A stretch of 64,000 nucleotides of DNA, from positions 1,197 through 65,196 of the forward strand of contig DATJXO010000091.1 of NCBI GenBank assembly GCA_035500055.1, in the 5' to 3' direction. Source of the stretch: Burkholderiales bacterium. GTDB taxonomy: Bacteria > Pseudomonadota > Gammaproteobacteria > Burkholderiales > SG8-39. How positions within the stretch are numbered: position 1 is the stretch's first letter; each line of letters opens with the position of its first letter. The notes under the pieces were generated by a model. The model ran no database searches and was not told where the DNA came from. It saw nothing but the letters and a program-made list of their open reading frames with translations. A program made the translations under genes and the position numbers. Below are positions 1 to 64,000 of the stretch, in pieces.

Positions 1-2359
<2,359 letters not shown>

Positions 2360-2370
2360 CGGCCCTGAAA

Positions 2371-2407
2371 GCAAAAACGCCCGTTCAGCTTCTCGCAGAA
2401 ACGGGCG
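2371..2407 (-). terminator. Intrinsic-terminator-like hairpin plus T-run, about 12 nt upstream of the metH start (terminator of the upstream gene or an attenuator)
   Basis: Minus strand reads CGCCCGTT-14 nt loop-AACGGGCG followed by TTTTTGC. The stem is 8 bp. A second 7-bp hairpin (GCGGGAG/CTCCCGC) lies at 2417..2436. Confidence 0.55.
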
Positions 2408-2584
2408 CTCTAGGGTGCGGGAGACGAGCCTCCCGCTCTCTTGCTTCGCGTCTCTTTAGCCGTACTTGTTTTTCCCCGCCCATCGGCGGTGCGGCGCCCG
2501 CAAGCTGAACATCAAATCGGCGCGAGGAGTGGAAGTCTGCCCAACTTGCGGCTGGCGGTCAATTTTGGGCCGGGCGCCTGCCCC

Positions 2585-3556
2585 TCAATGCAGCCGCGGC
2601 TTCTTGAGGAATTCGCTGCGATCCGCGGAGCGGATGGCGATGCGGCTGGCGCTGCCGCGGCGCGAGACGGTGAGGGTGACCTCGGCCCCGGCGCGGCCGG
2701 TGCGCCAGATCCGGCGAAAGAGCTGCGCCAGGCCGGAAACCTTGTCGCCCTCGACCTCGAGCACGAGATCGCCCAGCTTGACGCCGGCTTTCTCGGCCGG
2801 TCCGTTGGGCGCAAGGCCGCCGATCACCAGCTGGCCTTCCATTTCGGTGGCGTAGACGCCGAGCCAGGGACGCGGCGGGCGCGCCGCTCGTCCCAGCGCC
2901 AGCATCTCCTCCAGGATCGGCTCGACGAGATCGATCGGGACGAACATGTTGCCGTCGACCTGCTTGCCGCCCGAGGATTCCTGCACCAGCAGCGATCCCA
3001 CGCCGAGCAGCTTGCCCTCGGACGAGAGCAGCGCCGCGCCGCCCCACTGCGGGTGCGCCGGAGCGGTGAACAGCGCCTCGTCCAGCACGTATTCCCAGTA
3101 GCCCGCGAACTCGCGCTTGGCGATGATGCGGGTCTTGAGGGAGTGCGCGCGCCCGCCGTGGCCGACGACGATGACTTCGTCGCCCGGCCCGGCGTCGGCG
3201 ATCGTGCCCCGCTCTACGGGGCGCGCGCCGAGCGGGCCCAGCGGCAGCACCAGGCCGAAGCCGGTGGCCATGTCGTACGCCAGCGCGTGGCCCTGCACCA
3301 CCGCGCCGCGGTTGTTCGTCAGCCAGATCGTCTCCGCCTCGGTGATCAGGTAGCCGATGGTGAGCACCAGCCCGTCGTCGCGGATCACGATGCCGTTGCC
3401 GGCACGCTGCGTGCCTAGCAGCGGCGCGGTGTAGGCGTCCTCCGGGATCTCGGAGCGCAGCAGCAGCACCGCGTCGAGCGCCGCGGCGAGGTCGAACGGC
3501 GTGCCGTCCGGATCCGGCTGCAGCGCCGCGGGAAAGGACCAGGTGCTCTCGGCCAT
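2585..3556 (-). CDS. Trypsin-fold (S1C/HtrA-like) + PDZ protein, apparently lacking the catalytic His and Ser
   Basis: Start re-set to MAESTWSF (ATG 3556), 2 nt after the pobA stop. The C-terminal PDZ-like segment is GVYATEMEGQLVIGGLAPNGPAEKAGVKLGDLVLEVEG. The HtrA GNSGG position reads PQWGGAAL and the TNxHV position reads TIGYLI. Confidence 0.8.
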   Translation of the reverse strand: MAESTWSFPAALQPDPDGTPFDLAAALDAVLLLRSEIPEDAYTAPLLGTQRAGNGIVIRDDGLVLTIGYLITEAETIWLTNNRGAVVQGHALAYDMATGFGLVLPLGPLGARPVERGTIADAGPGDEVIVVGHGGRAHSLKTRIIAKREFAGYWEYVLDEALFTAPAHPQWGGAALLSSEGKLLGVGSLLVQESSGGKQVDGNMFVPIDLVEPILEEMLALGRAARPPRPWLGVYATEMEGQLVIGGLAPNGPAEKAGVKLGDLVLEVEGDKVSGLAQLFRRIWRTGRAGAEVTLTVSRRGSASRIAIRSADRSEFLKKPRLH

Positions 3557-3558
3557 CG

Positions 3559-5203
<1,645 letters not shown>

Positions 5204-6541
5204 ATGGGCTCGACGGTCTTCGATTCGGCGCTCTATCGCGACATGTTCGGCACGGCGCCGATGCGCGCCGTGTTCTCCGACGAGGGATTCCTCGCGCGCT
5301 GCCTCGAAGTCGAGGCCGCGCTCGCGCGCGCCCAGGCCGGCCTCGGCCTGATCCCCGCCGCGGCGGCGAGCGAAATCAGCGCCAAGGCCAAAGCCGCGGC
5401 GCTCGACCCGGAGCGGCTCAAGCGCGACACCGAGGTCGTCGGCTATCCCATCCTGCCGCTGGTCCGGCAGCTGGCGGCGGCCTGCGCCGGCGACGCGGGC
5501 CGCTACGTGCACTGGGGCGCGACCACGCAGGACATCATGGACAGCGCGCTCGTGCTCCAGCTGCGCGCGGCGCTGCAGCTCGTGGAGGCCGATCTGGCCG
5601 AGGTGTCCGCGGCGCTGGCGGCGCTCGCGCGCCGGCATCGGGACACGCCGATGGCGGGTCGCACCCACCTGCAGCAGGCGCTGCCGATCACCTTCGGCTT
5701 CAAGGCGGCGGTGTGGCGCGCGCCCGTCGAGCGCCACCGCGAGCGGCTCGCGCAGATGCGGCCGCGCGTGCTGGTGGGCCAGTTCGGCGGCGCGGCGGGC
5801 ACCCTCGCCTCGCTGGGCCGGGACGGCCTCGCGGTTCGCGCCGCGCTGATGCGCGAGCTCGGCCTCGCCGAGCCGGAAATCACCTGGCACGTCGCGCGCG
5901 ACGGCATTGCGGAGGCGGTGCTGTTCGCCGGCCTGGTGACCGGCTCGCTTGCCAAGATCGCCACCGACGTCATGCTGATGATGGCGACCGAGCTGGGCGA
6001 AGCCTTCGAGCCGTTCGAGCACGGGCGCGGCGGCAGCAGCACCATGCCGCAGAAGCGCAATCCGATTTCGTCGGAGCTGATCGTCGCCTGCGCCAAGCTG
6101 GCGCGCCAGCACGGCGCGTTGATGCTGGACGCGATGGTGCAGGACTTCGAGCGCGCGACCGGCCCCTGGCACGCCGAGTGGATCGCGGTGCCCGAGAGCT
6201 TCCTGGCGATGGCCGGCGCGCTTAGGCAGGCGAAGCTGATGCTCGCCGGGCTCACGGTGGACGCCGGCCGCATGGCGCGCAACCTCGGCATGACCTCGGG
6301 GCTGATCGTGGCGGAAGCCGTCATGATGGGCCTCGCGCCCAGGCTCGGCCGGCAGACCGCGCACGACGTCGTCTACGACGCCTGCCGCGCCGCGGCCGAA
6401 GGCGAGCGCCCGCTGCTCGAGCTGCTCGCCGCCGACCCTCAGGTGGCGCCGCACTTCACGCGGCCTGAGCTCGAGCGGCTGCTCGACCCGAGCAACTACC
6501 TCGGCAGCGCCGGCGCGATGGTGGACCGTGCGCTGCGCTGA
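5204..6541 (+). CDS. pcaB: 3-carboxy-cis,cis-muconate cycloisomerase
   Basis: Fumarate-lyase superfamily signature GSSTMPQKRNP. Matches PcaB-type blocks RYVHWGATTQDIMDSALVLQLR, TPMAGRTHLQQALPITFG and LLDPSNYLGSAG. Confidence 0.88.
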   Translation: MGSTVFDSALYRDMFGTAPMRAVFSDEGFLARCLEVEAALARAQAGLGLIPAAAASEISAKAKAAALDPERLKRDTEVVGYPILPLVRQLAAACAGDAGRYVHWGATTQDIMDSALVLQLRAALQLVEADLAEVSAALAALARRHRDTPMAGRTHLQQALPITFGFKAAVWRAPVERHRERLAQMRPRVLVGQFGGAAGTLASLGRDGLAVRAALMRELGLAEPEITWHVARDGIAEAVLFAGLVTGSLAKIATDVMLMMATELGEAFEPFEHGRGGSSTMPQKRNPISSELIVACAKLARQHGALMLDAMVQDFERATGPWHAEWIAVPESFLAMAGALRQAKLMLAGLTVDAGRMARNLGMTSGLIVAEAVMMGLAPRLGRQTAHDVVYDACRAAAEGERPLLELLAADPQVAPHFTRPELERLLDPSNYLGSAGAMVDRALR

Positions 6542-7665
6542 CGGCTGTCGGCGATGTGCGCGCCGATGCGCCGGGCGGCGGCGCTGATCTCGCGCAGCAG
6601 CCCGGTCAGCGGCGTCGCGAAGCCGATCAAGTACAGCCCTGGCCGCGGCGCGATCCCGCCGTGCCGCGCGCGCCCATGCGCGTCCACCAGCTCCTCGGCG
6701 TCATCCAGCAGGCGCTCCAGGCCCGGCCGGTATCCGGTCGCGAGCACCACCGCATCGTAGGCGGTGCGGCTGTCGTCGACGAAAACCACCGCGTCGCGGT
6801 CGAAGCGCTCGATGCCCTTGCGCACGGCGATGTCCCCGCGCTTGATGCGCGCGAGCGTACCGATGTCGATCAACGGGATGCGGCCGTGCTCGACGATGCC
6901 GCGCAGCGGGCCGTAGTCCGGCCGCGCGATCCCCCAGGGCGAGAGATCGCCGACGCTGAGCTTCAGCGTCGCTTGCGCGATGACGTCCGCCAGCCCGAGC
7001 GGCAGACGGGCGAGCGCGATCGTCGGCACCGGCGTGGGCAGGCCGAGCGTGTCGCGCCGCGTGACATGCAGCGCGGCGCGCACGCACAGATCGGCGCGCG
7101 CGCCGTGCTCCGCGAGGTCGAGCGCGATTTCCGCCCCCGAGTTGCCGGCGCCGACCACCAGCACGCGCCGGTCGCGCCAGCGCGCCCCGTTGCGGTAGGC
7201 GGAGCTGTGCAGCAGCTCGCCGGCGTAGCCGTCCATGCCGGGCCAACGCGGCGTGACCGGCACGGCGTTGAGCCCGGTCGCGACCACCGCACGCTCGGCC
7301 ACCCAGTCGCCCTGATCGGTGCGCACGCGCCAGCCGGAGCGGTCCGCCTCCGGCTCCAGGCGCGTGACCGTGACACCGAAGCGGGGCGCAATTCCGAAGC
7401 GCGAGGCGTACGCCGTCAGATAGTCGATCACCTGAGCGCGCGCCGGATAGGTTGGCGCGTCCCTCGGGAACGCCATGCCCGGCAGGGAGGAGAAGCGCTT
7501 GGCGGTGTGCAGATGCAGGCGATCGTAGTGCCGATGCCAGGCCGGCGCGATGGCGCGCTCGCGCTCCACGATGTCGAAAGGCACGCCGCGGGCGCGAAGC
7601 TCGCCCGCCACCGCCAGCCCCGCGGGACCCGCGCCGACGATCAAGGTATCGAGCTGCCGCACCAT
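6496..7665 (-). CDS. Class B flavin-containing monooxygenase-like NAD(P)/FAD oxidoreductase
   Basis: Two dinucleotide-binding motifs, IVGAGPAGLA (N-terminus) and VVGAGNSGAEIA (middle). 389 aa. Confidence 0.85.
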   Translation of the reverse strand: MVRQLDTLIVGAGPAGLAVAGELRARGVPFDIVERERAIAPAWHRHYDRLHLHTAKRFSSLPGMAFPRDAPTYPARAQVIDYLTAYASRFGIAPRFGVTVTRLEPEADRSGWRVRTDQGDWVAERAVVATGLNAVPVTPRWPGMDGYAGELLHSSAYRNGARWRDRRVLVVGAGNSGAEIALDLAEHGARADLCVRAALHVTRRDTLGLPTPVPTIALARLPLGLADVIAQATLKLSVGDLSPWGIARPDYGPLRGIVEHGRIPLIDIGTLARIKRGDIAVRKGIERFDRDAVVFVDDSRTAYDAVVLATGYRPGLERLLDDAEELVDAHGRARHGGIAPRPGLYLIGFATPLTGLLREISAAARRIGAHIADSRQRSARSTIAPALPR

Positions 7666-7693
7666 CGGCAGGCGCCGAGCTACGCGACGGCGG

Positions 7694-8809
7694 CTAGGCC
7701 GTTCCCCAGACTTCGTCCGCGGTCTCGATCACCAGGCGGAGCTTGTCGCGCTGCGCCTCGACCGCGATCTTGTTGCCGTGCACGGTGCTGGAGAAGCCGC
7801 ACTGCGGCGACAGCGCGAGCTGCTCGAGCGGCGCGTAGCGGGCGGCTTCGTCGATGCGGCGCTTCAGGTCGTCCTTCTTCTCCAGCTGCCCGAGCTTGGT
7901 GGTGACTAGTCCCAGCACCACGATCTTGTCCTTGGGCAGGAAGCGGAGCGGCTTGAAGTCGCCCGAGCGCGCGTCGTCGTATTCGAGGAAGTAGGCGTCG
8001 ACGTCCATCTCCGAGAGCAGCGCCTCGGCCACCGGCTCGTAGCCGCCCTGCGCCGCCCAGGTGCTCTGGAAATTGCCGCGACACAGGTGGATCGCGAGCG
8101 TCATGCTGGCCGGCTTTTTCGCGACGACGCGGTTGATGAACTTGGCGTAGCGGTGCGGCAGCTCGTTGGGGTCGTCGCCCCGCGCTCGCGCCGCGTCGCG
8201 CATCTTGTCGTCGCAGAGGTAGGCGAGGTTGGTGTCGTCCATCTGGACGTAGGTGCAGCCCGCCCTGGCGAGGGAGGCGAGCTCCTCGCCGTAGGCCTTG
8301 GCGACGTCCTCGTAGAAGTAGGGCTCGAGCTCCGGATAGTGCTCCCTGCTGATCCCGGCGCGGCCGCCGCGGAAGTGCAGCATGGTGGGCGACGGGATGG
8401 TGACCTTCGGCGTGCGCGCGGTGTACGCCTTCAGGTACTGGAAGTCGGCGAGCTGGATGTCCTTCGCGTGGCGTACCTTGCCGACCACGCGCATCACCGG
8501 CGGCGCGAGCTCCTCGGTGCCGTCCGGCTTTTTCACCATCACCGGAATGTCGGTCTTGACGCCGCCCAGCTGCTCGAGGAAGTCGATGTGGAAGTAGGTG
8601 CGGCGGAACTCGCCGTCGGTGATCGACTGCAGCCCGACGTCCTCCTGGAACCGGATGATCTCGGTGATCGCCCTGTCCTCGATCCCGCGTAGCGCCGCGG
8701 CGTCGATCTCCCCGCGCGCTTTCTTCTCGCGCGCCTCGAGCAGGTACTTCGGCCTGAGGAAGCTGCCTACGTGATCGGCTCGGAATGGCGGGGTGGTGCG
8801 CTTTGCCAT
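7694..8809 (-). CDS. MetE C-terminal-domain-like Zn-dependent alkyl/methyltransferase (cobalamin-independent methionine synthase family, short form)
   Basis: Start re-set to MAKRTTPPFRADHVGSFLRP (ATG 8809). Zn-ligand pattern present: IHLCRGN (H-x-C) and SPQCGFSS (C). 371 aa. Confidence 0.85.
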   Translation of the reverse strand: MAKRTTPPFRADHVGSFLRPKYLLEAREKKARGEIDAAALRGIEDRAITEIIRFQEDVGLQSITDGEFRRTYFHIDFLEQLGGVKTDIPVMVKKPDGTEELAPPVMRVVGKVRHAKDIQLADFQYLKAYTARTPKVTIPSPTMLHFRGGRAGISREHYPELEPYFYEDVAKAYGEELASLARAGCTYVQMDDTNLAYLCDDKMRDAARARGDDPNELPHRYAKFINRVVAKKPASMTLAIHLCRGNFQSTWAAQGGYEPVAEALLSEMDVDAYFLEYDDARSGDFKPLRFLPKDKIVVLGLVTTKLGQLEKKDDLKRRIDEAARYAPLEQLALSPQCGFSSTVHGNKIAVEAQRDKLRLVIETADEVWGTA

Positions 8810-10251
8810 GGTTCTCTCTCCGGATTCTGGTCGTTGCGCAGGTAGGCGCCCTGCTTCGCGAGGATGCTTTGGAGCTCGGCCGCGTCGACCGCGCGCGGCT
8901 CCACCCCGCGGTCCGCGGCGAGCGCCGCGGCGGCGCCCGCGGCCTGCCCGGTGACCCAGCATTGCGGTATCTCGCGCATGAAGCCATGGGAGTTCGGGTC
9001 GCAGGAGACGTGCCGTCCGCAGGCGAGCAGGCCGTCGAGCGCCTCCGGCACGAGGCAGCCGTAGGGGATCGAAAGGTTCGGGAATTTCGGCGACACGCTC
9101 GGCGTGACGCCGATCTCGTCCCGCAGCACCTCTCCCGAGGGCCATTGCGCGCGCGCGATCCGCGCGGCGCCGCGCAGGCGGCGGGAATGCCGTACCCCGA
9201 GCTGGGGCGCCGAGAGGAAGAGGTATGCGTTCTCGAAGCCCGGCGCGTGGGCGCGGTAGAACTCCAGGTGCTGCGCCATCAGGCGATGGGAGCGCACCTC
9301 GACCTCGGTCTGGTCGTCGACGTCGAGCGCGGAAAAGCCGGACTGGCGCGGGCCCATGAAGAGCGCGATGTCGTCGCGCCACGAGACGAACGGCTTCTCG
9401 AAGGCGCGCAGCCGCTCGCGGCCGCGCTGCATGAACTGCTGGAACTCGGCCGCGTGAGAGGCGCGCCACTCGAGCCAGCGCGGCATGTCGACGCCGCCGA
9501 GGAGCCAGGCCGTATTCATGCAGTGGTGGATGTCCTCGGCCTCGATGTCGGACTCGAACGCGGCGCCGGCGCGCGCAAACAGGTCGCCGTCGCCGGTCGC
9601 GTCCACCACCACCTTCGCGCGCACCGCCTGGCGGCCGGCCTTGCTCTCGAAGATCGCCCCGCGCACCCGCCCGTCCTGCATGAGCGGTGCGGCGGCCCAG
9701 GTGTGGAACGCCAGATGAACGCCCTGTTCCAGGACAATTTCCTGCGAGGCGAGCTTGAGGCGCTCCGGGTCGATGGTCGGCGACCAGGTGACGATGCCGT
9801 GCCACGCCGCCGTGCGCAGCGCCCAGTGCGCCGCGCGCGCCGGCTCGCGCGAGCCCCATTCCTCCGGCTTCGGGCCGGCGACGGCGTCCGCCGGCAGGCG
9901 CTCGAGGATCTCCTCGGCGAAGCCCCGGATCACGCACTGCCCGTTCCAGTCGGTCATGCGGTCGATCCAGATCACCAGCCCGCCGGTCGAGAGGCCGCCG
10001 AGGTGGTTGTACCGCTCGAGCAGCACGACCTCCGCGCCGCGCCGCGCGGCGGCGACCGCCGCCGCGGTGCCCGAAGGCCCGCCGCCGACGACCAGCACGT
10101 CGCAGTCTCGATAGACGGGGATCCTGCGCGCCGCTTCCTCGACCGACCCGAGCTCGCGGCGCGCCTCGCGCCGCCGCTGCTCGCCGAAGATCTCGACGTC
10201 GAAGATCTCGGACGAGAGGATCCGCTCCTCGGTGGGTTTTCTCTCCTTCAC
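8767..10251 (-). CDS. FAD-dependent oxidoreductase (GxGxxG flavoprotein, unknown substrate)
   Basis: DVLVVGGGPSGTAAAVAAARRGAEVVLLERYNHLGG, 494 aa, GTG start. The 3' end overlaps the next gene by 43 nt. Confidence 0.8.
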   Translation of the reverse strand: MKERKPTEERILSSEIFDVEIFGEQRRREARRELGSVEEAARRIPVYRDCDVLVVGGGPSGTAAAVAAARRGAEVVLLERYNHLGGLSTGGLVIWIDRMTDWNGQCVIRGFAEEILERLPADAVAGPKPEEWGSREPARAAHWALRTAAWHGIVTWSPTIDPERLKLASQEIVLEQGVHLAFHTWAAAPLMQDGRVRGAIFESKAGRQAVRAKVVVDATGDGDLFARAGAAFESDIEAEDIHHCMNTAWLLGGVDMPRWLEWRASHAAEFQQFMQRGRERLRAFEKPFVSWRDDIALFMGPRQSGFSALDVDDQTEVEVRSHRLMAQHLEFYRAHAPGFENAYLFLSAPQLGVRHSRRLRGAARIARAQWPSGEVLRDEIGVTPSVSPKFPNLSIPYGCLVPEALDGLLACGRHVSCDPNSHGFMREIPQCWVTGQAAGAAAALAADRGVEPRAVDAAELQSILAKQGAYLRNDQNPEREPWQSAPPRHSEPIT

Positions 10252-10269
10252 GGTTTTCGGAGCGGATTC

Positions 10270-10800
10270 CTAGAGATCAAAGAACACGGTTTCGCCGGGT
10301 CCCTGCAGCACCACGTTCCATTCCAGAGAGTCTCCCTTCCGCTTCGCGACGAGCGTCTGTCGCCGATCGGCCGGCACCAGGGCGAGGACCGGGTCTTCGG
10401 CGTTTGCCGGGTCGTCCGGAAAGTAGATGCGGCTCACCAGCTGCTTCAGCTGCCCGCGCATGAATATGTTGGCGGCGACATGCGGCGCCTGCAGCTTGCC
10501 GCCGGGCCCGGGCACGCGCCCCGGCTTTATGGTGCGGAACCGGAAGCGCCCGGCCGCGTCGGTTGCCGAGCGGCCGAAGCCGCGGAAGCCTTTCGCCCCG
10601 TAGCGGCCCGCCGCGTCGGCCTGCCAGATCTCGACCAGCGCGTCGTCTACCGGCTTGCCGTCGCCGTCGACGACGCGGCCCTCGAGGGTGATGCGCTCGC
10701 CCGCGGCACCGGCGGGGGCGAGATCCTCGGTGATGAGCCATGTCAGGCCGATGTGCAGGTAGGGGCCGACGGTCTGGGAGGTGGTCGCGTGCAGGCTCAT
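10270..10800 (-). CDS. pcaG: Protocatechuate 3,4-dioxygenase alpha subunit
   Basis: TTSQTVGPYLHIGL..., VEIWQADAAGRY, APHVAANIFMRG. ATGA overlap with pcaH. Confidence 0.9.
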   Translation of the reverse strand: MSLHATTSQTVGPYLHIGLTWLITEDLAPAGAAGERITLEGRVVDGDGKPVDDALVEIWQADAAGRYGAKGFRGFGRSATDAAGRFRFRTIKPGRVPGPGGKLQAPHVAANIFMRGQLKQLVSRIYFPDDPANAEDPVLALVPADRRQTLVAKRKGDSLEWNVVLQGPGETVFFDL

Positions 10801-11531
10801 CGAGGATTCTCCATCGGCGTGTAATCCGGCCCGCGCAGCACGACGTCGAAGCGGTAGCCGAGCGCGATCTCCGGGAGGGTGGTTTCCCAGTCGAGCGCCG
10901 ACACCAGCCGCGACCGCGCTCGCTCGTCCGGCACGCAGTTGTACATCGGGTCTTCGGCGAGCAGCGGGTCGCCCGGGAAGTACATCTGCGTCACCAGGCG
11001 CGTGGCGAAGGCCGGGCCGAAGATCGAGAAGTGGATGTGCGCCGGGCGCCAGGCGTTGTAGTGGTTACGCCAGGGATATTCGCCAGGCCGGATGGTGACG
11101 AAGCGGTAGCGTCCCTCGGCGTCGGTCAGGCAGCGGCCGGCGCCGGTGAAGTTCGGGTCCGTCGGCGCGTCGTGCTGGTCCACCTTGTGCGGGTAGCGGC
11201 CCGCCGAATTCGCTTGCCAGACTTCGACCAGCGTGTGCGGCACCGGCCGCGCGTTCTCGTCGAGCACGCGGCCGGAGACGACGATGCGCTCGCCGATCGG
11301 GTCGCCGGCGTGCTGGCGGGTGAGGTCGGCGTCGCCCGGGCGCACTTCGTCGTGGCCGAACGCCGGGCCGCTCAGCTCGGTGAGCGTCTGCGGCACGATG
11401 ACCAGCGGGCGCGTCGGCGCGCGCTTCACGGTCGAGGCGTACCTCGGAAAAAGGTAGTCCGGCTGTGTGCCGGCGGCCGGCCGCCGGTAGGCGGTTACCT
11501 GGCCTTGGGGTTGCTCGAGTTCTCTTTTCAT
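10797..11531 (-). CDS. pcaH: Protocatechuate 3,4-dioxygenase beta subunit
   Basis: VEVWQANSAGRYPHK, RPGEYPWRNHYNAWRPAHIHFSIFG (Fe ligand region), 244 aa. Confidence 0.92.
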   Translation of the reverse strand: MKRELEQPQGQVTAYRRPAAGTQPDYLFPRYASTVKRAPTRPLVIVPQTLTELSGPAFGHDEVRPGDADLTRQHAGDPIGERIVVSGRVLDENARPVPHTLVEVWQANSAGRYPHKVDQHDAPTDPNFTGAGRCLTDAEGRYRFVTIRPGEYPWRNHYNAWRPAHIHFSIFGPAFATRLVTQMYFPGDPLLAEDPMYNCVPDERARSRLVSALDWETTLPEIALGYRFDVVLRGPDYTPMENPR

Positions 11532-11536
11532 CGTTT

Positions 11537-12187
11537 CTACTCCGCGTCAGGCTGCCTGGCGGGATGCGCGCGTTCGAAGGCGTCGAGCCCCATGCAGCCG
11601 GCGAATACCCGCATCACCGCGGGGAAGGCCGTAGTGTCGCACTGATAGCGCTGCGCGTTGAAGACCTGCGGCACCAGGCAGCAATCGGCAAGGGTCGGCG
11701 AATCGCCGTGGCAATAGGCGCCGGTGCCAACCGAGCCCTCGGGCTTGCGCTGCAGCTCGGCCTCTACGCGGGCCAGGCCGTCGGCGACCCAGTGCCGGTA
11801 CCAGGCGTCGACCTGCTCCTGGCTCCGGCCGAGCGCGCCCTTCAGGTGCTGCAGCACCCGCAGGTTGTTGATCGGGTGAATCTCGCAGGCGACCAGCAGC
11901 GCGATCGAGCGCACGCGCGCCCGCTCGAACGGATTCCTAGGCAGCAGCGGCGGCCGGGGGTGCGTTTCCTCCAGGTATTCGATGATTGCGAGCGACTGAT
12001 TGAGCAGGTGCCCATGGTCCTCCAGCGTCGGCAGCAGCGCCTGCGGATTGACCGTGCCGTACGCCGGCGCACGGTGCTCCCCCTTCGCCAGGTGCACGAA
12101 CGCCGGCTCGTAGGCGAGCCCCTTCAGGTTCAGCGCGATCCGCACGCGGAACGCGGCCGAGCTGCGGAAGTAGGTGTAGAGCCTCAT
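11537..12187 (-). CDS. maiA: Zeta-class glutathione S-transferase (maleylacetoacetate/maleylpyruvate isomerase-like)
   Basis: Start re-set to MRLYTYFRSSAAFRVRIALNLKGL (ATG 12187, ATGA overlap with the upstream stop). ...VNPQALLPTL... QSLAIIEYLEE. Confidence 0.85.
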   Translation of the reverse strand: MRLYTYFRSSAAFRVRIALNLKGLAYEPAFVHLAKGEHRAPAYGTVNPQALLPTLEDHGHLLNQSLAIIEYLEETHPRPPLLPRNPFERARVRSIALLVACEIHPINNLRVLQHLKGALGRSQEQVDAWYRHWVADGLARVEAELQRKPEGSVGTGAYCHGDSPTLADCCLVPQVFNAQRYQCDTTAFPAVMRVFAGCMGLDAFERAHPARQPDAE

Positions 12188-13050
12188 TTCAGGCCGAGCA
12201 GTCTCGCCGCGTTCTGCTTCAGGATCAACGGCCGCACCTCCGGCTTGATCGGCAGCTTCTCGAAGTCCGCCAGCCACCGGTCGGGCTGAATCACCGGGTT
12301 GTCGCTGCCGAAGAGCACTCGGTCCTTGAGCAGCGTGTTGGCGTATTGCACCAGCTTCGGCTCGAAGTATTTCGGCGACCAGCCCGAGAGATCGATCCAT
12401 ACGTTCGGCTTGTGCAGCGCGACCGAGAGCTGCTCGTCCTGCCACGGCACCGCCGGGTGCGCGAGCACGATCGGCATCTCGGGAAAGTCGGCGGCGACGT
12501 CGTCGAGGAGGATCGGGTTGGCGTACTTGATGCGCAGGCCGCCGCCGCCTGGCATGCCGGCGCCGATGCCGGTCTGCCCGGTATGGAACAGCGCCGGCAG
12601 CTTCGCCTCCGCGATCGCTTCGTACAGCGGATACACGTCGCGGTCGTTGGGAAAGAAGCCCTGGATGATGGGATGGAACTTGAAGCCGCGCACGCCGAAA
12701 TCCCGGATCAGGCGCTTCGCCTCGCGCACGCCCATGCGGCCGCGCGCGGGGTCGATGCTGGCGAACGGGATCGCGACGTCGGCGTGCTCGTGCGCGGACT
12801 CGGCGACTTCCTCGTTGGAGATGCGGCGGATGCCCATGCCGCGCTCGTGGTCCACGGTGAAGACGACGAAGGCCATTTTCCGCGCGCGGTAGTACGCGGC
12901 CATCTGCGCGATGGTCGGGTGCTTCACCTCATAGCGGAAATAGCGGCCGCGTGCCTCGAGCGCTTCTTTCTCCGCCTCGTCCGGTAGCGCGCGGGTCGAT
13001 ACCTCGGCGTGGGTATGGATGTCGATCGCGACCAGGTTATCGATGTTCAT
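12184..13050 (-). CDS. Amidohydrolase_2-family metal-dependent hydrolase/decarboxylase/hydratase
   Basis: Start re-set to MNIDNLVAIDIHTHAEV (HxH metal motif). ...FKFHP..., ...LFGSDNP... 288 aa. ATGA overlap with the upstream stop. Confidence 0.85.
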   Translation of the reverse strand: MNIDNLVAIDIHTHAEVSTRALPDEAEKEALEARGRYFRYEVKHPTIAQMAAYYRARKMAFVVFTVDHERGMGIRRISNEEVAESAHEHADVAIPFASIDPARGRMGVREAKRLIRDFGVRGFKFHPIIQGFFPNDRDVYPLYEAIAEAKLPALFHTGQTGIGAGMPGGGGLRIKYANPILLDDVAADFPEMPIVLAHPAVPWQDEQLSVALHKPNVWIDLSGWSPKYFEPKLVQYANTLLKDRVLFGSDNPVIQPDRWLADFEKLPIKPEVRPLILKQNAARLLGLK

Positions 13051-14825
13051 GCCTGCACCTGTATGACGTTGGAAGCGGGGGGATCGGCGTAGAGCTGCTC
13101 GACCAGCGCCGAGCGCACCCGCAGCACCGCGCGCTGGTTGATGGAGCCCTTGTCGGTGACCTCGCCGGCGTCGATCGACGGCGGCACCTCGAGCACCATC
13201 GCGCGCGCGACGCGGTTGGAGCTCCCCGAGCTTTCGCGCGCGAGCTCCGCGAACACCCGCTCGAGCTTCGCGCGCAGCGCGCCGTCGCCGAGCTCGCGCG
13301 CCGCGGCGCTGGGGAAGACCAGCGCGCCCAGCTCGTCGCGATCGTGCCCGGTAATGACGCTGTCCTGGATCCACGGCGCGCCCGCCGCGTTGATGCGCGC
13401 GCGCAGAGGCCCGACCCGCGCCCACGTGCCCGACGAGAGCTTGAAGTCCTCGGCGATGCGGCCGTCGAATTCCAGGCCGAGCGACGGGTCGGCGGGATCC
13501 AGAAAGCGCATCGCGTCGCCCGTGCGGTAGTAGCCCTCCTCGTCGAAGGCCGCGCGCGAGAGCTCGGGCTGGCGCCAGTAGCCGGGGGTGATGTGCGGGC
13601 CGCGAAAGCGCACCTCGAGCTTGTCGTCGACCGGCACGAGCTTCATCTCGGCGCCGTCCACCGGCAGCCCGACGCTGCCCGCGCGTGGTGCGCCGCGGTT
13701 GGTGCTCATGGTGAAGGGCGCGGTCTCGGTCGAGCCGTAGCCGGTGATCCAGAGCACGCGCTCGCCGCAGGTTTCCTGCGCGAGGTCCTCGTACGCGCGC
13801 CACACCGGCTGCGGCAGCACCGCCGCGGCGTATTGCATCAGGCCGAGGCGGCTGAAGAAGTTGCGCCGCAGCTCGCGGTCGGCGCGCAGGTACGGCAGCA
13901 GCGCCTCGTAGCCGCGAGGCACGTTGAAGTAGATCGTGGGCGCGATTTCGCGCAGGTTGCGCACGGTCTTCTCGATCAGGCCGGGCAGCGGCCGCCCCTC
14001 GTCGATGTAGAGCGTGCCGCCGTGGCTCAGCACGATGCCCAGGTTGTGGTTCGCGCCGGCGGTGTGGTTCCAGGGCAGCCAGTCGACCAGCACCGGCGGC
14101 TGCTCGGCAAGCGAGGGCAGCGATTGCGCGAGCATCTGCTGGTTGCTGCAGAGCATGCGCTGGGTGTTGATGACGGCCTTCGGCTGCCCGGTCGAGCCCG
14201 AGGTGAGCAGGAACTTGGCGACCGTATCGGGCCCGACCGCGGCATGGGCCGCCTCCACCGCCGAGGTCGGTCGGGTTGCGGCGAGCTGATGGAAGCGCTC
14301 GCCGGTGACGATCTCGGTGCCGGAGGGCACTGCCGCGGCGATCGCGCGCCCGTAGCGTGCGGCGTCGCTGGCGTACACCAGCCCGGGTGTGAGCAGCGCG
14401 AGCGCCTGCTTCAGCTTCGCGAAATCGGCCGACAGCAGCGAGTACGCGGGCGACACCGGGACGAAGGCGATGCCCGCGTGCATCGCCGCGAGCGCGAGCA
14501 GCGCGTGCTCGAGGTCGTTCTCCGACAGGATCGCGAGCGGCCGCTCGGCGGAAAGCCGGCGCTCGATCAGCGCCTGGGCGAGAGCCCGCACGTGCTCGAA
14601 CGCATCGCCGTAGGCAAGCCGGCGCCAGGCGCCTGCCGCCGTCCGCTGCGCCAGAAACGGGCGTGCGGGGGCGGCGGCCGCCCAGTACACCAAGCGCTCC
14701 GTGAGCCGCGCGCCGTAAGGCGCGAGCGAGTGCGGCGAGCGCAGCAGGATCGAGCCGTCGGCTCGCCGCTCGATTTCGACCTCGGCGCGGCCTAGCCGAA
14801 CCGCGCGCACGGGGACGGCGCTCAT
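13047..14825 (-). CDS. AMP-forming acyl-CoA synthetase, feruloyl-CoA synthase (Fcs)-like
   Basis: LLTSGSTGQPKAV, GYGSTETAP, YYRTGD, ...EVTDKGSINQRAVL C-terminus. 592 aa. Confidence 0.85.
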   Translation of the reverse strand: MSAVPVRAVRLGRAEVEIERRADGSILLRSPHSLAPYGARLTERLVYWAAAAPARPFLAQRTAAGAWRRLAYGDAFEHVRALAQALIERRLSAERPLAILSENDLEHALLALAAMHAGIAFVPVSPAYSLLSADFAKLKQALALLTPGLVYASDAARYGRAIAAAVPSGTEIVTGERFHQLAATRPTSAVEAAHAAVGPDTVAKFLLTSGSTGQPKAVINTQRMLCSNQQMLAQSLPSLAEQPPVLVDWLPWNHTAGANHNLGIVLSHGGTLYIDEGRPLPGLIEKTVRNLREIAPTIYFNVPRGYEALLPYLRADRELRRNFFSRLGLMQYAAAVLPQPVWRAYEDLAQETCGERVLWITGYGSTETAPFTMSTNRGAPRAGSVGLPVDGAEMKLVPVDDKLEVRFRGPHITPGYWRQPELSRAAFDEEGYYRTGDAMRFLDPADPSLGLEFDGRIAEDFKLSSGTWARVGPLRARINAAGAPWIQDSVITGHDRDELGALVFPSAAARELGDGALRAKLERVFAELARESSGSSNRVARAMVLEVPPSIDAGEVTDKGSINQRAVLRVRSALVEQLYADPPASNVIQVQA

Positions 14826-14832
14826 GGCGCCG

Positions 14833-15525
14833 CTACAGCGCCGGGACGATCTTCACCTTGAGCTCGCCCACGCCGTCGATGCCGGCGTGCAGCTCGTCGC
14901 CCGGCTTGACCGGACCGACGCCGGCCGGCGTGCCGGAATAGATCAGGTCGCCCGGCTCCAGCGTGTAGTACTCGGACAGGAACGCGATCTGCTCGGGCAC
15001 CGACCAGATCATGTCCGAGAGGTCGGCCTTCTGCCGTTCCTTGCCGTTCACCCTGAGCCAGATCGCGCCCTTCGCCGGGTAGCCGATCTTCGAGGCCGGC
15101 GCGAGCGCGCTGCAGGGCGCCGCCTCGTCGAAGTCCTTGCCGAAATCCCACGGCCGGCCGTGGTCCTTGCCGACCTGCTGCAGGTCGCGGCGCGTCATGT
15201 CGAGCCCGGTGCCGTAGCCGAAGATGTGCTCGTTCGCCTTGGCCGCGGCGATGCGGCGCCCACCCTTGGCGATCGCCACCACCATCTCCGTTTCGTAGTG
15301 GTAGTTCGAGGTCTTCGGCGGGTAGTGCACCTCGCCGCCTCCGGCAACCAGCGCGTGCGCCGCCTTGAGGAAGAAGAACGGGGTCTCGCGGCCGTCGCCC
15401 CCCATTTCCTTCTGGTGCTCGACGTAGTTGCGCCCGACGCAGAAGATGCGGCGCACCGGAAACATGTCGCCGCTGCCGGTGACCGGAAGCGCCGGGGGAC
15501 TCCAGATCGGGATTGCGAAGGCCAT
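14833..15525 (-). CDS. Fumarylacetoacetate hydrolase (FAH) family protein (fumarylpyruvate hydrolase-like)
   Basis: RIFCVGRNYVEHQKEMG, YETEMVVAIAKGG, EPGDLIYSGTPAGVG. 230 aa. First gene of the minus-strand operon. Confidence 0.85.
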   Translation of the reverse strand: MAFAIPIWSPPALPVTGSGDMFPVRRIFCVGRNYVEHQKEMGGDGRETPFFFLKAAHALVAGGGEVHYPPKTSNYHYETEMVVAIAKGGRRIAAAKANEHIFGYGTGLDMTRRDLQQVGKDHGRPWDFGKDFDEAAPCSALAPASKIGYPAKGAIWLRVNGKERQKADLSDMIWSVPEQIAFLSEYYTLEPGDLIYSGTPAGVGPVKPGDELHAGIDGVGELKVKIVPAL

Positions 15526-15630
15526 CGCGGGGGTTCTCCTGGGAGGTTGCCGACGGGAAAAGGGCTGTTGCTGCCCGTTATTTTAGCGATTAGCATTACC
15601 GGCTCGCATTTCCAGCGACAGGAGGAGACC
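15526..15630. promoter_or_regulatory. Divergent promoter region between the catabolic operon and the ABC importer
   Basis: 105-bp gap, locally AT-richer (CGTTATTTTAGCGATTAGCATTACC with a TTAGC-N2-TTAGC direct repeat). Strong RBS GGAGGAG lies 4 nt before ATG 15631. Confidence 0.45.
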
Positions 15631-16839
15631 ATGATTCGCAGAATCGGTGTGCTGGCGCTTGCGCTGGCGGCGGCCGCGCTGGCCGCGTTTGCCACGGGGG
15701 CGTCGGCGCAGACCGTCAAGGTCGGCGTGGTGCTGCCCTACTCGGGAATCGGCGCGGAATTCGCGCAGCAGGTCGACCGCGGCATGAAGATATTCATGCA
15801 GCTGCATCCCGGCGCCTTCGGCAGCTACAAGATCGAGCTCGTCAAGCGCGACTCGAAGAACCCGAGCGGCGCGCCCGCGAAGACCGCGGTGCAGGAGCTG
15901 ATCACCCAGGACAAGGTGGACATCCTCACCGGGTTCATCTTCTCGCCGGATGCGATCGCCTCCGCGCCCCTGGTGACCGAGGCGAACAAGCCCATGATCA
16001 TCATGAACGCGGGCACGGCGTGGATCACGGATCTCTCGCCCGACATTGCGCGCGTCTCCTTCTCGATGTGGCACGCGGGCTTCGCGATGGGCCAGACCGC
16101 CGCGAAGATGCTGCACGCGAAGACCGCGGTGGTCGGCTATACCGACTATCCGCCGGGCAAGGACAGCCTGGAGGCCTTCAAGCACGGCTTCGAGGCGAAC
16201 GGCGGCAAGGTGATCGACGCGATTCCGATGGGCAGCCCGGCCAAGGTGCCGGATTTCACCCCGTTCTTCCAGCGCGTCAAGGACGAGAAGCCCGACGTGT
16301 TCTTCGTGTTCGTGCCCGCGGGCGACCACGCCGTCGCGGTGGCGAAGACCTACGCCGCGCTCGGCATGAAGCAGGCCGGCATCAAGCTGATCGGGCCCGG
16401 CGACATCACGCAGGACACCGAGCTGCAGAAAATGGGCGACGACGCGGTGGGGCTGATCACGGTGCACCACTACAACGCGGACCTCGACAATCCCGCCAAC
16501 AAGCGCTTCGTCGCCGCGTGGAAGAAGGAGTACGGCGCCGACTCGACTCCCGATTTCATGGCGGTGCAGGGCTACGACGGCATGGCGGCGATCGCGCACG
16601 TGGTCACCTCGCTTAAGGGCAAGATCGACGGCACCAGCGCGATGAAGGCGCTCGAGGGCTGGAAGTTCGACAGCCCGCAAGGCCCGATCATGATCGACCC
16701 GGCCACCCGCGACATCGTGATGAACGAGTACGTGAGCGAGCTGGAGAAGAAGGACGGCCGCATGGTGCAGAAGAACATCGGCGTCATCAAGGCGGTCAAG
16801 GACATGTGCAAGGAGCTGAAGGTCGGCCGCTGCAAATAG
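15631..16839 (+). CDS. ABC transporter periplasmic substrate-binding protein (Liv/branched-chain-type fold; substrate probably aromatic acid)
   Basis: Start re-set to MIRRIGVLALALAAAALAAFATGASAQ (signal peptide). TVKVGVVLPYSGIGAEF..., 402 aa. Confidence 0.88.
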   Translation: MIRRIGVLALALAAAALAAFATGASAQTVKVGVVLPYSGIGAEFAQQVDRGMKIFMQLHPGAFGSYKIELVKRDSKNPSGAPAKTAVQELITQDKVDILTGFIFSPDAIASAPLVTEANKPMIIMNAGTAWITDLSPDIARVSFSMWHAGFAMGQTAAKMLHAKTAVVGYTDYPPGKDSLEAFKHGFEANGGKVIDAIPMGSPAKVPDFTPFFQRVKDEKPDVFFVFVPAGDHAVAVAKTYAALGMKQAGIKLIGPGDITQDTELQKMGDDAVGLITVHHYNADLDNPANKRFVAAWKKEYGADSTPDFMAVQGYDGMAAIAHVVTSLKGKIDGTSAMKALEGWKFDSPQGPIMIDPATRDIVMNEYVSELEKKDGRMVQKNIGVIKAVKDMCKELKVGRCK

Positions 16840-16864
16840 CCGCAGCCGCGGCTCCGACAGGCAC

Positions 16865-16904
16865 GCCGCCGCCCGCGGGCACCTAGCGGGCGGCGGCTTT
16901 TTTT
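16865..16904 (+). terminator. Strong intrinsic terminator/attenuator between the binding-protein and permease genes
   Basis: GCCGCCGCCCGC-9 nt loop-GCGGGCGGCGGC (12-bp perfect stem) followed by TTTTTTT. Confidence 0.75.
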
Positions 16905-16905
16905 C

Positions 16906-17778
16906 GTGATGGACCTCGCCAACGTCCTGGGCATTCTTCTTGGCGGCCTCGCCTCCGGCATGGTGCTGTTCATCGTGTCGGTGGGGCTGTCGATCACGAT
17001 GGGCCTGATGGGGTTCGTCAACCTCGCGCACGGCGGCTTCGCCATGCTCGGCGGCTACGTGGTCGCGCTCTCGATGCGGTCTCTCGGCGTGCCTTTCGTG
17101 CCGGCGCTGGCGATCGCGTTCGTCGCGGTCGCCGCGCTCTCGGTGGTGCTGGAGCGCCTGTTCTACGCGCGCTTGTACCGCGCCGGCGAGCTCGACCAGG
17201 TGCTGTTCACGATCGGCCTGATCTTCGTGATGATCTCGGCGGTGACGCTGGCGGTGGGTCCGGAGGCGCAGACGCTGCGGCTGCCGGAGTGGCTGCGCGG
17301 CCAGACCGACCTCGGCTTCATGCGCTATCGCAGCTACAGCCTCGCGCTGATCGCGGCCGGAAGCGCGCTGGTGGTCGTGCTCTGGCTCGGCTTCGAGCGC
17401 ACCCGGATCGGGGCCCAGATCCGCGCCGCGGTGGACAACCGCCGCATGGCCGAGTCGATCGGCGTCAACGTGGCAAGGCTCTTCACCCTCACGTTCGCGC
17501 TCGGCAGCGGGCTGGCGGCGGTGGGCGGTGGCCTCGGCGCCGAGATCCTCGGGCTCGATCCGCAGTACCCGCTGCGCTACCTGGTCTACTTCCTGATCGT
17601 GGTGTCGGTGGGCGGGCTGGGGCGCGTGACCGGCGTGTTCTTCGCGGCGCTGCTCATCGGCGTGCTCGATTTCGTCCTCAAGATCCGGTTCCCGCAGGGC
17701 GGCACGCTGTTCATCTACGCCCTCACCCTGGGGTTGCTGCTGTGGCGGCCGCAGGGATTGTTCGGGAAGCGCGCGTGA
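16906..17778 (+). CDS. ABC transporter permease (LivH-type)
   Basis: (M)MDLANVLGILLGGLASGMVLFIVSVGLSITMGLMGFVNLAHGGF... Start is GTG 16906 or ATG 16909. Confidence 0.88.
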   Translation: MMDLANVLGILLGGLASGMVLFIVSVGLSITMGLMGFVNLAHGGFAMLGGYVVALSMRSLGVPFVPALAIAFVAVAALSVVLERLFYARLYRAGELDQVLFTIGLIFVMISAVTLAVGPEAQTLRLPEWLRGQTDLGFMRYRSYSLALIAAGSALVVVLWLGFERTRIGAQIRAAVDNRRMAESIGVNVARLFTLTFALGSGLAAVGGGLGAEILGLDPQYPLRYLVYFLIVVSVGGLGRVTGVFFAALLIGVLDFVLKIRFPQGGTLFIYALTLGLLLWRPQGLFGKRA

Positions 17779-18773
17779 TGACGTCCCCCCTGCCGGCGGC
17801 CGAAGCGCTGGCGCGGCGGCATCGCCTGCGCTGGTGGGAGGCGCTGCCGTGGGCGGCGGCGATGGCCGCCTATTTCGTCTTTCCCACGTACCTTGCCTTC
17901 GGCACGCAGGTGCTGGTGACGGTGCTGTTCGTGCTGTCGCTCGACCTAGTGCTCGGCTACGCCGGCATCGTCACCCTGGGGCACGCGGCGTTCTTCGGTG
18001 CCGGCGCCTATACCGTGGGCTTGCTCGCGCAGCACGCCGGCTGGAACGAACCCCTCTCCGGTCTCGCCGCGGCCGCCGTGGTCGCGGGATTGCTCGGCCT
18101 GGCGAGCGGCTTCGTAGTTCTGCGAACGCAGGGGCTGACGCTTCTGATGCTCACCTTGTGCACCATGGCGCTGCTCGAGGAGTCCGCCAACATGGGCGCG
18201 GCCTGGACCGGCGGCTTCGACGGCTTGCCGGACCTCCAGTTCAAGCCGCTGCTCGGCTTGTTCCGCTTCGAGCAGCTGTCGTACCGCCCCCAGTACTTCT
18301 ACGCGCTCGCGGTGCTGTTTGCCTGCTTCGTGCTCGTACGCACGCTGGTCCACTCCCCGTTCGGGCAGTCGCTCACGGGAATCCGCGAGAACCTGCTGCG
18401 CATGCATGCGGTGGGCGCGCCGGTGCACCGGCGCCTGGTGACCGCGTACGCGATCTCGGCGGCGCTCGCCGGAGTCGCCGGCGGGCTGTTCACGCAGTGC
18501 AACGCCTACGTGAACCTTGCGGTGCTGGGGCTGGACCGCGCCGCGGGCGCGCTCATCATCCTGATCCTGGGCGGCTACGGGCGCCTCTACGGCGCCTTCG
18601 TCGGCGCGGTTGCCTACATGGTGCTCGAGCACGTGCTGGCCCGGGCGTACCCCACCGCCTGGCAGCTCGGCATCGGCCTGCTGCTGATGGCGGTGGCGCT
18701 CTATGCGCGCAACGGCATCCTCGGGCTGGCCGCGTCGCTGGCGCGCCGCGCGAGCGGCTCGAGGCGCGCATGA
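17778..18773 (+). CDS. ABC transporter permease (LivM-type)
   Basis: Start re-set to MTSPLPAAEAL (ATG 17778, overlapping the upstream TGA). ...LDLVLGYAGIVTLGHAAFFGAGAY... Confidence 0.87.
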   Translation: MTSPLPAAEALARRHRLRWWEALPWAAAMAAYFVFPTYLAFGTQVLVTVLFVLSLDLVLGYAGIVTLGHAAFFGAGAYTVGLLAQHAGWNEPLSGLAAAAVVAGLLGLASGFVVLRTQGLTLLMLTLCTMALLEESANMGAAWTGGFDGLPDLQFKPLLGLFRFEQLSYRPQYFYALAVLFACFVLVRTLVHSPFGQSLTGIRENLLRMHAVGAPVHRRLVTAYAISAALAGVAGGLFTQCNAYVNLAVLGLDRAAGALIILILGGYGRLYGAFVGAVAYMVLEHVLARAYPTAWQLGIGLLLMAVALYARNGILGLAASLARRASGSRRA

Positions 18774-19525
18774 GCGGGCCCCTGCTCGAGACGCGCGGGC
18801 TGTGCAAGAGCTTCGGCGCGCTGGAGGTGGCGCGCGAAATCGCGATCTCGCTGGAGCGCGGCGCGCGGCATGCGCTGATCGGACCGAACGGCGCCGGCAA
18901 GACCACGCTCGTCAACCTGCTGACCGGGCTGCTGCCGGCGACGCGCGGCCAGGTGCTGCTCGGCGGCGAGGATGTCACCGCGCTGGGCCCGGCCGAGCGC
19001 GCGCGGCGCGGCATCGCGCGCACGTTCCAGATCAACCAGCTGTTCCGCGGCCTCAGCGTGCTCGAGAACGTGTGCATCGCGGTGGCCGAGCGCCTGCGCG
19101 TCGGCGGCCGCATGCTGAAGCCGGCCGGCCGCCGGCGCGAGGTGCTCGAGCGCGCCGAGCGGCTGCTCGCGCAGATGCGCCTCGAGGCCGACGCCGGGCG
19201 GCGGGTCGGCGAGCTGGCCTACGGCCGCCAGCGCCTGGTCGAGATCGCCATCGCGCTCGGGCTCGAGCCCAGGGTGCTGCTGCTCGACGAGCCCGCCGCG
19301 GGGGTGCCGAGCGCCGAGAGCCACATCATCCTGGACGCGATCGCCGCGCTGCCGGCGGATATCGCCGTGCTGATCATCGAGCACGACATGGAGCTCGTAT
19401 TCCGCTTCGCCGAGCGCATTACCGTACTGGTGAGCGGCGCGGTGTTCGCCCAAGGCGCGCCGGCCGAGATCGCAGCGCACCGCGAGGTGCGGGCGGTGTA
19501 CCTGGGGAACGCGCTCGATGCCTGA
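18770..19525 (+). CDS. ABC transporter ATP-binding protein (LivG-type)
   Basis: Start re-set to MSGPLLETRGLCKSFG (ATGA overlap). Walker A GPNGAGKTT, signature-like YGRQRLVEIA, Walker B LLLDEP. Confidence 0.9.
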   Translation: MSGPLLETRGLCKSFGALEVAREIAISLERGARHALIGPNGAGKTTLVNLLTGLLPATRGQVLLGGEDVTALGPAERARRGIARTFQINQLFRGLSVLENVCIAVAERLRVGGRMLKPAGRRREVLERAERLLAQMRLEADAGRRVGELAYGRQRLVEIAIALGLEPRVLLLDEPAAGVPSAESHIILDAIAALPADIAVLIIEHDMELVFRFAERITVLVSGAVFAQGAPAEIAAHREVRAVYLGNALDA

Positions 19526-20219
19526 GGCGCTGCGGCTGAAAGGCGTGTCGGCGGGCTACGGCGAAACGGTGGTGCTCGAGGGCGTCGACCTCGCGCTCGG
19601 CGCGGGCGAGCATCTGAGCATCATCGGGCGCAACGGCGTGGGGAAGTCGACGCTGCTCGCGACCGTGATGGGCCACACCACGCTGCATACCGGGACGATC
19701 GAGCACCGCGGCGCGCGCATCGATGCGCTGCCGCCGTTCGCCCGGGCGCGCGCGGGCGTCGGCTACGTGCCGCAGGAGCGCGAAATCTTCCCCTCGCTCA
19801 GCGTGCGCGAGAACCTGGAAATCGGCGCGCGCCCGGGCGCCTGGACGAGCGGCCGGGTGTTCGACCTGTTCCCGCATTTGCGCGAGCGGCTCGGGCACGG
19901 CGGCGGCCAGCTCTCCGGGGGCGAGCAGCAGATGCTCGCGATCGCGCGAGCGCTGATGACCAACCCCGACCTGCTGCTGATGGACGAGCCGACCGAGGGC
20001 CTCGCCCCGGTGATCGTGCAGGCGCTCGCCGCGGTGCTGGCGCGGCTGCGCGCCGAGGGCGGGATCGCGATCGTGCTGGTGGAGCAGAACAGCCGCATCG
20101 CGCTCGAGTTCGCCGAGCGGGCCGCCGTCATGGACCGCGGCCGCATCGTCTACGACGGGCCCTCGGTGCGGCTGCGCGAAGACCCGGAGTTCCTCGCCAG
20201 CCTGGTCGCGGCGCAGTAG
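19518..20219 (+). CDS. ABC transporter ATP-binding protein (LivF-type)
   Basis: GRNGVGKST, LSGGEQQMLAIARAL, LLLMDEP. Confidence 0.9.
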   Translation: MPEALRLKGVSAGYGETVVLEGVDLALGAGEHLSIIGRNGVGKSTLLATVMGHTTLHTGTIEHRGARIDALPPFARARAGVGYVPQEREIFPSLSVRENLEIGARPGAWTSGRVFDLFPHLRERLGHGGGQLSGGEQQMLAIARALMTNPDLLLMDEPTEGLAPVIVQALAAVLARLRAEGGIAIVLVEQNSRIALEFAERAAVMDRGRIVYDGPSVRLREDPEFLASLVAAQ

Positions 20220-20224
20220 AGCGC

Positions 20225-21781
20225 CTAGCCGCGCGGCGGACGCAGTTCCTTCTCGAGCAGCTCGCGCAGCTTGAAGCGCTGCACCTTGCCCGTCGCGGTG
20301 CGCGGCAGCTCGGGCAGCGCCCGGATCCACTTCGGCCGCTTGTGGCGCGGCAGTCCCTCGCAGGCGCGTCCCGCCGCCGCGACCGCCTCGGGCTCCGCGC
20401 CGCGCGCGGCGACGAACAGGGCGAGGCGCTCGAAGCCGTCGCCATCGGTGACCTGCACGCACGCCGCCTCGGCTACCGCGCCCTCGGCCGCAACCGCCTC
20501 CTCGAGCTCTCCCGGACGGACCCACTGACCCGCGACCTTGAGCAGCTCGTCCGAGCGCCCCTGGTGCAGGAAGTAGCCCTCGGCATCCCGCGTGAAGAGG
20601 TCGCGGGTGCAGAACCAGCCGTCCTGGAACTGCGCCGCGGTCTGCTCCGGCCGGTTGGCGTAGCCGAGCGCAAGCGCCGGGTGGCGCAGCCAAAGCACCG
20701 CAACCTCCCCCGCGCCCGCAGTGCCGCCGCCGGCCGGACGCAATTCAGCCGCCACTCCGGCGAGCGGCCGCCCGGTGCGGGCGCCGTTCGAGGAGCCGGG
20801 GGGCGTCAGCATGCAGGCGCAGAACGTCTCGGACATGCCGTAGAGCGAGAGGATTTCCCCGCCGGTCGCCTCGCGCCACTGCTCGACCAGCGCCTGCGGC
20901 AGGCGCTCGCCGGCGGCGACGAAGCGGCGCACCGCGCGCATTGGCGCGAGGCGGCCGGCGCCGAGCGCCAGCAGCCTCCGGTAGAAGGTCGGCACGCTGA
21001 AGAGCGCCGCGGGCCGATGGCGCTCGACGTGCGCGAGCACCGTCTCCGCGTCGGGCCAGTCGGGGATCAGGACGCTGGCGGCACCGGTGGCGAGCGGCCC
21101 GAGCAGGCCGTGCTCCAGCGCGTAGGCGAAAAAGAGCTTGGAAGTCGCGAGCACGGTGTCGCCGGCGGCGAGGCCAAGCGCCTCGCGCATGTCCTGGCCC
21201 GCGGGCAGCACGCTGCGATGCGCGTGAACGATGCCTTTCGGCAGCCCGGTGGTACCCGAGGAATAGAGCCAGAATGCGGGATCCTCGGCGCCGACTCGGG
21301 CCGGCCCGGCACTCGCAGGCGCGGCCGCGAGCGCCGCGCGCCAGTCCCGCGCGCCCGGCCAGCGCGCCGCCAGGCGCGCGCTCGCCTCGCCCGCGATCGC
21401 GAGCGCGCTGTCGGCAGCTTGTGCGGCCGCCAGGTCCGCGCGCGCCTCGGCGAACAGGTCCTCGACGAGCGCCAGCCGGGCGCCGCTGTCGGCGAGCACG
21501 TGGCGGTACTCGGCTTCCGTGAGTTTGGTGTTGAGGGCGATCGCGACGGCGCCCGCATGCAACGCGCCGAGCCACGCCGCGGCGAATTCGGGCGTGTCGC
21601 GCATGAGCAGCAGCACGCGCTCGCCGCGCTGCACCCCGAGCGCGCGCAGCGCGGCCGCCGCCTGCGCCACGCGCCCGGCGAGCGCAGCGTAGCTCACCGC
21701 CTCGGCACCGCAAAGTAGCGCCGTGCGTGCGCCGTGGCGGCTGAGCGCGGCGGGGCCGAGCAGATGCTCCAGGGCGTTCAC
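20225..21781 (-). CDS. Aryl-CoA ligase (benzoate/4-hydroxybenzoate-CoA ligase family)
   Basis: YSSGTTGLPKGIVH, YGMSETF, C-terminal PRTATGKVQRFKLR. GTG start. The usual T-G-D motif reads T-R-D (GWFCTRDLF). Confidence 0.85.
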   Translation of the reverse strand: MNALEHLLGPAALSRHGARTALLCGAEAVSYAALAGRVAQAAAALRALGVQRGERVLLLMRDTPEFAAAWLGALHAGAVAIALNTKLTEAEYRHVLADSGARLALVEDLFAEARADLAAAQAADSALAIAGEASARLAARWPGARDWRAALAAAPASAGPARVGAEDPAFWLYSSGTTGLPKGIVHAHRSVLPAGQDMREALGLAAGDTVLATSKLFFAYALEHGLLGPLATGAASVLIPDWPDAETVLAHVERHRPAALFSVPTFYRRLLALGAGRLAPMRAVRRFVAAGERLPQALVEQWREATGGEILSLYGMSETFCACMLTPPGSSNGARTGRPLAGVAAELRPAGGGTAGAGEVAVLWLRHPALALGYANRPEQTAAQFQDGWFCTRDLFTRDAEGYFLHQGRSDELLKVAGQWVRPGELEEAVAAEGAVAEAACVQVTDGDGFERLALFVAARGAEPEAVAAAGRACEGLPRHKRPKWIRALPELPRTATGKVQRFKLRELLEKELRPPRG

Positions 21782-21847
21782 GGGCGTCGCGTTGCTCGCG
21801 TCGGGGGGATCGCCTAGGATCGTAGCTTTCTCGCGGCGGCAAGGTCA

Positions 21848-21868
21848 ATTTGTTTGGGCCCCAAACAA
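21848..21868. promoter_or_regulatory. Perfect 10-1-10 palindrome, candidate MarR operator
   Basis: TTTGTTTGGG-C-CCCAAACAAA. Lies in the 72-bp divergent gap and overlaps the predicted TTG start of the MarR gene. Confidence 0.55.
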
Positions 21869-22285
21869 AAGCTCGATCCGGGCGCGCTCCCCGGTCTCCT
21901 CGGTTACCGGCTGCGCCTCGCGCAGCAGGCGGTGTTTCGCGATTTCGCGCAGAGCGTGGGCGGGCTTTCTCCCGGGCGCGTCGGCCTGCTCGTCTATATC
22001 GACGCCAATCCGGGGGTGACGCAAAGCCGGCTGGCGGAGGCCGCGGAGCGCGACCGCTCGACCATGGTCGGGGTGCTCGATCAGCTCGAGGCGCGCGGCC
22101 TGATCGAGCGGCGCCGCGGCGCCGACCGGCGCACCAACGGCCTGTGGCTGACGCGCGCGGGACGGGGTCTGCTGGCGCGCGCGCTGCGCGCGATCGCGCG
22201 CCACGAGCGGCGCATCGCGACGCGGCTGAGCGCCGCCGAGCGGCGCCAGCTGCTGGAGCTGCTCGGCCGCATCGCCGCTTCCTAG
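21854..22285 (+). CDS. MarR-family transcriptional regulator
   Basis: ...PGRVGLLVYIDANPGVTQSRLAEAAERDRSTMVGVLDQLEARGLIERRRGADRRTNGLWLT... (winged HTH). TTG start, uncertain by a few codons. Confidence 0.85.
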   Translation: MGPKQKLDPGALPGLLGYRLRLAQQAVFRDFAQSVGGLSPGRVGLLVYIDANPGVTQSRLAEAAERDRSTMVGVLDQLEARGLIERRRGADRRTNGLWLTRAGRGLLARALRAIARHERRIATRLSAAERRQLLELLGRIAAS

Positions 22286-22290
22286 AGCGG

Positions 22291-22318
22291 AAAAAGAAGG
22301 GGCGCCTCGCGGCGCCCC
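22291..22318 (-). terminator. Intrinsic terminator downstream of amtB (may act bidirectionally for the MarR gene)
   Basis: GGGGCGCC-TCGC-GGCGCCCC (8-bp stem). On the minus strand it is followed by TTCTTTTT. Confidence 0.7.
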
Positions 22319-22344
22319 AAGGACCAGGAAAACCCGACCGGCGA

Positions 22345-23880
22345 CTAGTAGTTGTAGGCCTTCTCGCCGTGGTCCGCGAGGTCGAGGCCTTCTTCCTGCG
22401 CGTCGTCGCTCGCGGTGAGGCCGATCGTCATCTTCAGGATCAGCAGGATCACGAAGGCGACGCCGCCCGACCATACCAGCGTGGTGCTGATATCCCAGAG
22501 CTGCGACACGATCTGCGCGCCGGCGTCGAAGTCGCCGACCTTGTTCGCGACGTAGTCCCACACGCCGGTGCCGCCGAAGGCCGGGTTGACGAAGGTGCCG
22601 GTACCGAGCGAGCCGATGATGCCGCCGATGCAGTGCACGCCGAACGTATCGAGCGAGTCATCGTAGCCGAGCCAGGCTTTCACCTTGGTGACCGCGAAGA
22701 AGCAGACCACTCCGGCCACCGCGCAGGTGACGAAAGCGCCGATGGGGCCGACGAACCCGGCCGCCGGCGTGATCGCCACAAGACCGGTAACGATTCCGGA
22801 GCAGATGCCCAGGAGGCTCGGTTTGCCTTTCACGATCCACTCGGTAATCGTCCAGGCGAGGCCAGCGACGGCGGTTCCGAACAGCGTATTGAAGAACGCG
22901 ATGCCTGCTGCGCCCGTGGCTTCGAGGGCGGATCCGGCGTTGAACCCGAACCACCCCATCCACAGCATGCCGGTGCCGATCGCCGTCATCATCACGCTGT
23001 GCGGCGGCATCGCGATCTTGCCGTAGCCCTTGCGCTTGCCGAGCATCAGCGCGCAGACCAGCGCGGCGATGCCGGAGTTCACGTGGACCACGGTTCCGCC
23101 GGCGAAGTCGAGGGCGCCCTTCTGGAACAGGAAGCCCGCGTGCGCGTTCGCCTCCTCCGCCGCCTTCGCGGTGGTGTAGGCGTCCGGGCCGTCCCAGTAC
23201 CAGACCATGTGCGCGACCGGCAGGTAGGCGAACGTGAACCAGAGGATGCTGAAGATGATCATCGACGAGAACTTGAAGCGCTCGCCGTAGCCCCCTGCAA
23301 TCAGCGCTACCGTGATCGCCGCGAACGTCAGCTGGAACATGCAGTACACGAAGTCGGGCAGGTACTGCCCCTTGCTGAAGGTTGCCGCGACAGCCGTCGC
23401 CGGGTCCTCCCCGAGCATGAAGATCTTGTCAAAGGATCCCCAGAACGGGTTGCTGCCCGCGGTGAACGCGACGCTGTAGCCGTAGATGACCCACAGCACC
23501 GCGACGACGCAGAAGATCGCGAAGCTCTGCATCACCGTGGAGAGCGCATTCTTCGTGCGCACCATGCCGGCGTAGAACAGCGCCAGGCCCGGCACCGTCA
23601 TCAGCAGCACGAAGGCGGTCGAGGTCATCATCCAGGAAACGTCGCCCTTGTTGCAGTCGAACCCCTTGTCGCCGCACTTGGGTGCCGCGGCGGCCGCGGG
23701 CGCGGCGGCCGCGGGGGCGGCGGGGGCAGCGGTAGCCGCGGCCGGTGCGGCCGCCGCTGGCGCGGCCTGCTCCGCCTTGGCCGGCTCGGCGGCCTTTTCG
23801 GGTGCCTTATCCTGGGCGATCGAGGCGCTCGCGAACGTGACGAGCGCCAGCGTGGAAACGAGTGCGATTAGCTTCTTCAT
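22345..23880 (-). CDS. amtB: Ammonium transporter with long Ala/Pro-rich N-terminal extension
   Basis: ...DVSWMMTSTAFVLLMTVPGLALFYAGMVR..., FAGGTVVHVNSG, FGVHCIGGIIG. RBS GGAGAA upstream of ATG 23880. Confidence 0.93.
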   Translation of the reverse strand: MKKLIALVSTLALVTFASASIAQDKAPEKAAEPAKAEQAAPAAAAPAAATAAPAAPAAAAPAAAAAPKCGDKGFDCNKGDVSWMMTSTAFVLLMTVPGLALFYAGMVRTKNALSTVMQSFAIFCVVAVLWVIYGYSVAFTAGSNPFWGSFDKIFMLGEDPATAVAATFSKGQYLPDFVYCMFQLTFAAITVALIAGGYGERFKFSSMIIFSILWFTFAYLPVAHMVWYWDGPDAYTTAKAAEEANAHAGFLFQKGALDFAGGTVVHVNSGIAALVCALMLGKRKGYGKIAMPPHSVMMTAIGTGMLWMGWFGFNAGSALEATGAAGIAFFNTLFGTAVAGLAWTITEWIVKGKPSLLGICSGIVTGLVAITPAAGFVGPIGAFVTCAVAGVVCFFAVTKVKAWLGYDDSLDTFGVHCIGGIIGSLGTGTFVNPAFGGTGVWDYVANKVGDFDAGAQIVSQLWDISTTLVWSGGVAFVILLILKMTIGLTASDDAQEEGLDLADHGEKAYNY

Positions 23881-23890
23881 CGGATTCTCC

Positions 23891-25127
<1,237 letters not shown>

Positions 25128-25167
25128 TAGCAAATCTCCATGGAATGGATGGACGCGAGAGTTGATT

Positions 25168-25183
25168 AGCACGGGCTGTGCCA
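25168..25183 (-). promoter_or_regulatory. Sigma-54 (-24/-12) promoter for porin-glnK-amtB
   Basis: Minus strand reads TGGCAC-AGCCC-GTGCT, with GG and GC at correct spacing, about 40 nt upstream of ATG 25127. Confidence 0.65.
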
Positions 25184-25201
25184 GCAAATTTCATCATATG
25201 G

Positions 25202-25213
25202 ATCAAATTGTTA
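25202..25213. promoter_or_regulatory. IHF-like site between the enhancer and the sigma-54 promoter
   Basis: ATCAA-ATTG-TTA matches the ATCAA-N4-TTR core. Confidence 0.35.
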
Positions 25214-25244
25214 GAAACTCTCTGTCCCGGGCCTGACGCCGGTA

Positions 25245-25261
25245 TGCACCAACAATGTGCG
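25245..25261. promoter_or_regulatory. NtrC-type enhancer half-palindrome
   Basis: TGCACC-AACAA-TGTGCG against TGCACY-N5-GGTGCA (10/12), about 75 bp upstream of the sigma-54 element. Confidence 0.4.
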
Positions 25262-25331
25262 CTCATTCTCCCTAATGCTCGGCTCAAGTGCGCTCCGTAG
25301 GTGGCCGAGCCGATCGGGTACGCTGGGCTCC

Positions 25332-25574
25332 ATGGACTCGAAGCCTCCCTTGCAGGAGCTGCGCCGGCGGCTCTCGGAAGCGCTGGCGGCCTCGCCGGCG
25401 CGCGATCTGGAAAGGAACCTCCAGGCGCTGCTCACGGCGTTCTTCGAGCGCTTCGAGCTCGCGCCGCGCGAGGACCTCGAGGTGCAGCGCAAGCTCCTGG
25501 AGCGCGCGCGCGAAAGGCTCACGGCGCTGGAGGCGCGGGTCGCGGAGCTGGAGGCGCGCAAGCCCGGCGCGTAA
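25332..25574 (+). CDS. ubiK: Ubiquinone biosynthesis accessory factor UbiK (YqiC/BMFP family)
   Basis: Start re-set to MDSKPPLQEL. FELAPREDLEVQRKLLERARERLTALEARVAELE matches the YqiC coiled-coil pattern (LDLVxREEFDVQ...). Confidence 0.75.
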   Translation: MDSKPPLQELRRRLSEALAASPARDLERNLQALLTAFFERFELAPREDLEVQRKLLERARERLTALEARVAELEARKPGA

Positions 25575-25615
25575 ACCGCCTCCCGCTGCGCTGCGTTGTT
25601 CGCTGCGGAGGGCTC

Positions 25616-27115
25616 ATGTCGCTGGCAACCGTGGCGAGCCGCGCGCTCGCGGGGATCGATGCGCCCGAGGTCGCCGTAGAAGTGCACCTCGGGCCGGGGC
25701 TGCCCTCGTTCACCATCGTCGGCCTGCCCGACGCCGAGGTGCGCGAGGCAAAGGACCGCGTGCGCGCCGCGCTCAACCACACGCGCTTCGAGTTTCCCGC
25801 GCGGCGCATCACCGTCAACCTCGCTCCGGCAGACCTGCCGAAGGACTCGGCGCGCTTCGACCTGCCGATCGCGCTCGGCATCCTTGCCGCGAGCGGGCAG
25901 ATCGCGCCCGAGGCGCTCGCGGCGCACGAGTTCGCCGGCGAGCTCTCGCTGAACGGCGAGCTGCGCCCGGTGCGCGGCGCCCTCGCCATGGCGCTGCGCG
26001 CGCGGGACGCCGCACGCGCCTTCGTGCTCCCGGAACCCAACGCGCCGCAGGCGGCGCTCGCGCAGGGCGCGCAGGTTCTTCCCGCCCGCACGCTGCTGGA
26101 GGTCGTCGCTCACCTCTGCGGCGAGGCGAAGCTGCCCCGCTTCGAGGCGGGGACGCCCGCCGCGCCGCACACCTGGCCGGACTTCGGCGAGGTGAAGGGC
26201 CAGCCTCAGGCGAAGCGGGCGCTCGAAGTCGCCGCGGCGGGCGGGCACAGCGTACTGATGATCGGACCCCCGGGCACCGGGAAATCCATGCTCGCGGCGC
26301 GCTTTCCCGGAATCCTGCCGCCGATGAACGAAACCGAGGCGCTGGAAGTCGCCGCGATCCATTCGGTGTCGGCTGCAGGTTTCGAGGCCGCGCGCTGGGG
26401 CGAGCGGCCATACCGCGCCCCGCACCATAGCGCCTCTGGCGCGGCGATGGTCGGCGGGGGTCACCTGCCGCGCCCGGGCGAGATATCGCTCGCGCACCGG
26501 GGCGTCCTGTTCCTTGACGAGCTGCCCGAATTCGACCGCGACGTGCTCGAGTCGCTGCGCGAGCCGCTCGAATCCGGCAAAGTGTCGATCTCGCGCGCCG
26601 CGCGCCAGGCGCAGTTTCCGGCGCGCTTCCAGCTCGTCGCGGCGATGAATCCCTGTCCCTGCGGGCACTGCGGGTCGCCCTCCGGGCGCTGCCGCTGTAC
26701 GCCGGAGCGCATCGCGCGCTACCGCGGCCGCGTCTCGGGGCCGCTCGCCGATCGCGTCGACATCAAGCTCGAAGTTCCTGCGCCGCGCGACGCCGACCTG
26801 ATGGCGCCGGGCGCGACCGAATCGAGCGAGGCGATCCGCGGCCGCGTACTCGCCGCGCATCGCCGCCAGCTCGAGCGCCAGGGGGCGCCCAACGCGTTCC
26901 TCGGCACGCGCGAAATCGACCGCCACTGCTCGACCGACAAGGAGGGCGACCAGCTCCTGCGCCACGCGCTCGCCCGGCTGATGCTCTCGGCGCGCGCCTA
27001 CCACCGCGTGCTGCGCGTCGCGCGCTCGATCGCGGACCTTGCGGGCGAGGCAGCAATCAAGGCGGCCCACATCGCCGAAGCGATCCAGTACCGCCGGCTG
27101 GACGCGAGCTTCTGA
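25616..27115 (+). CDS. comM: YifB/ComM-family Mg-chelatase-like AAA+ ATPase
   Basis: Start re-set to MSLATVASRALAGIDAPEVAVEVHL. Walker A GPPGTGKS, GVLFLDELPEF, C-rich CPCGHCGSPSGRCRC. Confidence 0.92.
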   Translation: MSLATVASRALAGIDAPEVAVEVHLGPGLPSFTIVGLPDAEVREAKDRVRAALNHTRFEFPARRITVNLAPADLPKDSARFDLPIALGILAASGQIAPEALAAHEFAGELSLNGELRPVRGALAMALRARDAARAFVLPEPNAPQAALAQGAQVLPARTLLEVVAHLCGEAKLPRFEAGTPAAPHTWPDFGEVKGQPQAKRALEVAAAGGHSVLMIGPPGTGKSMLAARFPGILPPMNETEALEVAAIHSVSAAGFEAARWGERPYRAPHHSASGAAMVGGGHLPRPGEISLAHRGVLFLDELPEFDRDVLESLREPLESGKVSISRAARQAQFPARFQLVAAMNPCPCGHCGSPSGRCRCTPERIARYRGRVSGPLADRVDIKLEVPAPRDADLMAPGATESSEAIRGRVLAAHRRQLERQGAPNAFLGTREIDRHCSTDKEGDQLLRHALARLMLSARAYHRVLRVARSIADLAGEAAIKAAHIAEAIQYRRLDASF

Positions 27116-27134
27116 CGCGTTATAGTCGCCGCGT

Positions 27135-27944
27135 ATGGCGACCTATGCGATCGGCGACGTGCAAGGCTGCTTTGACGAGCTGGAAGAGCTGGTCGCGCGC
27201 ATCGGCTTCAACCCGCGGCACGACCGCCTCTGGTTGGTGGGCGACCTCGTCAACCGCGGGCCGAAGTCGCTCGAGGTGCTGCGCTACGTAAAGGGGCTGG
27301 GCGAAGCCGCCGTGGTGGTGCTCGGCAACCATGACCTGCACCTCGTGACGCAGTTCGAGGGCTTCGAGCGAAAGCGCAAGGACGACACGTTTTCCGACGT
27401 GCTCGAGGCGCCGGACGCGAGGGCGCTGGTGGATTGGGTGCGCGCGCGGCCGATGATGCACGTGGAAGGCAGCTGGGCGATGGTGCACGCCGGCCTGCTG
27501 CCGCAGTGGAGCATCGATTTCGCGGTTTCTCTGGCAAACGAAGTGGAAAGCGCGCTGCGGGCGCCGGACTATCGGGATTTCCTGGCGAACCTGTACGGCA
27601 GCAAGCCGGAGCGCTGGCAAGATTCGCTCTCCGGCTGGGACCGGCTGCGCGTGATCGTCAACGCGATGACGCGCATGCGCTCGTGCACGCCCGAGGGCCA
27701 AATGGATTTCAAGGAGACCGGCAAGAAGCCGCCACCCGGCTTCTTGCCGTGGTACCAGACCAGAAGCGGGCCCGAGCAGCAGATCGTCTTCGGTCATTGG
27801 TCTGCCGCCGGGCTGCAGCTCGATCCGCGCGTTGCGGGGCTCGATACCGGCTGCGTCTGGGGCGGCGCGCTGAGCGCGCTCAGGCTGGAGGACCGCTGGC
27901 TGGCGCAGGTGCCCTGCAAGTGCTACCAGCCGGTGCGGGAGTAG
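27135..27944 (+). CDS. apaH: Bis(5'-nucleosyl)-tetraphosphatase, symmetrical
   Basis: MATYAIGDVQGCFDEL, GDLVNRGP, GNHDLHL. Confidence 0.92.
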   Translation: MATYAIGDVQGCFDELEELVARIGFNPRHDRLWLVGDLVNRGPKSLEVLRYVKGLGEAAVVVLGNHDLHLVTQFEGFERKRKDDTFSDVLEAPDARALVDWVRARPMMHVEGSWAMVHAGLLPQWSIDFAVSLANEVESALRAPDYRDFLANLYGSKPERWQDSLSGWDRLRVIVNAMTRMRSCTPEGQMDFKETGKKPPPGFLPWYQTRSGPEQQIVFGHWSAAGLQLDPRVAGLDTGCVWGGALSALRLEDRWLAQVPCKCYQPVRE

Positions 27945-27980
27945 AAATTCATCAGGGAACCACCGCCAAAGGACCTCGCC

Positions 27981-28394
27981 ATGACTGACTGCGTGTTCTG
28001 CAGGATCGTCGCCGGACAGATCCCGTCGACGCGGGTGCACGAGGACGAGCACACGCTCGCCTTCATGGACATCGGCCATGTCAATCCGGGCCACACGCTG
28101 GTCGCGGTGAAGCGGCACGCGGCCAATGTTTTCGAGCTCGAAGAGGCGCAGGCCGAGGCGGTCGCGCGCGCTATCGTGAAAATCTCCAGAGCCTTGAGGA
28201 AAACATTCGAGCCCGAAGGCCTGTCGGTCTACCAAGCGAACGGCAAGGCCGCCGGACAAACGGTGTTCCACTACCACGTGCACCTGCTGCCACGGCACAA
28301 GGGCGACGGCATGGAGCTCGTCTGGCCGGCCAAAAACCCGCCGCGCGAGACGCTCGAGCAGTACGCGGCGCGCATCCGCGCCGCGCTGGGCTAG
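27981..28394 (+). CDS. HIT-family nucleotide hydrolase/transferase
   Basis: CVFCRIVAGQIPS..., histidine triad HYHVHLLP. Confidence 0.9.
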   Translation: MTDCVFCRIVAGQIPSTRVHEDEHTLAFMDIGHVNPGHTLVAVKRHAANVFELEEAQAEAVARAIVKISRALRKTFEPEGLSVYQANGKAAGQTVFHYHVHLLPRHKGDGMELVWPAKNPPRETLEQYAARIRAALG

Positions 28395-29339
28395 CTAGAA
28401 CGGCGACTCGCCGAACGCGGCGCGGTAGCGCGCGGCGATCTCCTCGCGCGCCGGCTTGTGGTTCTGCGCGCCGCGGTGGGCGATCTTGATCGCGCCCATC
28501 ACCGAGGCGAGCCGCCCGGTCTTCAGCCAGTTCCACTCGCGCGCGATGCCGTAGAGCAGTCCGGCGCGGTAGGCGTCGCCGCAGCCCGTCGGGTCGACCT
28601 CGGCATCGGCCCTGGCGCTGGGAATGTCGTAGCGCACGCCCTCGGCGATCACGGTAGAGCCGCCCGCCCCGCGCGTGGCGACGAGCGCCTTCAGCTCGGC
28701 CGCCAGGTCTTCGAGGCCGCGCCCGGTCTTTTCCTCGAGCAGCTTGCCCTCGTAGTCGTTCACCGCGACCCATGAGGCGAGCCGCACCATTTCGAGCAGC
28801 TCCTCGCGCGAGAACATCGGCAGACCTTGCCCGGGGTCGAACAGGAACGGGATGCCGTGAGCGGCGCACTGCCGCGAGTGCTCGAGCATGCCGTCCTTGC
28901 CGTCGGGCCCGATGATGGCGAGTGAGGCGCCGAGCCCCGCCTCGATGCGGTTCCGGTGCGCGAAGTTCATCGCGCCGGGATGGAACGCGGTGATCTGGTT
29001 GTCGTCCAGATCGGTGGTGATGAAGGCCTGCGCCGTGAACTGGCCCGCGACGCGCTTCAGGCCCGAGGCGTCGATGCCGAGCTTCTCCAGGCGGTAGAGA
29101 TAGGGCTGGATGTCCTCGCCGACGGTCGCCATGACGAGCGGCGCCTCGCCCAGCAGATGCAGGTTGTAGGCGATGTTGCCCGCGGTGCCGCCGAACTCGC
29201 GCCGCATCTCGGGGGTGAGGAAGCAGACGTTGAGGATGTGCAGCTGGTCGGCGAGCAGGTGATTGCGGAAGCGGTCGGGGAACACCATGATGGTGTCGTA
29301 GGCGATCGACCCGGTGACCAGGATTTTCGCTTGCGCCAT
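28395..29339 (-). CDS. PfkB-family carbohydrate/nucleoside kinase
   Basis: ILVTGSIAYD..., GGTAGNIAYNL, DPTGCGDAYRAG (PfkB signature 2). Confidence 0.88.
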   Translation of the reverse strand: MAQAKILVTGSIAYDTIMVFPDRFRNHLLADQLHILNVCFLTPEMRREFGGTAGNIAYNLHLLGEAPLVMATVGEDIQPYLYRLEKLGIDASGLKRVAGQFTAQAFITTDLDDNQITAFHPGAMNFAHRNRIEAGLGASLAIIGPDGKDGMLEHSRQCAAHGIPFLFDPGQGLPMFSREELLEMVRLASWVAVNDYEGKLLEEKTGRGLEDLAAELKALVATRGAGGSTVIAEGVRYDIPSARADAEVDPTGCGDAYRAGLLYGIAREWNWLKTGRLASVMGAIKIAHRGAQNHKPAREEIAARYRAAFGESPF

Positions 29340-29348
29340 GCGCGCGCC

Positions 29349-30128
29349 TCAGAGGAAGAACAGGTACATGCGGTAGCCGACGGCGTGCAGCCCGTCGGTG
29401 TCGAGGAACAGGCGCAGGCTGACGTCGGCCCCCGCGCCGATGCCCTGGGCGATGCGGCCGGACGACGCGTCGGAGAGATAGTCGGCCGGTCGCAGCACGC
29501 GCCGTGCCACCGCCTGGTCGCGCTCGTCGGTGAGCGTGAGCTCCAGCGCCGGGTATTCCTGCGGGAAAGGCGCCTGGTTGCGGATCACGGCGTTCAGCAC
29601 GATCACGTTCTCGCCGCGGTCGTCGGCCTGCAGGTCGGACGACTCGATCGCCATCAGCTTGGTGCGCCGCGGCAACCGCAGCTCGCAGTCGAGAATTGCG
29701 CAGGCGGCGGCGAGCTGCGGCCGCAGCTGCGGCACCAGCACCGCAAGCTCGCTGCGGTAATAGAGCGCGCCCTGCGCCGCCAGCACGGCGAGCAGGGCGA
29801 GCGCGGCGAGCCCCCAACCCCAGCGGCGCCGTGCCGGCGGCGGCTCTTCCATGAAGCCGGGCGCATTGGCGTCCTCGTTGGCGGCGTCGCCGCCGCCGAC
29901 CGGCGGCAGCTTTCTAGCCGCCTCGAACAGGGCCAGCTGCGGCGAGGGCTCGGAGTCCGCCTGCGCCGGCGCGTCCCCGGGCTCCCCGCCCTGCGCCACC
30001 AGCGCGGCGAGGCCGTCGAAAACCGACGAGCAGCGGCCGCAGCGCACCTTGCCGCCGCGCGCCGAGAGCTGCGGCGGTTGCACCCGGAAGACGGTGCCGC
30101 AGTTGGGACAGCGCGTCGAGAGGCTCAT
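29349..30128 (-). CDS. Zinc-ribbon (MJ0042-type) + DUF3426-like membrane-anchored protein
   Basis: Start re-set to MSLSTRCPNCGTVFRVQPPQL...VRCGRCSSVF, followed by a TM segment (WGLAALALLAVLAA). ATGA overlap with the prmA stop. Confidence 0.8.
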   Translation of the reverse strand: MSLSTRCPNCGTVFRVQPPQLSARGGKVRCGRCSSVFDGLAALVAQGGEPGDAPAQADSEPSPQLALFEAARKLPPVGGGDAANEDANAPGFMEEPPPARRRWGWGLAALALLAVLAAQGALYYRSELAVLVPQLRPQLAAACAILDCELRLPRRTKLMAIESSDLQADDRGENVIVLNAVIRNQAPFPQEYPALELTLTDERDQAVARRVLRPADYLSDASSGRIAQGIGAGADVSLRLFLDTDGLHAVGYRMYLFFL

Positions 30129-30949
30129 CGCCGCACGCCCTCCAGCAGGACCCAGTCCCCGTCGCTCGCCCCCCGCTCGATGGCGAAATCCCGCGCGTAC
30201 GCCGCGACGAGCGCCTCCGCCTGGGCCTCGAGCAGGCCGGAAAGCGCGATCCGGCCGCCGCGACGGGTACGCGCGGCGAATTCCGGTTCCAGGGCCATCA
30301 ACGGGGCGGCGAGAATGTTGGCGACGATCAGATCGTAAGGTCCAGCCGGCAACGCTCCCGGCGCCATCACCGTCAGCGCGACGCCGTTGGCGCGCGCGTT
30401 CCCGGCGGCGGTCTCGACGGCCAGCGGGTCGGTGTCGACCGCGGCCACCTCGCCCGCGCCGAGCCGCGCGGCGGCGATGGCCAATATACCGGAGCCGCAT
30501 CCGTAGTCCAGCACGCGCTCTCCGCGCCGCAGGCGGCGCACCAGCCACTCGAGCACCAGGCGCGTGCTCGAGTGGCTGCCGGTGCCGAAGGCAAGGCCCG
30601 GGTCGAGGCGCACGACGAGGGCGGCCGCCTCGGGCGCCTCGTGCCAGCTCGGCACGATCCACAGTCCGCCGGAAATCCCGATCGGTCCGAACTGCGCCTG
30701 CGAGCGCCGCACCCAGTCCTCGTCCTCGATGCGCTCGGCGCGGTACGCGGGCAACGCGATTCCGGTGGCCGCCGCGGCGCGCGCGACCAGTGCCGCGGCG
30801 TCGGCGTCGCGGGGGGCGAGCGCCGTCAGCCGGATCGAGCGCCCGTCGCCGTCGAGGTCCACCGAATCGGCGCCCGCCTCGAGCAGCGCATCGGACAGCG
30901 GCTCGGCCAGCGCGGACTCCAGCTCCAGCCTGATCGCGAGCCGGGACAC
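30125..30949 (-). CDS. prmA: Ribosomal protein L11 methyltransferase
   Basis: GTG start giving VSRLAIRLELE. ...LDPGLAFGTGSHSSTRL..., VLDYGCGSGILAIAA. Confidence 0.88.
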   Translation of the reverse strand: MSRLAIRLELESALAEPLSDALLEAGADSVDLDGDGRSIRLTALAPRDADAAALVARAAAATGIALPAYRAERIEDEDWVRRSQAQFGPIGISGGLWIVPSWHEAPEAAALVVRLDPGLAFGTGSHSSTRLVLEWLVRRLRRGERVLDYGCGSGILAIAAARLGAGEVAAVDTDPLAVETAAGNARANGVALTVMAPGALPAGPYDLIVANILAAPLMALEPEFAARTRRGGRIALSGLLEAQAEALVAAYARDFAIERGASDGDWVLLEGVRR

Positions 30950-30954
30950 GCGCT

Positions 30955-32313
30955 CTACTTCTTCGCCTTGGTCTCCTCGGCCAGCCGCTGCTCGAGGTAG
31001 TGGATCGAGGTGCCGCCGCGCAGGAAGCGGCTGTCGTGCAGCAGCTCGAGGTGCAGCGGGATGTTGGTCTGGATGCCTTCGACCACCATCTCCGAGAGCG
31101 CGATCCGCATGCGGCGAATCGCCTGCTCGCGCGTCGCGCCGTAAGCAATCACTTTCCCTACCATCGAGTCGTAGTGCGGCGGCACGCTGTAGCCGGCGTA
31201 TACGTGCGAGTCGACACGGATGCCCGGCCCGCCGGGCGGATGGTACGAGGTGATGCGGCCGGGCGAGGGCGTGAAGCGGAACGGATCCTCGGCGTTGATG
31301 CGGCACTCGATCGCGTGGCCCTTCAGCTGCACTTCCTTCTGCTTGAACGGCAGCTTCTCGCCAGCGGCGACCCGGATCTGCATCTGCACCAGGTCGAGGC
31401 CCGTGATCATCTCGGTCACCGGATGCTCGACCTGCAGCCGGGTGTTCATCTCGATGAAGTAGAACTCGCCGTCCTCGAACAGGAACTCGAAGGTGCCGGC
31501 GCCGCGGTAGCCGATCTTGCGGCAGGCGTCGGCGCAGCGCTCGCCGATCTTGTCGCGAAGCTTTGCCGCGAGCTCCGGTGCCGGCGCCTCCTCGAGCACC
31601 TTCTGGTGCCGCCGCTGCATCGAGCAGTCGCGCTCGCCCAGGAACACCGCGTTCTTGTGCTCGTCCGCCAGCACCTGGATCTCGATGTGGCGCGGGTTCT
31701 CGAGGAATTTCTCCAGGTAGACGGTGCCGTTGCCGAAGGCGGCGAGCGCCTCCTGGCGCGTCAGGCTGGCCGCGTTCAGCAGCGCCGCCTCCGTATGCAC
31801 GACGCGCATGCCGCGCCCCCCGCCGCCGGCGGCGGCCTTGATGATCACCGGGTAGCCGATCTTGCGCGCCAGCTTGACGATGTCCGCGCCGCTCTCCGGC
31901 AGAGGGCCCTCGGAGCCCGGGACCACCGGCACGCCCGCCTTGATCATCGCCTGCTTGGCGCTCACCTTGTCGCCCATGACCCGGATGTTCTCCGGCCGCG
32001 GCCCGACGAAGACGAAGCCGCTCGCCTCCACCTTCTCGGCGAAATCCGCGTTTTCGGAGAGGAAGCCGTAGCCGGGGTGGATCGCCTCCGCGTCGGTCAC
32101 CTCAGCGGCGCTGATGATCGCCGGGATGTTGAGGTAGCTCGCCGCCGCCGGCGCCGGGCCGATGCACACCGACTCGTCGGCGAGCTTGACGTACTTGGCC
32201 TCGGTGTCGGCCTCGGAATGGACCACCACGGTGCGGATGCCGAGCTCGCGGCAGGCGCGCTGGATGCGCAGCGCGATCTCGCCGCGGTTCGCGATCAGGA
32301 TCTTTTCGAACAC
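30955..32313 (-). CDS. accC: Acetyl-CoA carboxylase biotin carboxylase subunit
   Basis: [26 protein letters not shown]... Full-length at 452 aa. Confidence 0.96.
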
Positions 32314-32316
32314 CCG

Positions 32317-32775
<459 letters not shown>

Positions 32776-32818
32776 CCGAAACACCTCCGCGGTTGGCGGG
32801 CCGCGCCCGCCGGCGCCG

Positions 32819-33286
32819 CTAGGGACGCGATCCCTTCAGGCGCGCGATCGCGTAGGCGAGCGCGAGGTCGTAGCCGCGGCTGCCGAGGCCGAGCACGCTG
32901 CCCACCGCGACGGCAGTGAAATGCGAGTGGGCGCGCCAGGGCTCGCGCGCGTGAATGTTCGACAGGTGCACCTCGATGAACGGGATTTTCACCGCCGTCA
33001 GCGCGTCGCGCAGCGCGATGCTGGAGTAGGTGAAGGCGGCTGGATTGAGCAGGATGAAGCCGGTGCCGTCGGTGCGCGCCGCCTGCACCCGGTCGACGAG
33101 CACCCCTTCGTGGTTCGATTGCAGGCACTCGAGGCGCAGGCCCGCGCTTCGGGCGGTCTCCTGCAGACGGTGGTTGATCTGCTCGAGCGTCTCGCGGCCG
33201 TAGATCTCCGGCTCGCGCGTCCCGAGGAGGTTCAGGTTTGGCCCGTGCAGTGCGAGCAGGCCAAGGGATTTTGGCTTTTTCGTCAT
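32819..33286 (-). CDS. aroQ: Type II 3-dehydroquinate dehydratase
   Basis: Start re-set to [30 protein letters not shown]. ...[15 protein letters not shown]... Confidence 0.9.
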
Positions 33287-33347
33287 TTTCGGCGAAGAAG
33301 GCGGCATTTTAGCCGACTTTGCCTGAGCCCCCTCCCCGCACCGAGGC

Positions 33348-33875
33348 TCAGTCGGCAGACAGGCGGCCGAGGATCTCCTCCAGCTCGGCACCGTGCAAGG
33401 CCCCAAGCTTGGTCGCGGCTACCCTTCCCTTGCGGTCCAGGAATACCGTAAACGGAAGGCCACCGCCGCTATCGCCGAGCTGCCGCATCAGGTCGAGACC
33501 GTCCGCCTCGGCGAGCAGCACCGGGTACTGTATTCCGTATTTAGATGCAAATTCCTTGACGTTCGATGAATTATCGACGGCGATACCGACTATTTCGACC
33601 CCTCTTGGGGCGTATTTCTCCCATGCCGACACGAGCAGCGGGACCTCCTCCCGGCACGGGGCGCACCAAGTCGCCCAGAAGTTGCAGACCAATACCCTGC
33701 CCTGCCATTCGGCGAGGTCGCGTTGCCGGCCCGCGAGATCCGGGAAGGTCGCCGCCGAAAGGACCGCGCCGGAGCCGCCCTTGCGCGTGAGCAGCGGGCC
33801 GAGGAAAAAGCCGGCGGCCGCGGCGGCAAGGCCCGCGGCGGCGAGGATCGCCGCTTCGCGCCTGCCCGGGTTCAT
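33348..33875 (-). CDS. TlpA-family thiol:disulfide oxidoreductase
   Basis: Start re-set to MNPGRREAAILAAAGLAAAAAGFF (membrane anchor). Thioredoxin motif WATWCAPCREE. Confidence 0.88.
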   Translation of the reverse strand: MNPGRREAAILAAAGLAAAAAGFFLGPLLTRKGGSGAVLSAATFPDLAGRQRDLAEWQGRVLVCNFWATWCAPCREEVPLLVSAWEKYAPRGVEIVGIAVDNSSNVKEFASKYGIQYPVLLAEADGLDLMRQLGDSGGGLPFTVFLDRKGRVAATKLGALHGAELEEILGRLSAD

Positions 33876-34480
33876 GCGCCCGCTTTGACCAGGGTCCCGA
33901 CCTCTGCGATGCCGGCGCGCGCCATGACGCGGCCCGCCTGCGAGCTCTTCAGCGCCAGCCGCTCGTCGCGCGGGTCGAATACAGACAGGCGCAGCGGCGC
34001 GCCGCGCCACTCCAGCGTCAGCACGGCCACGGCGTGGGCGCGATCGCCGGCATAGCGGCGCCCCTCGCTCGAGGCATAGGAGATGTTGCGGTTGAGAAGG
34101 AACAGCTCCACTTCCTTCAGGCTTTCCGGGAACAGCTGCAGCTCGATCTCGGCGTAGGGTCCCGCGGTGCCCGCGAGCACCGGCCCGGTGAGGTAGGGGC
34201 TGAAGCGCTCCAGCGCCTGCATCGTCTCGAGCGCGATCCGCCTCAGCTGCGCGATGCGCTCGGGATGCTCGTCAGCCTGGTACAGCGCGCGGTAGGCGCG
34301 CAGCTCGGCCTCGATCTCGTCGTTGCCCGGCAGGAACTCGGTGTCCGGCGCGCCCAGCGCGCGCGCCGCCTTGCGCTTCGCCAGCGCGTAGTCCTCGATG
34401 CCGTCGATCGCCATGATGCGCGCGGCTTCGGCGGCGATCCTCGCCCGCATGCCGTTCTGACGAGCGTTCTTGCGGGCCAT
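33872..34480 (-). CDS. Conserved hypothetical protein (202 aa)
   Basis: Only the last 202 codons of the 848-aa track ORF are non-antisense. MARKNARQNGMRARIAAEAARIMAIDGIEDYALAKRKAAR... ATGA overlap with the tlpA-like start. Confidence 0.65.
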   Translation of the reverse strand: MARKNARQNGMRARIAAEAARIMAIDGIEDYALAKRKAARALGAPDTEFLPGNDEIEAELRAYRALYQADEHPERIAQLRRIALETMQALERFSPYLTGPVLAGTAGPYAEIELQLFPESLKEVELFLLNRNISYASSEGRRYAGDRAHAVAVLTLEWRGAPLRLSVFDPRDERLALKSSQAGRVMARAGIAEVGTLVKAGA

Positions 34481-34482
34481 CG

Positions 34483-34498
34483 GCGATTGTACAATCGC
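34483..34498. promoter_or_regulatory. Perfect 16-bp palindrome carrying back-to-back TACAAT -10-like hexamers
   Basis: GCGATTGT|ACAATCGC. Lies 3 nt from ATG 34480 (minus gene) and 34 nt from ATG 34532 (mpl). Confidence 0.5.
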
Positions 34499-34531
34499 GT
34501 GCTTTCCGGACGCCGCCTCTCGGGCGCGGCG

Positions 34532-35893
34532 ATGGCCTCGGCGGTGCATCTCCACATCCTCGGCATCTGCGGCACGTTCATGGGCGGGATCGCGGCGATC
34601 GCGGCCCGGGCGGGCATGCGCGTGACCGGTTGCGATGCCGGCGTCTACCCGCCGATGAGCACCCAGCTCGCGGCGCTCGGCATCCAGCTGATCGAGGGCT
34701 ACGGCGCGGAGCAGCTCCGCCTGCAGCCGGACCTCTGGGTCGTGGGCAACGTCGTGACCCGGGGCAATCCGCTCATGGAGGCGATTCTCGACTCCGGCGC
34801 GCGGTACGTTTCTGGGCCGCAGTGGCTCGCCGAGAACTCGCTGGTCGGTAAGTGGGTACTGACTGTCGCTGGCACGCACGGCAAAACGACGACCGCCTCG
34901 ATGCTCGCCTGGGTACTCGAGCAGGCCGGTCACGCTCCCGGCTTCTTGATAGGAGGGATACCGCTCGATTTCGGGGTTTCGGCCCGCGGCGCCGACGACC
35001 GGCTCTTCGTGATCGAAGGGGACGAGTACGACACGGCGTTCTTCGACAAGCGATCCAAGTTCGTTCACTACCGGCCGAAGACAGTGATTCTGAACAATCT
35101 CGAGTTCGATCATGCAGACATCTTCGCCGATCTTGCAGACATCGAGCGTCAATTTCACCACTTGGTAAGGATTGTCCCCCGATCCGGCCTGATCGTCGCC
35201 AATGGGCGCGACGAGGCGCTCAAGCGGGTCCTCGCGCAAGGCTGCTGGACCCCGGTCGAGGAATTCGGGGTGCCGGCCGGGTGGGAGGCGGGCGCGCCGG
35301 ACGCAGACGGCAGCTGCGAGATCGCCTGGCAGGGGAGAGCGCTCGGCCGCCTGCGCTGGGGCCTCATCGGCGAGCACAACCGCCTCAACGCGCTCGCGGC
35401 GCTCGCGGCGGCACGTCACGCCGGGGTCGCTCCCGAGACGGCGATCGAGGCGCTCGGCCGCTTCCGCGGCGTGCGGCGCAGGCTGGAACTGCGGGGCACC
35501 GCGCGAGGGGTACGCCTGTATGACGATTTCGCGCACCATCCGACCGCGATCCGCGAGACGCTCGCGGCCCTGCGCCAGCGGGAGCGCGCCTCGCGCATCC
35601 TCGCGGTCTTTGAGCCGCGCTCGAACACCCTCAAGCGCGGGGTGCTGAAGGAGGCGCTGCCTTCGAGCTTCGCCCAGGCAGATCGCGTCTTCGTCTACGG
35701 CGGCGGCATCGCCTGGGACGCTGCCGGGCTGTTCGCGGCGCTCGGGGCGCGCGCCCGGGTGGAGGCCGACCTGGAGCGGCTGGTGGCCGCGGTCGCCGCG
35801 GAAGCGCGCGAGGGCGACCGGATCGCGGTGATGTCCAACGGCGGCTTCGGCGGCATCCACGACAAGCTGCTCGCGGCCCTTGCCGCGGCCTAG
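34532..35893 (+). CDS. mpl: UDP-N-acetylmuramate:L-alanyl-gamma-D-glutamyl-meso-diaminopimelate ligase
   Basis: (MASA)VHLHILGICGTFMGGIAAIAARAG..., VAGTHGKTTTASM, EGDEYDTAFFDKRSKF. Start is ATG 34532, or possibly GTG 34544. Confidence 0.92.
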   Translation: MASAVHLHILGICGTFMGGIAAIAARAGMRVTGCDAGVYPPMSTQLAALGIQLIEGYGAEQLRLQPDLWVVGNVVTRGNPLMEAILDSGARYVSGPQWLAENSLVGKWVLTVAGTHGKTTTASMLAWVLEQAGHAPGFLIGGIPLDFGVSARGADDRLFVIEGDEYDTAFFDKRSKFVHYRPKTVILNNLEFDHADIFADLADIERQFHHLVRIVPRSGLIVANGRDEALKRVLAQGCWTPVEEFGVPAGWEAGAPDADGSCEIAWQGRALGRLRWGLIGEHNRLNALAALAAARHAGVAPETAIEALGRFRGVRRRLELRGTARGVRLYDDFAHHPTAIRETLAALRQRERASRILAVFEPRSNTLKRGVLKEALPSSFAQADRVFVYGGGIAWDAAGLFAALGARARVEADLERLVAAVAAEAREGDRIAVMSNGGFGGIHDKLLAALAAA

Positions 35894-36463
35894 ATGCGGC
35901 TCGTCTACCTGCACGGCTTCAACAGCTCGCCAGCCTCGCACAAGGCGCAGGTCCTGAAGGCGTACCTGGAGGCGAGGGGACTGGGCGCGTGCTACGCCTG
36001 CCCGGCGCTGCCGCCGCGCGCCGGCGAGGCGGTCGAGGAAATCGAGCGGCTGCGGCCGGACCGGGAAACCTGCCTGGTAGGCTCCTCGCTCGGCGGTTAC
36101 TACGCGACGCATGTCGCCGAGAAGCACGGCTGCCGGGCGGTGCTGATCAATCCCGCGATCGACCCGCACACCGGGCTGCAGGCCTATCTGGGCCCGCAGG
36201 CGAACCTGCACACCGGCGCCCCCTACGAGCTGACGCGCGCGCACCTCGAGGCCTGGCGCGCGCTGTGGGTCGGGCGCATCGATCCGGAGCGCTACCTGCT
36301 GCTGCTCGAGACCGGCGACGAGCTGCTCGACTGGCGCCGCGCGGTCGCCCGCTACGAGGGCGCGCGCATGGCGATCCGGCAAGGGGGCGATCACACGCTG
36401 CAGAGCTTTCCAGAGCACCTCGAGCGGATCCTCGCGTTCGCCCGGCTGCCGGTCCGAGCGTGA
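35894..36463 (+). CDS. yqiA: YqiA-family alpha/beta esterase
   Basis: MRLVYLHGFNSSPASHKA..., nucleophile elbow GSSLGG, ...GGDHTLQSF. Confidence 0.85.
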   Translation: MRLVYLHGFNSSPASHKAQVLKAYLEARGLGACYACPALPPRAGEAVEEIERLRPDRETCLVGSSLGGYYATHVAEKHGCRAVLINPAIDPHTGLQAYLGPQANLHTGAPYELTRAHLEAWRALWVGRIDPERYLLLLETGDELLDWRRAVARYEGARMAIRQGGDHTLQSFPEHLERILAFARLPVRA

Positions 36464-38310
36464 ACCTGCTGTACGAGGAGGAGGGCGAGTTCAAGGTCGG
36501 GGCGGTGCTCGCCGAGAGCCCGGCCTCGTACCAGGTCGAGAGCCTGCGCGGCAGACGCTCCAAGGTGAAGGCCGCGAACGTGGTGCTCGCGTTCGAGCGC
36601 CCCTCGGGCGCCGAGCTGCTCCGCGAAGCCGAGCAGTTCGCCGCCGGCATCGATACGGAGTTCCTCTGGCAATGCAGCGGCCGCGGCGAGTTCGGCTTCC
36701 GCGAGCTGGCGCGCGAGTACGTGGGCCGCGAGCCGGCGCCGGGCGAGGCCGCGGGCGTGCTGTTCAAGCTGCACGCGGCGCCGATGTACTTTCACCGCCG
36801 CGGCCGCGGCCGCTACCAGGCGGCGCCGGCGGAGACGCTGAAGCTCGCGCTCGCGGCGATCGAGAAGAAACGGCAGCTGCAGGAGCGGATCGCGGGCTGG
36901 GCGGCGCGCCTGGAGCGCTTCGAGTGCCCGCCGGAGGTCGCGGCGCTGCGCGAGGAGCTGCTCTACGCGCCGGACCGGTCCAAGCCCGAGACCAAGGCCT
37001 TCGAGCAAGCCTGCGCCGCCGCCGGCCTCAGCGCGGCGCGGCTTCTCGAGCGCTGCGGCCTGCTCGGCGACAGCCACGCGTACCACCTCGGGCGCTTCCT
37101 GCACGAGTTCCCTGCGCACCGCGCCGGCTTCGCACCGCATCCGCCGCCGGCGCAGGCCACCGGCCTGCCGCTCGCGCCGGTCGCGGCGTTCAGCCTCGAC
37201 GACGCTGGCACGACCGAGATCGACGACGCCTTCTCGGTCGTGCGCGCCTCGCCTGAATCTCTGCGCGTCGGCATCCACATCGCCGCGCCCGCGCTCGCGT
37301 TCGCGCCTGGATCGCCGCTCGACGCGATCGCCCGCGAGCGGCTCTCGACGGTCTATTTGCCGGGTGCGAAGTACACCATGCTGCCGGAGGACGCGGTGGC
37401 GCGCCTGTCGCTCGACGAGTCGAGCGAGCGCGCCGTGGTGTCCCTGTATTTCGACGTCGGCGGCGACGGTGAGCCGCGCGGCCGCAGCACGCGGCTGGAG
37501 CGCGTGCGCATCGCGGCCAACCTGCGCCATGGCACGCACGAGGCGCTGAACGAGGCGTTCGAGCGGGGAGAGGAGGGCGGCGGGCTCGCCTTCGAGGAGG
37601 AGCTGCGCGCGCTATGGCGCCTCGCGTGCGCGCTGGAGCGGCGCCGCGGGCGGCCGAGCACCGGCGCGGCGCAGCCCGAGTACGTATTCAGGGTCGAGGA
37701 AGGGCGCGTCGCGATCGAGCAGCGTCGGCGCGGCGCGCCGCTCGACAAGACCGTGGCCGAGCTGATGATCCTCGCCAACGCGACCTGGGGCGAACTGCTC
37801 GCCGAGCGCGACGTCGCCGCGATCTACCGCGTGCAGGCCGCCGGCAAGGTGCGCATGAGCGTGCATCCGGAACTGCACGACTCGCTCGGGGTCTCAAGCT
37901 ACGCCTGGTTCACCTCGCCGCTGCGCCGCTACGTCGACCTCGTCAACCAGTGGCAGCTCGCCGCGGCGCTGCGCGGCGAGCGCGCGCCGTTCGGCCGCAA
38001 CGCCGAGGGCCTCCTCGCCGCACTGCGTGCCTACGAGGTCGCCGCGGCGCGCTACGACGAGCACCAGCGCGCGCTCGAGACCTACTGGTGCCTGCGCTGG
38101 CTCGAGCAGGAGCGAGTCGCCGAAGCCGACGCGCTGGTGCTGCGCGAGAACCTGGTGCGCTTCGAACAGCTGCCGCTCGCGTTGCGCGTACCCTCGCTGC
38201 CCGAGCTCGCGCCCGGCAGCCGAGTGCGGCTGGCAATCGGCGCGATCGACCTGCTCGGGCGTACGATGAGCTGCACCTGGCGTGCCACGCTCGGGCAGGC
38301 GCAGCCCTAA
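36460..38310 (+). CDS. RNB-domain exoribonuclease (RNase II family)
   Basis: GTG start (GTGA overlap) giving VNLLYEEEGEFKVGAVL. RNB motifs TTEIDDAFS and YAWFTSPLRRYVDLVNQ. Confidence 0.88.
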   Translation: MNLLYEEEGEFKVGAVLAESPASYQVESLRGRRSKVKAANVVLAFERPSGAELLREAEQFAAGIDTEFLWQCSGRGEFGFRELAREYVGREPAPGEAAGVLFKLHAAPMYFHRRGRGRYQAAPAETLKLALAAIEKKRQLQERIAGWAARLERFECPPEVAALREELLYAPDRSKPETKAFEQACAAAGLSAARLLERCGLLGDSHAYHLGRFLHEFPAHRAGFAPHPPPAQATGLPLAPVAAFSLDDAGTTEIDDAFSVVRASPESLRVGIHIAAPALAFAPGSPLDAIARERLSTVYLPGAKYTMLPEDAVARLSLDESSERAVVSLYFDVGGDGEPRGRSTRLERVRIAANLRHGTHEALNEAFERGEEGGGLAFEEELRALWRLACALERRRGRPSTGAAQPEYVFRVEEGRVAIEQRRRGAPLDKTVAELMILANATWGELLAERDVAAIYRVQAAGKVRMSVHPELHDSLGVSSYAWFTSPLRRYVDLVNQWQLAAALRGERAPFGRNAEGLLAALRAYEVAAARYDEHQRALETYWCLRWLEQERVAEADALVLRENLVRFEQLPLALRVPSLPELAPGSRVRLAIGAIDLLGRTMSCTWRATLGQAQP

Positions 38311-38345
38311 AGGCCTAGAATGGCGGCGTTTTTTCTGAGCACGGG

Positions 38346-39263
38346 GTGAATTTGCAGGGCAACGCCGCGAACTTGCTGCTCGACCCGCTCGAGTACTGGG
38401 GCGGGCTCGACCGCCAGTCGCGCCTGCTGGCGATCTCGGTCGGGGCGTCAGTCCTGTTCCACGGCGCGCTGCTCGCCTTCCATTTCCACTTTCCCGACAG
38501 CCTGCGCTGGAAGTCGCCCGACCAGCCGCTCGAAGTGGTGCTGGTCAACGCCAGGACGCAAGAGCGGCCGACGCGCGCCGACGCGCTGGCGCAGGCGAAC
38601 CTTGCCGGCGGCGGCAACACCGACGAGCACCGGCACGCCACCACCGCGCTGCCGGTGACGCATCCGCATGCGCCGGGGCGGGAGCTGGTCGAGATGAGGC
38701 GCCGCCAGCAGGCGCTGGAAGCGCAGCAGCGCAAGCTTCTGGCGCAGGCGCGCGAGACGCGCGCCGCGGTCGCCACGGAGTCCGAGCACCAGGCGTCCGC
38801 CGAGGAGCCGACGCCGCAGATCTCGGGGCGCGACGCGGCGGACCGCGCGCTCGCCATGATGCAGCTGCAGGCGCAGATCGACCGCGAGACGCGCGAGTAC
38901 CAGCAGCGGCCGAGGAAGCTGTTCATCGGCGCGCGCGCCACCGAGTACCGCTTCGCCCAGTACGAGGAAGACTGGCGCGCCAAGGTCGAGCGCGTCGGTA
39001 CCCTCAACTACCCGAGCGAGGCGCGCGGCAAGCTCTACGGCAATCTGCGCCTTACCGTGACGCTCGCGGCCGACGGCTCGGTGGTGCGCGTGGACCTGGA
39101 CCGCTCCTCCGGGCTGAAGGTGCTCGACCAGGCCGCCTTCCGCATCGTGCACATGGCCGCGCCGTACGCGGCGTTCCCGCCGTCGATTCGCAAGGACTAC
39201 GACCAGGTCGTGATCACGCGGACCTGGTTTTTCGGCCAAGGCGACAGGATCTGGACTCAATAG
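38346..39263 (+). CDS. TonB C-terminal-domain energy-transducer-like protein
   Basis: N-terminal TM (LLAISVGASVLFHGALLAF). C-terminal YPSEARGKLYGNLRLTVTLAADGSVVRVDLDRSSGLKVLDQAAFRIV. GTG start. Confidence 0.78.
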   Translation: MNLQGNAANLLLDPLEYWGGLDRQSRLLAISVGASVLFHGALLAFHFHFPDSLRWKSPDQPLEVVLVNARTQERPTRADALAQANLAGGGNTDEHRHATTALPVTHPHAPGRELVEMRRRQQALEAQQRKLLAQARETRAAVATESEHQASAEEPTPQISGRDAADRALAMMQLQAQIDRETREYQQRPRKLFIGARATEYRFAQYEEDWRAKVERVGTLNYPSEARGKLYGNLRLTVTLAADGSVVRVDLDRSSGLKVLDQAAFRIVHMAAPYAAFPPSIRKDYDQVVITRTWFFGQGDRIWTQ

Positions 39264-39264
39264 C

Positions 39265-40065
39265 GTGGCCGACCGCTACGCGGTGATCGGCAACCCCGTC
39301 GCGCACTCCAAGTCGCCCTGGATCCACGCCGAGTTCGCGCGCCAGACGGGCGATGCGGTCGAGTATGGCGCGATCGAGGCGCCGCTCGGCGGCTTCGCCG
39401 CGGCGGTCGGGGCGTTCCGCGCCGCCGGCGGGCGCGGGCTGAACGTCACGCTGCCGTTCAAGCAGGAGGCGTTCCGCTACTGCCGCGACGCGACCGCGCG
39501 GGCGCGCGCTGCGGCGGCCGTCAACACCCTCAGCTTCGCGGGCGAGGCGGTGAGCGGCGACAACACCGACGGCGCCGGGCTGGTGACCGACCTCGAGTCG
39601 AACCTCGGCTTCGCGATCGCGGGCCGCCGCGTGCTGCTGCTCGGCGCTGGCGGCGCCGCGCGCGGCGTCGTCGGGCCGCTGCTCGAGCGCGCGCCGGCGG
39701 CGCTGGCGATCGCGAACCGCACCGTCGCGCGCGGCGAGGCGCTGGCGGCGGCGTTCCGCGGCGTGCGCGCGACCGGCTTCGAAGGCCTCGCCGGGGAGTC
39801 GTTCGACCTGGTGGTGAACGCGACCTCGGCGGGCCTGGAGGACCGGGCGCCGCCGCTGCCGCCGGGGATCTTCGCCGCCGGCGCGCTCGCCTACGACATG
39901 GTCTACGGCCGCGAGACGCCGTTCCTGCGCCTGGCGCGCGCCGCCGGCGCCGCCGCGCGCGACGGGCTCGGCATGCTGGTCGAGCAGGCCGCCGAGTCGT
40001 TCCTGGTCTGGCGCGGCGTGCGGCCGCGGACCGCGCCGGTGCTCGAGGCGCTGCGCCGGGGCTAG
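39265..40065 (+). CDS. aroE: Shikimate dehydrogenase
   Basis: YAVIGNPVAHSKSPWIHAEF, NVTLPFKQEA, LLLGAGGAARG. GTG start. Confidence 0.92.
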   Translation: MADRYAVIGNPVAHSKSPWIHAEFARQTGDAVEYGAIEAPLGGFAAAVGAFRAAGGRGLNVTLPFKQEAFRYCRDATARARAAAAVNTLSFAGEAVSGDNTDGAGLVTDLESNLGFAIAGRRVLLLGAGGAARGVVGPLLERAPAALAIANRTVARGEALAAAFRGVRATGFEGLAGESFDLVVNATSAGLEDRAPPLPPGIFAAGALAYDMVYGRETPFLRLARAAGAAARDGLGMLVEQAAESFLVWRGVRPRTAPVLEALRRG

Positions 40066-40070
40066 CTGGC

Positions 40071-40781
40071 GTGGCGCGCGGCCGGCGGCGCGGCGTGTGG
40101 AGGATCGCGGGCCTCGCGCTCGCGCTGACGCTTGCGGGCGCGGCCGCGCTGCAGCTGTGGTTCTTCGCCCACGTGCTCTGGTGGCGCGACCACAATCCCG
40201 CGAGCAGCGCCTTCATGGCGCGGCGGCTCGAGCAGATGCGCGAGAAGAATCCGCGCGCCCGGCTCAGCCATCGCTGGGTGGACTACGGCCGCATCTCGGT
40301 GCACCTGAAGCGCGCGGTGGTCGCCTCCGAGGACGCCAAGTTCCTCGGCCACGAGGGCTTCGACTGGGAGGCGATCGAGAAGGCGATCGAGAAGAACGAG
40401 CGCAAGGGCAGGGTGGTCGCGGGCGCCTCCACCATCAGCCAGCAGCTGGCGAAGAACCTGTTCCTCTCCGGCGAGCGCTCCTGGATGCGCAAGGGCGAGG
40501 AGGCGGCGATCACGTGGATGCTGGAGAGCGTGATGTCCAAGCGCCGCATCCTCGAGCTCTACCTGAACTTCGCCGAATGGGGCGACGGCGTGTTCGGCGC
40601 GGAAGCCGCGGCGCGCTACCACTTCGGCGTCGGCGCCGCGGAACTCACCGCGTGGCAGGCGGCATGGCTGGCGGCGATCCTGCCGAGCCCGCGGCGCTAC
40701 GCGCACGGGCATACCACCCGCTACCTCGACGGCCGCGTAGAGACTATCCTCGGGCGCATGCCCGGCGCGCAGATTCCCTGA
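40071..40781 (+). CDS. mtgA: Monofunctional biosynthetic peptidoglycan transglycosylase
   Basis: VVASEDAKFLGHEGFDWEAI, GASTISQQLAKNLFL, ILELYLNFAEWG. Confidence 0.92.
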   Translation: MARGRRRGVWRIAGLALALTLAGAAALQLWFFAHVLWWRDHNPASSAFMARRLEQMREKNPRARLSHRWVDYGRISVHLKRAVVASEDAKFLGHEGFDWEAIEKAIEKNERKGRVVAGASTISQQLAKNLFLSGERSWMRKGEEAAITWMLESVMSKRRILELYLNFAEWGDGVFGAEAAARYHFGVGAAELTAWQAAWLAAILPSPRRYAHGHTTRYLDGRVETILGRMPGAQIP

Positions 40782-40823
40782 TGCCGTGAGCGGATTTCCG
40801 GCGCGCCTCGGCAGCGACCGGCG

Positions 40824-42116
40824 CTACGGCGCGCGGAACGCGTCGCGCGCCGCGGCGAGCGTGGCGTCGACCTCCGCCGCGCCGTGCGCCGCCGATACGA
40901 ACCCCGCCTCGTAGGCCGAGGGCGCGAGGTACACGCCGCGCGCGAGCATGGCATGGAAGAAGCGGTTGAAGCGCTCCTTGTCGCACTGCATGACCTCGGC
41001 GAACGACGTCGGGGGAGAAGCGCGGAAGTAGAGCCCGAACATGCTGCCGATCGATTGCGCCGAAAATTCGACTTTTGCCGCTTTTGCTTCTTTTTTCAGG
41101 CCCTCCACCAGGTTCTTCGCCGTCTCGGAAATCCGTTCGTCGAACCCCGGAACATCGACCAGCTTCAAGGTCGCGAGGCCGGCGGCAACGGCGACCGGGT
41201 TGCCGGAGAGCGTACCCGCCTGGTACACGGGGCCCAGGGGAGCGATCTCGTCCATGATCTCGCGCCGGCCGCCGACCGCGCCCACCGGCATGCCGCCGCC
41301 GATCACTTTGCCCAGCGTTGTCAGGTCGGGCCGGATGCCGTAGCGCGCCTGCGCGCCGCCGAGCGCGACGCGAAACCCGGTCATCACCTCGTCGAAAATC
41401 AGCGCGGCGCCGGCGCGCGTGCAGCATTCGCGCAGCGCCTCCAGGAAGCCGGGCTTCGGCAGCACGAGGTTCATGTTGCCCGCGACCGGCTCGACGATTG
41501 CGCCGGCGATTTGCGCGCCCTTGTCCTTGAATGCCTTTTCCAGTTGATCGATATCATTGAAGCCCAGGACCATCGTCTGCGCCGCGATCTCGGCGGGCAC
41601 GCCGGCGGAGGAGGGATTGACGAAAGTCAGCGCGCCCGAGCCCGCTTTCACCAGCAGGCTGTCGGCGTGGCCGTGGTAGCAGCCCTCGAACTTCACGATC
41701 AGGCTCCTGCCGCTGTGCCCGCGCGCTAGGCGGATGGCGGTCATCGTCGCCTCGGTGCCGGACGACACCAGGCGCACGCGCTCGATCGAGGGCACCAGCC
41801 GGCAGATCGCCTCGGCGAGCTCGACTTCCGCCTCGGTAGGGGCGCCGAACGAGAGCGCCTGCGCGGCGGCCGCCTGCACCGCCTCGACGACCGCGGGGTG
41901 CGTATGGCCGAGCACCATCGGCCCCCAGGAGCCGACGTAGTCTATGTAGCGGCGGCCGTCCGCGTCCCAGAGATGCGCGCCGGAGGCGCGTTCCAGGAAG
42001 GGCGGGGTGCCGCCGACCGCGCCGAAGGCGCGCACCGGCGAGTTCACGCCCGCCGGGATGCGCTCCCGCGCACGCGCGAAAAGCGCCTCATTCCTCGACG
42101 TCGTGCGTGCCTTCAT
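40824..42116 (-). CDS. hemL: Glutamate-1-semialdehyde 2,1-aminomutase
   Basis: [25 protein letters not shown]..., [13 protein letters not shown], ...[14 protein letters not shown]. Confidence 0.95.
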
Positions 42117-42723
42117 GCGCGAAGAGCTTACCGTAGTCGCGGGCGCGCGCCGCGACGTCGGGCGCCTCGAACAGGTCCGTGATCACCGCAAGCGCGTCGG
42201 CGCCGGCGGCGACGAGCCGCGGCGCGTTGGCCAGCGTGATGCCGCCGATCGCCACCAGCGGCACGCCGAGCGCGCGCGCGCTGGCGAACAGCGCCAGCGG
42301 CGCGCGCACCGCGCCCGGCTTGGTCGGCGAGGCGAACACGCTGCCGAAGGCGACGTAGTCCGCGCCCGCCGCCACGGCGGCGCGCGCGGCGTCGAGCGAG
42401 TTGTAGCAGGATACGCCGAGCAGCTTGCCGCGCAGTTGCGCGCGCGCCGCGCGCACGTCGCCGTCGTCGCGGCCGAGGTGGACGCCGTCGGCGCCGCACG
42501 CCAGCGCGACGCCGACGTCGTCGTTGACGATGAACGGGATGCCGCGGTCGCGGCACAGCGCCGCGTAGCCGTCGGCTTCCTCCAGCCTCTGCGAAGGCGG
42601 CAGCCGCTTGGCGCGGTACTGGAGCAGCGCGATGCCGCCGGCGATCGCCGCGCGCACTCGATCGCGCAGCTGCGCGCGGTCCGCGGCGTCGGGCGTGATC
42701 GCGTAGAGGCCGCGCAGCTTCAT
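42088..42723 (-). CDS. thiE: Thiamine-phosphate synthase
   Basis: Start re-set to [12 protein letters not shown] (ATGA overlap with the thiD stop). ...VHLGRDD..., AIGGITLAN. Confidence 0.9.
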
Positions 42724-43511
42724 CGCGGGGCGAACATCCGGTCCGGGACCTGCTGCCCGCCGCCCGGGCGGTAGCCGGCCTCCAGCGCGCGCCAGGTGTA
42801 GTCCTGCGCGCGCCGCGCCGCCTCGGGCGCCTCCAGCCCGCGCGCGAGGAACACGGCGAGCGCCGAGGCGAGCGTGCAGCCCGAGCCATGGAAGCTTCCC
42901 GCGAGGCGCCGCCAGCGGTCGGCGCGCACCACGCCGCCCGCGTCGAACAGCGTGTTCACGACCTCGGGGCCGGCGTCGTGCGTGCCCGTGACCAGCACGA
43001 AGCGGCAGCCCGAGGCGCAAAGCCGGCGCGCACAGTCCGCGAGGTCGGCGTCCGCGGCGGCGCCGGCGAGCCGGCGCGCTTCCAGGCTGTTGGGCGTGAG
43101 TACCGTCGCGTGCGGCAGCAGCCGCTCGCGCAGCGCCTCCAGCGTCGCCGCGTCGGCGAGCGCGTCGCCGCGGCCGGAGGCGAGCACCGGGTCGACGACC
43201 GCCGGAACGCGCGGATGCGAGGCGAGCACCGCGGCGACCGTGGTCGCGTTGGCGGCGGAGCCCAGCACGCCGAGCTTGAAGGCCGCGGCCGGCAAATCGG
43301 CGAGCAGTGCTTGCGCCTGGGCCGCGACGAGGTCGGCGTCCAGCGCGCGCACCGCCTGCACGCCGTGCGTGTCCTGCGCGGTAACCGCAGTGATCACCGA
43401 CGCCGGATGCGCGCCGAGGCTCGCGATGGTCAGCAGGTCCGCCTGCAGCCCGGCGCCAGACGTCGGATCGGAGGCGGCGAAGCTGAGGACGACCGGGCGC
43501 GGCAAAGACAT
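42720..43511 (-). CDS. thiD: Hydroxymethylpyrimidine/phosphomethylpyrimidine kinase
   Basis: Start re-set to [26 protein letters not shown]. ...LTPNSLEA..., [13 protein letters not shown]. Confidence 0.9.
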
Positions 43512-43549
43512 GCTGTTACACTCGCCCCGGATTCTACGTCTCACTCCCG

Positions 43550-43735
43550 ATGAGCGAACAACAAGTTCAATACAAGACTTGGATGTGCCTGATCTGCGGC
43601 TTCCTCTACGACGAGGCCGCGGGACTTCCCGACGAGGGCATCGCGCCCGGCACGCGCTGGGAAGACGTGCCGATGAACTGGACCTGCCCCGAGTGCGGCG
43701 CGCGCAAGGAAGATTTCGAGATGGTGGAGATCTAG
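43550..43735 (+). CDS. Rubredoxin
   Basis: [15 protein letters not shown]...[14 protein letters not shown] (two CxxCG knuckles), 61 aa. Confidence 0.95.
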
Positions 43736-43748
43736 CCGGCGCGGCGCA

Positions 43749-45617
43749 TCAGCGCCGCAGCGCGGCGGCGAAGCGCCCGCCGAGCGCTCTCAGCCGCTCG
43801 AGGATCGACTGCTCCGCGGCGTCCGGCGCGCGCGCCTTGGCCGATTCCGCGCGCGCCAGCGCGGGCGAGCGCGCCAGCCGCGCGTAGCGGCCGAGCGCCG
43901 CGGCCACCGCCGACTGCAGCAGCGAGTAGTTCACCGGCTTCTTCAGGAAGCGGTAGATGCGCGCCTCGTTGATCAGGCTGATGATCAGCTCGGAATCGCT
44001 GACGCCCGACGCCACCACCAGCTGCGTCTGCGGCGACTGCTTCTTCAGGATCCGGAGCAGCGCCGCCGGGTCGTCGGCGCGCAGGTCGAGGTCGCACAGC
44101 AGCGCCGCGATCTCCTCGGCCGCGAGCACGCCGAGCGCCGCGTCCACGCCGGTCGCCTCGAGCACCCTGTAGGCGCGCTTCGCCAGCTCGCGCGCCGCCC
44201 GCGCCAGCGCCGGGTCGCCCAGCACCAGCAGCGCCGCGCCCGGCGGCAGCGGCGGCGAGGGCGCCGCGGCGGCGGCCTCCAGCGCCAGCGCGACGTCGAA
44301 CGCTTCCGCGATCGTGGCGCGCAGGTCCTCTTCCTGCCACGGCTTCGAGACGAAGCGGAACACCTCGCCGTCGTTCACCGAGCCGACGATCGCGGCGAGG
44401 TCGGAGTAGCCGGTGAGCAGCAGGCGCACGGTGCCGGGCGAGATCGACTTGGCCTCGCGCAGCAGCTCGACTCCGGTCATGCCGGGCATGCGCTGGTCGC
44501 TCACCAGAACCTGGAAGCGGCGCGCCGCGAGGCGCTCGAGCGCGCCGGCGCCGCCGGAGGCGGTCTCGACGTCGTAGGAATCCCGGAACAGGAACTGCAG
44601 CGCATTGAGGATCCGCTCTTCGTCGTCGACGAAGAGCACTGCCGGCCGGCGCGCGCCGCCCGTGATGCGGACCGTCGGATCCGCCGGGCGCGGCGCGGCC
44701 GCGGGCGCCGCGGGCGCCGCCGAGGCACCGAGCGCGCGGCGCAGCGCGCCGACGTTGCCGGCGAGCATCGCCCGCGGCAGCGTCGCCGTCGCGCTCGGCT
44801 CCTCGGGGAAGGCGTTGCGCAGCGCTTCCAGGAAATCGCGCGCGCTGCGGTAGCGGCTGGCGGGCTTCTTCGCCAGCGCCTTGGCGAGCACGAGGTCGAT
44901 CGCCACCGGCAGCCGCGCCTCGTAGGACGAGGCGGGCGGAGGCGCGACCTCGAGCACCTGGCGCATCAGGTTCCCGCCCTGGCCGTCGAACGGGCGCCGG
45001 CCGCACAGCAGCTCGTACACCAGCACGCCCGCCGAGTAGATGTCGGTGCGCTCGTCGGCCGGATGGCCGTCGTACTGCTCGGGCGCCATGTAGTAGGGCG
45101 TGCCGAGCAGCTCGCCCGCCTGCGTCAGGTGCGAGCGCTCGATGCGCGCGATGCCGAAGTCGCTGATTTTCGCCACGCCCATGTCGCTCACCAGGACGTT
45201 CCCGGGCTTGATGTCGCGGTGGATCACGCCGCGGCCGTGGGAGTAGTCGAGCGCCTCGAGCAGCTGCTCCAGCACCGATGGCAGGCGCCGGATCTCGGGC
45301 CGCCATCCGGCGAGCATGTGGTCGCGCAGCGAGCGGCCCTCGACCAGCTCCATCGCGATCCAGGCCTTCTCCTCGTCGTCGCCGTACTCGTAGATCGCGA
45401 CGATGTTGGGGTGGTGCAGGCTCCCCGCCGCCTGCGCCTCCTGCTTGAAGCGATCGAGCGTCGCCTGCGCCTCGCCCGGATCGAGGTCGGCGCGCCGGAT
45501 CACCTTCAGCGCCGCGGCGCGCCGGATGCCCGGGTCGAAGCCGCGGTAGACGACCGCCACGCCGCCGCGGCCCAGTTCGCCCTGGATCTCGTACCGGCCG
45601 ACGCGCTCGTGAGCCAC
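43749..45617 (-). CDS. Hanks-type Ser/Thr protein kinase fused to two C-terminal receiver (REC) domains
   Basis: Kinase: [43 protein letters not shown]1: [32 protein letters not shown]2 (degenerate): LVLGDP, LLCDLDL, VVASG, LKKPV. Confidence 0.85.
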
Positions 45618-45622
45618 GGCGC

Positions 45623-47110
45623 TCAGGCGGCCTGCGCCGCCGGCGGGCGCACCGGCAGCACGAGCGTGAAGCGCGTGCCGACCCCAGGCCTGGACTGGAC
45701 CTCGAGCTTGCCGCCGTGGTTCTCGACGATCTTGTAGCAGATCGAGAGGCCGAGGCCGGTTCCCTTGCCCACCTCCTTGGTGGTGAAGAACGGGTCGAAG
45801 ACCTTGGGCAGCACCTCGGCGGGGATGCCGTGGCCGTTGTCGACCACCTCGACCGCGACGTGCGCGTCGCCGCGCGGCGCGGTGCGCAGCGTGATCACGC
45901 CCTCGCCGTCGCGCGTCGCCTGCGCGGCGTTCGAGATCAGGTTGAGCAGCACCTGGTTGATCTGCGAGGGCGAGCAGGCGACGCGCGGCACGGCGCCGAA
46001 GTCCTTGCGCACGGTGCGGTCCTTGAGCTGGTGCTGCGCGATGCGCAGCGCGCTCTCCAGCCCTTCGCGCAGGTCGTAGTCGGCGACCTTGCTGCGGTCG
46101 AGGCGGCTGAAGTTCTTCAGGTTGCCGATCACCTCCGAGATCTGGCCGATGCCGAAGACGCCGTCCTTCACCATGCGCCCGATCTCCTCCAGGGCGGCGC
46201 GCTCGCGCAGCGACTCCACCAGGCCGCGAACCTTGGCGAACTGCGCCGCGAGCGCCGCCTCGTCGGCGCCCTCGCCCGAGAGCGCGGCGAGCAGCCGGTC
46301 GGTCTCGGCGGCGAGCGCCGCGACCTCGGGCACGCTCTTCGCCACCGACTCCAGGCTCGCCTTGACGTAGGCGAGCGGCGTGTTCACCTCGTGCGCGATG
46401 CCCGCCACCATCTGCCCCAGCGAGGACATCTTCTCGCTCTGGATCAGCATCGCCTCCGACTCCTTCAGCTTCTTCAGCGCGCCGGAGAGCTCCTGGGTGC
46501 GCTCGGCGACGCGCGCCTCGAGCGTCTCGTTGGCGCCGCGCAGCTGGCGGTTGAAGGCGTCGATGACGCGGCGGCGCTGCTCCAGGCTCCAGGCGAGGAA
46601 CGTCAGCACCGCCAGCAGGAACCCGGAGTAGAACAGCAGCGCCATGCGGTAGAGCTCGGCCTCGGTAAGCGCGTCGTCGAACGTCCGGTCGACGGCGCGC
46701 TCAAGCAGATCGAGGCGCGGGCCGGTCGAGGCGAGCCACGCCGCCTCGAAGTCGCCCTCGGCGCGCGAGCCGGCGTAGCGGGCGAGGCGCGCCGCCTTGT
46801 CCGCGAAGGCGCGCTTCAGCCCGGGCAGCAGCGATCCCACGCGCGCGTCGCCGAGCCGCAGCGCCCGCACCTCGAGCGCGGCGTAGGCGACGCCGTAGCG
46901 CGCCGCCGGCGGTGCGCCGGCGCCGAGGCGCGCGTCCACCAGCTGCCGGTTCCAGCCCGAGTCGACCCGCCGCAGGGCGCCGAGCGCGCCGCGCGCGGCC
47001 TCGACGGCGGCGAGGTCGACTGCGCTCGAGCGCCAGTAGAGGAAGGCCCAGCCGCCGGCGAGCGCAAGCGCCATCAACGCGTAGCCGGCGCCGCGAAGCA
47101 GGGCAGACAT
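45623..47110 (-). CDS. Membrane sensor histidine kinase (no receiver domain)
   Basis: Start re-set to [26 protein letters not shown] (TM1). TM2 is [20 protein letters not shown]-box [14 protein letters not shown] boxes [24 protein letters not shown]. Confidence 0.88.
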
Positions 47111-47131
47111 TCCGGTAAAATAGCCGCAAGC

Positions 47132-47692
47132 GTGTCTTCGATCAATTTGACGCATCACTTCCTGATCGCCATGCCCAACATGGCCGATCCGTACTTCGCG
47201 AAGACCCTGACCTACGTCTGCGAGCACAACGACAAGGGCGCGCTCGGCATCGTCGTCAACCGGCCGATCGACATGACCCTGCAGGCGCTGTTCGAGCGGC
47301 TCTCGCTCAGCCTCAAGGACCACGCCATGGCGGACGCGCCGATCTATTTCGGCGGCCCGGTGCAGACCGACCGCGGCTTCGTGCTGCACGAGCCGGCGGG
47401 AGAGTGGCAGTCGACCCTCAAGGTGGGCGACGCGATCGGGCTCACCACCTCGAAGGACATCCTCGAGGCCGTCGGCCGCGGCGAGGGGCCGGCGAAGCTG
47501 CTGGTGTCGCTGGGCTACGCCGGCTGGTCGGCCGGGCAACTGGAGCACGAGCTGACGCAGAACGCCTGGCTCACCGTGGAGGCGCGCGACGCGATCATCT
47601 TCGACCTGCCGTCCGAGGAGCGCCTGCCCGCCGCGATGGAGCTCCTCGGCCTGGACTACGCGCGCCTCGCCGACCAGGCGGGACATGCCTGA
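47132..47692 (+). CDS. yqgE: YqgE/AlgH-family protein
   Basis: GTG start giving [45 protein letters not shown]... ...[15 protein letters not shown]. Confidence 0.88.
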
Positions 47693-48137
47693 GGCGCGCC
47701 GCCCAACCCGCGGCACGGTACTCGCTTTCGATTTCGGCTTGCAGCGCATCGGCGTCGCGGTGGGCGAGGCCGAGGCCCGCAGCGCGCACCCGCTGCCCCG
47801 CGTCGTCGCGCAGAGCATGCCGGGACGCCTCACTGCGATTGAGCGCCTGGTGCAGGAATGGCGCCCGGCGCTGCTGGTGGTGGGCCGGCCGCTCGGCGAG
47901 GACGGCGAGCCGCACGAGATGACGCGCCGCGCCGAGCGCTTCGCGCGCCAGCTCGGCGCGCGCTTCCGTTTGCCGGTGGCGCTGGTTGACGAGCGCTACA
48001 GCTCGGCCGAGGTGGAGAGCCGGATGAGGACGGCCTACGGCCGCGGGCGCGCCGCCCGGCTTGCACGCGGCAAGATGCTCGACTCGCACGCGGCGCAGCT
48101 CCTGATCGAGCAGTATTTCGATGAACGCGCTGCCTGA
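47685..48137 (+). CDS. ruvX: Holliday-junction-resolvase-like nuclease RuvX (YqgF)
   Basis: [19 protein letters not shown]..., [22 protein letters not shown]. Confidence 0.9.
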
Positions 48138-48621
48138 CGCCGAGGCGCTGCTCGAGCGGCTCGCGGCGCAGATCCGGCCGCGGCTGGTCCCCGGGACGGC
48201 GATGATCGGCCTGTACACCGGGGGCGCCTGGGTCGCCGAGCGGCTGCACGCCGCGCTCGGCCTCGCCGAGCCGCTCGGCCTGATGGACGTCGCGTTCTAC
48301 CGCGACGACTACTCGCGCAAGGGGCTGAAGCAGGATCCCAAGCGCACGCGCATCCCGTTCGAGGTCGCGGGACGCGACCTGCTGCTGGTCGACGACGTGC
48401 TCTATACCGGCCGCACGGTGCGCGCGGCGCTGAACGAGCTGTTCGACTACGGCCGGCCGAAGAGCGTCGCGCTCGCGGTGCTCGCCGACCGCGGCGGGCG
48501 CCAGCTGCCGATCTGCGCGCAGCACTGCGGCGCCGAGATCTCGGTGCCCGAGGGCGCGCGGCTGCGCCTGAAGCGCGCCGCCGACGGCCGCCTGTCGCTG
48601 GAGGTCGAGCGTGGCGCGTAA
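48121..48621 (+). CDS. pyrR: Pyrimidine operon regulator / uracil phosphoribosyltransferase PyrR
   Basis: [15 protein letters not shown], PRTase motif [18 protein letters not shown]. Confidence 0.88.
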
Positions 48622-49561
48622 CCCGCAGCTGAACGACCACGGCGAGCTGCGGCACCTGCTGTCGATCGACGGCCTGCCGCGCGAGGTGCTGCTGCAGATC
48701 CTCGATACCGCGGAGCCGTTCGCCGGGGTCACCGAGCGCGAGGTGAAGAAGGTGCCGCTGCTGCGCGGCAAGAGCGTGTTCAACCTGTTCTTCGAGCCCT
48801 CGACCCGCACCCGCACCACCTTCGAGATCGCCGCCAAGCGCCTCTCGGCCGACGTCATCAACCTCAACATCGCGCTGAGCTCGCAGACCAAGGGCGAGTC
48901 GCTCACCGACACGGTCGCCAACCTCTCGGCGATGCAGGCCGACGTGTTCGTGGTGCGCCACGCCGCCTCGGGCGCGCCGTACCTGATCGCGCGCCACGTC
49001 AAGCCGCACGAGCACGTCATCAACGCCGGCGACGGCCGCCACGCCCATCCCACGCAGGGGCTGCTCGACCTCTACACCATCCGCCACTACAAGAAGGACT
49101 TCACGCGGCTCACGGTGGCGGTCGTCGGCGACCTGCTGCACTCCCGCGTGGCGAGGTCTCTCATCCACGGCCTCACCACGCTCGGCGTGCCGGAGGTGCG
49201 CGCGATCGGCCCGCAGACGCTGCTGCCGGCCGGGATCGAGGCGCTCGGCGTGCGCGTGTTCCACGACATGCGCGCTGGGCTCAAGGACTGCGACGTGGTG
49301 GTGATGCTGCGGCTGCAGCACGAGCGCATGAACGGCCCGCTGCTGCCCTCGGCGCAGGAGTTCTTCAAGAATTACGGCCTCACCGCCGAAAAGCTGGCGC
49401 TCGCCAGGCCCGACGCCATCGTGATGCATCCCGGGCCGATGAACCGGGGCGTCGAGATCGACTCGTCGGTGGCCGACGGCCCGCACTCGGTGATCCTGCC
49501 GCAGGTGACCTTCGGCATCGCGGTGCGCATGGCGGTGATGTCGATCGTGGCGGGCAACTGA
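48611..49561 (+). CDS. pyrB: Aspartate carbamoyltransferase catalytic subunit
   Basis: [21 protein letters not shown], ...[14 protein letters not shown] start. Confidence 0.94.
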
Positions 49562-50823
49562 TGAAGCTCCTGATCAAGGGCGGCAGGGTCGTCGACCCGG
49601 CGAGCGGGAGGGACGAGCTCGGGGATGTCTTCATTTCGGATGGAAGAATCTCCGAGAAGAGGGAAAAGGCCGAGAGAACCATCGACGCCAAGGGCCTGGT
49701 GGTCGCGCCGGGGCTGATCGACCTCGCGGCGCGGCTGCGCGAGCCGGGCTACGAGTACAAGGCGACCCTGGAATCGGAGATGGACGCCGCGGTCGCGGGC
49801 GGGGTGACGAGCCTCGCCTGCCCGCCCGACACCGACCCGCCGCTCGACGAGCCCGGCTTGGTCGACATGCTGCGCCGGCGCGCCAAGGCGCTCAGCCGCG
49901 CGCGCGTCTACCCGGTGGGCGCGCTGACCGTGAAGCTCGCAGGCGAGCGCCTCACCGAGATGGCCGAGCTGGCCGAGGCCGGCTGCGTCGCGTTCTCGCA
50001 GGCGAACGTGCCGCTCGCCGACACCCAGGTGCTGTGGCGCGCGCTGCAGTACGCCGCGACCTTCGGCTTCCCGGTTTGGCTGCGCGCCGAGGACCGCTGG
50101 CTCGCCGCGGGCGGCGTGGCGCACGACGGCGAGGTCGCGACGCGGCTCGGCCTGCCCGGGATCCCGGCATTCGCCGAGACCGTGGCGCTGGGCGCGCTGC
50201 TGGAGCTGGTGCGCGCGACCGGCACGCGGGTGCACGTCTGCCGCCTGTCCACCGCCGCCGGGGTCGCGCTGGTACGCGCGGCGAAGCGCGAAGGCCTGCC
50301 GGTGACCTGCGACGTCGGCATCCACCACGTGCACCTCTCGGAGAAGGACCTGGGCTATTTCGACGCCCATTACCGCCTCGAGCCGCCGCTGCGTTCGCTG
50401 CGCGACCGCGACGCGCTAGCCGCGGGCCTCGCCGACGGCACGATCGACTGCGCCGTGTCCGACCACACGCCGGTCGACGAGGACCGCAAGCAGCAGCCGT
50501 TCGCCGAGGCCGAGGCGGGCGCCACCGGCCTCGAGCTGCTGTTGCCGCTGACCCTGAAGTGGGGCGCCGCGCGCAAGCTCCCGCTCGCCACGGCGCTGGC
50601 GCGGGTCACGAGCGACGCCGCGCGCATCCTCGGCACGCAGTCCGGACGCATCGCGCCGGGCGCGCCGGCCGACCTCGTGCTGTTCGACCCGGAAGCGCCG
50701 TGGCGGATCACCCCCGAGTCGCTGAAGAGCCAGGGCAAGAACACGCCGTACCGCGGCTACGAGCTGTCCGGGCGCGTGCGCGCGACGCTGGTGGCCGGCA
50801 ACATCGTCTTCGAGCAGCCGTGA
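49561..50823 (+). CDS. Dihydroorotase-like protein (PyrC'-type, predicted non-catalytic)
   Basis: [16 protein letters not shown]... The canonical metal motif D-x-H-V-H-L-REPG reads DLAARLREPG. 420 aa, directly after pyrB. Confidence 0.85.
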   Translation: MKLLIKGGRVVDPASGRDELGDVFISDGRISEKREKAERTIDAKGLVVAPGLIDLAARLREPGYEYKATLESEMDAAVAGGVTSLACPPDTDPPLDEPGLVDMLRRRAKALSRARVYPVGALTVKLAGERLTEMAELAEAGCVAFSQANVPLADTQVLWRALQYAATFGFPVWLRAEDRWLAAGGVAHDGEVATRLGLPGIPAFAETVALGALLELVRATGTRVHVCRLSTAAGVALVRAAKREGLPVTCDVGIHHVHLSEKDLGYFDAHYRLEPPLRSLRDRDALAAGLADGTIDCAVSDHTPVDEDRKQQPFAEAEAGATGLELLLPLTLKWGAARKLPLATALARVTSDAARILGTQSGRIAPGAPADLVLFDPEAPWRITPESLKSQGKNTPYRGYELSGRVRATLVAGNIVFEQP

Positions 50824-51752
50824 AGGCGCTCGCCGCGCTCGGCCTCGTGCTGCTGCTCGCCGGCTGCGGCGCCCTGGCCCGGCGCGAGGAAGCCCCGGCG
50901 CCGGCGCCCTCGGCGCAGCCGCCGCCGCCGCCCGCGCAGCCCTCGGGCAAGGGCGGCTATTACAAGGACGACGGCCCGGGCGCCAACCCGCCGGCCGACC
51001 TCGCCGCGATTCCCGATGCGGTGCCGCGCGCCGAGGCGCTCAACCGCTACGCCAACCGCCCCTACGAGGTGTTCGGCAAGACCTACGCGCCCCTGACGCA
51101 GCTGCAGCCGTTCCGTGAAACCGGCGTGGGCAGCTGGTACGGACGGCGCTTCCAGGGCGGGCGCACTTCGAGCGGGGAGCCGTACGACATGTACGCCATG
51201 ACGGCGGCGCACCCGACCCTGCCGATCCCGAGCTACGCGCGCGTCACCAACCTCGCCAACGGCCGCAGCGTCGTCGTGCGCATCAACGACCGCGGCCCGT
51301 TCCTCTCCGACCGCATCATTGACCTGTCCTACGCGGCGGCCTGGAAGCTCGGCTACGTCGAGGCGGGCAGCGCGCGGCTGGAGGTGGACAGCATCCTCCC
51401 CGGCGGCACCCTCGTGGCTGCCGCCGAGGACAAGAAGCAGGAGCCGCCGAAGATCCAGGCGCCGCCGAAAACTCCGGAACCGAAAACGCAGGAGCCGCCG
51501 AAGGAGCAGGCCGCCGAGCCGCAGGGCGTCTACCTGCAGCTGGGCGCCTTCTCCGGCCGGGAGGCGGCGGAGAGCTTCCGCGCCCGCCTGTACCGCGAGC
51601 TCGGCTGGCTCTCGGACACGATCCACGTCGTCGCCGGGGGCGCGCTCTACCGGCTGCACCTCGGGCCGTACCCGTCGCAGGGCGAGGCGCGCTCGATTGC
51701 AGATCGAATCGCCGCGGAACTGAATCTGCGGCCGCTGGTCGTCGTCAAGTAG
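50820..51752 (+). CDS. rlpA: Septal-ring lytic transglycosylase RlpA (DPBB + SPOR domains), lipoprotein
   Basis: GTG start (GTGA overlap). Lipobox LLAGC. DPBB region GVGSWYGRRFQGGRTSSGEPYD...VVVRINDRGPF. C-terminal SPOR region GVYLQLGAFSGREAAE. Confidence 0.88.
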   Translation: MKALAALGLVLLLAGCGALARREEAPAPAPSAQPPPPPAQPSGKGGYYKDDGPGANPPADLAAIPDAVPRAEALNRYANRPYEVFGKTYAPLTQLQPFRETGVGSWYGRRFQGGRTSSGEPYDMYAMTAAHPTLPIPSYARVTNLANGRSVVVRINDRGPFLSDRIIDLSYAAAWKLGYVEAGSARLEVDSILPGGTLVAAAEDKKQEPPKIQAPPKTPEPKTQEPPKEQAAEPQGVYLQLGAFSGREAAESFRARLYRELGWLSDTIHVVAGGALYRLHLGPYPSQGEARSIADRIAAELNLRPLVVVK

Positions 51753-51756
51753 CCGC

Positions 51757-51762
51757 TATAAT
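51757..51762 (+). promoter_or_regulatory. Consensus -10 hexamer upstream of dacC
   Basis: Perfect TATAAT in the 38-bp rlpA-dacC gap, 29 nt before ATG 51791. No clear -35 element. Confidence 0.3.
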
Positions 51763-51790
51763 TCGCGCCCCTTTTCGCGGACCCCGGAAG

Positions 51791-52912
51791 ATGCGTCTCG
51801 CCCTCGCCGTGCTGCTGCTGGCTCCCGCCCTCTCGCTGGCGCAGGCGCCGCAGCCGCCGCAGTTGGTGGCGCGCGCCTGGGTCCTCGCCGACCTCTCCAG
51901 CCACCAGATCCTCGGCGCGGAGCGCCCCGACGAGCGCGCCGAGCCCGCGTCGCTGACGAAGCTGATGACCGCGTACGTCGTCTTCGCGGCGCTGCGCGAC
52001 AAGAAGATCTCGCTCGAGCAGCAGGTCCCGGTGTCGGAGCACGCCTGGCGCGCGCCGGGCTCGCGCATGTTCATCGAGCCGCGGCGGCCGGTGACGGTGG
52101 ACGAGCTGATCCAGGGCATGATCGTGCAGTCGGGCAACGACGCCTGCGTCGCGCTCGCGGAGCTGGTCGCCGGCAGCGAGGACGTCTTCGTCAAGCTGAT
52201 GAACGACGAGGCGGCGCGCCTCGGCATGCGCAATACGCACTTCATGAACGCGACCGGCCTTCCCGACCCGCAGCACTACTCGAGCGCGCGCGACATCGAG
52301 ACCCTGGCGGCGGCGCTGATCCGCGACTTCCCGAAGCAGTACGCGCGCTACTACTCGCAGCGCGAGTTCCGCTACAACGGCATCACGCAGCTGAACCGCA
52401 ACCGGCTGCTGTGGCTCGACCCGAGCGTCGACGGCGTCAAGACCGGCTTCACCGACGCCGCCGGCTATTGCCTGGTCGCCTCGTCCAAGCGCGGCCCGCG
52501 CCGGCTGCTTTCGGTGCTGCTGGGCTCGACCTCGGAGGCGAAGCGCGCCGAGGAGTCGCAGAAGCTGCTGAACTGGGGCTTCCAGCTGTTCGACGCGGTG
52601 CGCCTGTACGCCGCCGGCGCGCCGGTGAAGTCGGTCGAGGTGTGGAAGGGCGCGCGCAACGAGGTGAAGGCGGGCTTCCAGGACGGCCTGGTCGTCAGCG
52701 TGCCGCGGGGCGAGGGCGGCAAGCTGAAGGCCGAGCTGCTGTCGCAGTCGCCGCTCGTCGCGCCGGTGGCGGCCGGCGACCGCGTCGGCGTGCTGCGCGT
52801 CACGCTCGAGGGCAAGCCGCTCGGCGAGTATCCCGTCGTGGCGCTCGAGGCGGTGCCGCTCGCCGGCCTGCTCGGTCGCGCCTGGGATACACTGAAGCTC
52901 TGGACGAAGTAG
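51791..52912 (+). CDS. dacC: D-alanyl-D-alanine carboxypeptidase (PBP5/6 family)
   Basis: Signal peptide. SxxK (PASLTKLM), SxN (QSGND), KTG (VKTGFT). Confidence 0.92.
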   Translation: MRLALAVLLLAPALSLAQAPQPPQLVARAWVLADLSSHQILGAERPDERAEPASLTKLMTAYVVFAALRDKKISLEQQVPVSEHAWRAPGSRMFIEPRRPVTVDELIQGMIVQSGNDACVALAELVAGSEDVFVKLMNDEAARLGMRNTHFMNATGLPDPQHYSSARDIETLAAALIRDFPKQYARYYSQREFRYNGITQLNRNRLLWLDPSVDGVKTGFTDAAGYCLVASSKRGPRRLLSVLLGSTSEAKRAEESQKLLNWGFQLFDAVRLYAAGAPVKSVEVWKGARNEVKAGFQDGLVVSVPRGEGGKLKAELLSQSPLVAPVAAGDRVGVLRVTLEGKPLGEYPVVALEAVPLAGLLGRAWDTLKLWTK

Positions 52913-52922
52913 CGAGGCCCCG

Positions 52923-53789
52923 ATGGTCTTCCTGAACGGCAGCTTCCTGCCCCTCGACGAAGCGCGCGTGCCGGTGCTGGACCGCGGCTTCATTTTCGGC
53001 GACGGCGTCTACGAGCTGGTGCCGGTGTACTCGCGGGTGCCGTTCCGGCTGGACGAGCACCTGGAGCGGCTGGAGCGCAGCCTCGCCGCGGTGCGCATCC
53101 GCAATCCGCACAGCCGCGCCGAATGGCGCGACATCCTGCTGCAGCTGATCGCGAAGCAGCCGTTCGAGGACCAGGGCGTCTACCTGCAGGTCACGCGCGG
53201 CGTGGCGAAGCGCGATCACGCGTTTCCCGCCGCCGCCGTGCCGACCGTGTTCGTCATGGCCAACCCGCTGGTGACGCCGCCGCAGGCGCTGGTCGAGCGC
53301 GGCGCGACGGCGGTGAGCGCGGTCGACGACCGCTGGCTGCATTGCGACGTCAAGTCGATCTCGCTCATCGGCAACTGCCTGCTGCGCCAGGTCTCGGCCG
53401 ACGCCGGCGCCGCCGAGACGATCCTGTTCCGCGGCGGCAAGCTCACCGAGGCCTCGGCCTCCAACGTATTCGTCGTGCGCGCGGGCGCGATCGCGGCGCC
53501 GCCGAAGTCGAACCTGATCCTGCCCGGGATCACCTACGACGTGGTGCTGGAGCTGGCGCAGGCGGCGGGGTTCCGGCTCGAGCTGCGCGACGTGCCGGAA
53601 GCCGAGGTGCGCGGCGCAGACGAGATCTGGCTGACTTCGTCGTCCAAGGAAGTGCTCGCCGTGGTGACGCTCGACGGCAAGCCGGTCGGCGACGGCCGCC
53701 CGGGGCCGCTGTTCCGCAAGATGTACCGGCTGTACCAGGAGTTCAAGCAGAAGGTGATGCGTGCCGGGAAGCAGCGCGAAGCGGCCTGA
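52923..53789 (+). CDS. dat: D-amino-acid aminotransferase (fold-type IV PLP enzyme)
   Basis: VPVLDRGFIFGDGVYE..., ...HCDVKSISLIGN..., EASASNVFVV. Confidence 0.85.
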   Translation: MVFLNGSFLPLDEARVPVLDRGFIFGDGVYELVPVYSRVPFRLDEHLERLERSLAAVRIRNPHSRAEWRDILLQLIAKQPFEDQGVYLQVTRGVAKRDHAFPAAAVPTVFVMANPLVTPPQALVERGATAVSAVDDRWLHCDVKSISLIGNCLLRQVSADAGAAETILFRGGKLTEASASNVFVVRAGAIAAPPKSNLILPGITYDVVLELAQAAGFRLELRDVPEAEVRGADEIWLTSSSKEVLAVVTLDGKPVGDGRPGPLFRKMYRLYQEFKQKVMRAGKQREAA

Positions 53790-54075
53790 GCCGCGCGGGC
53801 AAGGCACGGGCGACGACGCGCGCTCGGCGCTCGCCTTTCCGACCGCCTTTCCGATCAAGATCATGGGCCGCCGGGAGGGCGGCTTCGCGCAGAGCGTGCT
53901 CGACGTGGTGCTGCGGCACGCGCCCGACTTCGAGCCGGCGACCATGGAGATGCGGCCGAGCCGCAAGGGCAAGTACCTGAGCCTGACAGTCACGATCAAC
54001 GCCGTCTCGCGCGAGCAGCTCGACGCGCTCTACCAGGAGTTGTGCGACCACCCGACCGTAGTGATGGTGCTGTGA
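53761..54075 (+). CDS. ybeD: YbeD/DUF493-family protein
   Basis: FPTAFPIKIMGRREGGFAQSVLDVVLRHAP...GKYLSLTVTINAVSREQLDALYQEL. GTG start is the first codon after an in-frame stop. Confidence 0.82.
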   Translation: MPGSSAKRPEPRGQGTGDDARSALAFPTAFPIKIMGRREGGFAQSVLDVVLRHAPDFEPATMEMRPSRKGKYLSLTVTINAVSREQLDALYQELCDHPTVVMVL

Positions 54076-54692
54076 ACCTGGTCGAGGAGCGGGTCGCGGT
54101 GAAGCAGCTCGGCCGCGCCGGCTACGAGCCGATCCTGGCGGCGATGCGCGAATTCACGGCCCGGCGCGACGCCCATACCCCCGACGAGCTGTGGCTGGTC
54201 GAGCATCCGCCGGTCTACACACTCGGCCAGGGCGCCGACCCGGCGCACGGGCCGAGGCTCGCCAACGGCATCCCGGTGCTGCGCGCCGACCGCGGCGGCG
54301 AGATCACCTACCACGGGCCCGGCCAGGCGGTGCTCTACGCGCTCGTCGACCTCGCGCGCCGCGGGCTGAAGGTGAAGCGCTTCGTCTGGCTGCTCGAGCA
54401 ATGCGCCATCGACCTCGTCGGCGGGCGTGCCGCGCGCCGGCCCCGCGCGCCCGGCGTCTACGTCGACGGCGCCAAGGTCGCCGCGCTCGGCGTGCGCATC
54501 TCGCGCGGCTGCAGCTACCACGGCCTCGCGCTCAACGTGGACATGGATCTAGCGCCGTTCGCCGCGATCGATCCCTGCGGCATGCCGGGGCTGGCGGTCA
54601 CCGACCTGAAGTCGCTCGGGATCGGCCTGTCGGCGGCGCAGGCGGGCGCGCGGCTCGCGGCGCTGCTGGCGCGGAGGCTCGAGCATGCGTGA
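54072..54692 (+). CDS. lipB: Octanoyltransferase
   Basis: GTG start (GTGA overlap). [48 protein letters not shown]. Confidence 0.9.
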
Positions 54693-55620
54693 GGCCGGGG
54701 TCAAGGAGAAGGGCGCGGGCAAGACGCGGCCGCTCAAGTTCGTGCGCAAGGAGGCGCTCGCCAAGCCCGGCTGGATCCGGGTGCGCGCGCCGTCGCCGGG
54801 CTCGCGCTTCCACGAGGTGAAGCGCATCCTGCGCGAGCAGCGGCTGCACACCGTATGCGAGGAGGCGTCATGCCCGAACATCGCCGAGTGCTTCGGCAAG
54901 GGCACCGCGACCTTCATGATCCTGGGCGACCTGTGCACGCGGCGCTGCCCGTTCTGCGACGTCGCGCACGGCCGGCCGCTCGCGCCCGACCCGGAGGAGC
55001 CGAGGCACCTCGCGGAAACCATCCGGGCGCTGAAGCTGCGGTACGTGGTGGTCACCAGCGTCGATCGGGACGACCTGAAGGACGGCGGGGCGCGGCATTT
55101 CGCCGATTGCATCGGGGAAATCAGGCGGCAGGCCCCGGGAACGACGATCGAGATCCTGGTGCCCGACTTTCGCGGCCGCCTCGAGCGTGCGCTGGAAGTG
55201 CTCGCGGCGGCGCCGCCCGACGTCATGAACCACAACCTGGAAACCGTGCCGCGGCTCTACCGCCGCGCCCGCCCCGGCGGGGATTACGCGCATTCGCTCG
55301 AGCTGCTCTCTTCCTACGGCAGGCGCAATCCAGCGACGCCGACCAAGTCCGGCCTCATGGTCGGGCTCGGCGAAACCGACGAGGAGATCCTCGCGGTGAT
55401 GCGTGATCTCCGCGCGCACGGGGTCGGGATGCTGACGATCGGCCAGTACCTCGCGCCTTCCGGGCACCACCTCCCGGTGGAGCGCTACGCCCCACCGGAG
55501 AGCTTCGAGCGGTTCTGGCGCGAGGCCGCGGCGATGGGTTTTCGCCACGCCGCGATCGGCCCGCTCGTGCGCTCGTCGTACCACGCCGACCGGCAGGCGC
55601 ACGAGGCGGGCGTCGGCTAG
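54685..55620 (+). CDS. lipA: Lipoyl synthase
   Basis: [13 protein letters not shown], radical-SAM [10 protein letters not shown], ...VTSVDRDDL... Confidence 0.96.
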
Positions 55621-56120
55621 TCTTCGCGCACCACCATCCCGTCCTTCACCGACGCGACCCCGTTCACGGCGGCCGCGACCTTCATCGCCCTGGAGCGCTC
55701 GGCTTCGCTCTTGACGAAGCCCGACAGCAGCACCTGGCCGTGCAGCGTCTCGACACTGACGTCGAGCGAGCTGGTCTCGAGCGCCTTCATCAGCGCCGCC
55801 TTCACCTTCGCGGTGATGACGCTGTCCTCGACGTAGTTGCCCGCGACCATGCGGTCGTGGATCGCCTGCGCCTTGACAAACTCGCCGGCGTCCAGCTTGC
55901 CGTCCTTGTTGGCGTCGGCCTCGTCGAACGCCTTGCCGTAGCCCTTCAGCTCGCCGCGGCTGAGGAAGCCGTCGTGGTTGCGGTCGAGCTGCTGGAAGCG
56001 TGCGTCGCTCGAGGTCTGCGCCGGCTCGGCCGCCGCGGCGAGGCTCGGCGCGAAGGCGAACGCAGCGGCCGCCGCCAGCGCGATCGTCGAGATGCGTGGG
56101 TATGCAAAGGTTGCTTTCAT
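55617..56120 (-). CDS. Secreted protein with two EF-hand Ca-binding loops fused to a BON domain
   Basis: Signal peptide. EF loops [12 protein letters not shown] and [15 protein letters not shown] region [70 protein letters not shown]. Confidence 0.82.
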
Positions 56121-56240
56121 GGTCTTCTCCTTTCTCGGATGGCAAAACAGGAACGCAGGCCTTGCGCCGGCCCGCTCCCGGGATTCTGCAAGCCCCGTGC
56201 CACCGGGCCGAATGCCGCTGCCTCAGTGACTTGGCGCCGC

Positions 56241-56260
56241 GGCGTGACGCGCGTCACGCC
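56241..56260. promoter_or_regulatory. Perfect 20-bp palindrome in a divergent promoter region
   Basis: GGCGTGACGC|GCGTCACGCC, immediately followed by GTATAT. About 70 nt upstream of ATG 56331. Confidence 0.5.
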
Positions 56261-56330
56261 GTATATGTCGCCTCCCGGGGACAGAAATCCCGGATAAGCT
56301 TTGGACCGTCCTGACACGGGAGGAATTCCA

Positions 56331-57023
56331 ATGGCACTTCGAATCGCCCGCGGCCTGTGCGCCGCCCTGGCGCTGACGCTTGCCGGCGCTGCGCACGCCG
56401 GCGCGCTCGATGCGCTCACCAACAAGGACGCGACCGCGGGCCTGAAGGCGGCGCTGGAGAAGGGCTCGGGCGTCGCCGTCGACCTGCTCGGCCGCACCGA
56501 CGGCTTCTTCGGCAACGCCGCGGTCAAGATCCCGCTGCCCGATTCGCTGAAGAAGTACGACAAGCTGATGCACACGTTCGGGATGGGCAAGTACGCCGAC
56601 GAGCTGGAGCTGACCATGAACCGCGCCGCGGAAGCCGCGGTGCCGGAGGCGAAGAAGCTCTTCGTCGACGCGGTGAAGAAGATGACCGTGCAGGACGCGA
56701 AGGGCATTCTCACCGGCGGACAGACCGCCGGCACCGAGTACTTCAAGCGCACCACCTCCGAGCCGCTGCGCGCCAAGTTCCTTCCCATCGTGAAGCGGGC
56801 GACCGCCAAGGTGCAGCTCGCCGCGAAGTACAACGAGTACGCCGGCAAGGCCGCCAAGTTCGGCCTGGTCAAGAAGGACCAGACCAACCTCGACGACTAC
56901 GTGACGCAGAAGGCGCTCGACGGGCTGTTCTACATGGTGGCCGAGGAGGAGAAGAAGATCCGCCAGGACCCGGTCGCGGCCGGCAGCAGCATCATCAAGA
57001 AGGTCTTCGGCGCGCTCAAGTAG
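56331..57023 (+). CDS. DUF4197-family secreted protein
   Basis: Start re-set to MALRIARGLCAALALTLAGAAHA (RBS GGGAGG). ...AAVKIPLPDSLKK..., LDDYVTQKALDGLFYMVAEEEKKIR. Confidence 0.8.
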   Translation: MALRIARGLCAALALTLAGAAHAGALDALTNKDATAGLKAALEKGSGVAVDLLGRTDGFFGNAAVKIPLPDSLKKYDKLMHTFGMGKYADELELTMNRAAEAAVPEAKKLFVDAVKKMTVQDAKGILTGGQTAGTEYFKRTTSEPLRAKFLPIVKRATAKVQLAAKYNEYAGKAAKFGLVKKDQTNLDDYVTQKALDGLFYMVAEEEKKIRQDPVAAGSSIIKKVFGALK

Positions 57024-57028
57024 CGCGC

Positions 57029-57400
57029 TCAGCCCGCTGCCGCGCGGCCGTACGCGTAGACGCGGCAGCCCTCGATGAATTGCCAGGTCTTGCCGGTGCA
57101 GGCGTCGGGGTCGGAGATCTCGCGGGCCGCGGCCCAGGAGAACCCGGCGCGGTACCTCGGGCAGCTCGCGGCGTCGCACGGATAGCCGCCGAACCGGGCG
57201 CTCGCCGCCTGCTGCGCCGCCTGCTGCGCCGCCGGCGCGGACTGCGGCGCGGGCGCCGGCTCCGGCCGGGCGCGCGGCGCCGGCGCTTCCTGCGCCGTCT
57301 CGGAAGCGGCGGCCTTCGCCCCGGGGGCGCGAAACGGCGCCAGCATGAACGCGGCGAAGGCCACGGCGAGCAGCAGCAGCAGCGTCGGCCAATCCCTCAT
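57029..57400 (-). CDS. Small membrane-anchored/secreted Cys-containing hypothetical protein
   Basis: N-terminal hydrophobic segment, A/P/Q-rich linker, C-terminal module with 4 Cys (YPCDAASCP...DACTGKTWQFIEGC). Confidence 0.6.
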   Translation of the reverse strand: MRDWPTLLLLLAVAFAAFMLAPFRAPGAKAAASETAQEAPAPRARPEPAPAPQSAPAAQQAAQQAASARFGGYPCDAASCPRYRAGFSWAAAREISDPDACTGKTWQFIEGCRVYAYGRAAAG

Positions 57401-57406
57401 CGCCGC

Positions 57407-58383
<977 letters not shown>

Positions 58384-58530
58384 CGACTGCGGCTTTTCCC
58401 GGACCGTTTAATTTGCGTAAGGATGAGAGCCGAAAGGGTATACCGCGAGAGTACCGGACAATCCGGCAAGTTTTGGTACCGCAGCCGTGCAGGCTATTTC
58501 TAGTTATGCCTCACGCAGCATACGCAGCCC

Positions 58531-58953
58531 ATGAAGCCTCGAATCACGCTAATTACCCTTGGGGTTGACAACCTAGAGAAGGCGGTACGGTTCTACCGCG
58601 ACGGTCTTGGCCTAAAGACCGAGGGCATAATCGGGAAGGAGTTCGAACATGGGGCGGTGGCTTTCTTCGATCTCCAATCCGGACTGAAGCTTGCGCTGTG
58701 GCCGCGATCAAGCCTCGCGCATGACGTGGGAATCGACGTCAATCCGAAAAGTCGCACCGAGTTCAGCATCGGTCACAACGTGTCTTCGAAAGCCGACGTC
58801 GACAGCGTGATGGCGCAAGCAGCTAAGGCGGGCGCAGTCATCGTCAAGCCTGCACAGGACACCTTCTGGGGAGGGTATGCCGGTTACTTCCAAGACCCCG
58901 ATGCGCATCTTTGGGAGGTCGCGTGGAACCCTCAGTGGGTTGCGGCGGAGTGA
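58531..58953 (+). CDS. VOC (glyoxalase/bleomycin-resistance/dioxygenase) family protein
   Basis: ITLITLGVDNLEKAVRFYRDGLGL..., GYAGYFQDPDAHLWEVAWNP. The gene is markedly lower in GC than its neighbours. Confidence 0.85.
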   Translation: MKPRITLITLGVDNLEKAVRFYRDGLGLKTEGIIGKEFEHGAVAFFDLQSGLKLALWPRSSLAHDVGIDVNPKSRTEFSIGHNVSSKADVDSVMAQAAKAGAVIVKPAQDTFWGGYAGYFQDPDAHLWEVAWNPQWVAAE

Positions 58954-58994
58954 GGCAGAACATGGCAGTGGTGCGGACGGCAAAGCCCCCCGAT

Positions 58995-59666
58995 TTAGCC
59001 CCTGCGCGCGGCGTCCTGGATGTCTACAACCTCGAGGATCGGCCTCGGATAGCCGTGCCGGGCCACTGAAAGCATCGCCAGGCCGACCTCTTCGGAGGTG
59101 ACCAGCGATCGCGGGCTGACCGCCTGGATGAGCCAGAAGGCGGGCTTCGCCAGGAGGTAGGCGGCGCGATAGAGCGCGGTCTTCGAGCGCACGGCGTGTA
59201 GCGGGCGGATGACGCCGGGCCGGAACATGTAGGCGGCCTTGAACCCGAGCTTCAGCAGGTCGTTCTCGGTCTTGCCCTTGACCCTCGCCCACATGCGCTT
59301 GCCGCGCTCGCTGCTGTCGGTCCCGGCGCCCGTCACGTACACGAACGTCATTGCCGGGTTGGCCTTGGCCAGCAGCCGGGCCACGCTCAACGTCAGGTCG
59401 TACGTGATCCGGGTGTAGTCAATCTCGCTCATGCCGACGGAGGACACGCCGAGGCAGAAGAAGCACGCGTCGAACGGGGAAAGCCCGGCTTCGACGGCGC
59501 GCAGGTCCGTGAGGTCGGGAGCCACGACATTGGCGAGGCGCGGATGATCGACGTCGGTGCGGGTGCGTCCCACCGCCACGACGCGCCCGACGTCGGGTGC
59601 GTTCAGGCACTCGCGGAGCACGCTCTGGCCGACCATGCCGGTCGCGCCGAAGATCAGGATGTCCAC
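58995..59666 (-). CDS. NAD(P)H-binding atypical SDR/epimerase-like protein
   Basis: MDILIFGATGMVGQSVL (Rossmann GxxGxxG), 223 aa, 10 nt downstream of the polA stop. Confidence 0.82.
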   Translation of the reverse strand: MDILIFGATGMVGQSVLRECLNAPDVGRVVAVGRTRTDVDHPRLANVVAPDLTDLRAVEAGLSPFDACFFCLGVSSVGMSEIDYTRITYDLTLSVARLLAKANPAMTFVYVTGAGTDSSERGKRMWARVKGKTENDLLKLGFKAAYMFRPGVIRPLHAVRSKTALYRAAYLLAKPAFWLIQAVSPRSLVTSEEVGLAMLSVARHGYPRPILEVVDIQDAARRG

Positions 59667-59676
59667 GCGCCCGATC

Positions 59677-62424
59677 TCAGTGCGCTTGGTCCCAGTTGTC
59701 GCCGACGCCCACGTCGACGACGAGCGGCACCTCGAGCGTCGCGACGTTCTGCATCAGGTCGCGCAGCTTTTCCTTCACCCGCTCGAGCTCCGGCTCCGGC
59801 ACTTCCAGCACCAGCTCGTCGTGCACCTGCATGATGAGCAGCGACTTCAGCTTTTCTTCGTCGAGGTGCTTCTGCACCGCGATCATGGCGAGCTTGATGA
59901 GGTCGGCGGCGGTGCCCTGCATCGGCGCGTTGATCGCGGCGCGCTCGGCCGCGGAGCGCCGCGCGGGCGAGCCCGAGCGGATCTCGGGCAGCCGCAGGCG
60001 CCGGCCGAACACGGTCTCCACGTAGCCGTCCTTGCGCGCTTTTTCGCGCGTCGCGTCCATGAAGCGCTTCACGCCCGGGTAGCGCGTGAAGTAGGAGTCG
60101 ATGTAGGCCTGCGCCGTGGCGCGCTCGATGCCGAGGTTCTGCGCCAGGCCAAACGCGCTCATGCCGTAGATGAGGCCGAAGTTGATCACCTTGGCGGTGC
60201 GGCGCTCGTCCTTGCTGACCTTGTCGAGCGGCACGCCGAAGACCTCCGCCGCGGTGGCCTGGTGCACGTCGTGCCCATGCGCGAAGGCGTGGCGCAGCCC
60301 CTCGTCGCCCGACAGGTGCGCCATGATGCGCAGCTCGATCTGCGAGTAGTCCGCCGACACGATCCGCGATCCCGGCGGCGCGATGAAGGCCTCGCGGATG
60401 CGCCGCCCCTGCGCCGTGCGGATCGGGATGTTCTGCAGGTTGGGGTCGTTCGACGCCAGCCGTCCCGTGACCGCGGTGGCCTGCGAATACGTGGTGTGCA
60501 CGCGCCCGGTCCGGGGGTGCACCATGCGCGGCAGCTTGTCGGTGTAGGTGGATTTCAGCTTCGCCAGCGCGCGGAATTCCAGCAGCAGCTTCGGCAGCGG
60601 ATAGTCGAGCGCGAGCTCGGTGAGCACGTCTTCGTCGGTCGAGGGCTGGCCGGAGGGCGTCTTCTTCTTCACCGGCAGCTTCTGCCGCTCGAACAGGATC
60701 TCCTGGATCTGCTTGGGCGAGTTCAGGTTGAAGGGCTGGCCCGCGGCGGCGTAGGCCTCCTGCTCCTTGGTGAGCATCTCGCGGCCGAGCTCGTGGCTCT
60801 GCGCCTCGAGCTTCGCGGCGTCGAGCAGCACGCCGTTCCTCTCCATGCGGATCAGCACCGAAAGCACCGGCATCTCGATCGATCGATAGACGAACTCGAG
60901 CTTTTCGTCGGCGAGCATCTTCTGCGAGAGAACCGAATGGACGCTCAAGGCGCAATCGGCGTCCTCGGCCGCGTACTCGGTCGCCCGGGCGATCTCGACC
61001 CCGGAGAACGGGATGCGGGACGCGCCCTTGCCGGTGACCTCGTCGTAGGTGATCGTCTTCCAGCCGAGGTGCCGCTCGGCGAGCGAGTCGAGGTCGTGCC
61101 GCTCGTGCACTTCCCAGACGTAGGACTCGAGCAGCGTGTCGTGCGCGATGCCGGCCAGTTGCACGCCGTGGTTGGCGAGCACGTGGGCGTCGAACTTCAG
61201 GTTCTGGCCGACCTTGGCGCGCCGGCCGCTCTCCAGCCAGGGGCGCAGGCGCCCGAGCGCGTGTTCCAGCCCGAGCTGCGCCGGCGCCCCGGGGTATTCG
61301 TGCGCCAGCGGCAGGTACCACGCGTCGCCGCCGCAGGCGAACGACATGCCGACGAGCCGCGCCAGCATCGGCTCGAGGCCGGTGGTCTCGGTGTCGAATC
61401 CGGCGAGCTCGGCGCCCTCCAGCGCGCCGAGCAGCTCGTTGAGCTGCGCCTCGTCGAGGACGCTGCGGTAGCGCCGCCGCTCGACTCCGGCCGGCGCCGC
61501 CGCCGCCGGCTGGGCGGGTGCGGGCTGCGGCCTGCGGGCCGTCGGCGCCGGCGCCGCGTCCTGCTCCCGCAGCAGCGTGCGCAGTCCAAAGCGCTCCGCG
61601 AGCGCCCGCAGGCGCTCGGGATCGGGTGCGTGCGCCGCGAGCTCCTCCAGCGCCACCGGCAGCGCCACGTCGCGCTTCACCGTCAGCAATTGGCGGCCCT
61701 TGGGCAGCCACTCGAGGGTGCGCTTGAGGTTCTCGCCCACTGCGCCCGGAATATCGCCGGCGTGCGCCATGACCTCCTCCAGCGAGCCGTATTGCTGGAT
61801 CCACTTCGCCGCGGTCTTCGGGCCGACCTTGGGGACGCCGGGGACGTTGTCGACCGCGTCGCCGACCAGCGCCAGGTAGTCGACGAACTGGCGCGGCGCG
61901 ACGCCGAACTTGCGCTGCACGCCCTCGGCGTCGAGCGTCTCGTTGGACATCGTGTTGACGAGCGTGACGCGCTCGTCGACCAGCTGCGCCAGGTCCTTGT
62001 CGCCGGTGGAGACGATGCAGGTCCAGCCGCGGCGGCGCGCCTCGTCGGCGAGCGTCGCGATGACGTCGTCGGCTTCGACGCCGGGCACGGCGAGCACCGG
62101 CCAGCCGAGCGCGGCCACCGCGTCCTTCAGCGGCTCGATCTGGCGCGCGAGGTCCTCGGGCATCGCGGGCCGGTTGGCCTTGTAGTCGGGATACACGTCG
62201 TCGCGGAAGGTGCCGCCCTTGGCGTCGAACACGCAGGCGCGCGCCGCGCCCGGGTGCTCGGCGCCGAACCGCCGCAGCATGTTGATGACGCCGTGGATCG
62301 CGCCGGTCGGCTCGCCCTGCGGGCTCTTCAGCTCCGGCAGCGCATGGAACGCCCGGTACAGATACGACGAGCCGTCCACGAGGAGCAGGGTTTTTGCCGC
62401 GTCGTTCGCCGCCATCAGGGTCAT
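59677..62424 (-). CDS. polA: DNA polymerase I
   Basis: 5'-nuclease LLLVDGSSYLYRAFHA. Polymerase motifs DYSQIELRIMAH, RRTAKVINFGLIYG, QVHDELVLE. 915 aa (start ATG 62424 or 62415). Confidence 0.97.
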   Translation of the reverse strand: MTLMAANDAAKTLLLVDGSSYLYRAFHALPELKSPQGEPTGAIHGVINMLRRFGAEHPGAARACVFDAKGGTFRDDVYPDYKANRPAMPEDLARQIEPLKDAVAALGWPVLAVPGVEADDVIATLADEARRRGWTCIVSTGDKDLAQLVDERVTLVNTMSNETLDAEGVQRKFGVAPRQFVDYLALVGDAVDNVPGVPKVGPKTAAKWIQQYGSLEEVMAHAGDIPGAVGENLKRTLEWLPKGRQLLTVKRDVALPVALEELAAHAPDPERLRALAERFGLRTLLREQDAAPAPTARRPQPAPAQPAAAAPAGVERRRYRSVLDEAQLNELLGALEGAELAGFDTETTGLEPMLARLVGMSFACGGDAWYLPLAHEYPGAPAQLGLEHALGRLRPWLESGRRAKVGQNLKFDAHVLANHGVQLAGIAHDTLLESYVWEVHERHDLDSLAERHLGWKTITYDEVTGKGASRIPFSGVEIARATEYAAEDADCALSVHSVLSQKMLADEKLEFVYRSIEMPVLSVLIRMERNGVLLDAAKLEAQSHELGREMLTKEQEAYAAAGQPFNLNSPKQIQEILFERQKLPVKKKTPSGQPSTDEDVLTELALDYPLPKLLLEFRALAKLKSTYTDKLPRMVHPRTGRVHTTYSQATAVTGRLASNDPNLQNIPIRTAQGRRIREAFIAPPGSRIVSADYSQIELRIMAHLSGDEGLRHAFAHGHDVHQATAAEVFGVPLDKVSKDERRTAKVINFGLIYGMSAFGLAQNLGIERATAQAYIDSYFTRYPGVKRFMDATREKARKDGYVETVFGRRLRLPEIRSGSPARRSAAERAAINAPMQGTAADLIKLAMIAVQKHLDEEKLKSLLIMQVHDELVLEVPEPELERVKEKLRDLMQNVATLEVPLVVDVGVGDNWDQAH

Positions 62425-62441
62425 TCTAGTAAAATCCCTTC

Positions 62442-62777
62442 ATGCGCCGCGCTCTGCTCTCCGCGCTCGCAGCCGCCGCGCTCGCGGCGGCCGGCGCCGC
62501 GCGCGCGCAGCAGCCGCCGCCGAAGCTCGAGCCGCTGCCGGAGGCGCCGCCGCCGGCGGCCGACTCGGGCGACGAGCCGCGCGTGCAGATCAAGCCGCAG
62601 GAAGGCGAACGCGTGGAGGAAGTGCGCGACGGCGGGCGCGTGGTGATGCTGAAGGTGACCCCGGCGCACGGCGCACCCTACTACCTGATCGACACCGGCC
62701 CGGGAGGCTGGATACGGCGCGACTCGCTCGACCCCGGCGTGCGCGTGCCGATGTGGACGATCAAGACCTTCGACTGA
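62442..62777 (+). CDS. DUF2782-family secreted protein
   Basis: Signal peptide. ...VEEVRDGGRVVMLKVTPAHGAPYYLID... Confidence 0.75.
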   Translation: MRRALLSALAAAALAAAGAARAQQPPPKLEPLPEAPPPAADSGDEPRVQIKPQEGERVEEVRDGGRVVMLKVTPAHGAPYYLIDTGPGGWIRRDSLDPGVRVPMWTIKTFD

Positions 62778-62778
62778 T

Positions 62779-63735
62779 TTGTCGGTCTTCACCCCCGTTT
62801 CGCAGGGCCAGCTCGCCGCCTGGCTGAGGAGCTACGCCGTCGGCGCGCCCTCGGCGCTGGAGCCGATCGAGGCGGGGATCGAGAACACGAACTTCTTCGT
62901 CACGACGACGCAGGGCCGCTACGTGCTGACCCTGTTCGAGCGGCTGCGCGCCGACGAGCTGGAGTTCTGCATCGGGCTGATGGCGCACCTCGCGCGCCAC
63001 GGCATCCCGTGCCCGGCGCCGATCGCCGACCTCGATGACCGGTATCTCTCGGTGCTGAACGGCAAGCCCGCGGCGCTGGTGACGCGCCTGGAAGGGCGCT
63101 CGGTCGAGCACCCGGGCGCGGCGGAATGCGCCGAGCTCGGCGCCGTGCTGGCACGCATGCACCTGGCGGCGCGGTCCTACGCCGGCGCGCTGGACAATCC
63201 GCGCGGCGCGGCGTGGCGGCGCGCGACCGCGGCGCAGGTGCGGCCGTTCCTCGGCGCCGCCGACGCGAAGCTGCTCGATGCCGAGCTGGGTTTCCAGGAG
63301 GCGGCCGTGCTCGCCGCGCTGCCGCGCGGCGCGGTGCACGCCGACCTGTTCAGGGATAACGCGCTGTTCCGCGGCGGGCGCATCAGCGGCATCGTCGATT
63401 TCTACTTCGCGGGCGTCGAGTGCCTGCTGTACGACGTCGCGGTGTGCGTCAACGACTGGTGCCTCGTCGACCCCGCAGCCGACCGGCGCCTGGACGAGGC
63501 GCGCACCCGCGCCCTGCTCGGCGCGTACCGCGCGGTGCGCCCGCTCGGCGAGCCGGAGCGCGCCGCCTGGCCGGCGCTGCTGCGCGCCGCCGCGCTGCGC
63601 TTCTGGCTTTCCCGGCTGCACGACTTTCACCTGCCGCGGGCCGGGGAGCTGGTGCGGGTGCACGATCCCGAGCATTTCCGCGACATCCTCGCTCTGCGTG
63701 CCGCGCCCGGCGCGGCGCTTTACTGGGAGGGCTGA
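62779..63735 (+). CDS. thrB: Homoserine kinase, ThrB type II (APH fold)
   Basis: (TTG start) SVFTPVSQGQLAAWL..., GIENTNFFV, HADLFRDNALF, IVDFYFAG. Confidence 0.9.
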   Translation: MSVFTPVSQGQLAAWLRSYAVGAPSALEPIEAGIENTNFFVTTTQGRYVLTLFERLRADELEFCIGLMAHLARHGIPCPAPIADLDDRYLSVLNGKPAALVTRLEGRSVEHPGAAECAELGAVLARMHLAARSYAGALDNPRGAAWRRATAAQVRPFLGAADAKLLDAELGFQEAAVLAALPRGAVHADLFRDNALFRGGRISGIVDFYFAGVECLLYDVAVCVNDWCLVDPAADRRLDEARTRALLGAYRAVRPLGEPERAAWPALLRAAALRFWLSRLHDFHLPRAGELVRVHDPEHFRDILALRAAPGAALYWEG

Positions 63736-63740
63736 CCCCG

Positions 63741-64000
63741 GTGCGCGCCAACCGGCTCCCCGCGGCGAGCGGCCTGCGCTGGATCGCGGGCGGCTTCCTC
63801 ATCTTCCGCGCCGCGCCGCTGCGGCAGCTCGCGCTCGACATCGTCGCCCTGCTGGCGGCGAATGTCGCGTTCTCGCTTCCCGTAGCGGGATTCCCGGCCA
63901 CGTGGCTGCTGCTGCCCGCGCTCGTGGTCGGCCTGCATACGCTGGCGCGCTCGGCCGCGCTCGGCTCGCCGCCGCGCTTCGCGGATATCTTCGCCGGGTT
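63741..64000 (+). CDS. Hypothetical integral membrane protein, 5' part (runs off window)
   Basis: Own translation from GTG 63741: VRANRLPAASGLRWIAGGFLIFRAAPLRQLALDIVALLAANVAFSLPVAGFPATWLLLPALVVGLHTLARSAA... Open to the window end, with hydrophobic segments. Not in the ORF track. Confidence 0.5.
   Translation, partial: MRANRLPAASGLRWIAGGFLIFRAAPLRQLALDIVALLAANVAFSLPVAGFPATWLLLPALVVGLHTLARSAALGSPPRFADIFAG

Follow-up and report, generated by a model that had tools for sequence, protein, structure and literature searches.

A co-directional nine-gene array around pcaHG in uncultured Burkholderiales: a possible stack of known-type aromatic-acid catabolic modules

An open reading frame check of the window (the whole 64-kb stretch of DNA analysed here) gave nine minus-strand genes at 6496-15525, in the order FAH-family hydrolase, Fcs-type ligase (ACS), amidohydrolase (AH2), zeta-class GST, pcaH, pcaG, FAD-dependent oxidoreductase, MetE-like protein and flavin monooxygenase (FMO; Table 1). 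The junctions, recomputed, were +7, -4, -4, +5, -4, +18, -43, and +28 nt, each -4 junction being an ATGA, and all nine family calls were confirmed by Pfam and NCBIfam, in full agreement with the initial annotation of coordinates, spacing, gene order and families. An AGGAGA ribosome-binding site lies upstream of the FAH gene, and a search between the nine genes revealed no convincing terminator. Independent assemblies (L001, L172, L173, and L174) contain the whole array, the FMO gene included, with 99-100% identity, indicating that it is not a chimera. These observations support a tightly coupled, co-directional, operon-like array, as had been claimed, which is probably transcribed as one unit.

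Table 1. Genes and features of the pcaHG locus, with coordinates in the window.
Feature	Coordinates	Strand	Basis and remarks
pobA, 4-hydroxybenzoate 3-monooxygenase, 395 aa	3559..4746	-	PF01494
4HBT-type (hot-dog) acyl-CoA thioesterase, 145 aa	4766..5203	+	PF03061/PF13279; abuts pcaB
pcaB, 3-carboxy-cis,cis-muconate cycloisomerase	5204..6541	+	TIGR02426, 376 bits (cut-off 356)
FMO, small class-B flavin monooxygenase, 389 aa	6496..7665	-	PF00743 + PF13738; last array gene
Short MetE-like zinc alkyltransferase, 371 aa	7694..8809	-	PF01717 (Meth_synt_2); PRK06520
FAD-dependent oxidoreductase, 494 aa	8767..10251	-	PF12831 (FAD_oxidored), 280 bits; GTG start
pcaG, protocatechuate 3,4-dioxygenase alpha subunit, 176 aa	10270..10800	-	TIGR02423, 207 bits (cut-off 126); short loops
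pcaH, protocatechuate 3,4-dioxygenase beta subunit, 244 aa	10797..11531	-	TIGR02422, 352 bits (cut-off 296)
Zeta-class GST, NagL/MaiA-type maleylpyruvate or maleylacetoacetate isomerase, 216 aa	11537..12187	-	TIGR01262 (maiA)
AH2, amidohydrolase, putative CouO/Atu1421-type beta-ketoacyl-CoA hydrolase	12184..13050	-	PF04909 (Amidohydro_2)
ACS, Fcs-type aryl-C3-acid CoA ligase, 592 aa	13047..14825	-	PF00501 + PF23562; PRK12582
FAH-family hydrolase, NagK-type fumarylpyruvate/acylpyruvate hydrolase, 230 aa	14833..15525	-	PF01557, 190 bits; first array gene
Presumed promoter region of the array	15526..15630		105 bp between the divergent genes for FAH and the ABC-transporter binding protein
ABC uptake system: Peripla_BP_6 binding protein, two permeases, two ATPases; divergent	15631..20219	+	Pfam on L001 gene calls
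Second AMP-forming ligase, benzoate/3-hydroxybenzoate-CoA-ligase family, 518 aa	20225..21781	-	PF00501 + PF13193
MarR-family regulator, CouR-like	21818..22285	+	Best solved relative R. palustris CouR (6C28)

On the far side of the array, pcaB is convergent with the FMO gene (46-bp overlap) and, as initially annotated, lies outside the array on the opposite strand; homologues (87-88%) are likewise inverted in two related loci. The Pfam match of the neighboring thioesterase was made on a gene call in assembly L172 (99.97% identical to the window), and this gene is kept next to pobA in two relatives. PobA, whose start was taken from gene calls on near-identical assemblies, passes PRK08243 (616 bits; cut-off 351) and falls below TIGR02360 (522 bits; cut-off 539). 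The thioesterase gene, pobA and the amidohydrolase as ligase partner did not figure in the initial annotation. On the upstream side, the regulator matched CouR at 1.9e-21 (runner-up: 3e-11), and the second ligase scored under the NCBIfam cut-offs of both HbdA (427 bits) and TIGR02262 (353 bits). A near-perfect palindrome, TTTGTTTGGGCCCCAAACAAA (21849-21869), overlaps a promoter-like site in the MarR region and occurs once in the window; the 105-bp region before FAH contained neither a copy of it nor a consensus promoter.

We compared the locus with ~170 related loci, which were chosen as closest matches, meaning that conservation may partly reflect shared ancestry. A conserved frame was apparent, consisting of MarR (CouR-like)/aryl-CoA ligase-FAH-GST-pcaH-pcaG-pcaB-pcaC-(4HBT thioesterase)-pobA, with the ABC transporter, ACS-AH2 (with or without enoyl-CoA hydratase, ECH), a TPP enzyme, and FAD-MetE each present or absent independently. 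The transporter, for instance, is missing between the second ligase and FAH in many relatives, where the ligase immediately precedes FAH. Conservation of the nine genes as a unit, a possibility raised initially, was not found across these loci: other lineage members have at most eight of the nine together, modules come and go, and the FMO gene was seen only in assemblies of the organism of the window (L172-L175), the other ~170 loci lacking any homologue. The nine genes fall within the variable part of an island for aromatic-acid catabolism, whose chromosomal position (amt ... metH) is conserved, in a lineage of uncultured soil and sediment Burkholderiales, and the extra modules would have been inserted into the lineage frame in the same orientation. 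The independent gain and loss of modules and the unique FMO could also mean that the juxtaposition is fortuitous, with functionally unlinked modules in independent head-to-tail transcription units served by internal promoters; such promoters are possible at the +18 and +28 nt gaps, within upstream coding sequence, and the MarR-region palindrome is not repeated before FAH. We consider this very unlikely, given that three ATGA overlaps and one 43-nt overlap tie together different modules (ACS-AH2 to GST; FAD to MetE), that terminator-like sites are absent between genes, and that all modules to which a function can be assigned are aromatic-acid catabolic, most of them converging on protocatechuate.

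At the center of the array, PcaH aligned to 2PCD chain M keeps Tyr108, Tyr147, His160, His162, Arg157, and Trp149, and PcaG, compared with 1EO2 chain A, retains both the GPY motif and the arginine corresponding to alpha-Arg133. With all iron and substrate residues present, PcaHG is, judging by its sequence, a canonical enzyme. PobA, PcaHG, and PcaB would convert 4-hydroxybenzoate to protocatechuate and pass it into the ordinary beta-ketoadipate route, with later steps encoded elsewhere. The locus resembles the classical pobA/pcaHG/pcaB(C) branch in that PcaH, PcaG, and PcaB pass their family thresholds (PobA the PRK08243 cut-off only), the catalytic residues of PcaHG are kept, and pcaC follows pcaB in relatives; it differs in that pcaB is inverted, foreign modules stand between pca genes, and, in line with the initial annotation, pcaC, pcaD, pcaIJ, and pcaF have no homologue in the 64 kb. 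An alternative fate of the intradiol product, suggested earlier, found no support: PcaHG appears canonical, relatives carry pcaB-pcaC-pobA behind pcaHG, and one relative in which ligCBA and LigI/LigJ-like genes replace pcaHG nevertheless retains FAH and GST.

The best solved relatives of FAH are fumarylpyruvate hydrolases (4MAQ and 6J5Y; E about 1e-74), and it is 51-53% identical to FAH genes in true gentisate clusters of Azospirillum and Massilia. GST scored 274 bits against TIGR01262 (cut-off 171), has NagL (2V6K/2JL4; 2e-60) as its best solved relative, and is 56% identical to maiA beside gtdA in Azospirillum. The pair thus belongs to the same zeta-GST and small FAH subfamilies (51-57% identity) as the gentisate lower pathways nagK-nagL (Ralstonia sp. 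U2), mhbH-mhbI (Burkholderia xenovorans), and gtdA-maiA-FAH (Azospirillum), and, as in those, the two genes are adjacent in insert-free relatives, where they overlap by 4 nt. In contrast to those systems, the pair here heads a protocatechuate-cleavage operon, and neither a gentisate 1,2-dioxygenase nor a 3-hydroxybenzoate 6-hydroxylase is found nearby; gentisate dioxygenase homologues were absent from the 64-kb window and from within 10 kb of any of the ~170 related loci. The linkage to pcaHG in the absence of a cupin dioxygenase, pointed out initially, is conserved: of 61 related metagenome loci, 48 have GST immediately 5' of pcaH (in the window GST ends 5 nt before it), and FAH-GST-pcaH or FAH-...-AH2-GST-pcaH is the commonest lineage arrangement (38 of 52 informative loci). 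Since no gentisate dioxygenase lies in the window or near the related loci, we only infer a gentisate role: most simply, the NagL/NagK-type pair would be the lower half of a gentisate branch whose dioxygenase is encoded elsewhere in the genome. Gentisate and protocatechuate dioxygenase activities do co-occur in B. xenovorans grown on 4-hydroxybenzoate.

The commonness of this arrangement, its tight spacing, the missing dioxygenase, and the aryl-CoA ligase and thioesterase in the same conserved frame would also fit a role of the pair's own in protocatechuate or hydroxycinnamate catabolism, as the initial annotation had imagined, for example on an acylpyruvate- or maleyl-type intermediate whose formation needs no cupin dioxygenase, or on a ring-fission product. 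We judge this improbable. The identity to true gentisate-cluster genes and the NagK/NagL-type solved relatives speak against it, PcaHG looks canonical and has pcaB and pcaC behind it, and GST is missing from one locus; moreover, retention of the pair beside ligAB instead of pcaHG argues against action on an intradiol product, and on chemical reasoning a six-membered-ring intradiol product cannot yield a seven-carbon maleylpyruvate chain. Conservation of FAH-GST-pcaHG with no gentisate dioxygenase nearby is an oddity that is left.

The ACS-AH2 module lies between FAH and GST. The ligase scored just below PRK12582 (745.8 bits; cut-off 777), and its homologues (47-77% identity) adjoin AH2 in 45 of 77 genome loci; ECH, MarR, and SDR genes neighbor AH2 in 32, 23, and 20 of these, respectively. 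AH2 has an ATGA overlap at both ends, contains HxH 12-14, His198, and Asp250, and is 62% identical to the product of a gene in an Agrobacterium SDR-Fcs/ECH/MarR-AH2 cluster. By synteny and source names, and not by direct alignment, we assign it as a CouO/Atu1421-type hydrolase, which is the usual partner of an Fcs-like ligase when hydroxycinnamates are shortened by the CoA-dependent beta-oxidative route. The ligase had been said to lack its usual partners; in place of Ech/Vdh, its partner would be this adjacent hydrolase, which belongs to the beta-oxidative route.

Literature precedent for this route comes from Agrobacterium fabrum SpG8-1b (Atu1415-Atu1422, with Atu1415-1421) and the Rhodococcus jostii cou genes (CouL/CouO), which carry out CoA-dependent beta-oxidative deacetylation of hydroxycinnamates with an Fcs-type ligase, an amidohydrolase-superfamily beta-ketoacyl-CoA hydrolase (Atu1421/CouO) and a MarR-type regulator, the hydroxybenzoates being fed to protocatechuate. 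The ligase here would likewise activate a hydroxyphenyl-C3 acid and the hydrolase would split the beta-ketoacyl-CoA into hydroxybenzoate and acetyl-CoA, the substrate being either an aroyl-acetate, taken directly, or, provided that hydratase and dehydrogenase come from elsewhere, p-coumarate, ferulate or caffeate. Unlike in SpG8-1b, the window has no enoyl-CoA hydratase (Atu1417), dehydrogenase (Atu1415) or LigM-type demethylase, a search for enoyl-CoA hydratase, SDR, and TPP homologues across the 64 kb being negative, and the ligase and hydrolase genes are built into a pca operon. Alternatively, the module might not shorten cinnamates at all and serve aroyl-acetates instead (4-hydroxybenzoyl-acetate, vanilloyl-acetate), released from lignin fragments of the acetophenone or beta-hydroxypropiovanillone type, in which case hydratase and dehydrogenase are not needed. 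Precedent exists in HpeE/HpeF of the Rhodococcus rhodochrous GD02 hydroxyphenylethanone pathway, an adjacent acyl-CoA synthetase and CouO-type hydrolase that work without hydratase or dehydrogenase and yield vanillate or 4-hydroxybenzoate; the kinase, carboxylase, and phosphatase genes of that pathway are absent here. Consistent with this, no locus of the lineage has an SDR, only some have ECH, and ~12 other loci have MarR-ACS-AH2 together with pobA, a dioxygenase or both while lacking ECH and SDR. We nonetheless regard it as unlikely, although worth keeping in mind: HpeE is AcsA2-like whereas the ligase here is Fcs-like, ECH is translationally coupled to ACS in sister loci (between FAH and ACS in six, though not in the window), the regulator is nearest to a p-coumaroyl-CoA sensor, and the missing steps could be covered by general beta-oxidation enzymes.

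Acinetobacter baylyi ADP1 has a supraoperonic pca-qui-pob-hca cluster, and Rhodopseudomonas palustris a couR-couAB-couPSTU locus. As in these, genes for taking up and activating hydroxycinnamates, hydroxylating p-hydroxybenzoate and cleaving protocatechuate are grouped under an aryl-CoA-sensing MarR-type repressor; in contrast, the modules here form one co-directional, translationally coupled array, and the route is of the hydrolase (CouO) type, not hydratase/lyase. Because the frame is conserved, the modules vary, the FMO is unique and a ligAB relative exists, we found neither a block conserved as a unit nor support for a new intradiol fate. On balance, we lean toward a probably co-transcribed array in which known-type aromatic-acid modules surround an ordinary protocatechuate dioxygenase, rather than the single new pathway or undescribed funnel first envisaged.

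The FAD-MetE-like pair is a second odd piece, with a candidate role only, and a characterised close relative was found for neither protein. The FAD oxidoreductase matched no NCBIfam equivalog, its PDB matches are confined to the Rossmann motif, and its AlphaFold model has a pLDDT of 44, too low for use; the gene lies 3' of pcaG in 19 of the 33 related loci that are informative, at times behind a TPP enzyme, and a 63% homologue accompanies shikimate dehydrogenase in a Variovorax cluster. The MetE-like protein passes PRK06520 (446 bits; cut-off 313), and its solved relative (1YPX; 2e-99) is itself uncharacterised. Its HxC 241-243, FLEYD, and SPQCG (Cys337) match what we take to be the zinc-ligand motifs of MetE, read without a MetE alignment, and the gene is also near AH2 in six other loci. 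The FMO, with GAGPAG, YAGELLHSSAY, GAGNSG, and ATGY motifs, has 8Z12-17 and SMFMO (4A9W) as best solved relatives. One guess is that the three proteins remove the methoxy group of vanillate.

We modelled the genes of the window from an ORF listing with start-codon inspection, and all functional assignments throughout were made from homology and context. The nine minus-strand genes of the array encode a hydrolase (FAH), an aryl-CoA ligase (ACS), an amidohydrolase_2 enzyme (AH2), a zeta-class isomerase (GST), PcaH, PcaG, a PF12831 flavoprotein (FAD), a short zinc alkyltransferase (MetE-like) and what is by family a small class-B flavin monooxygenase (FMO). Re-inspection of ORFs and start codons returned the genes, coordinates, junctions and ATGA overlaps exactly as the initial annotation had written them, and Pfam and NCBIfam bore out every one of its family calls; it had overlooked pobA, a 4HBT-type thioesterase gene and the identity of the amidohydrolase. 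From FAH to FMO the junctions measure +7, -4, -4, +5, -4, +18, -43 and +28 nt, with literal ATGA overlaps at three of them, and no terminator-like sites were seen in the gaps. Having all nine genes on one strand, spaced by -43 to +28 nt and uninterrupted by terminators, the array has the sequence features of a single operon and is probably co-transcribed. Independent assemblies from ENA, JGI and Logan carry the same array, with FMO, at 99-100% identity, so the array is no assembly artefact. It is a real mosaic of known-type aromatic-acid modules around a normal pcaHG, specific to a lineage of uncultured soil and sediment Burkholderiales, and the single undescribed pathway proposed earlier found no support.

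Coordinates of features in the window and in related loci
Feature	Sequence	Coordinates	Strand	Length	Remark
metH	window	2-2455	-		flank syntenic with relatives
DegP-like PDZ protease	window	2585-3775	-		flank syntenic with relatives
pobA	window	3559-4746	-		start at 4746
4HBT-type thioesterase	window	4766-5203	+	145 aa	
pcaB/FMO overlap	window	6496-6541	+/-	46 bp	pcaB (+), FMO (-)
FMO	window	7665-6496	-	389 aa	
MetE-like	window	8809-7694	-	371 aa	
FAD	window	10251-8767	-	494 aa	GTG start
pcaG	window	10800-10270	-	176 aa	
pcaH	window	11531-10797	-	244 aa	
GST	window	12187-11537	-	216 aa	
AH2	window	13050-12184	-	288 aa	
ACS	window	14825-13047	-	592 aa	
FAH	window	15525-14833	-	230 aa	
ABC transporter	window	15631-20219	+		
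AMP2 (second AMP-forming ligase)	window	20225-21781	-		
MarR-family gene	window	21818-22285			
Palindrome	window	21849-21869		21 bp	
Ammonium transporter	window	22345-24051	-		flank syntenic with relatives
ligC-ligB-ligA	L170	3919-8041			with two Amidohydro_2 genes, in place of pcaHG
TPP enzyme	L171	8265-10001			
TPP enzyme	L170	8199-9935			
TPP enzyme	L108	11261-12997			
Reductase-like gene, SDR, diiron oxygenase	L166	4970-7700			
Usp - AH2 - Gate-domain transporter	L085-L087	9525-12246			
MarR-ACS-AH2 architecture	L082	7716-12715			also L019, L021, L024, L027, L029, L031, L033, L035, L040, L054, L068
Comamonadaceae AH2 cluster	L077	4416-6254			
Comamonadaceae AH2 cluster	L053	3503-5230			
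MetE-like near AH2	L049	11230-12327			also L007, L018, L076
MetE-like near AH2	L053	11278-12396			
MetE-like near AH2	L045	1121-2206			
FAD homologue cluster	L176	8114-15092			

A metagenome scan anchored on pcaH yielded 80 loci (71-90% identity). GST lies directly upstream of pcaH in 48 of the 61 loci with sufficient upstream sequence. When the 52 loci with at least 1.6 kb upstream were considered, the order was FAH-GST-pcaH in 21 and AH2-GST-pcaH in 17, the latter having ACS-AH2, with or without an enoyl-CoA hydratase gene (ECH), inserted between FAH and GST. Of the 13 other loci, 12 appear canonical wherever enough flank is available, with pcaIJ(F)-pcaHG-pcaB/D/C or with pobA upstream; in the last, the basal relative L166, FAH directly precedes pcaH and GST is absent. 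Long contigs with Pfam-annotated gene calls, combined with ORF clustering, gave the frame amt - MarR - aryl-CoA ligase (AMP2) - [ABC transporter, opposite strand] - FAH - [ECH-ACS-AH2] - GST - pcaH - pcaG - [TPP enzyme PRK08327] - [FAD - MetE-like] - pcaB - pcaC - (4HBT, opposite strand) - pobA - DegP-like - metH, in which the bracketed modules come and go independently across loci. No FMO homologue was found in any other locus. The initial annotation had named scattering of orthologues in relatives as grounds for refutation, and here the answer is divided: the nine-gene unit is scattered, and the FAH-GST-pcaHG core is kept together. The metH, DegP-like and ammonium-transporter flanks are syntenic and so identify the catabolic array as variable DNA inserted at one fixed place in the chromosome; the related loci are closest matches with shared synteny, so that part of the conservation is inheritance.

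At the centre of the frame, pcaH and pcaG are joined by an ATGA overlap and score above the cut-offs of the NCBIfam equivalogs (TIGR02422: 352 bits, cut-off 296; TIGR02423: 207 bits, cut-off 126). We aligned both proteins with the Pseudomonas putida and Acinetobacter PcaHG structures. Compared with 2PCD chain M, PcaH keeps Tyr108, Tyr147, His160, His162, Arg157 and Trp149 (chain numbering), corresponding to the Fe(III) ligands Tyr408, Tyr447, His460 and His462 and the substrate residues Arg457 and Trp449 (beta); compared with 1EO2 chain A, PcaG conserves GPY and the counterpart of alpha-Arg133. PcaHG is accordingly best described, as a sequence-based prediction, as an ordinary protocatechuate 3,4-dioxygenase that would convert protocatechuate to 3-carboxy-cis,cis-muconate by intradiol cleavage. 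A sulfocatechol or gallate specialist was ruled out, every checked protocatechuate-site residue being kept in the alignments. The pobA product scores above the PRK08243 subfamily threshold and slightly under that of TIGR02360, and the pcaB product above that of TIGR02426. No complete pca gene set was found: the window holds just pcaB (and pobA) beside pcaHG, and relatives have pcaC. The initial annotation had reported pcaC/D/I/J/F missing from the window, and tblastn with queries from related loci (E<=1e-3) likewise gave no match in the 64 kb. The window pcaB, convergent with the FMO gene, is 38-42% identical to most relatives' pcaB and inverted relative to it; this distinct, inverted paralogue occurs in the window and in two related loci (L105 and L130), pcaC being additionally missing from the window. 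The thioesterase gene abuts pcaB and diverges from pobA, 19 bp away, a pairing kept in the relatives L170 and L171.

The best solved relatives of FAH are fumarylpyruvate hydrolases (4MAQ and 6J5Y, ~1e-74), and FAH is 51-53% identical to FAH genes beside gentisate dioxygenases. GST passes TIGR01262 (the maiA equivalog), its best solved relative being the maleylpyruvate isomerase NagL (2V6K, 2e-60). Both are 51-57% identical to the FAH/maiA genes flanking gentisate 1,2-dioxygenase in Azospirillum and Massilia, which points to predicted NagK- and NagL-type enzymes; GST homologues at ~51-57% occur in both maleylpyruvate and maleylacetoacetate contexts, so either specificity fits. Compared with the gentisate (nag/mhb) pathway, the window has the NagL-type GST and the NagK-type FAH but lacks gentisate 1,2-dioxygenase: neither Azospirillum GtdA nor the Massilia cupin found a match in the window, in agreement with the earlier remark that no cupin dioxygenase is present, and within 10 kb of ~170 related loci there was a single, unrelated match (in L080). 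The conservation of a nagKL-like pair with no gentisate dioxygenase nearby is the main puzzle of the array.

It had been proposed that the pair gives the intradiol product a new fate. This is unsupported, since pcaB (and pcaC in relatives) stands in textbook order, PcaHG is canonical, and in L170, a 1.2-Mb metagenome contig, FAH-ACS-AH2-GST is kept but pcaHG is replaced by ligC-ligB-ligA together with a pair of Amidohydro_2 genes, similar in size to LigI/LigJ, on the opposite strand. Because 3,4- and 4,5-cleavage yield different products, a common downstream need for FAH/GST is unlikely. Formation of maleylpyruvate or maleylacetoacetate by intradiol cleavage was ruled out on chemistry (for maleylpyruvate by our own carbon count), as was FAH standing in for PcaD. 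The simplest reading is that FAH/GST form a lower gentisate branch whose dioxygenase is presumed to lie elsewhere in the genome. Gentisate and protocatechuate dioxygenase activities have both been seen in Burkholderia xenovorans on 4-hydroxybenzoate (PMC3572157). Literature searches for a FAH-GST-pcaHG operon returned nothing relevant. In L166, a 2Fe-2S reductase-like gene, an SDR gene and a PaaA/BoxB-like diiron oxygenase gene (judged by eye) lie upstream of AMP2-FAH-pcaHG, which suggests an aryl-CoA oxygenase module. Such an oxygenase and reductase as a dioxygenase-free ring opener were rejected as a general explanation, being confined to L166 (with a reductase-like fragment in L153).

A genome scan anchored on AH2, in which neighbours were clustered at 77 loci (61-90% identity) spanning Beta- and Alphaproteobacteria, Actinomycetes and Chloroflexota, revealed as companions an Fcs-like ligase (45/77), an enoyl-CoA hydratase (32/77), MarR (23/77) and an SDR (20/77). 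ACS is of the PRK12582 type (745.8 bits, slightly under the cut-off of 777) and is 47-48% identical to the ligase of SDR-Fcs/ECH/MarR-AH2 clusters in Agrobacterium and Chelativorans; in the Agrobacterium tumefaciens locus (L048) the identities are 47% for ACS and 62% for AH2. AH2 belongs to PF04909 with metal and Asp motifs present, and source names on relatives of 87-89% identity point to a CouO/Atu1421-type hydrolase. The Agrobacterium fabrum genes Atu1415-1422 carry out CoA-dependent beta-oxidative deacetylation of hydroxycinnamates (PMC7797058), the final step of which is catalysed in Rhodococcus jostii by CouO, an amidohydrolase-superfamily enzyme (PMC4737184). ACS is a putative Fcs-type hydroxycinnamate-CoA ligase, its substrate equally putative, and AH2 is a predicted CouO/Atu1421-type beta-ketoacyl-CoA hydrolase, linked to that type by source names and synteny rather than by alignment. 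As the AH2 neighbours match the beta-oxidative deacetylation gene set, the Fcs-like ligase has a partner in AH2, not in Ech/Vdh. Ech and Vdh, whose absence the initial annotation had noted, are both wanting in comparison with the non-beta-oxidative Fcs-Ech-Vdh route: the window contains no gene of the crotonase family, and none of the region's annotated genes encodes an aldehyde dehydrogenase.

Compared with Atu1415-1421 and cou, ligase and hydrolase are shared but hydratase and dehydrogenase are wanting: the 64-kb window has no ECH or SDR homologue. In six sister loci (L002, L092, L099, L108, L128 and L171) a translationally coupled ECH lies between FAH and ACS, and the SDR of the beta-oxidative route is absent from every locus of the lineage. 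Either the hydratase and dehydrogenase steps come from elsewhere, or ACS-AH2 works on aroyl-acetates, a route that needs neither in HpeE/HpeF of Rhodococcus rhodochrous (PMC9618137).

AH2 also occurs in other settings. In L085-L087 a homologue 87% identical to that of the window stands in an unrelated setting, between Usp and a Gate-domain transporter, with no ligase; the family evolves very slowly and is perhaps not confined to hydroxycinnamate catabolism. A second architecture, found in 12 loci, reads MarR-ACS-AH2 and then an RtcB-family gene, pobA or both, again with no hydratase or dehydrogenase; a gene of the RtcB RNA-ligase family is odd inside an aromatic cluster. Eight of these loci encode a lone 195-aa Dioxygenase_C protein, 35-38% identical to PcaG. 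Comamonadaceae AH2 clusters (L077, L053 and similar) often contain a 612-aa tannase/feruloyl-esterase-like gene and a 575-aa acyl-CoA dehydrogenase gene, both judged by eye from motifs.

The FAD/MetE-like pair is the second unexplained feature of the array. An AlphaFold2 model of FAD (27-sequence alignment) reached pLDDT 44, a quality too low for fold searching; its family profile matched PDB sequences in the dinucleotide-binding motif alone, and we found no characterised relative of this PF12831 flavoprotein. On a Variovorax paradoxus VAI-C chromid (L176), a 63% identical homologue lies in a LysR-controlled cluster ordered TctC binding protein, alpha/beta hydrolase, FAD protein, TIM-barrel protein, shikimate dehydrogenase, alpha/beta hydrolase and SMP-30 lactonase; the shikimate dehydrogenase hints, suggestively only, at another protocatechuate-feeding context. 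About 10 relatives carry a TPP-dependent enzyme gene (NCBIfam PRK08327, 648 bits) between pcaG and FAD, overlapping the FAD start by 1 nt in L171; the window lacks this gene.

The MetE-like protein consists of one catalytic domain (PF01717; PRK06520 passed) and is not the two-domain, ~750-aa methyl-tetrahydrofolate-Glu3 type (TIGR01371: 44 bits, cut-off 930). String search located HxC (241-243), FLEYD and SPQCG (Cys337), candidates, by motif resemblance rather than alignment to a MetE, for the four MetE zinc ligands His, Cys, Glu and Cys. Most loci of the closer sub-lineage carry the gene, which is also found at most 10 kb from AH2 at six extra-lineage loci, among them Rhodoferax, Curvibacter, Ramlibacter and a Ktedonobacteraceae MAG (identity 81-83% in Comamonadaceae and 39% in the MAG), a proximity that by a rough estimate exceeds chance. 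The homologue on Klebsiella plasmids was uninformative as a functional clue, sitting by a urea transporter. Because no vanillate demethylase is recognisable at the locus and ferulate would give vanillate, it is an attractive guess that MetE-like helps to remove methoxy groups or to recycle C1 units; literature searches for MetE-like O-demethylases and YxjG/YxjH returned nothing relevant. MetE-like might be a cofactor-independent, thiol-dependent O-demethylase converting vanillate (from ferulate) to protocatechuate, in which case the flavoprotein and FMO would aid recycling of the methylated acceptor. Separately or together with this, the NagK/NagL-like pair, conserved at the head of protocatechuate-cleavage operons with no gentisate dioxygenase nearby, might use a substrate different from gentisate-derived maleylpyruvate or fumarylpyruvate. 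We consider it improbable that the array holds new biochemistry of either kind or both.

If the array is indeed a stack of known-type modules around a normal PcaHG, it offers a clear example of soil Burkholderiales assembling long catabolic operons, in which ready-made modules slot into a fixed frame with translational coupling restored at every junction and the ring-cleavage module itself is exchangeable (pcaHG versus ligAB). It brings no new principle; its use lies in metagenome annotation and lignin-valorisation engineering, and it corrects a common mis-annotation, a generic "amidohydrolase" beside an Fcs-like ligase being the side-chain-cleaving enzyme. Two leads emerge, the conserved nagKL-like pair with no gentisate dioxygenase beside it and the recurrent MetE-like/FAD pair by hydroxycinnamate and protocatechuate genes, and either could indicate an undescribed demethylation or lower-pathway step.

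For the MarR-family gene beside AMP2, the p-coumaroyl-CoA-responsive repressor CouR of R. palustris is clearly the closest match. Between this gene and AMP2 lies a near-perfect palindrome, TTTGTTTGGGCCCCAAACAAA, which is unique in the window, overlaps a promoter-like site and is a likely operator. No second copy was found in the window or any locus, nor any copy in the 105-bp region before FAH. In the window, the transporter insertion separates the palindrome and AMP2 from FAH; in transporter-less relatives AMP2 directly precedes FAH, so that there the operator would control the whole array.

Follow-up and report, generated by a model that had tools for sequence, protein, structure and literature searches.

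Orthologues of a MetE-like protein from a Burkholderiales protocatechuate operon adjoin vanillate and protocatechuate genes and form no dedicated pair with the overlapping flavoprotein gene

Methionine synthase MetE requires its Meth_synt_1 domain to bind methyl-tetrahydropteroyl-triglutamate. Thousands of bacteria have a short, MetE-like protein of the YxjG/PRK06520 type; these proteins are routinely annotated as methyl-folate-dependent synthases, despite missing this folate-binding domain. EaCoMT (XecA/EtnE), also a short zinc enzyme of the MetE family, carries an H-x-C...C motif and alkylates a thiol. Direct, corrinoid-free methyl transfer from an aryl ether is feasible, as LigM-type enzymes illustrate. 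The zinc ligands of E. coli MetE are His641, Cys643, Glu665 and Cys726, and its homocysteine-binding residues are Ser433, Glu484 and Asp599 (PMC7857596). The core synthase MesD depends on a neighbouring oxygen-dependent partner, MesX (PMC7857596). The Firmicute gene yxjH is induced by methionine limitation, lies behind a methionine T-box and is co-transcribed with luxS (PMC6004538). An earlier, sequence-only reading of the DNA studied here proposed that a PRK06520-type protein either transfers a methyl group from a methoxylated aromatic or adds a thiol to an epoxide or quinone, and called neither activity established for the subfamily. Our literature search agreed with this: no paper was found that assigns an activity to a PRK06520 subfamily member, nor were biochemical or genetic data found for any.

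The window, the whole 64,000-nucleotide stretch that was analysed, derives from an uncultured Burkholderiales bacterium and contains a nine-gene protocatechuate-branch operon on the minus strand. The genes encode, in operon order, an FAA-family hydrolase (14833..15525), a CoA ligase (13047..14825), an Amidohydro_2 protein (12184..13050), a zeta-class GST/maiA-like protein (11537..12181), the protocatechuate 3,4-dioxygenase genes pcaH (10797..11531; TIGR02422, 352.5 bits versus a cut-off of 296) and pcaG (10270..10800; TIGR02423, 207.3 bits versus 126), an FAD-dependent oxidoreductase immediately downstream of pcaG (8767..10251), the MetE-like protein (7694..8809), and an FMO/ArsO-like flavin monooxygenase (6496..7665). 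Gaps or overlaps between the genes upstream of pcaH (11537..15525) do not exceed 7 nt. The last gene of the operon begins 28 nt downstream of the MetE-like gene, and its product matched PF13738 and PF00743 and scored 175 bits with NF040505, under the cut-off of 425. It had no tblastn match in any other related locus and is unique to this contig. Near the operon lie pobA (3559..4848), pcaB and a 4HBT thioesterase gene. The aromatic setting that the sequence-only reading had described is thus borne out by pcaHG, the CoA ligase, the FAA hydrolase, and the nearby pobA and pcaB.

Both open reading frames of interest were confirmed on the minus strand, and coordinates and translations agree with the earlier description of a 494-aa flavoprotein with a GGGPSG motif that ends 43 nt inside the MetE-like gene (overlap, 8767..8809). 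The flavoprotein gene has a GTG start, in agreement with the N-termini of 120 aligned homologues, and a C-terminal read-through tail that is not conserved. Its product matched PF12831 over the full model (positions 1-416 of 416; 280 bits, gathering threshold 27), and its GxGxxG-type dinucleotide-binding motif, GGGPSG (residues 56-61; 10069..10086), was invariant in 45 homologues. The MetE-like gene has an ATG start and encodes 371 aa with the N-terminus MAKRTTPPFRADHVGSFLRP. A Shine-Dalgarno-like stretch, GGAGAGAG (8814..8821), can be read ahead of the ATG, within the flavoprotein tail. All 120 closest homologues begin at the same position, with M-x-x-R-x-x-P/A-PFRAD, so the MetE-like start is not a mis-call.

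The MetE-like protein scored 70.7 bits with Pfam PF01717 (Meth_synt_2; gathering threshold 21; residues 13-342 aligned with 5-306 of 324). It matched the NCBIfam model NF005085 (PRK06520, 'cobalamin-independent methionine synthase II') with 445.6 bits versus 313, residues 3-368 covering positions 2-368 of 368. The score with NF004875 (PRK06233, the YxjG/YxjH equivalog) was 325.6 bits, under the cut-off of 576; PRK06520 is a sister subfamily of PRK06233 and a different equivalog. MetE proper was rejected, as the protein is 371 aa long, covers only the C-terminal half of the models, and scored 44.2 and 49 bits with TIGR01371 and NF003556 (cut-offs 930 and 541). A 100% identical protein from a Burkholderiales MAG is present in NCBI, and at a 50% identity level the family comprises 1219 clusters (E <= 1e-30). 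The AF2 model had a pLDDT of 95.6, and a fold search with it returned 1YPX as the nearest structure, followed by MetE catalytic domains (TM ~0.7), with MT2 and UroD weaker.

The H-x-C and distal Cys of a zinc site, noted in the sequence-only reading, were retained throughout the family, and a Glu completes the four ligands. H241, C243, E276 and C337 were each conserved in at least 90% of 75 diverse members. The H241-L242-C243 codons (8081..8089), in IHLCRGN, align with HMC of T. maritima MetE. The E276 codon (7982..7984), in FLEYDD, aligns with the Glu of S-I-E in Candida MetE and with LE of 3RPD, and the C337 codon (7799..7801), in SPQCGF, with NPDCG of Candida MetE and CG of 3RPD. S16 (GSF), E67 (DGE) and D191 (QxD), also conserved in the 75 members, align with the homocysteine-binding residues of MetE. 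With a complete zinc site the protein is probably catalytically active, as had been proposed.

Orthologues of the MetE-like protein (79-90% protein identity across genera) were found repeatedly beside genes that make or consume protocatechuate. In one arrangement the MetE-like gene lies between pcaHG and pcaB, with the flavoprotein gene present or absent. In others it is divergent from vanA-vanR-vanB, adjoins the gene for an ABC-transporter binding protein whose orthologue flanks vanB elsewhere, or, at two loci, adjoins LysR and 4-oxalomesaconate tautomerase genes (534 bits versus a cut-off of 440). Orthologues are also placed by pobA with an ABC uptake system. Immediate upstream neighbours were counted at the 60 of 80 metagenome loci whose upstream flank is 1.2 kb or longer; these were the flavoprotein gene (14), the ABC-transporter binding-protein gene (11), divergent vanA (10), and pcaG, vanA, vanB, pobA and vanR (once each). 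A pca, van or pob gene was present within 6 kb at 36 of the 80 MetE-like loci. No recognised aromatic neighbour was seen at 20 of the 60 informative loci, and the neighbours examined at five of these were unrelated genes (SulP, PLD-like, ArsR with a sulfite-oxidase-like gene, and ABC exporter). A lack of aromatic linkage in other genomes had been named beforehand as a refutation of the sequence-only reading; what was found was linkage, with vanillate demethylase and protocatechuate genes. Because each context is confined to one clade, about four to five independent placement events are represented, not dozens. Both the window and the pca clade as a whole have metH at a distance of 3-7 kb, so part of the synteny there may be inherited chromosome order. 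The spacers between vanA and the MetE-like gene contain conserved boxes, TGTATACA and TGTATYCA, ~75 nt apart. The TGTATACA/TGTATYCA pattern occurs 27 times in 747 kb, and 22 of these cases lie in the vanA/MetE-like spacers. The two boxes are candidate VanR boxes. No SAM or B12 riboswitch was found ahead of the MetE-like gene.

The flavoprotein has relatives in at least 552 species-level genomes, and its usual neighbours are of another kind. Genes found at 80 flavoprotein loci from other genomes were TctC (48), AcnX-large (45), AcnX-small (41), IclR (34) and IlvD (34). The operon in which it usually lies, TctC-flavoprotein-IclR-AcnX(large+small)-IlvD/EDD dehydratase, serves the catabolism of a carboxylic acid. 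Two types of junction with the MetE-like gene were observed. The 43-nt overlap recurs in seven further contigs, with GGAG-type ribosome-binding sites equivalent to GGAGAGAG at other overlap-type loci, whereas other relatives have a spacer of 24-85 nt. Beyond ...GAYLR, the flavoprotein tail is unlike that of gap-type homologues. One contig has the order flavoprotein-IclR-AcnX-AcnX-MetE-like, with AcnX-large internally deleted and AcnX-small frameshifted. Because this contig retains a decaying IclR and AcnX between the two genes, the overlap appears to be a deletion scar; it looks like a derived state in which a deletion took the flavoprotein's own stop codon. A flavoprotein block of the TctC-IclR-AcnX-IlvD type may have been inserted between pcaG and the MetE-like gene in this lineage, IclR and AcnX would then have decayed and been deleted, and a last deletion of ~95 nt would have removed the stop codon, giving the 43-nt overlap and leaving the ribosome-binding site inside the tail. 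Translational coupling across the overlap is possible, but would be incidental.

Our tentative preference, a quite possible one, is that the MetE-like protein acts as a core homocysteine S-methyltransferase with a link to the catabolism of methoxy-aromatics. It would activate homocysteine as a zinc thiolate and methylate it to methionine, with a methyl group from a source other than methyl-tetrahydrofolate. The likeliest source would be a methoxy group on an aromatic acid of the vanillate type, leaving protocatechuate for PcaHG, and an alternative would be the C1 unit freed by demethylation of such an acid. Methionine synthesis here would be a small anabolic side-flux beside the bulk VanAB or PobA routes. 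We infer the donor solely from gene neighbourhood. A narrower proposal is that PRK06520 proteins are cobalamin- and folate-independent aryl-methyl-ether:homocysteine S-methyltransferases, forming methionine directly from the methoxy groups of lignin-derived acids (vanillate, 3-O-methylgallate, syringate) and releasing protocatechuate or gallate to adjacent ring cleavage. We regard this as unlikely; the MetE-like protein itself would then be the O-demethylase. Without extra activation, aryl methyl ethers donate their methyl group poorly to a zinc thiolate, which weighs against a methoxy-aromatic role. The MetE-like gene was also observed to co-occur often with VanAB, itself a vanillate demethylase, and this too weighs against that role.

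Instead, the protein might have a housekeeping role, as an ordinary alternative methionine synthase whose methyl donor is universal and non-aromatic, for example monoglutamyl methyl-folate or a small methylated metabolite; its aromatic context would then be inherited synteny in genomes rich in catabolic genes. This is somewhat unlikely in our estimation. The zinc and homocysteine residues are conserved family-wide, Firmicutes included, and so are many Arg residues, which suggest that all members share a donor, not necessarily an aromatic one. In Firmicutes, yxjH is part of the methionine regulon (PMC6004538). The nearby metH, a level of identity across genera such as a central enzyme would show, the non-aromatic neighbours at one third of the informative loci, and a Klebsiella plasmid copy that adjoins a urea-type ABC transporter are in keeping with a housekeeping role. 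Against it, at least four different architectures all adjoin vanillate, protocatechuate or gallate genes, the candidate VanR boxes are conserved in the spacer shared with vanA, and the search for SAM or B12 riboswitches ahead of the gene was negative. The protein also has no folate-binding domain, and methyl-THF is not a substrate of the core MetE enzymes that have been characterised (PMC7857596). A role in handling formaldehyde-thiol adducts is very improbable. The protein, co-induced with VanAB, would form or open S-hydroxymethyl thiols or the thiazinane or thiazolidine carboxylates of homocysteine and cysteine, and so shield the thiol pool during O-demethylation. VanAB releases formaldehyde, the gene is divergent from vanA-vanR-vanB with shared boxes, and the protein's Zn-thiolate site and its pocket for an amino-acid thiol would be suitable; however, we know of no MetE-family member that handles such adducts. 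The pca-clade and pobA-linked contexts, the window included, have no vanAB and therefore no formaldehyde source, and the Firmicute relatives track methionine supply, not aldehyde stress (PMC6004538). Least probable of all is an EaCoMT-like activity, in which a thiol would be added to an epoxide or quinone made by neighbouring flavin oxygenases. The window protein and EaCoMT belong to one fold family and have the H-x-C...C zinc motif in common, and two flavin monooxygenase genes, the FMO-like gene and pobA, are close by. Yet the former is peculiar to this contig, no epoxide-forming alkene or arene monooxygenase was linked in any clade, and the conserved MetE residues for the amino and carboxylate groups of homocysteine fit that substrate rather than CoM or glutathione. 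These conserved Ser, Glu and Asp residues and the Firmicute relatives in the methionine regulon favour homocysteine methylation, and the thiol addition entertained in the sequence-only reading found no support.

That reading had also treated the flavoprotein and the MetE-like protein as one module. It is quite improbable that they form a true two-enzyme module, in which the flavoprotein, by analogy with MesD/MesX, would make or process the C1 donor (for example by reducing an S-hydroxymethyl-homocysteine adduct formed from formaldehyde) and the overlap would enforce stoichiometric co-translation. The two genes are adjacent in the window and ~28 related contigs, the overlap of 43 nt, with its internal ribosome-binding site, occurs in at least eight contigs, and there is precedent in MesD, a core MetE homologue that requires an oxygen-dependent partner protein (PMC7857596). 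The flavoprotein also remains intact (73-81% identity) where IclR and AcnX have been lost, which could mean that it gained a role in the pca operon. The pairing is nevertheless limited to one clade and has been lost repeatedly within it: at five loci a pca cluster contains the MetE-like gene but no flavoprotein gene, and four of these loci are nested among flavoprotein-bearing relatives. The majority of MetE-like orthologues are without the flavoprotein, which was never found in the vanA, ABC-transporter and LysR clades, and the junction ranges between -43 and +85 nt in length. A dedicated two-gene module was rejected on the counts, since the MetE-like gene is present at just 12 of 80 flavoprotein loci, and the flavoprotein gene at 14 of 60 informative MetE-like loci; the other 68 flavoprotein loci have the conserved operon with TctC, IclR, AcnX and IlvD instead. 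The two genes are accidental neighbours.

The new result is the aromatic gene context of the MetE-like orthologues, which makes plant methoxy groups a possible methyl source for methionine. Placement beside vanillate, protocatechuate and gallate genes points to a concrete, cheaply testable candidate donor, namely the methoxy groups of aromatics or the C1 product of these groups. If this is true, lignin turnover would be tied to a B12-independent methionine supply, and an oxygen-independent demethylase would be at hand for lignin valorisation. The aryl-methyl-ether proposal, if true, would name the methyl donor that is missing for a very large orphan branch within the MetE family, and aromatic O-demethylases would gain a fourth mechanistic class. 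Even if the donor idea is wrong, an over-reading is corrected, as the 43-nt overlap appears to be a deletion scar and offers no evidence of joint function.

Compared with the known aromatic O-demethylases, the proposed net reaction is like that of VanAB (a Rieske oxygenase) and LigM/DesA (tetrahydrofolate-dependent), which convert a vanillate-type substrate to protocatechuate. The predicted acceptor differs, being a zinc-activated thiol in place of O2/NADH (VanAB) or tetrahydrofolate (LigM/DesA). Membership in the VanA Rieske or LigM/DesA GcvT-like families was rejected, as the sole Pfam match was PF01717 and no sequence or fold relation was seen; any demethylase role would be a new mechanism, not a matter of family membership. 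EaCoMT is set apart from the window protein by the homocysteine amino-acid-binding residues and by gene context, and no alkene monooxygenase or CoM genes were linked in the gene-panel and Pfam scans of the orthologue loci.

Two-domain MetE (~750 aa) shares with the window protein the catalytic (beta/alpha)8 fold (TM ~0.7, ~19% identity by structural alignment), the zinc His/Cys/Glu/Cys and the homocysteine Ser/Glu/Asp, and differs in having the N-terminal, folate/polyglutamate-binding Meth_synt_1 domain. The MesA-MesD core synthases are, like the window protein, short MetE homologues that keep the zinc and homocysteine residues, and, as is proposed for the window protein, they do not draw their methyl group from methyl-folate. 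The partners contrast: MesX stands beside MesD, and a dispensable PF12831 flavoprotein beside the window protein. No DUF1852 (PF08908, MesX) was found among the called neighbours of nine related loci or the Pfam-scanned operon neighbours in the window, and no corrinoid protein gene was linked to the MetE-like gene. The short B12-independent synthase 3RPD, crystallised with selenomethionine, matched the family profile over 13-341 (130 bits) and has ~20% identity to the window protein. The closest described proteins are YxjG/YxjH of Firmicutes (PRK06233), single-domain proteins of ~370 aa like the window protein. The Listeria structure 1YPX aligns end to end with it (E = 1.8e-99), identity to the Listeria gene is ~46%, and both have the HxCRGN and LEYD motifs that are specific to the family as well as the zinc and homocysteine residues. 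Besides their subfamily, the two groups differ in gene control and context: the YxjG/YxjH genes are under methionine T-box/S-box control with a link to luxS, whereas the Burkholderiales orthologues, without a riboswitch, are located in pca, van and pob clusters.

The flavoprotein and the MetE-like gene were both placed on the minus strand. The flavoprotein ORF (8767..10251, minus strand) has a GTG start, encodes 494 aa with GGGPSG at residues 56-61, and gave a full-length PF12831 match (280 bits); the length and the motif are those that the sequence-only reading had described. The MetE-like ORF (7694..8809, minus strand) starts with ATG, encodes 371 aa beginning MAKRTTPPFRADHVGSFLRP, and was matched by PF01717 (70.7 bits) and by NCBIfam model NF005085 (PRK06520; 445.6 bits against a cut-off of 313). 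Its 120 closest homologues (368-373 aa, 82-100% identity) all share this start position, with the N-terminus M-x-x-R-x-x-P/A-PFRAD, a GGAGAGAG site is present upstream of the ATG, and the flavoprotein N-terminus agrees with its homologues. The 43-nt coding overlap (8767..8809, minus strand) reported from the sequence alone is therefore real, and an overlap of identical length was found in seven other contigs. The possibility that the ATG at 8809 was a mis-called start, giving a false overlap, was ruled out by the common start position in all homologues. The mechanical ORF list had over-extended the MetE-like ORF to 747 aa from a GTG at 9937.

The AlphaFold model of the MetE-like protein, built on 75 diverse relatives, had a pLDDT of 95.6. 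Ranked against PDB folds, the predicted structure was closest to 1YPX, a structural-genomics entry for a Listeria "putative B12-independent methionine synthase family protein", followed by MetE catalytic domains from Thermotoga, Candida, Neurospora and Streptococcus (TM about 0.7) and then by 3RPD; corrinoid MT2 methyltransferases and UroD were far weaker matches to the model. Residues H241, C243, E276 and C337, and also S16, E67 and D191, were near-invariant in the 75-sequence alignment, and profile and pairwise alignments placed these seven on the MetE motifs HMC, S-I-E, NPDCG, IGSF, HGE and QIDE. This upholds the zinc pattern of H-x-C plus a distal Cys that had been proposed earlier. The first four of the seven correspond to the zinc ligands of E. 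coli MetE (His641/Cys643/Glu665/Cys726) and the last three to its homocysteine-binding residues (Ser433/Glu484/Asp599; PMC7857596). The family comprises 1219 clusters at 50% identity (E ≤ 1e-30).

The pair occupies places 7 and 8 in a compact operon of nine genes on the minus strand (FAA-family hydrolase, CoA ligase, Amidohydro_2, zeta-class GST, pcaH, pcaG, flavoprotein, MetE-like, FMO/ArsO-like monooxygenase) in a window of 70.7% G+C from an uncultured Burkholderiales bacterium. A branched-chain-type ABC transporter is divergent from the operon, from 15700. Beyond the operon, the plus strand carries pcaB and a 4HBT thioesterase gene, after which the minus strand carries pobA, an HtrA-like protease gene and metH; no vanAB was found in the window. 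The FMO/ArsO-like NAD(P)H flavin monooxygenase gene (6496..7665, minus strand), 28 nt past the MetE-like gene, had no counterpart in ~170 related loci and is therefore a recent insertion into this operon. The window pcaB and 4HBT genes are inverted compared with related locus L001, and the same inversion occurs in L100, L101 and L151. Several genes of this 71% G+C sequence were over-extended in the mechanical list: homologues and domain positions reduce the GST (11537..12445, minus strand, listed as 302 aa) to ~214 aa with a start near 12181, and Amidohydro_2 (12184..13803, minus strand, listed as 539 aa) to ~288 aa with a start near 13050. A promoter and terminator scan of 6300-15800 gave none above shuffle expectation.

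The genomic contexts of MetE-like orthologues were surveyed by mapping a reference-protein panel on 80 metagenome loci (79-89% identity), and immediate upstream neighbours were counted in the 60 loci with at least 1.2 kb of upstream flank. The neighbour was the flavoprotein in 14 of the 60; an ABC-transporter binding-protein gene in 11, mostly an orthologue of the gene after vanB in L145, L156 and L167; a divergent vanA (domains Rieske and VanA_C) with a GntR regulator gene and vanB after it in 10; pcaG, vanA, vanB, pobA or a van-type GntR gene in one each; and no panel protein in 20. A pca, van or pob gene lay within 6 kb in 36/80 loci, so that the linkage to aromatic genes in other genomes on which the sequence-only reading depended was found for the MetE-like gene. 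Pfam annotation showed vanA-GntR-vanB and an ABC transporter in L005, pcaH, IclR, pobA, AraC and an ABC transporter in L003 (Rhizobacter sp. OV335), pcaH-pcaG-MetE-like-pobA-pcaB in L090, and SulP with non-aromatic surroundings in L091. Two more loci carried LysR and 4-oxalomesaconate tautomerase (534 bits, cut-off 440), an enzyme of the gallate / protocatechuate-4,5 pathway. In L124 and L141 the upstream LysR gene was considered as a possible MetR, a reading rejected given its generic LysR NCBIfam matches and the divergent 4-oxalomesaconate tautomerase.

Away from aromatic clusters, orthologues were found with ArsR and a sulfite-oxidase-like molybdoenzyme (L152, 8072..9911) and with a SulP transporter (L091, 8168..9874); such sulfur-gene neighbours are compatible with a role in sulfur amino-acid metabolism. 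The plasmid database held no orthologue above 60% identity. Its best annotated match was a gene labelled "methionine synthase II family", with 49.5% identity, on Klebsiella pneumoniae plasmid NZ_CP084844.1 (L087, 6998..13757); on IncF plasmids of Klebsiella and Pantoea this copy is directly followed by a urtABCDE-like (urea-type) ABC transporter, with IS elements on the flanks. The plasmid transporter and the one adjoining Burkholderiales orthologues belong to the same general type, and a transporter neighbour hints that the enzyme's substrate may be imported.

Spacers between vanA and the MetE-like gene contain two conserved boxes, TGTATACA beside vanA and TGTATYCA 38-75 nt before the MetE-like ATG, separated by about 75 nt and AT-rich within an otherwise GC-rich divergent promoter region. 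They were found in L005 (7775..8001) and in L118, L121, L131, L142, L145, L149, L156, L159, L160, L165, L167 and L169, and of the 27 places where the box pattern occurs in 747 kb, 22 are these spacer sites. A third conserved element, GGGTTAnCCC, lies between the two boxes. The two boxes resemble GntR-type operators and may be bound by the adjacent GntR (VanR-like) regulator, which suggests that the MetE-like gene may be co-regulated with vanAB. In the window and seven related loci, no Rfam family matched near the MetE-like gene, so that neither a SAM nor a B12 riboswitch stands before it. The metH gene of L090 has a SAM-II (SAM_alpha) riboswitch upstream (12518..12594; 39.4 bits, gathering threshold 36). 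The window metH leader (2436..2536, minus strand) had a sub-threshold SAM-II match (14.8 bits), which overlaps, on the opposite strand, a likewise sub-threshold hit for the Burkholderia sRNA candidate Bp2_287 (35.9 bits against 70).

The sequence-only reading had also proposed the two proteins as a candidate demethylase or thiol-alkyl-transfer module, and this did not hold up. With one genome per species, at least 552 genomes were found to encode flavoprotein relatives. In the 80 best flavoprotein loci (65-81% identity; Variovorax, Ramlibacter, Acidovorax, Methylibium and many MAGs), the MetE-like gene adjoined the flavoprotein in only 12, all arranged pcaH-pcaG-(variable insert)-flavoprotein-MetE-like. 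Clustering of flanking ORFs showed that its usual neighbours in the 80 loci were TctC-type binding proteins (48), AcnX large (45), AcnX swivel (41), IclR (34) and IlvD/EDD dehydratase (34). In the MetE-like tree the flavoprotein-free L095, L106, L109 and L112 were nested among flavoprotein-bearing loci, and in L090 the MetE-like gene directly follows pcaG without a flavoprotein; the flavoprotein is therefore dispensable for the role of the MetE-like protein. Overlap and pairing are ordinary consequences of operon compaction. The flavoprotein itself gave only Rossmann N-terminal matches in a PDB sequence search and a poor AF2 model (pLDDT 50; 45 homologues, all ≥ 76% identical).

The junction retains traces of its past. 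L088 has the order flavoprotein-IclR-AcnX-AcnX-MetE-like-4HBT-HtrA-metH, with AcnX genes in decay (2906..4360): an internal deletion has taken 102 residues (269-370) out of the large subunit, and the swivel/small subunit is frameshifted. The swivel frame runs into the MetE-like ORF and was called as a 487-aa PF01989+PF01717 "fusion" (P0013). In gap-type junctions the flavoprotein ends ...AYLRPRARKVAASA*, followed by a spacer of 24-85 nt; in overlap-type junctions the residues after ...AYLR are replaced, the stop is lost and the reading frame stays open for 43 nt of the MetE-like gene (...SAPIT*). The simplest account is that the flavoprotein block was inserted between pcaG and the MetE-like gene, that IclR and AcnX then decayed and were deleted, and that a ~95-nt deletion came last, the order of these steps being the probable one. 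The pcaG-flavoprotein gap is an insertion hot spot (L011 8961..9992; L020 8192..9982; L093 315..2051; L107 6722..8512; L008 6901..9929; L098 6124..8499) holding, depending on the relative, a VanA-like Rieske oxygenase, a ThDP enzyme (benzoylformate-decarboxylase-like), an opposite-strand TRAP transporter or sugar-nucleotide genes. An operon of TctC binding protein(s), PF12831 flavoprotein, IclR, AcnX large, AcnX swivel and IlvD/EDD dehydratase is common to ~45 Burkholderiales genomes (Variovorax, Ramlibacter, Acidovorax, Methylibium and others; L027-L086, e.g. L074 7838..15898, L046 12421..13716, L065 13931..15700). The operon resembles a pathway, so far uncharacterised, for the catabolism of a carboxylic acid with a two-subunit bacterial aconitase X; the known AcnX enzymes are cis-3-hydroxy-L-proline and phosphomevalonate dehydratases (PMC5144071, PMC8184944).

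We tentatively favour a picture in which homocysteine methylation by the MetE-like enzyme is linked to methoxy-aromatic catabolism, on the basis of the MetE fold, the complete zinc and homocysteine sites, the lack of a folate domain, and the recurrent association with genes for vanillate, protocatechuate and gallate. The enzyme would bind homocysteine as a zinc thiolate and methylate it, probably from a donor other than methyl-folate. By context the best donor candidate would be the methoxy group of a vanillate-type acid, a specific assignment we consider doubtful; demethylation would yield protocatechuate for use by PcaHG, whose genes lie immediately upstream. As methionine cannot be recycled fast enough for catabolism, the reaction would serve anabolism on the side, supplying B12-independent methionine while methoxy-aromatics are available, with VanAB not replaced. 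Thiolates are not readily methylated by aryl ethers, and arginines conserved family-wide suggest a donor possibly held in common with Firmicutes; both weaken the methoxy-donor picture.

An ordinary alternative methionine synthase, with the aromatic neighbourhood as inherited synteny, is the leading rival, though unlikely. A third of the informative loci have no visible aromatic neighbour and metH is nearby throughout the pca clade, two further weaknesses of the favoured link to methoxy-aromatic catabolism. The contexts are clade-specific and amount to roughly four or five independent arrangements, not dozens, all of them pointing to one chemistry. The flavoprotein has also stayed intact despite the loss of its partners, which we count as a weakness of the favoured link; a true flavoprotein/MetE-like module, by analogy with MesD/MesX, would be improbable given the flavoprotein-free loci within the same clade. 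Handling of formaldehyde-thiol adducts seems quite improbable, and EaCoMT-like thiol addition to epoxides or quinones the least probable of all.

A literature search combining methionine synthase II/MetE/YxjG with vanillate, protocatechuate and demethylase found no paper on the activity or aromatic linkage of this subfamily. As far as that search reached, the linkage to vanillate-protocatechuate genes is unreported; it is the part deserving follow-up, and makes the family's long-standing methyl-donor question directly testable. The MetE-like protein belongs to an already known, biochemically orphan family, and its exact sequence is public under a generic MetE name (a 100% identical NCBI entry from a Burkholderiales MAG). 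It has the PF01717 and PRK06520 matches and the zinc and homocysteine sites, and did not qualify as MetE proper, as the YxjG/H equivalog or as MesD/MesX. MetE proper differs in having an N-terminal domain without a counterpart here, and its models scored the protein at 44-49 bits. Firmicute yxjH/yxjG are about 42-46% identical to it. Methionine T-box or S-box elements control these genes, which share a transcript with luxS (PMC6004538), and this ties the wider family to homocysteine methylation.

Follow-up and report, generated by a model that had tools for sequence, protein, structure and literature searches.

Phospho-signalling in bacteria relies mainly on two-component systems and on Hanks-type Ser/Thr kinases. 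Where the two are known to meet, it is mostly as cross-talk from one protein to another, for instance when a kinase phosphorylates a regulator. A locus found in a 64-kb stretch of DNA from a Burkholderiales bacterium (the window) appears to join them more tightly: a membrane histidine kinase (HK) gene is followed by a gene whose product carries a Hanks-type kinase and two C-terminal receivers. Here the link is built into one polypeptide, one operon and one sensor, and it is evolutionarily stable. This raises the question of what passes between the two proteins and which part of the fusion controls the other. The reading we lean towards, with moderate confidence, is an operon in which the HK phosphorylates the receivers and thereby controls the PknB-like kinase.

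The gene pair and its conservation

Both genes are located on the minus strand, as are all features described below. The HK gene (45623..47110) starts with the ATG at 47110, ends with the TGA at 45623-45625 and encodes a 495-aa protein recognised by Pfam HisKA and HATPase_c. The gene of the Hanks kinase-REC-REC-tail fusion (43749..45617) has a GTG start at 45617 and encodes 622 aa. The spacer from the HK stop to the fusion start is GCGCC (45618..45622), in agreement with the 5 bp given in the initial annotation of this DNA. Public proteins of 495 aa (P0271) and 622 aa (P0001) are 100% identical to the HK and the fusion, respectively, and full-length homologues of the fusion were found at 41-77% identity. 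A 736-aa HK ORF reaching up to 47833 was rejected as an over-extension in high-GC DNA, and the ATG at 47110 was kept as the start. Scanning positions 43300-47400 for promoters and terminators gave nothing above shuffled expectation, such a scan being uninformative in DNA of 72% GC.

Wherever a genome locus extended far enough upstream (62 of 62), the HK gene directly preceded the fusion gene in the same orientation, as it did in 40 of 41 metagenome loci. Between the genes, distances run from -4 to about 40 bp; the median over 47 related loci is 9 bp, and in several of them the two genes share 4 bp. The genes flanking the pair vary between clades. The survey of orthologues that had been proposed with the annotation thus gave linkage at every testable genome locus, in differing surroundings. 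Clustering of all ORFs of 78 loci showed only the pair in common and no third conserved gene, be it a phosphatase, an FHA protein or a substrate; the next commonest clusters, by eye amino-acid ABC transporter and purine-synthesis genes, were confined to one subclade. Pairwise-identity matrices of HK and fusion domains correlated about as closely from one protein to the other (r 0.81-0.85) as among the domains of a single protein (0.83-0.88).

The annotation had also claimed that no DNA-binding regulator is nearby and that the fusion is the only phospho-acceptor in cis. Consistent with this, when every stop-to-stop ORF of the window was searched by phmmer, the receivers REC1, REC2, CheY and PhoB as queries revealed no further receiver, and the HK core and the kinase domain as queries no further HK or Hanks kinase, within the limited sensitivity of single-sequence searches. 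As judged from these sequence comparisons, the HK and the fusion are a conserved operon and probably a dedicated two-component pair. All full-length members of the fusion family in genomes come from metagenome-assembled genomes, and with two exceptions their labels read uncultured Betaproteobacteria or Burkholderiales, which is probably why the family has been overlooked.

Domains of the two proteins

The HK is anchored by two predicted transmembrane segments. TM1 (47033..47095, residues ~6-26) is a moderately hydrophobic helix, modelled as H2-29, and its counterpart in HK orthologues is plainly hydrophobic. TM2 (46583..46654, residues 153-176) is identified by hydropathy, with a Kyte-Doolittle 19-residue mean above 1.6 for stretches starting at residues 153-159, and by a continuous model helix spanning residues 130-219. 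About 126 residues lie between the two, close to the ~130-aa periplasmic region that had been described.

In the AF2 model of the HK (mean pLDDT 80) this periplasmic region (46655..47032, residues 27-152) is all-helical, with pLDDT ~90. It had been annotated as belonging to no recognised family. Foldseek searches of the PDB with the model matched nothing but HK cores, the best being those of HK853, ZraS, LvrB and CckA, and gave no information on the sensor domain; a PDB sequence search gave no match in the sensor region either. The orthologues point to a family. Distant HK orthologues match the full 221-position DAHL profile (PF19443) with 52-159 bits, and DAHL is matched by 24 of 34 close orthologues, a set chosen partly for recorded DAHL matches. 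The window sensor itself reaches 16.7 bits, below the cut-off of 38, and covers profile positions 5-86 only. The region is about 125 residues long in the window HK as against about 225 in the longer form, and shared motifs at its ends can be seen in the sequences. Going by these profile matches and the model, the sensor is probably a shortened DAHL homologue.

The HK has the domains of a class I (HisKA) sensor kinase, its catalytic part being complete, as annotated. Within the DHp region (46091..46447), HisKA (PF00512) matches residues 231-259 with 30.5 bits (cut-off 26.9; E 3.8e-07), and HATPase_c (PF02518) matches residues 381-488 (45647..45970; E 2e-30), where the N, G1, F and G2 boxes are readable in the sequence. 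ZraS is the closest solved sequence (E 8e-30). The acceptor H240 (codon 46391-46393, motif AHEVNTPL) is invariant in 53 species, and DHp helix 1 (M228-V256) is nearly so; about 50 additional residues separate the two DHp helices. E241 and T244 match the HExxT phosphatase motif and are both invariant or nearly so, which suggests that the HK may also dephosphorylate its partner.

The fusion consists, from N to C terminus, of Hanks kinase, Ala/Pro linker, REC1, REC2 and a short tail, and no TM segment is predicted in its 622 residues. The kinase domain (44853..45593, residues 9-255) matches Pfam Pkinase (PF00069) with an E-value of 3.7e-48. The annotation had found every Hanks motif intact, and inspection of the domain revealed K38, E60, H133-R134-D135, N140, D153-F154-G155, T165, A178-P179-E180, position 192 and R255. 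In 59 species the Gly loop, VAIK Lys, alpha-C Glu, HRD, Asn, DFG, APE, Asp of IX and Arg of XI are invariant or nearly so; some members of a sister family have degenerate kinase motifs. PknA and PknB are the closest solved kinase sequences (E ~5e-49); in the alignment, T165 falls on the first Thr of the TQT motif in their activation loops. The Ala/Pro-rich linker reported after the kinase was located at residues 271-324 (44646..44807). It varies in length, being far longer in the sister family, has no match in Pfam, and its mean column conservation is 0.33 compared to 0.68-0.74 in the flanking domains.

Profile searches, which had likewise been proposed, support both receivers. Run on the whole fusion, Response_reg matches residues 327-436 and a second stretch (E 1.5e-28). 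The first match is REC1 (44310..44639), covering profile positions 1-110. It is canonical, as stated in the annotation: the quintet D331, D332, D374 (the acceptor, codon 44496-44498), T402 and K425 is invariant in 59 of 59 species. The invariance of the catalytic residues of both the kinase and REC1 in 59 species suggests that both chemistries are under selection. Among solved receivers REC1 is closest to that of HupR (E 6e-26), with about half of the aligned residues identical, followed by those of an adenylate cyclase homologue and of HD-domain regulators.

REC2 (43893..44237) had been called degenerate. The details given for this stand: only one acidic residue is present at the DD position (G467-D468), S537 replaces Thr, and K560 is retained together with D509 (codon 44091-44093), so the catalytic quintet of the window protein is incomplete. 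The degeneracy is only mild, and REC2 passes the Response_reg cut-off on its own (37.1 bits, cut-off 30.2). It aligns to REC1 without gaps at 31% identity (E 2e-12), and AF2 modelling of the fusion shows five strand-helix repeats in it. This model, based on 18 close homologues, was used for secondary structure only, being too poor for an analysis of packing or a fold search (mean pLDDT 53, pTM 0.37). Across 59 species D467 is found in 40, D468 in 35, D509 in 56, T537 in 48 and K560 in 55. Comparison of these homologues indicates that REC2 is ancestrally a full receiver, canonical in most relatives.

Helix alpha-1, by mean entropy, is conserved in REC1 (~0.8 bits) and variable in REC2 (~1.7 bits). 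DHp helix 1 being nearly invariant, DHp and receiver alpha-1 were compared by relative conservation only, and the pattern fits REC1 as the docking partner of the HK.

The fusion ends in a predicted cationic amphipathic helix (43752..43823), in which hydrophobic, basic and aromatic residues recur in the same pattern throughout the fusion family. Its median hydrophobic moment is 0.56, compared to 0.45 on the same scale for the membrane-targeting helix of E. coli MinD, and its median net charge is +3. S604 was considered as an autophosphorylation or pseudo-substrate site and rejected, being conserved in the close clade only (15 of 59). No Ser or Thr of the tail or the linker is conserved family-wide among the 59 species.

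Kinase-less relatives and known systems

Metagenomes also encode uncharacterised, kinase-less REC-REC-tail proteins of about 310 aa that are paired with the same HK family. The HK gene lies directly upstream in 15 of 17 of these loci. The kinase-less pairs share with the window pair the gene order, an HK core at 45-54% identity, REC1-REC2 at 38-47% identity and the same amphipathic tail, but they lack the N-terminal Hanks kinase and the linker. Both of their HKs that were tested have DAHL sensors. From this distribution, an older HK and REC-REC-tail module appears to have gained the Hanks kinase at the N terminus of its regulator. Such an addition would explain the reversed domain order, with the receivers C-terminal to the enzyme. 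The occurrence of the same HK family with kinase-less proteins argues that the receivers are not a mere regulatory appendage of the kinase. It further indicates that the receiver pair can signal without the kinase, which need not be the output, or the sole output, of the system.

Among proteins without receivers, those nearest to the kinase domain are T6SS-type (PpkA-like) Hanks kinases of Massilia and Duganella, with 46-52% identity over residues 5-266. These adjoin PP2C, TagF and TssM genes and have no receivers, whereas PP2C, TagF, TssM and FHA genes are absent from the fusion-family loci, and none was seen among the window ORFs read between positions 38000 and 53000. The fusion resembles PknA, PknB and pneumococcal StkP in its RD-type catalytic loop and in having an activation-loop Thr at the phospho-site of PknA and PknB. 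It differs from them in lacking a TM segment and PASTA or other extracellular sensor, and its input would instead come from the receivers. In line with this, the NCBIfam model of Stk1/PknB PASTA kinases (NF033483) scores 279 bits, below the cut-off of 450, and matches in the kinase part only (positions 7-279 of 563).

Both receivers belong to the subfamily found in HupR and in RpfG-type (HD-GYP/HD) regulators (DQRMPGMTG ... TGY ... KPW), and the best PDB receiver matches are HupR, 3kcn, 3hv2 and 2rjn. The fusion does not have the sigma-54 activator, DNA-binding or HD-GYP domain of these regulators, and a Pfam search of it gave no HD domain. The best NCBIfam receiver model, of the NosR-family c-di-GMP phosphodiesterase (NF053512), matches in the receiver part only, with 195 bits, below the cut-off of 400.

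Domain databases list combinations of kinase and receiver domains. Our literature searches, whose scope did not extend to the listings in response-regulator census papers, turned up no bacterial fusion of a Hanks kinase and a receiver that has been characterised; the annotation, too, had known of no characterised example of this pair. A related arrangement is Pseudomonas aeruginosa PA3346, a receiver joined to a PP2C Ser/Thr phosphatase, which is stimulated by the HK PA2824 and acts on the linked PA3347 (PMC12189002). As proposed here for the fusion, a receiver phosphorylated by an HK is part of the same polypeptide as an enzyme of Ser/Thr phospho-signalling, which brings His-Asp and Ser/Thr chemistry together. 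The window fusion differs in that its enzyme is a Hanks kinase, placed N-terminal to two receivers, and in its conserved tail. Fungal Rim15, a Ser/Thr kinase with a receiver at its C terminus, is classed among the response regulators, and what its receiver does has apparently not been studied (PMC8510515). It shares the order of protein kinase first and receiver last, but is eukaryotic and has only one receiver, in which the acceptor Asp is often missing in Ascomycota, and no HK gene lies next to it. We regard the likeness as an architectural analogy rather than as shown homology.

Proposed signalling and its alternatives

In the reading we lean towards, the HK would detect a periplasmic signal through its putative shortened DAHL domain and autophosphorylate on H240. 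The phosphoryl group would then pass to D374 of REC1 and possibly also to D509 of REC2, and the phosphorylation state of the receiver pair would control the N-terminal PknB-like kinase. PknB-type kinases are activated by dimerisation and trans-autophosphorylation, and receivers commonly dimerise once phosphorylated. The likeliest route would be receiver-driven dimerisation that brings the kinase domains together for trans-autophosphorylation of T165; alternatively, autoinhibition could be relieved. A transient His-Asp signal would in this way become a more stable Ser/Thr phosphorylation of targets. Spelled out as a converter in which REC1 drives dimerisation, T165 is trans-autophosphorylated, the tail rests at the membrane beside the HK and many targets are phosphorylated, the proposal is tentative, and we would not rate it as probable in all its parts.

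If the receivers gate the kinase, the pair would be a simple case of an Asp-phosphorylation switch controlling a eukaryote-like kinase. The conditions that activate bacterial Ser/Thr kinases are usually unknown, and here the trigger would be a defined one; synthetic signalling, too, would gain a compact part. The kinase-less relatives form a natural before/after comparison for the addition of a new output to an existing regulator. Should the converter hold in full, a Hanks kinase output would for the first time be shown in a bacterial response regulator, the fusion having arisen from an older, output-less REC-REC-tail regulator.

The kinase-less pairs also leave open that the kinase could modulate the REC-REC regulator rather than be its only output. 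The REC-REC-tail part would then be the true regulator, acting through the tail helix or protein contacts, and the Hanks kinase an accessory input or feedback acting in cis on the regulator, the HK or a partner. In support of this speculation, the tail motif is retained with or without the kinase, in proteins that have the same HK family upstream, and Hanks kinases acting on regulators or HKs are well documented, e.g. PrkC on WalRK (PMC4478028; review PMC12189002). The kinase, however, has no sensor domain or TM segment of its own and hence no evident independent input, the tail and linker offer no family-wide Ser or Thr (S604 being limited to 15 of 59 species), and enzyme-fused receivers normally regulate their enzyme. 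We consider an accessory role unlikely.

The wiring may also be as we propose with the opposite sign, the unphosphorylated fusion being active and the HK switching it off by phosphorylation or serving mainly to dephosphorylate it. HupR, the nearest solved relative of REC1, is active when unphosphorylated, and the control exerted could be activation or a HupR-like inhibition. The HExxT motif of the HK points in the same direction, but similarity between receivers is no predictor of the sign of control, and we give the inverted scheme a similarly low probability.

That one or both receivers serve mainly to draw off phosphate, as a sink or competitor, and so shape what the HK passes on to an unlinked regulator, with the Hanks kinase acting independently, seems very improbable. 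Tandem receivers without an Hpt domain, and the loss of an acidic residue and the Ser for Thr exchange in REC2 of the window's clade, would be compatible with a sink. Against it stand the strict two-gene linkage at translational-coupling distances in about 100 loci, the full conservation of REC1 and the lack of any other receiver found in the 64 kb; nor would a sink need a covalently attached, fully conserved kinase. Lastly, that the adjacency is due to chance or to ORF calling in GC-rich DNA, where many spurious long ORFs fill all frames of the window, is effectively refuted by profile E-values down to 1e-48, by the identical public proteins and by the recurrence of the pair in 62/62 and 40/41 loci of differing context.

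A conserved pair of adjacent genes

Two neighbouring minus-strand genes encode a 495-aa sensor histidine kinase (HK; 45623-47110, stop TGA) and a 622-aa fusion of a Hanks kinase, an Ala/Pro linker, two receivers (REC1 and REC2) and a tail (43749-45617, start GTG at 45617). On reading the sequence, the HK TGA and the fusion GTG are separated by the 5-bp spacer GCGCC on the same strand, which bears out the arrangement described in the initial annotation. A 736-aa ORF for the HK gene was rejected as an over-extension in GC-rich DNA (window GC ~70%). Proteins identical to both the 495-aa HK and the 622-aa fusion are present in public collections, where the HK is annotated as "ATP-binding protein" [Burkholderiales bacterium] and the fusion family only as "protein kinase".

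Judged by eye from ORF translations, the surrounding genes are housekeeping-like, with thiD, thiE and hemL downstream and yqgE/algH, ruvX, pyrR and pyrB upstream on the opposite strand. The yqgE/algH-like gene is divergent from the HK gene, and its probable GTG start at 47132 lies 21 bp from the HK ATG at 47110 (47110-47134). At this distance the promoters of both genes would overlap the adjoining coding sequence.

Homologues were surveyed by scanning one genome per species. Full-length homologues of the fusion all came from metagenome-assembled genomes. With two exceptions these are labelled uncultured Betaproteobacteria or Burkholderiales; there is one Sideroxydans, and a few have other labels. 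More than 5000 database matches were obtained at E <= 1e-10, of which only the top 120 were verified to be full-length. The family thus sampled is populous but confined to uncultured lineages.

An HK homologue is located immediately upstream on the same strand in 62/62 genome loci for which 700 bp or more of upstream sequence was available. Across the 47 loci in which HK and fusion were both called, the gap has a median of 9 bp and several pairs overlap by 4 bp; the pair is co-inherited at spacings in the range of translational coupling. The thiD/hemL/yqgE/pyr neighbourhood is common only to a handful of the closest relatives, and clustering of ORFs across loci left HK and fusion as the sole genes in common. 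Identity matrices of the HK core, HK sensor, kinase, REC1 and REC2 correlate with r 0.81-0.88, as strongly between the proteins as within them, part of which is species phylogeny. Furthermore, no other receiver, histidine kinase or Hanks kinase was detected in the 64-kb window, in agreement with the earlier statement that no DNA-binding response regulator is nearby. From the adjacency, the gaps, the differing flanks, the correlated matrices and this lack of other candidates in the window, HK and fusion are established as one inherited unit and, judged by customary criteria, as a cognate pair.

Domains of the histidine kinase and the fusion protein

Pfam searches supported the domains proposed for both proteins. 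In the HK they identified HisKA (residues 231-259) and HATPase_c (381-488, E 2e-30). The H-box, [13 protein letters not shown], contains the phospho-acceptor H240, and E241 and T244, both essentially invariant across 53 species, match HExxT, the phosphatase motif of HisKA kinases. Two hydrophobic helices are located at approximately residues 6-26 and 153-176. The AF2 model (mean pLDDT 80; ~90 across the N-terminal 200 residues) has an all-helical periplasmic domain continuing through the second transmembrane helix into a long coiled coil and the HisKA region (DHp).

This periplasmic region had been described as belonging to no recognised family. The window HK itself matches the helical sensor family DAHL (PF19443) below threshold, at 16.7 bits (Pfam cut-off 38), but distant orthologues match the whole 221-position profile with 52-159 bits. 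A match was also found in 24/34 close orthologues, a set chosen partly for recorded DAHL hits. The domain comprises ~225-260 residues in the distant orthologues against ~125 in the window HK, i.e. ~100 fewer, and conserved motifs at both of its ends are shared. Because the orthologues match DAHL and both end motifs are kept, we regard the window sensor (46655-47032, minus strand) as a DAHL domain cut down in the middle to ~125 residues. In the clade of the window the central part of the domain has apparently been lost and both ends retained.

In the fusion, Pfam identified Pkinase (9-255, E 3.7e-48) and Response_reg (327-436 and a second stretch); no transmembrane segment was predicted. The window protein was aligned with 58 orthologues from genome loci, 41-75% identical to it. 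The Gly-loop glycines, K38, E60, H133/R134/D135, K137, N140, D153/F154/G155, P179/E180, D192 and R255 of the kinase, and D331, D332, D374, T402 and K425 of REC1, are invariant or have one exception among the 59 sequences. On these comparisons the catalytic residues of HK, Hanks kinase and REC1 are intact and strongly conserved. Among solved structures, PknA and PknB match the kinase domain best (E ~5e-49); T165, present in 58/59, corresponds in the alignment to the leading Thr of the TQT motif in their activation loop. REC1 is closest to the HupR receiver (E 6e-26) and to receivers of an adenylate cyclase homologue and HD-domain regulators.

The initial annotation considered REC2 degenerate. 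Its description of the residues was correct, as the window REC2 has one acidic residue only, Ser replacing Thr and a retained Lys. Scanned alone, however, it scores 37.1 bits (Pfam cut-off 30.2) and aligns with REC1 ungapped at 31% identity, with D509 on D374, S537 on T402 and K560 on K425. Across the family (n=59), D467 is present in 40, D468 in 35, D509 in 56, T537 in 48 and K560 in 55. REC2 is canonical in the family, and the window copy is a receiver whose erosion is slight and recent, rather than a pseudo-receiver of long standing.

Beyond REC2 the protein has a conserved P-x-L stretch and ends in a cationic amphipathic helix (43752-43823, minus strand; [22 protein letters not shown]), elsewhere in the family of the form ILxxIKSLRGRWFG (also ILxxLKxLRGRWF or LGGRFAAA). 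The helix is conserved at the C-terminus throughout the family and is similar in composition and hydrophobic moment to the membrane-targeting helix of MinD. It might tether the soluble fusion to the membrane or to the HK.

Relatives with and without the kinase domain

In metagenomes, a scan that started from a sister group of the kinase-REC-REC proteins placed members of the window HK family (45-71% core identity) immediately upstream of three types of partner. One is the window type. In the second, the sister type, the Ala/Pro/Lys linker is longer, and some members, e.g. P0175, P0209 and L094:900-2693, have degenerate kinase motifs (HGE or HGD for HRD, DLG for DFG, a short activation loop); such members may be pseudokinases. 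The third comprises ~310-aa proteins with nothing but the two receivers and the amphipathic tail (L119, L133:5974-6921, L138:5986-6927, L140, L142, L147, L153, L154 and L156), in which no Pfam domain other than Response_reg was found. HKs of the kinase-less loci match DAHL strongly (122 and 159 bits) or, in one case, carry CBS. An HK is located upstream in 40/41 kinase-bearing metagenome loci, the exception being a sister-group protein (L094:900-2693), and in 15/17 kinase-less ones. At two metagenome loci, L100 and L120, HK and fusion are ~340 bp apart versus the usual 0-40 bp.

The same HK family preceding kinase-less proteins suggests that HK plus REC-REC-tail is the core module and that the Hanks kinase joined it later, at the N-terminus. 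Such an addition would account for the reversed domain order, with receivers C-terminal, pointed out initially.

Among kinases lacking receivers, those most similar to the kinase domain come from Massilia and Duganella (46-52% identity); their genes adjoin those for PP2C, TagF, TssM (IcmF) and a Tll0287-like/HAMP protein (L064:7103-15490 from Massilia sp.; also L065, L066 and L068). They look like T6SS-type threonine-phosphorylation kinases. In two Bryobacteraceae MAGs (L073:3039-8459 and L074:4419-9830), an unrelated transmembrane Hanks kinase is divergent from an HK gene and from a second gene; judged by eye alone, the protein encoded by the latter resembles a receiver in both its N- and C-terminal segments. 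The two signalling systems would here lie side by side, unfused, in Acidobacteria.

Putative signalling route and known systems

The pair is supported as a two-component system with a putatively enzymatic regulator. In this scheme the HK would phosphorylate a receiver of the fusion, with REC1 the likelier target. The receiver alpha-1 helix is the usual DHp contact, and that of REC1 is conserved (mean entropy ~0.8 bits), as is DHp helix 1, which hardly varies; that of REC2 is variable (~1.7 bits). PknB-type kinases are activated by dimerisation and trans-autophosphorylation, and receivers dimerise upon phosphorylation; receiver phosphorylation may therefore control the kinase via oligomerisation, and T165 would be the site of activation. 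HupR, whose receiver is closest to REC1, is active in its unphosphorylated form, so the control may be activation or inhibition. The existence of kinase-less relatives with the same HK family upstream keeps alive the alternative that REC-REC-tail is the output and the Hanks kinase an accessory acting on the pathway itself. The initial proposal, phosphotransfer gating Ser/Thr phosphorylation, is supported by the intact domains and the linkage as far as sequence analysis reaches, with three corrections and these relatives as a caveat.

Taken singly, the HisKA kinase, the CheY-like receivers and the Hanks kinase are each unremarkable for their family. Together, HK and fusion would form a logical yet undocumented link between two-component and Hanks-kinase signalling. 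Full-text literature searches found no characterised bacterial Hanks-kinase/receiver fusion of this combination, as the initial annotation had stated for the pair. The words "receiver", "REC domain", "fused" and "fusion" are absent from the main review of bacterial Hanks kinases (PMC6213207), and NCBIfam holds no specific model for the fusion. Searches with NCBIfam models did not place it among PASTA kinases or RpfG/NosR phosphodiesterases, nor did comparison of gene neighbourhoods among T6SS PpkA-type kinases. In function, the system comes closest to enzymes fused to receivers, among them the receiver-PP2C protein PA3346, which an HK stimulates (PMC12189002). In domain order, the best parallel is fungal Rim15; this protein kinase likewise carries its receiver C-terminally, and according to PMC8510515 the role of that receiver has apparently not been studied.
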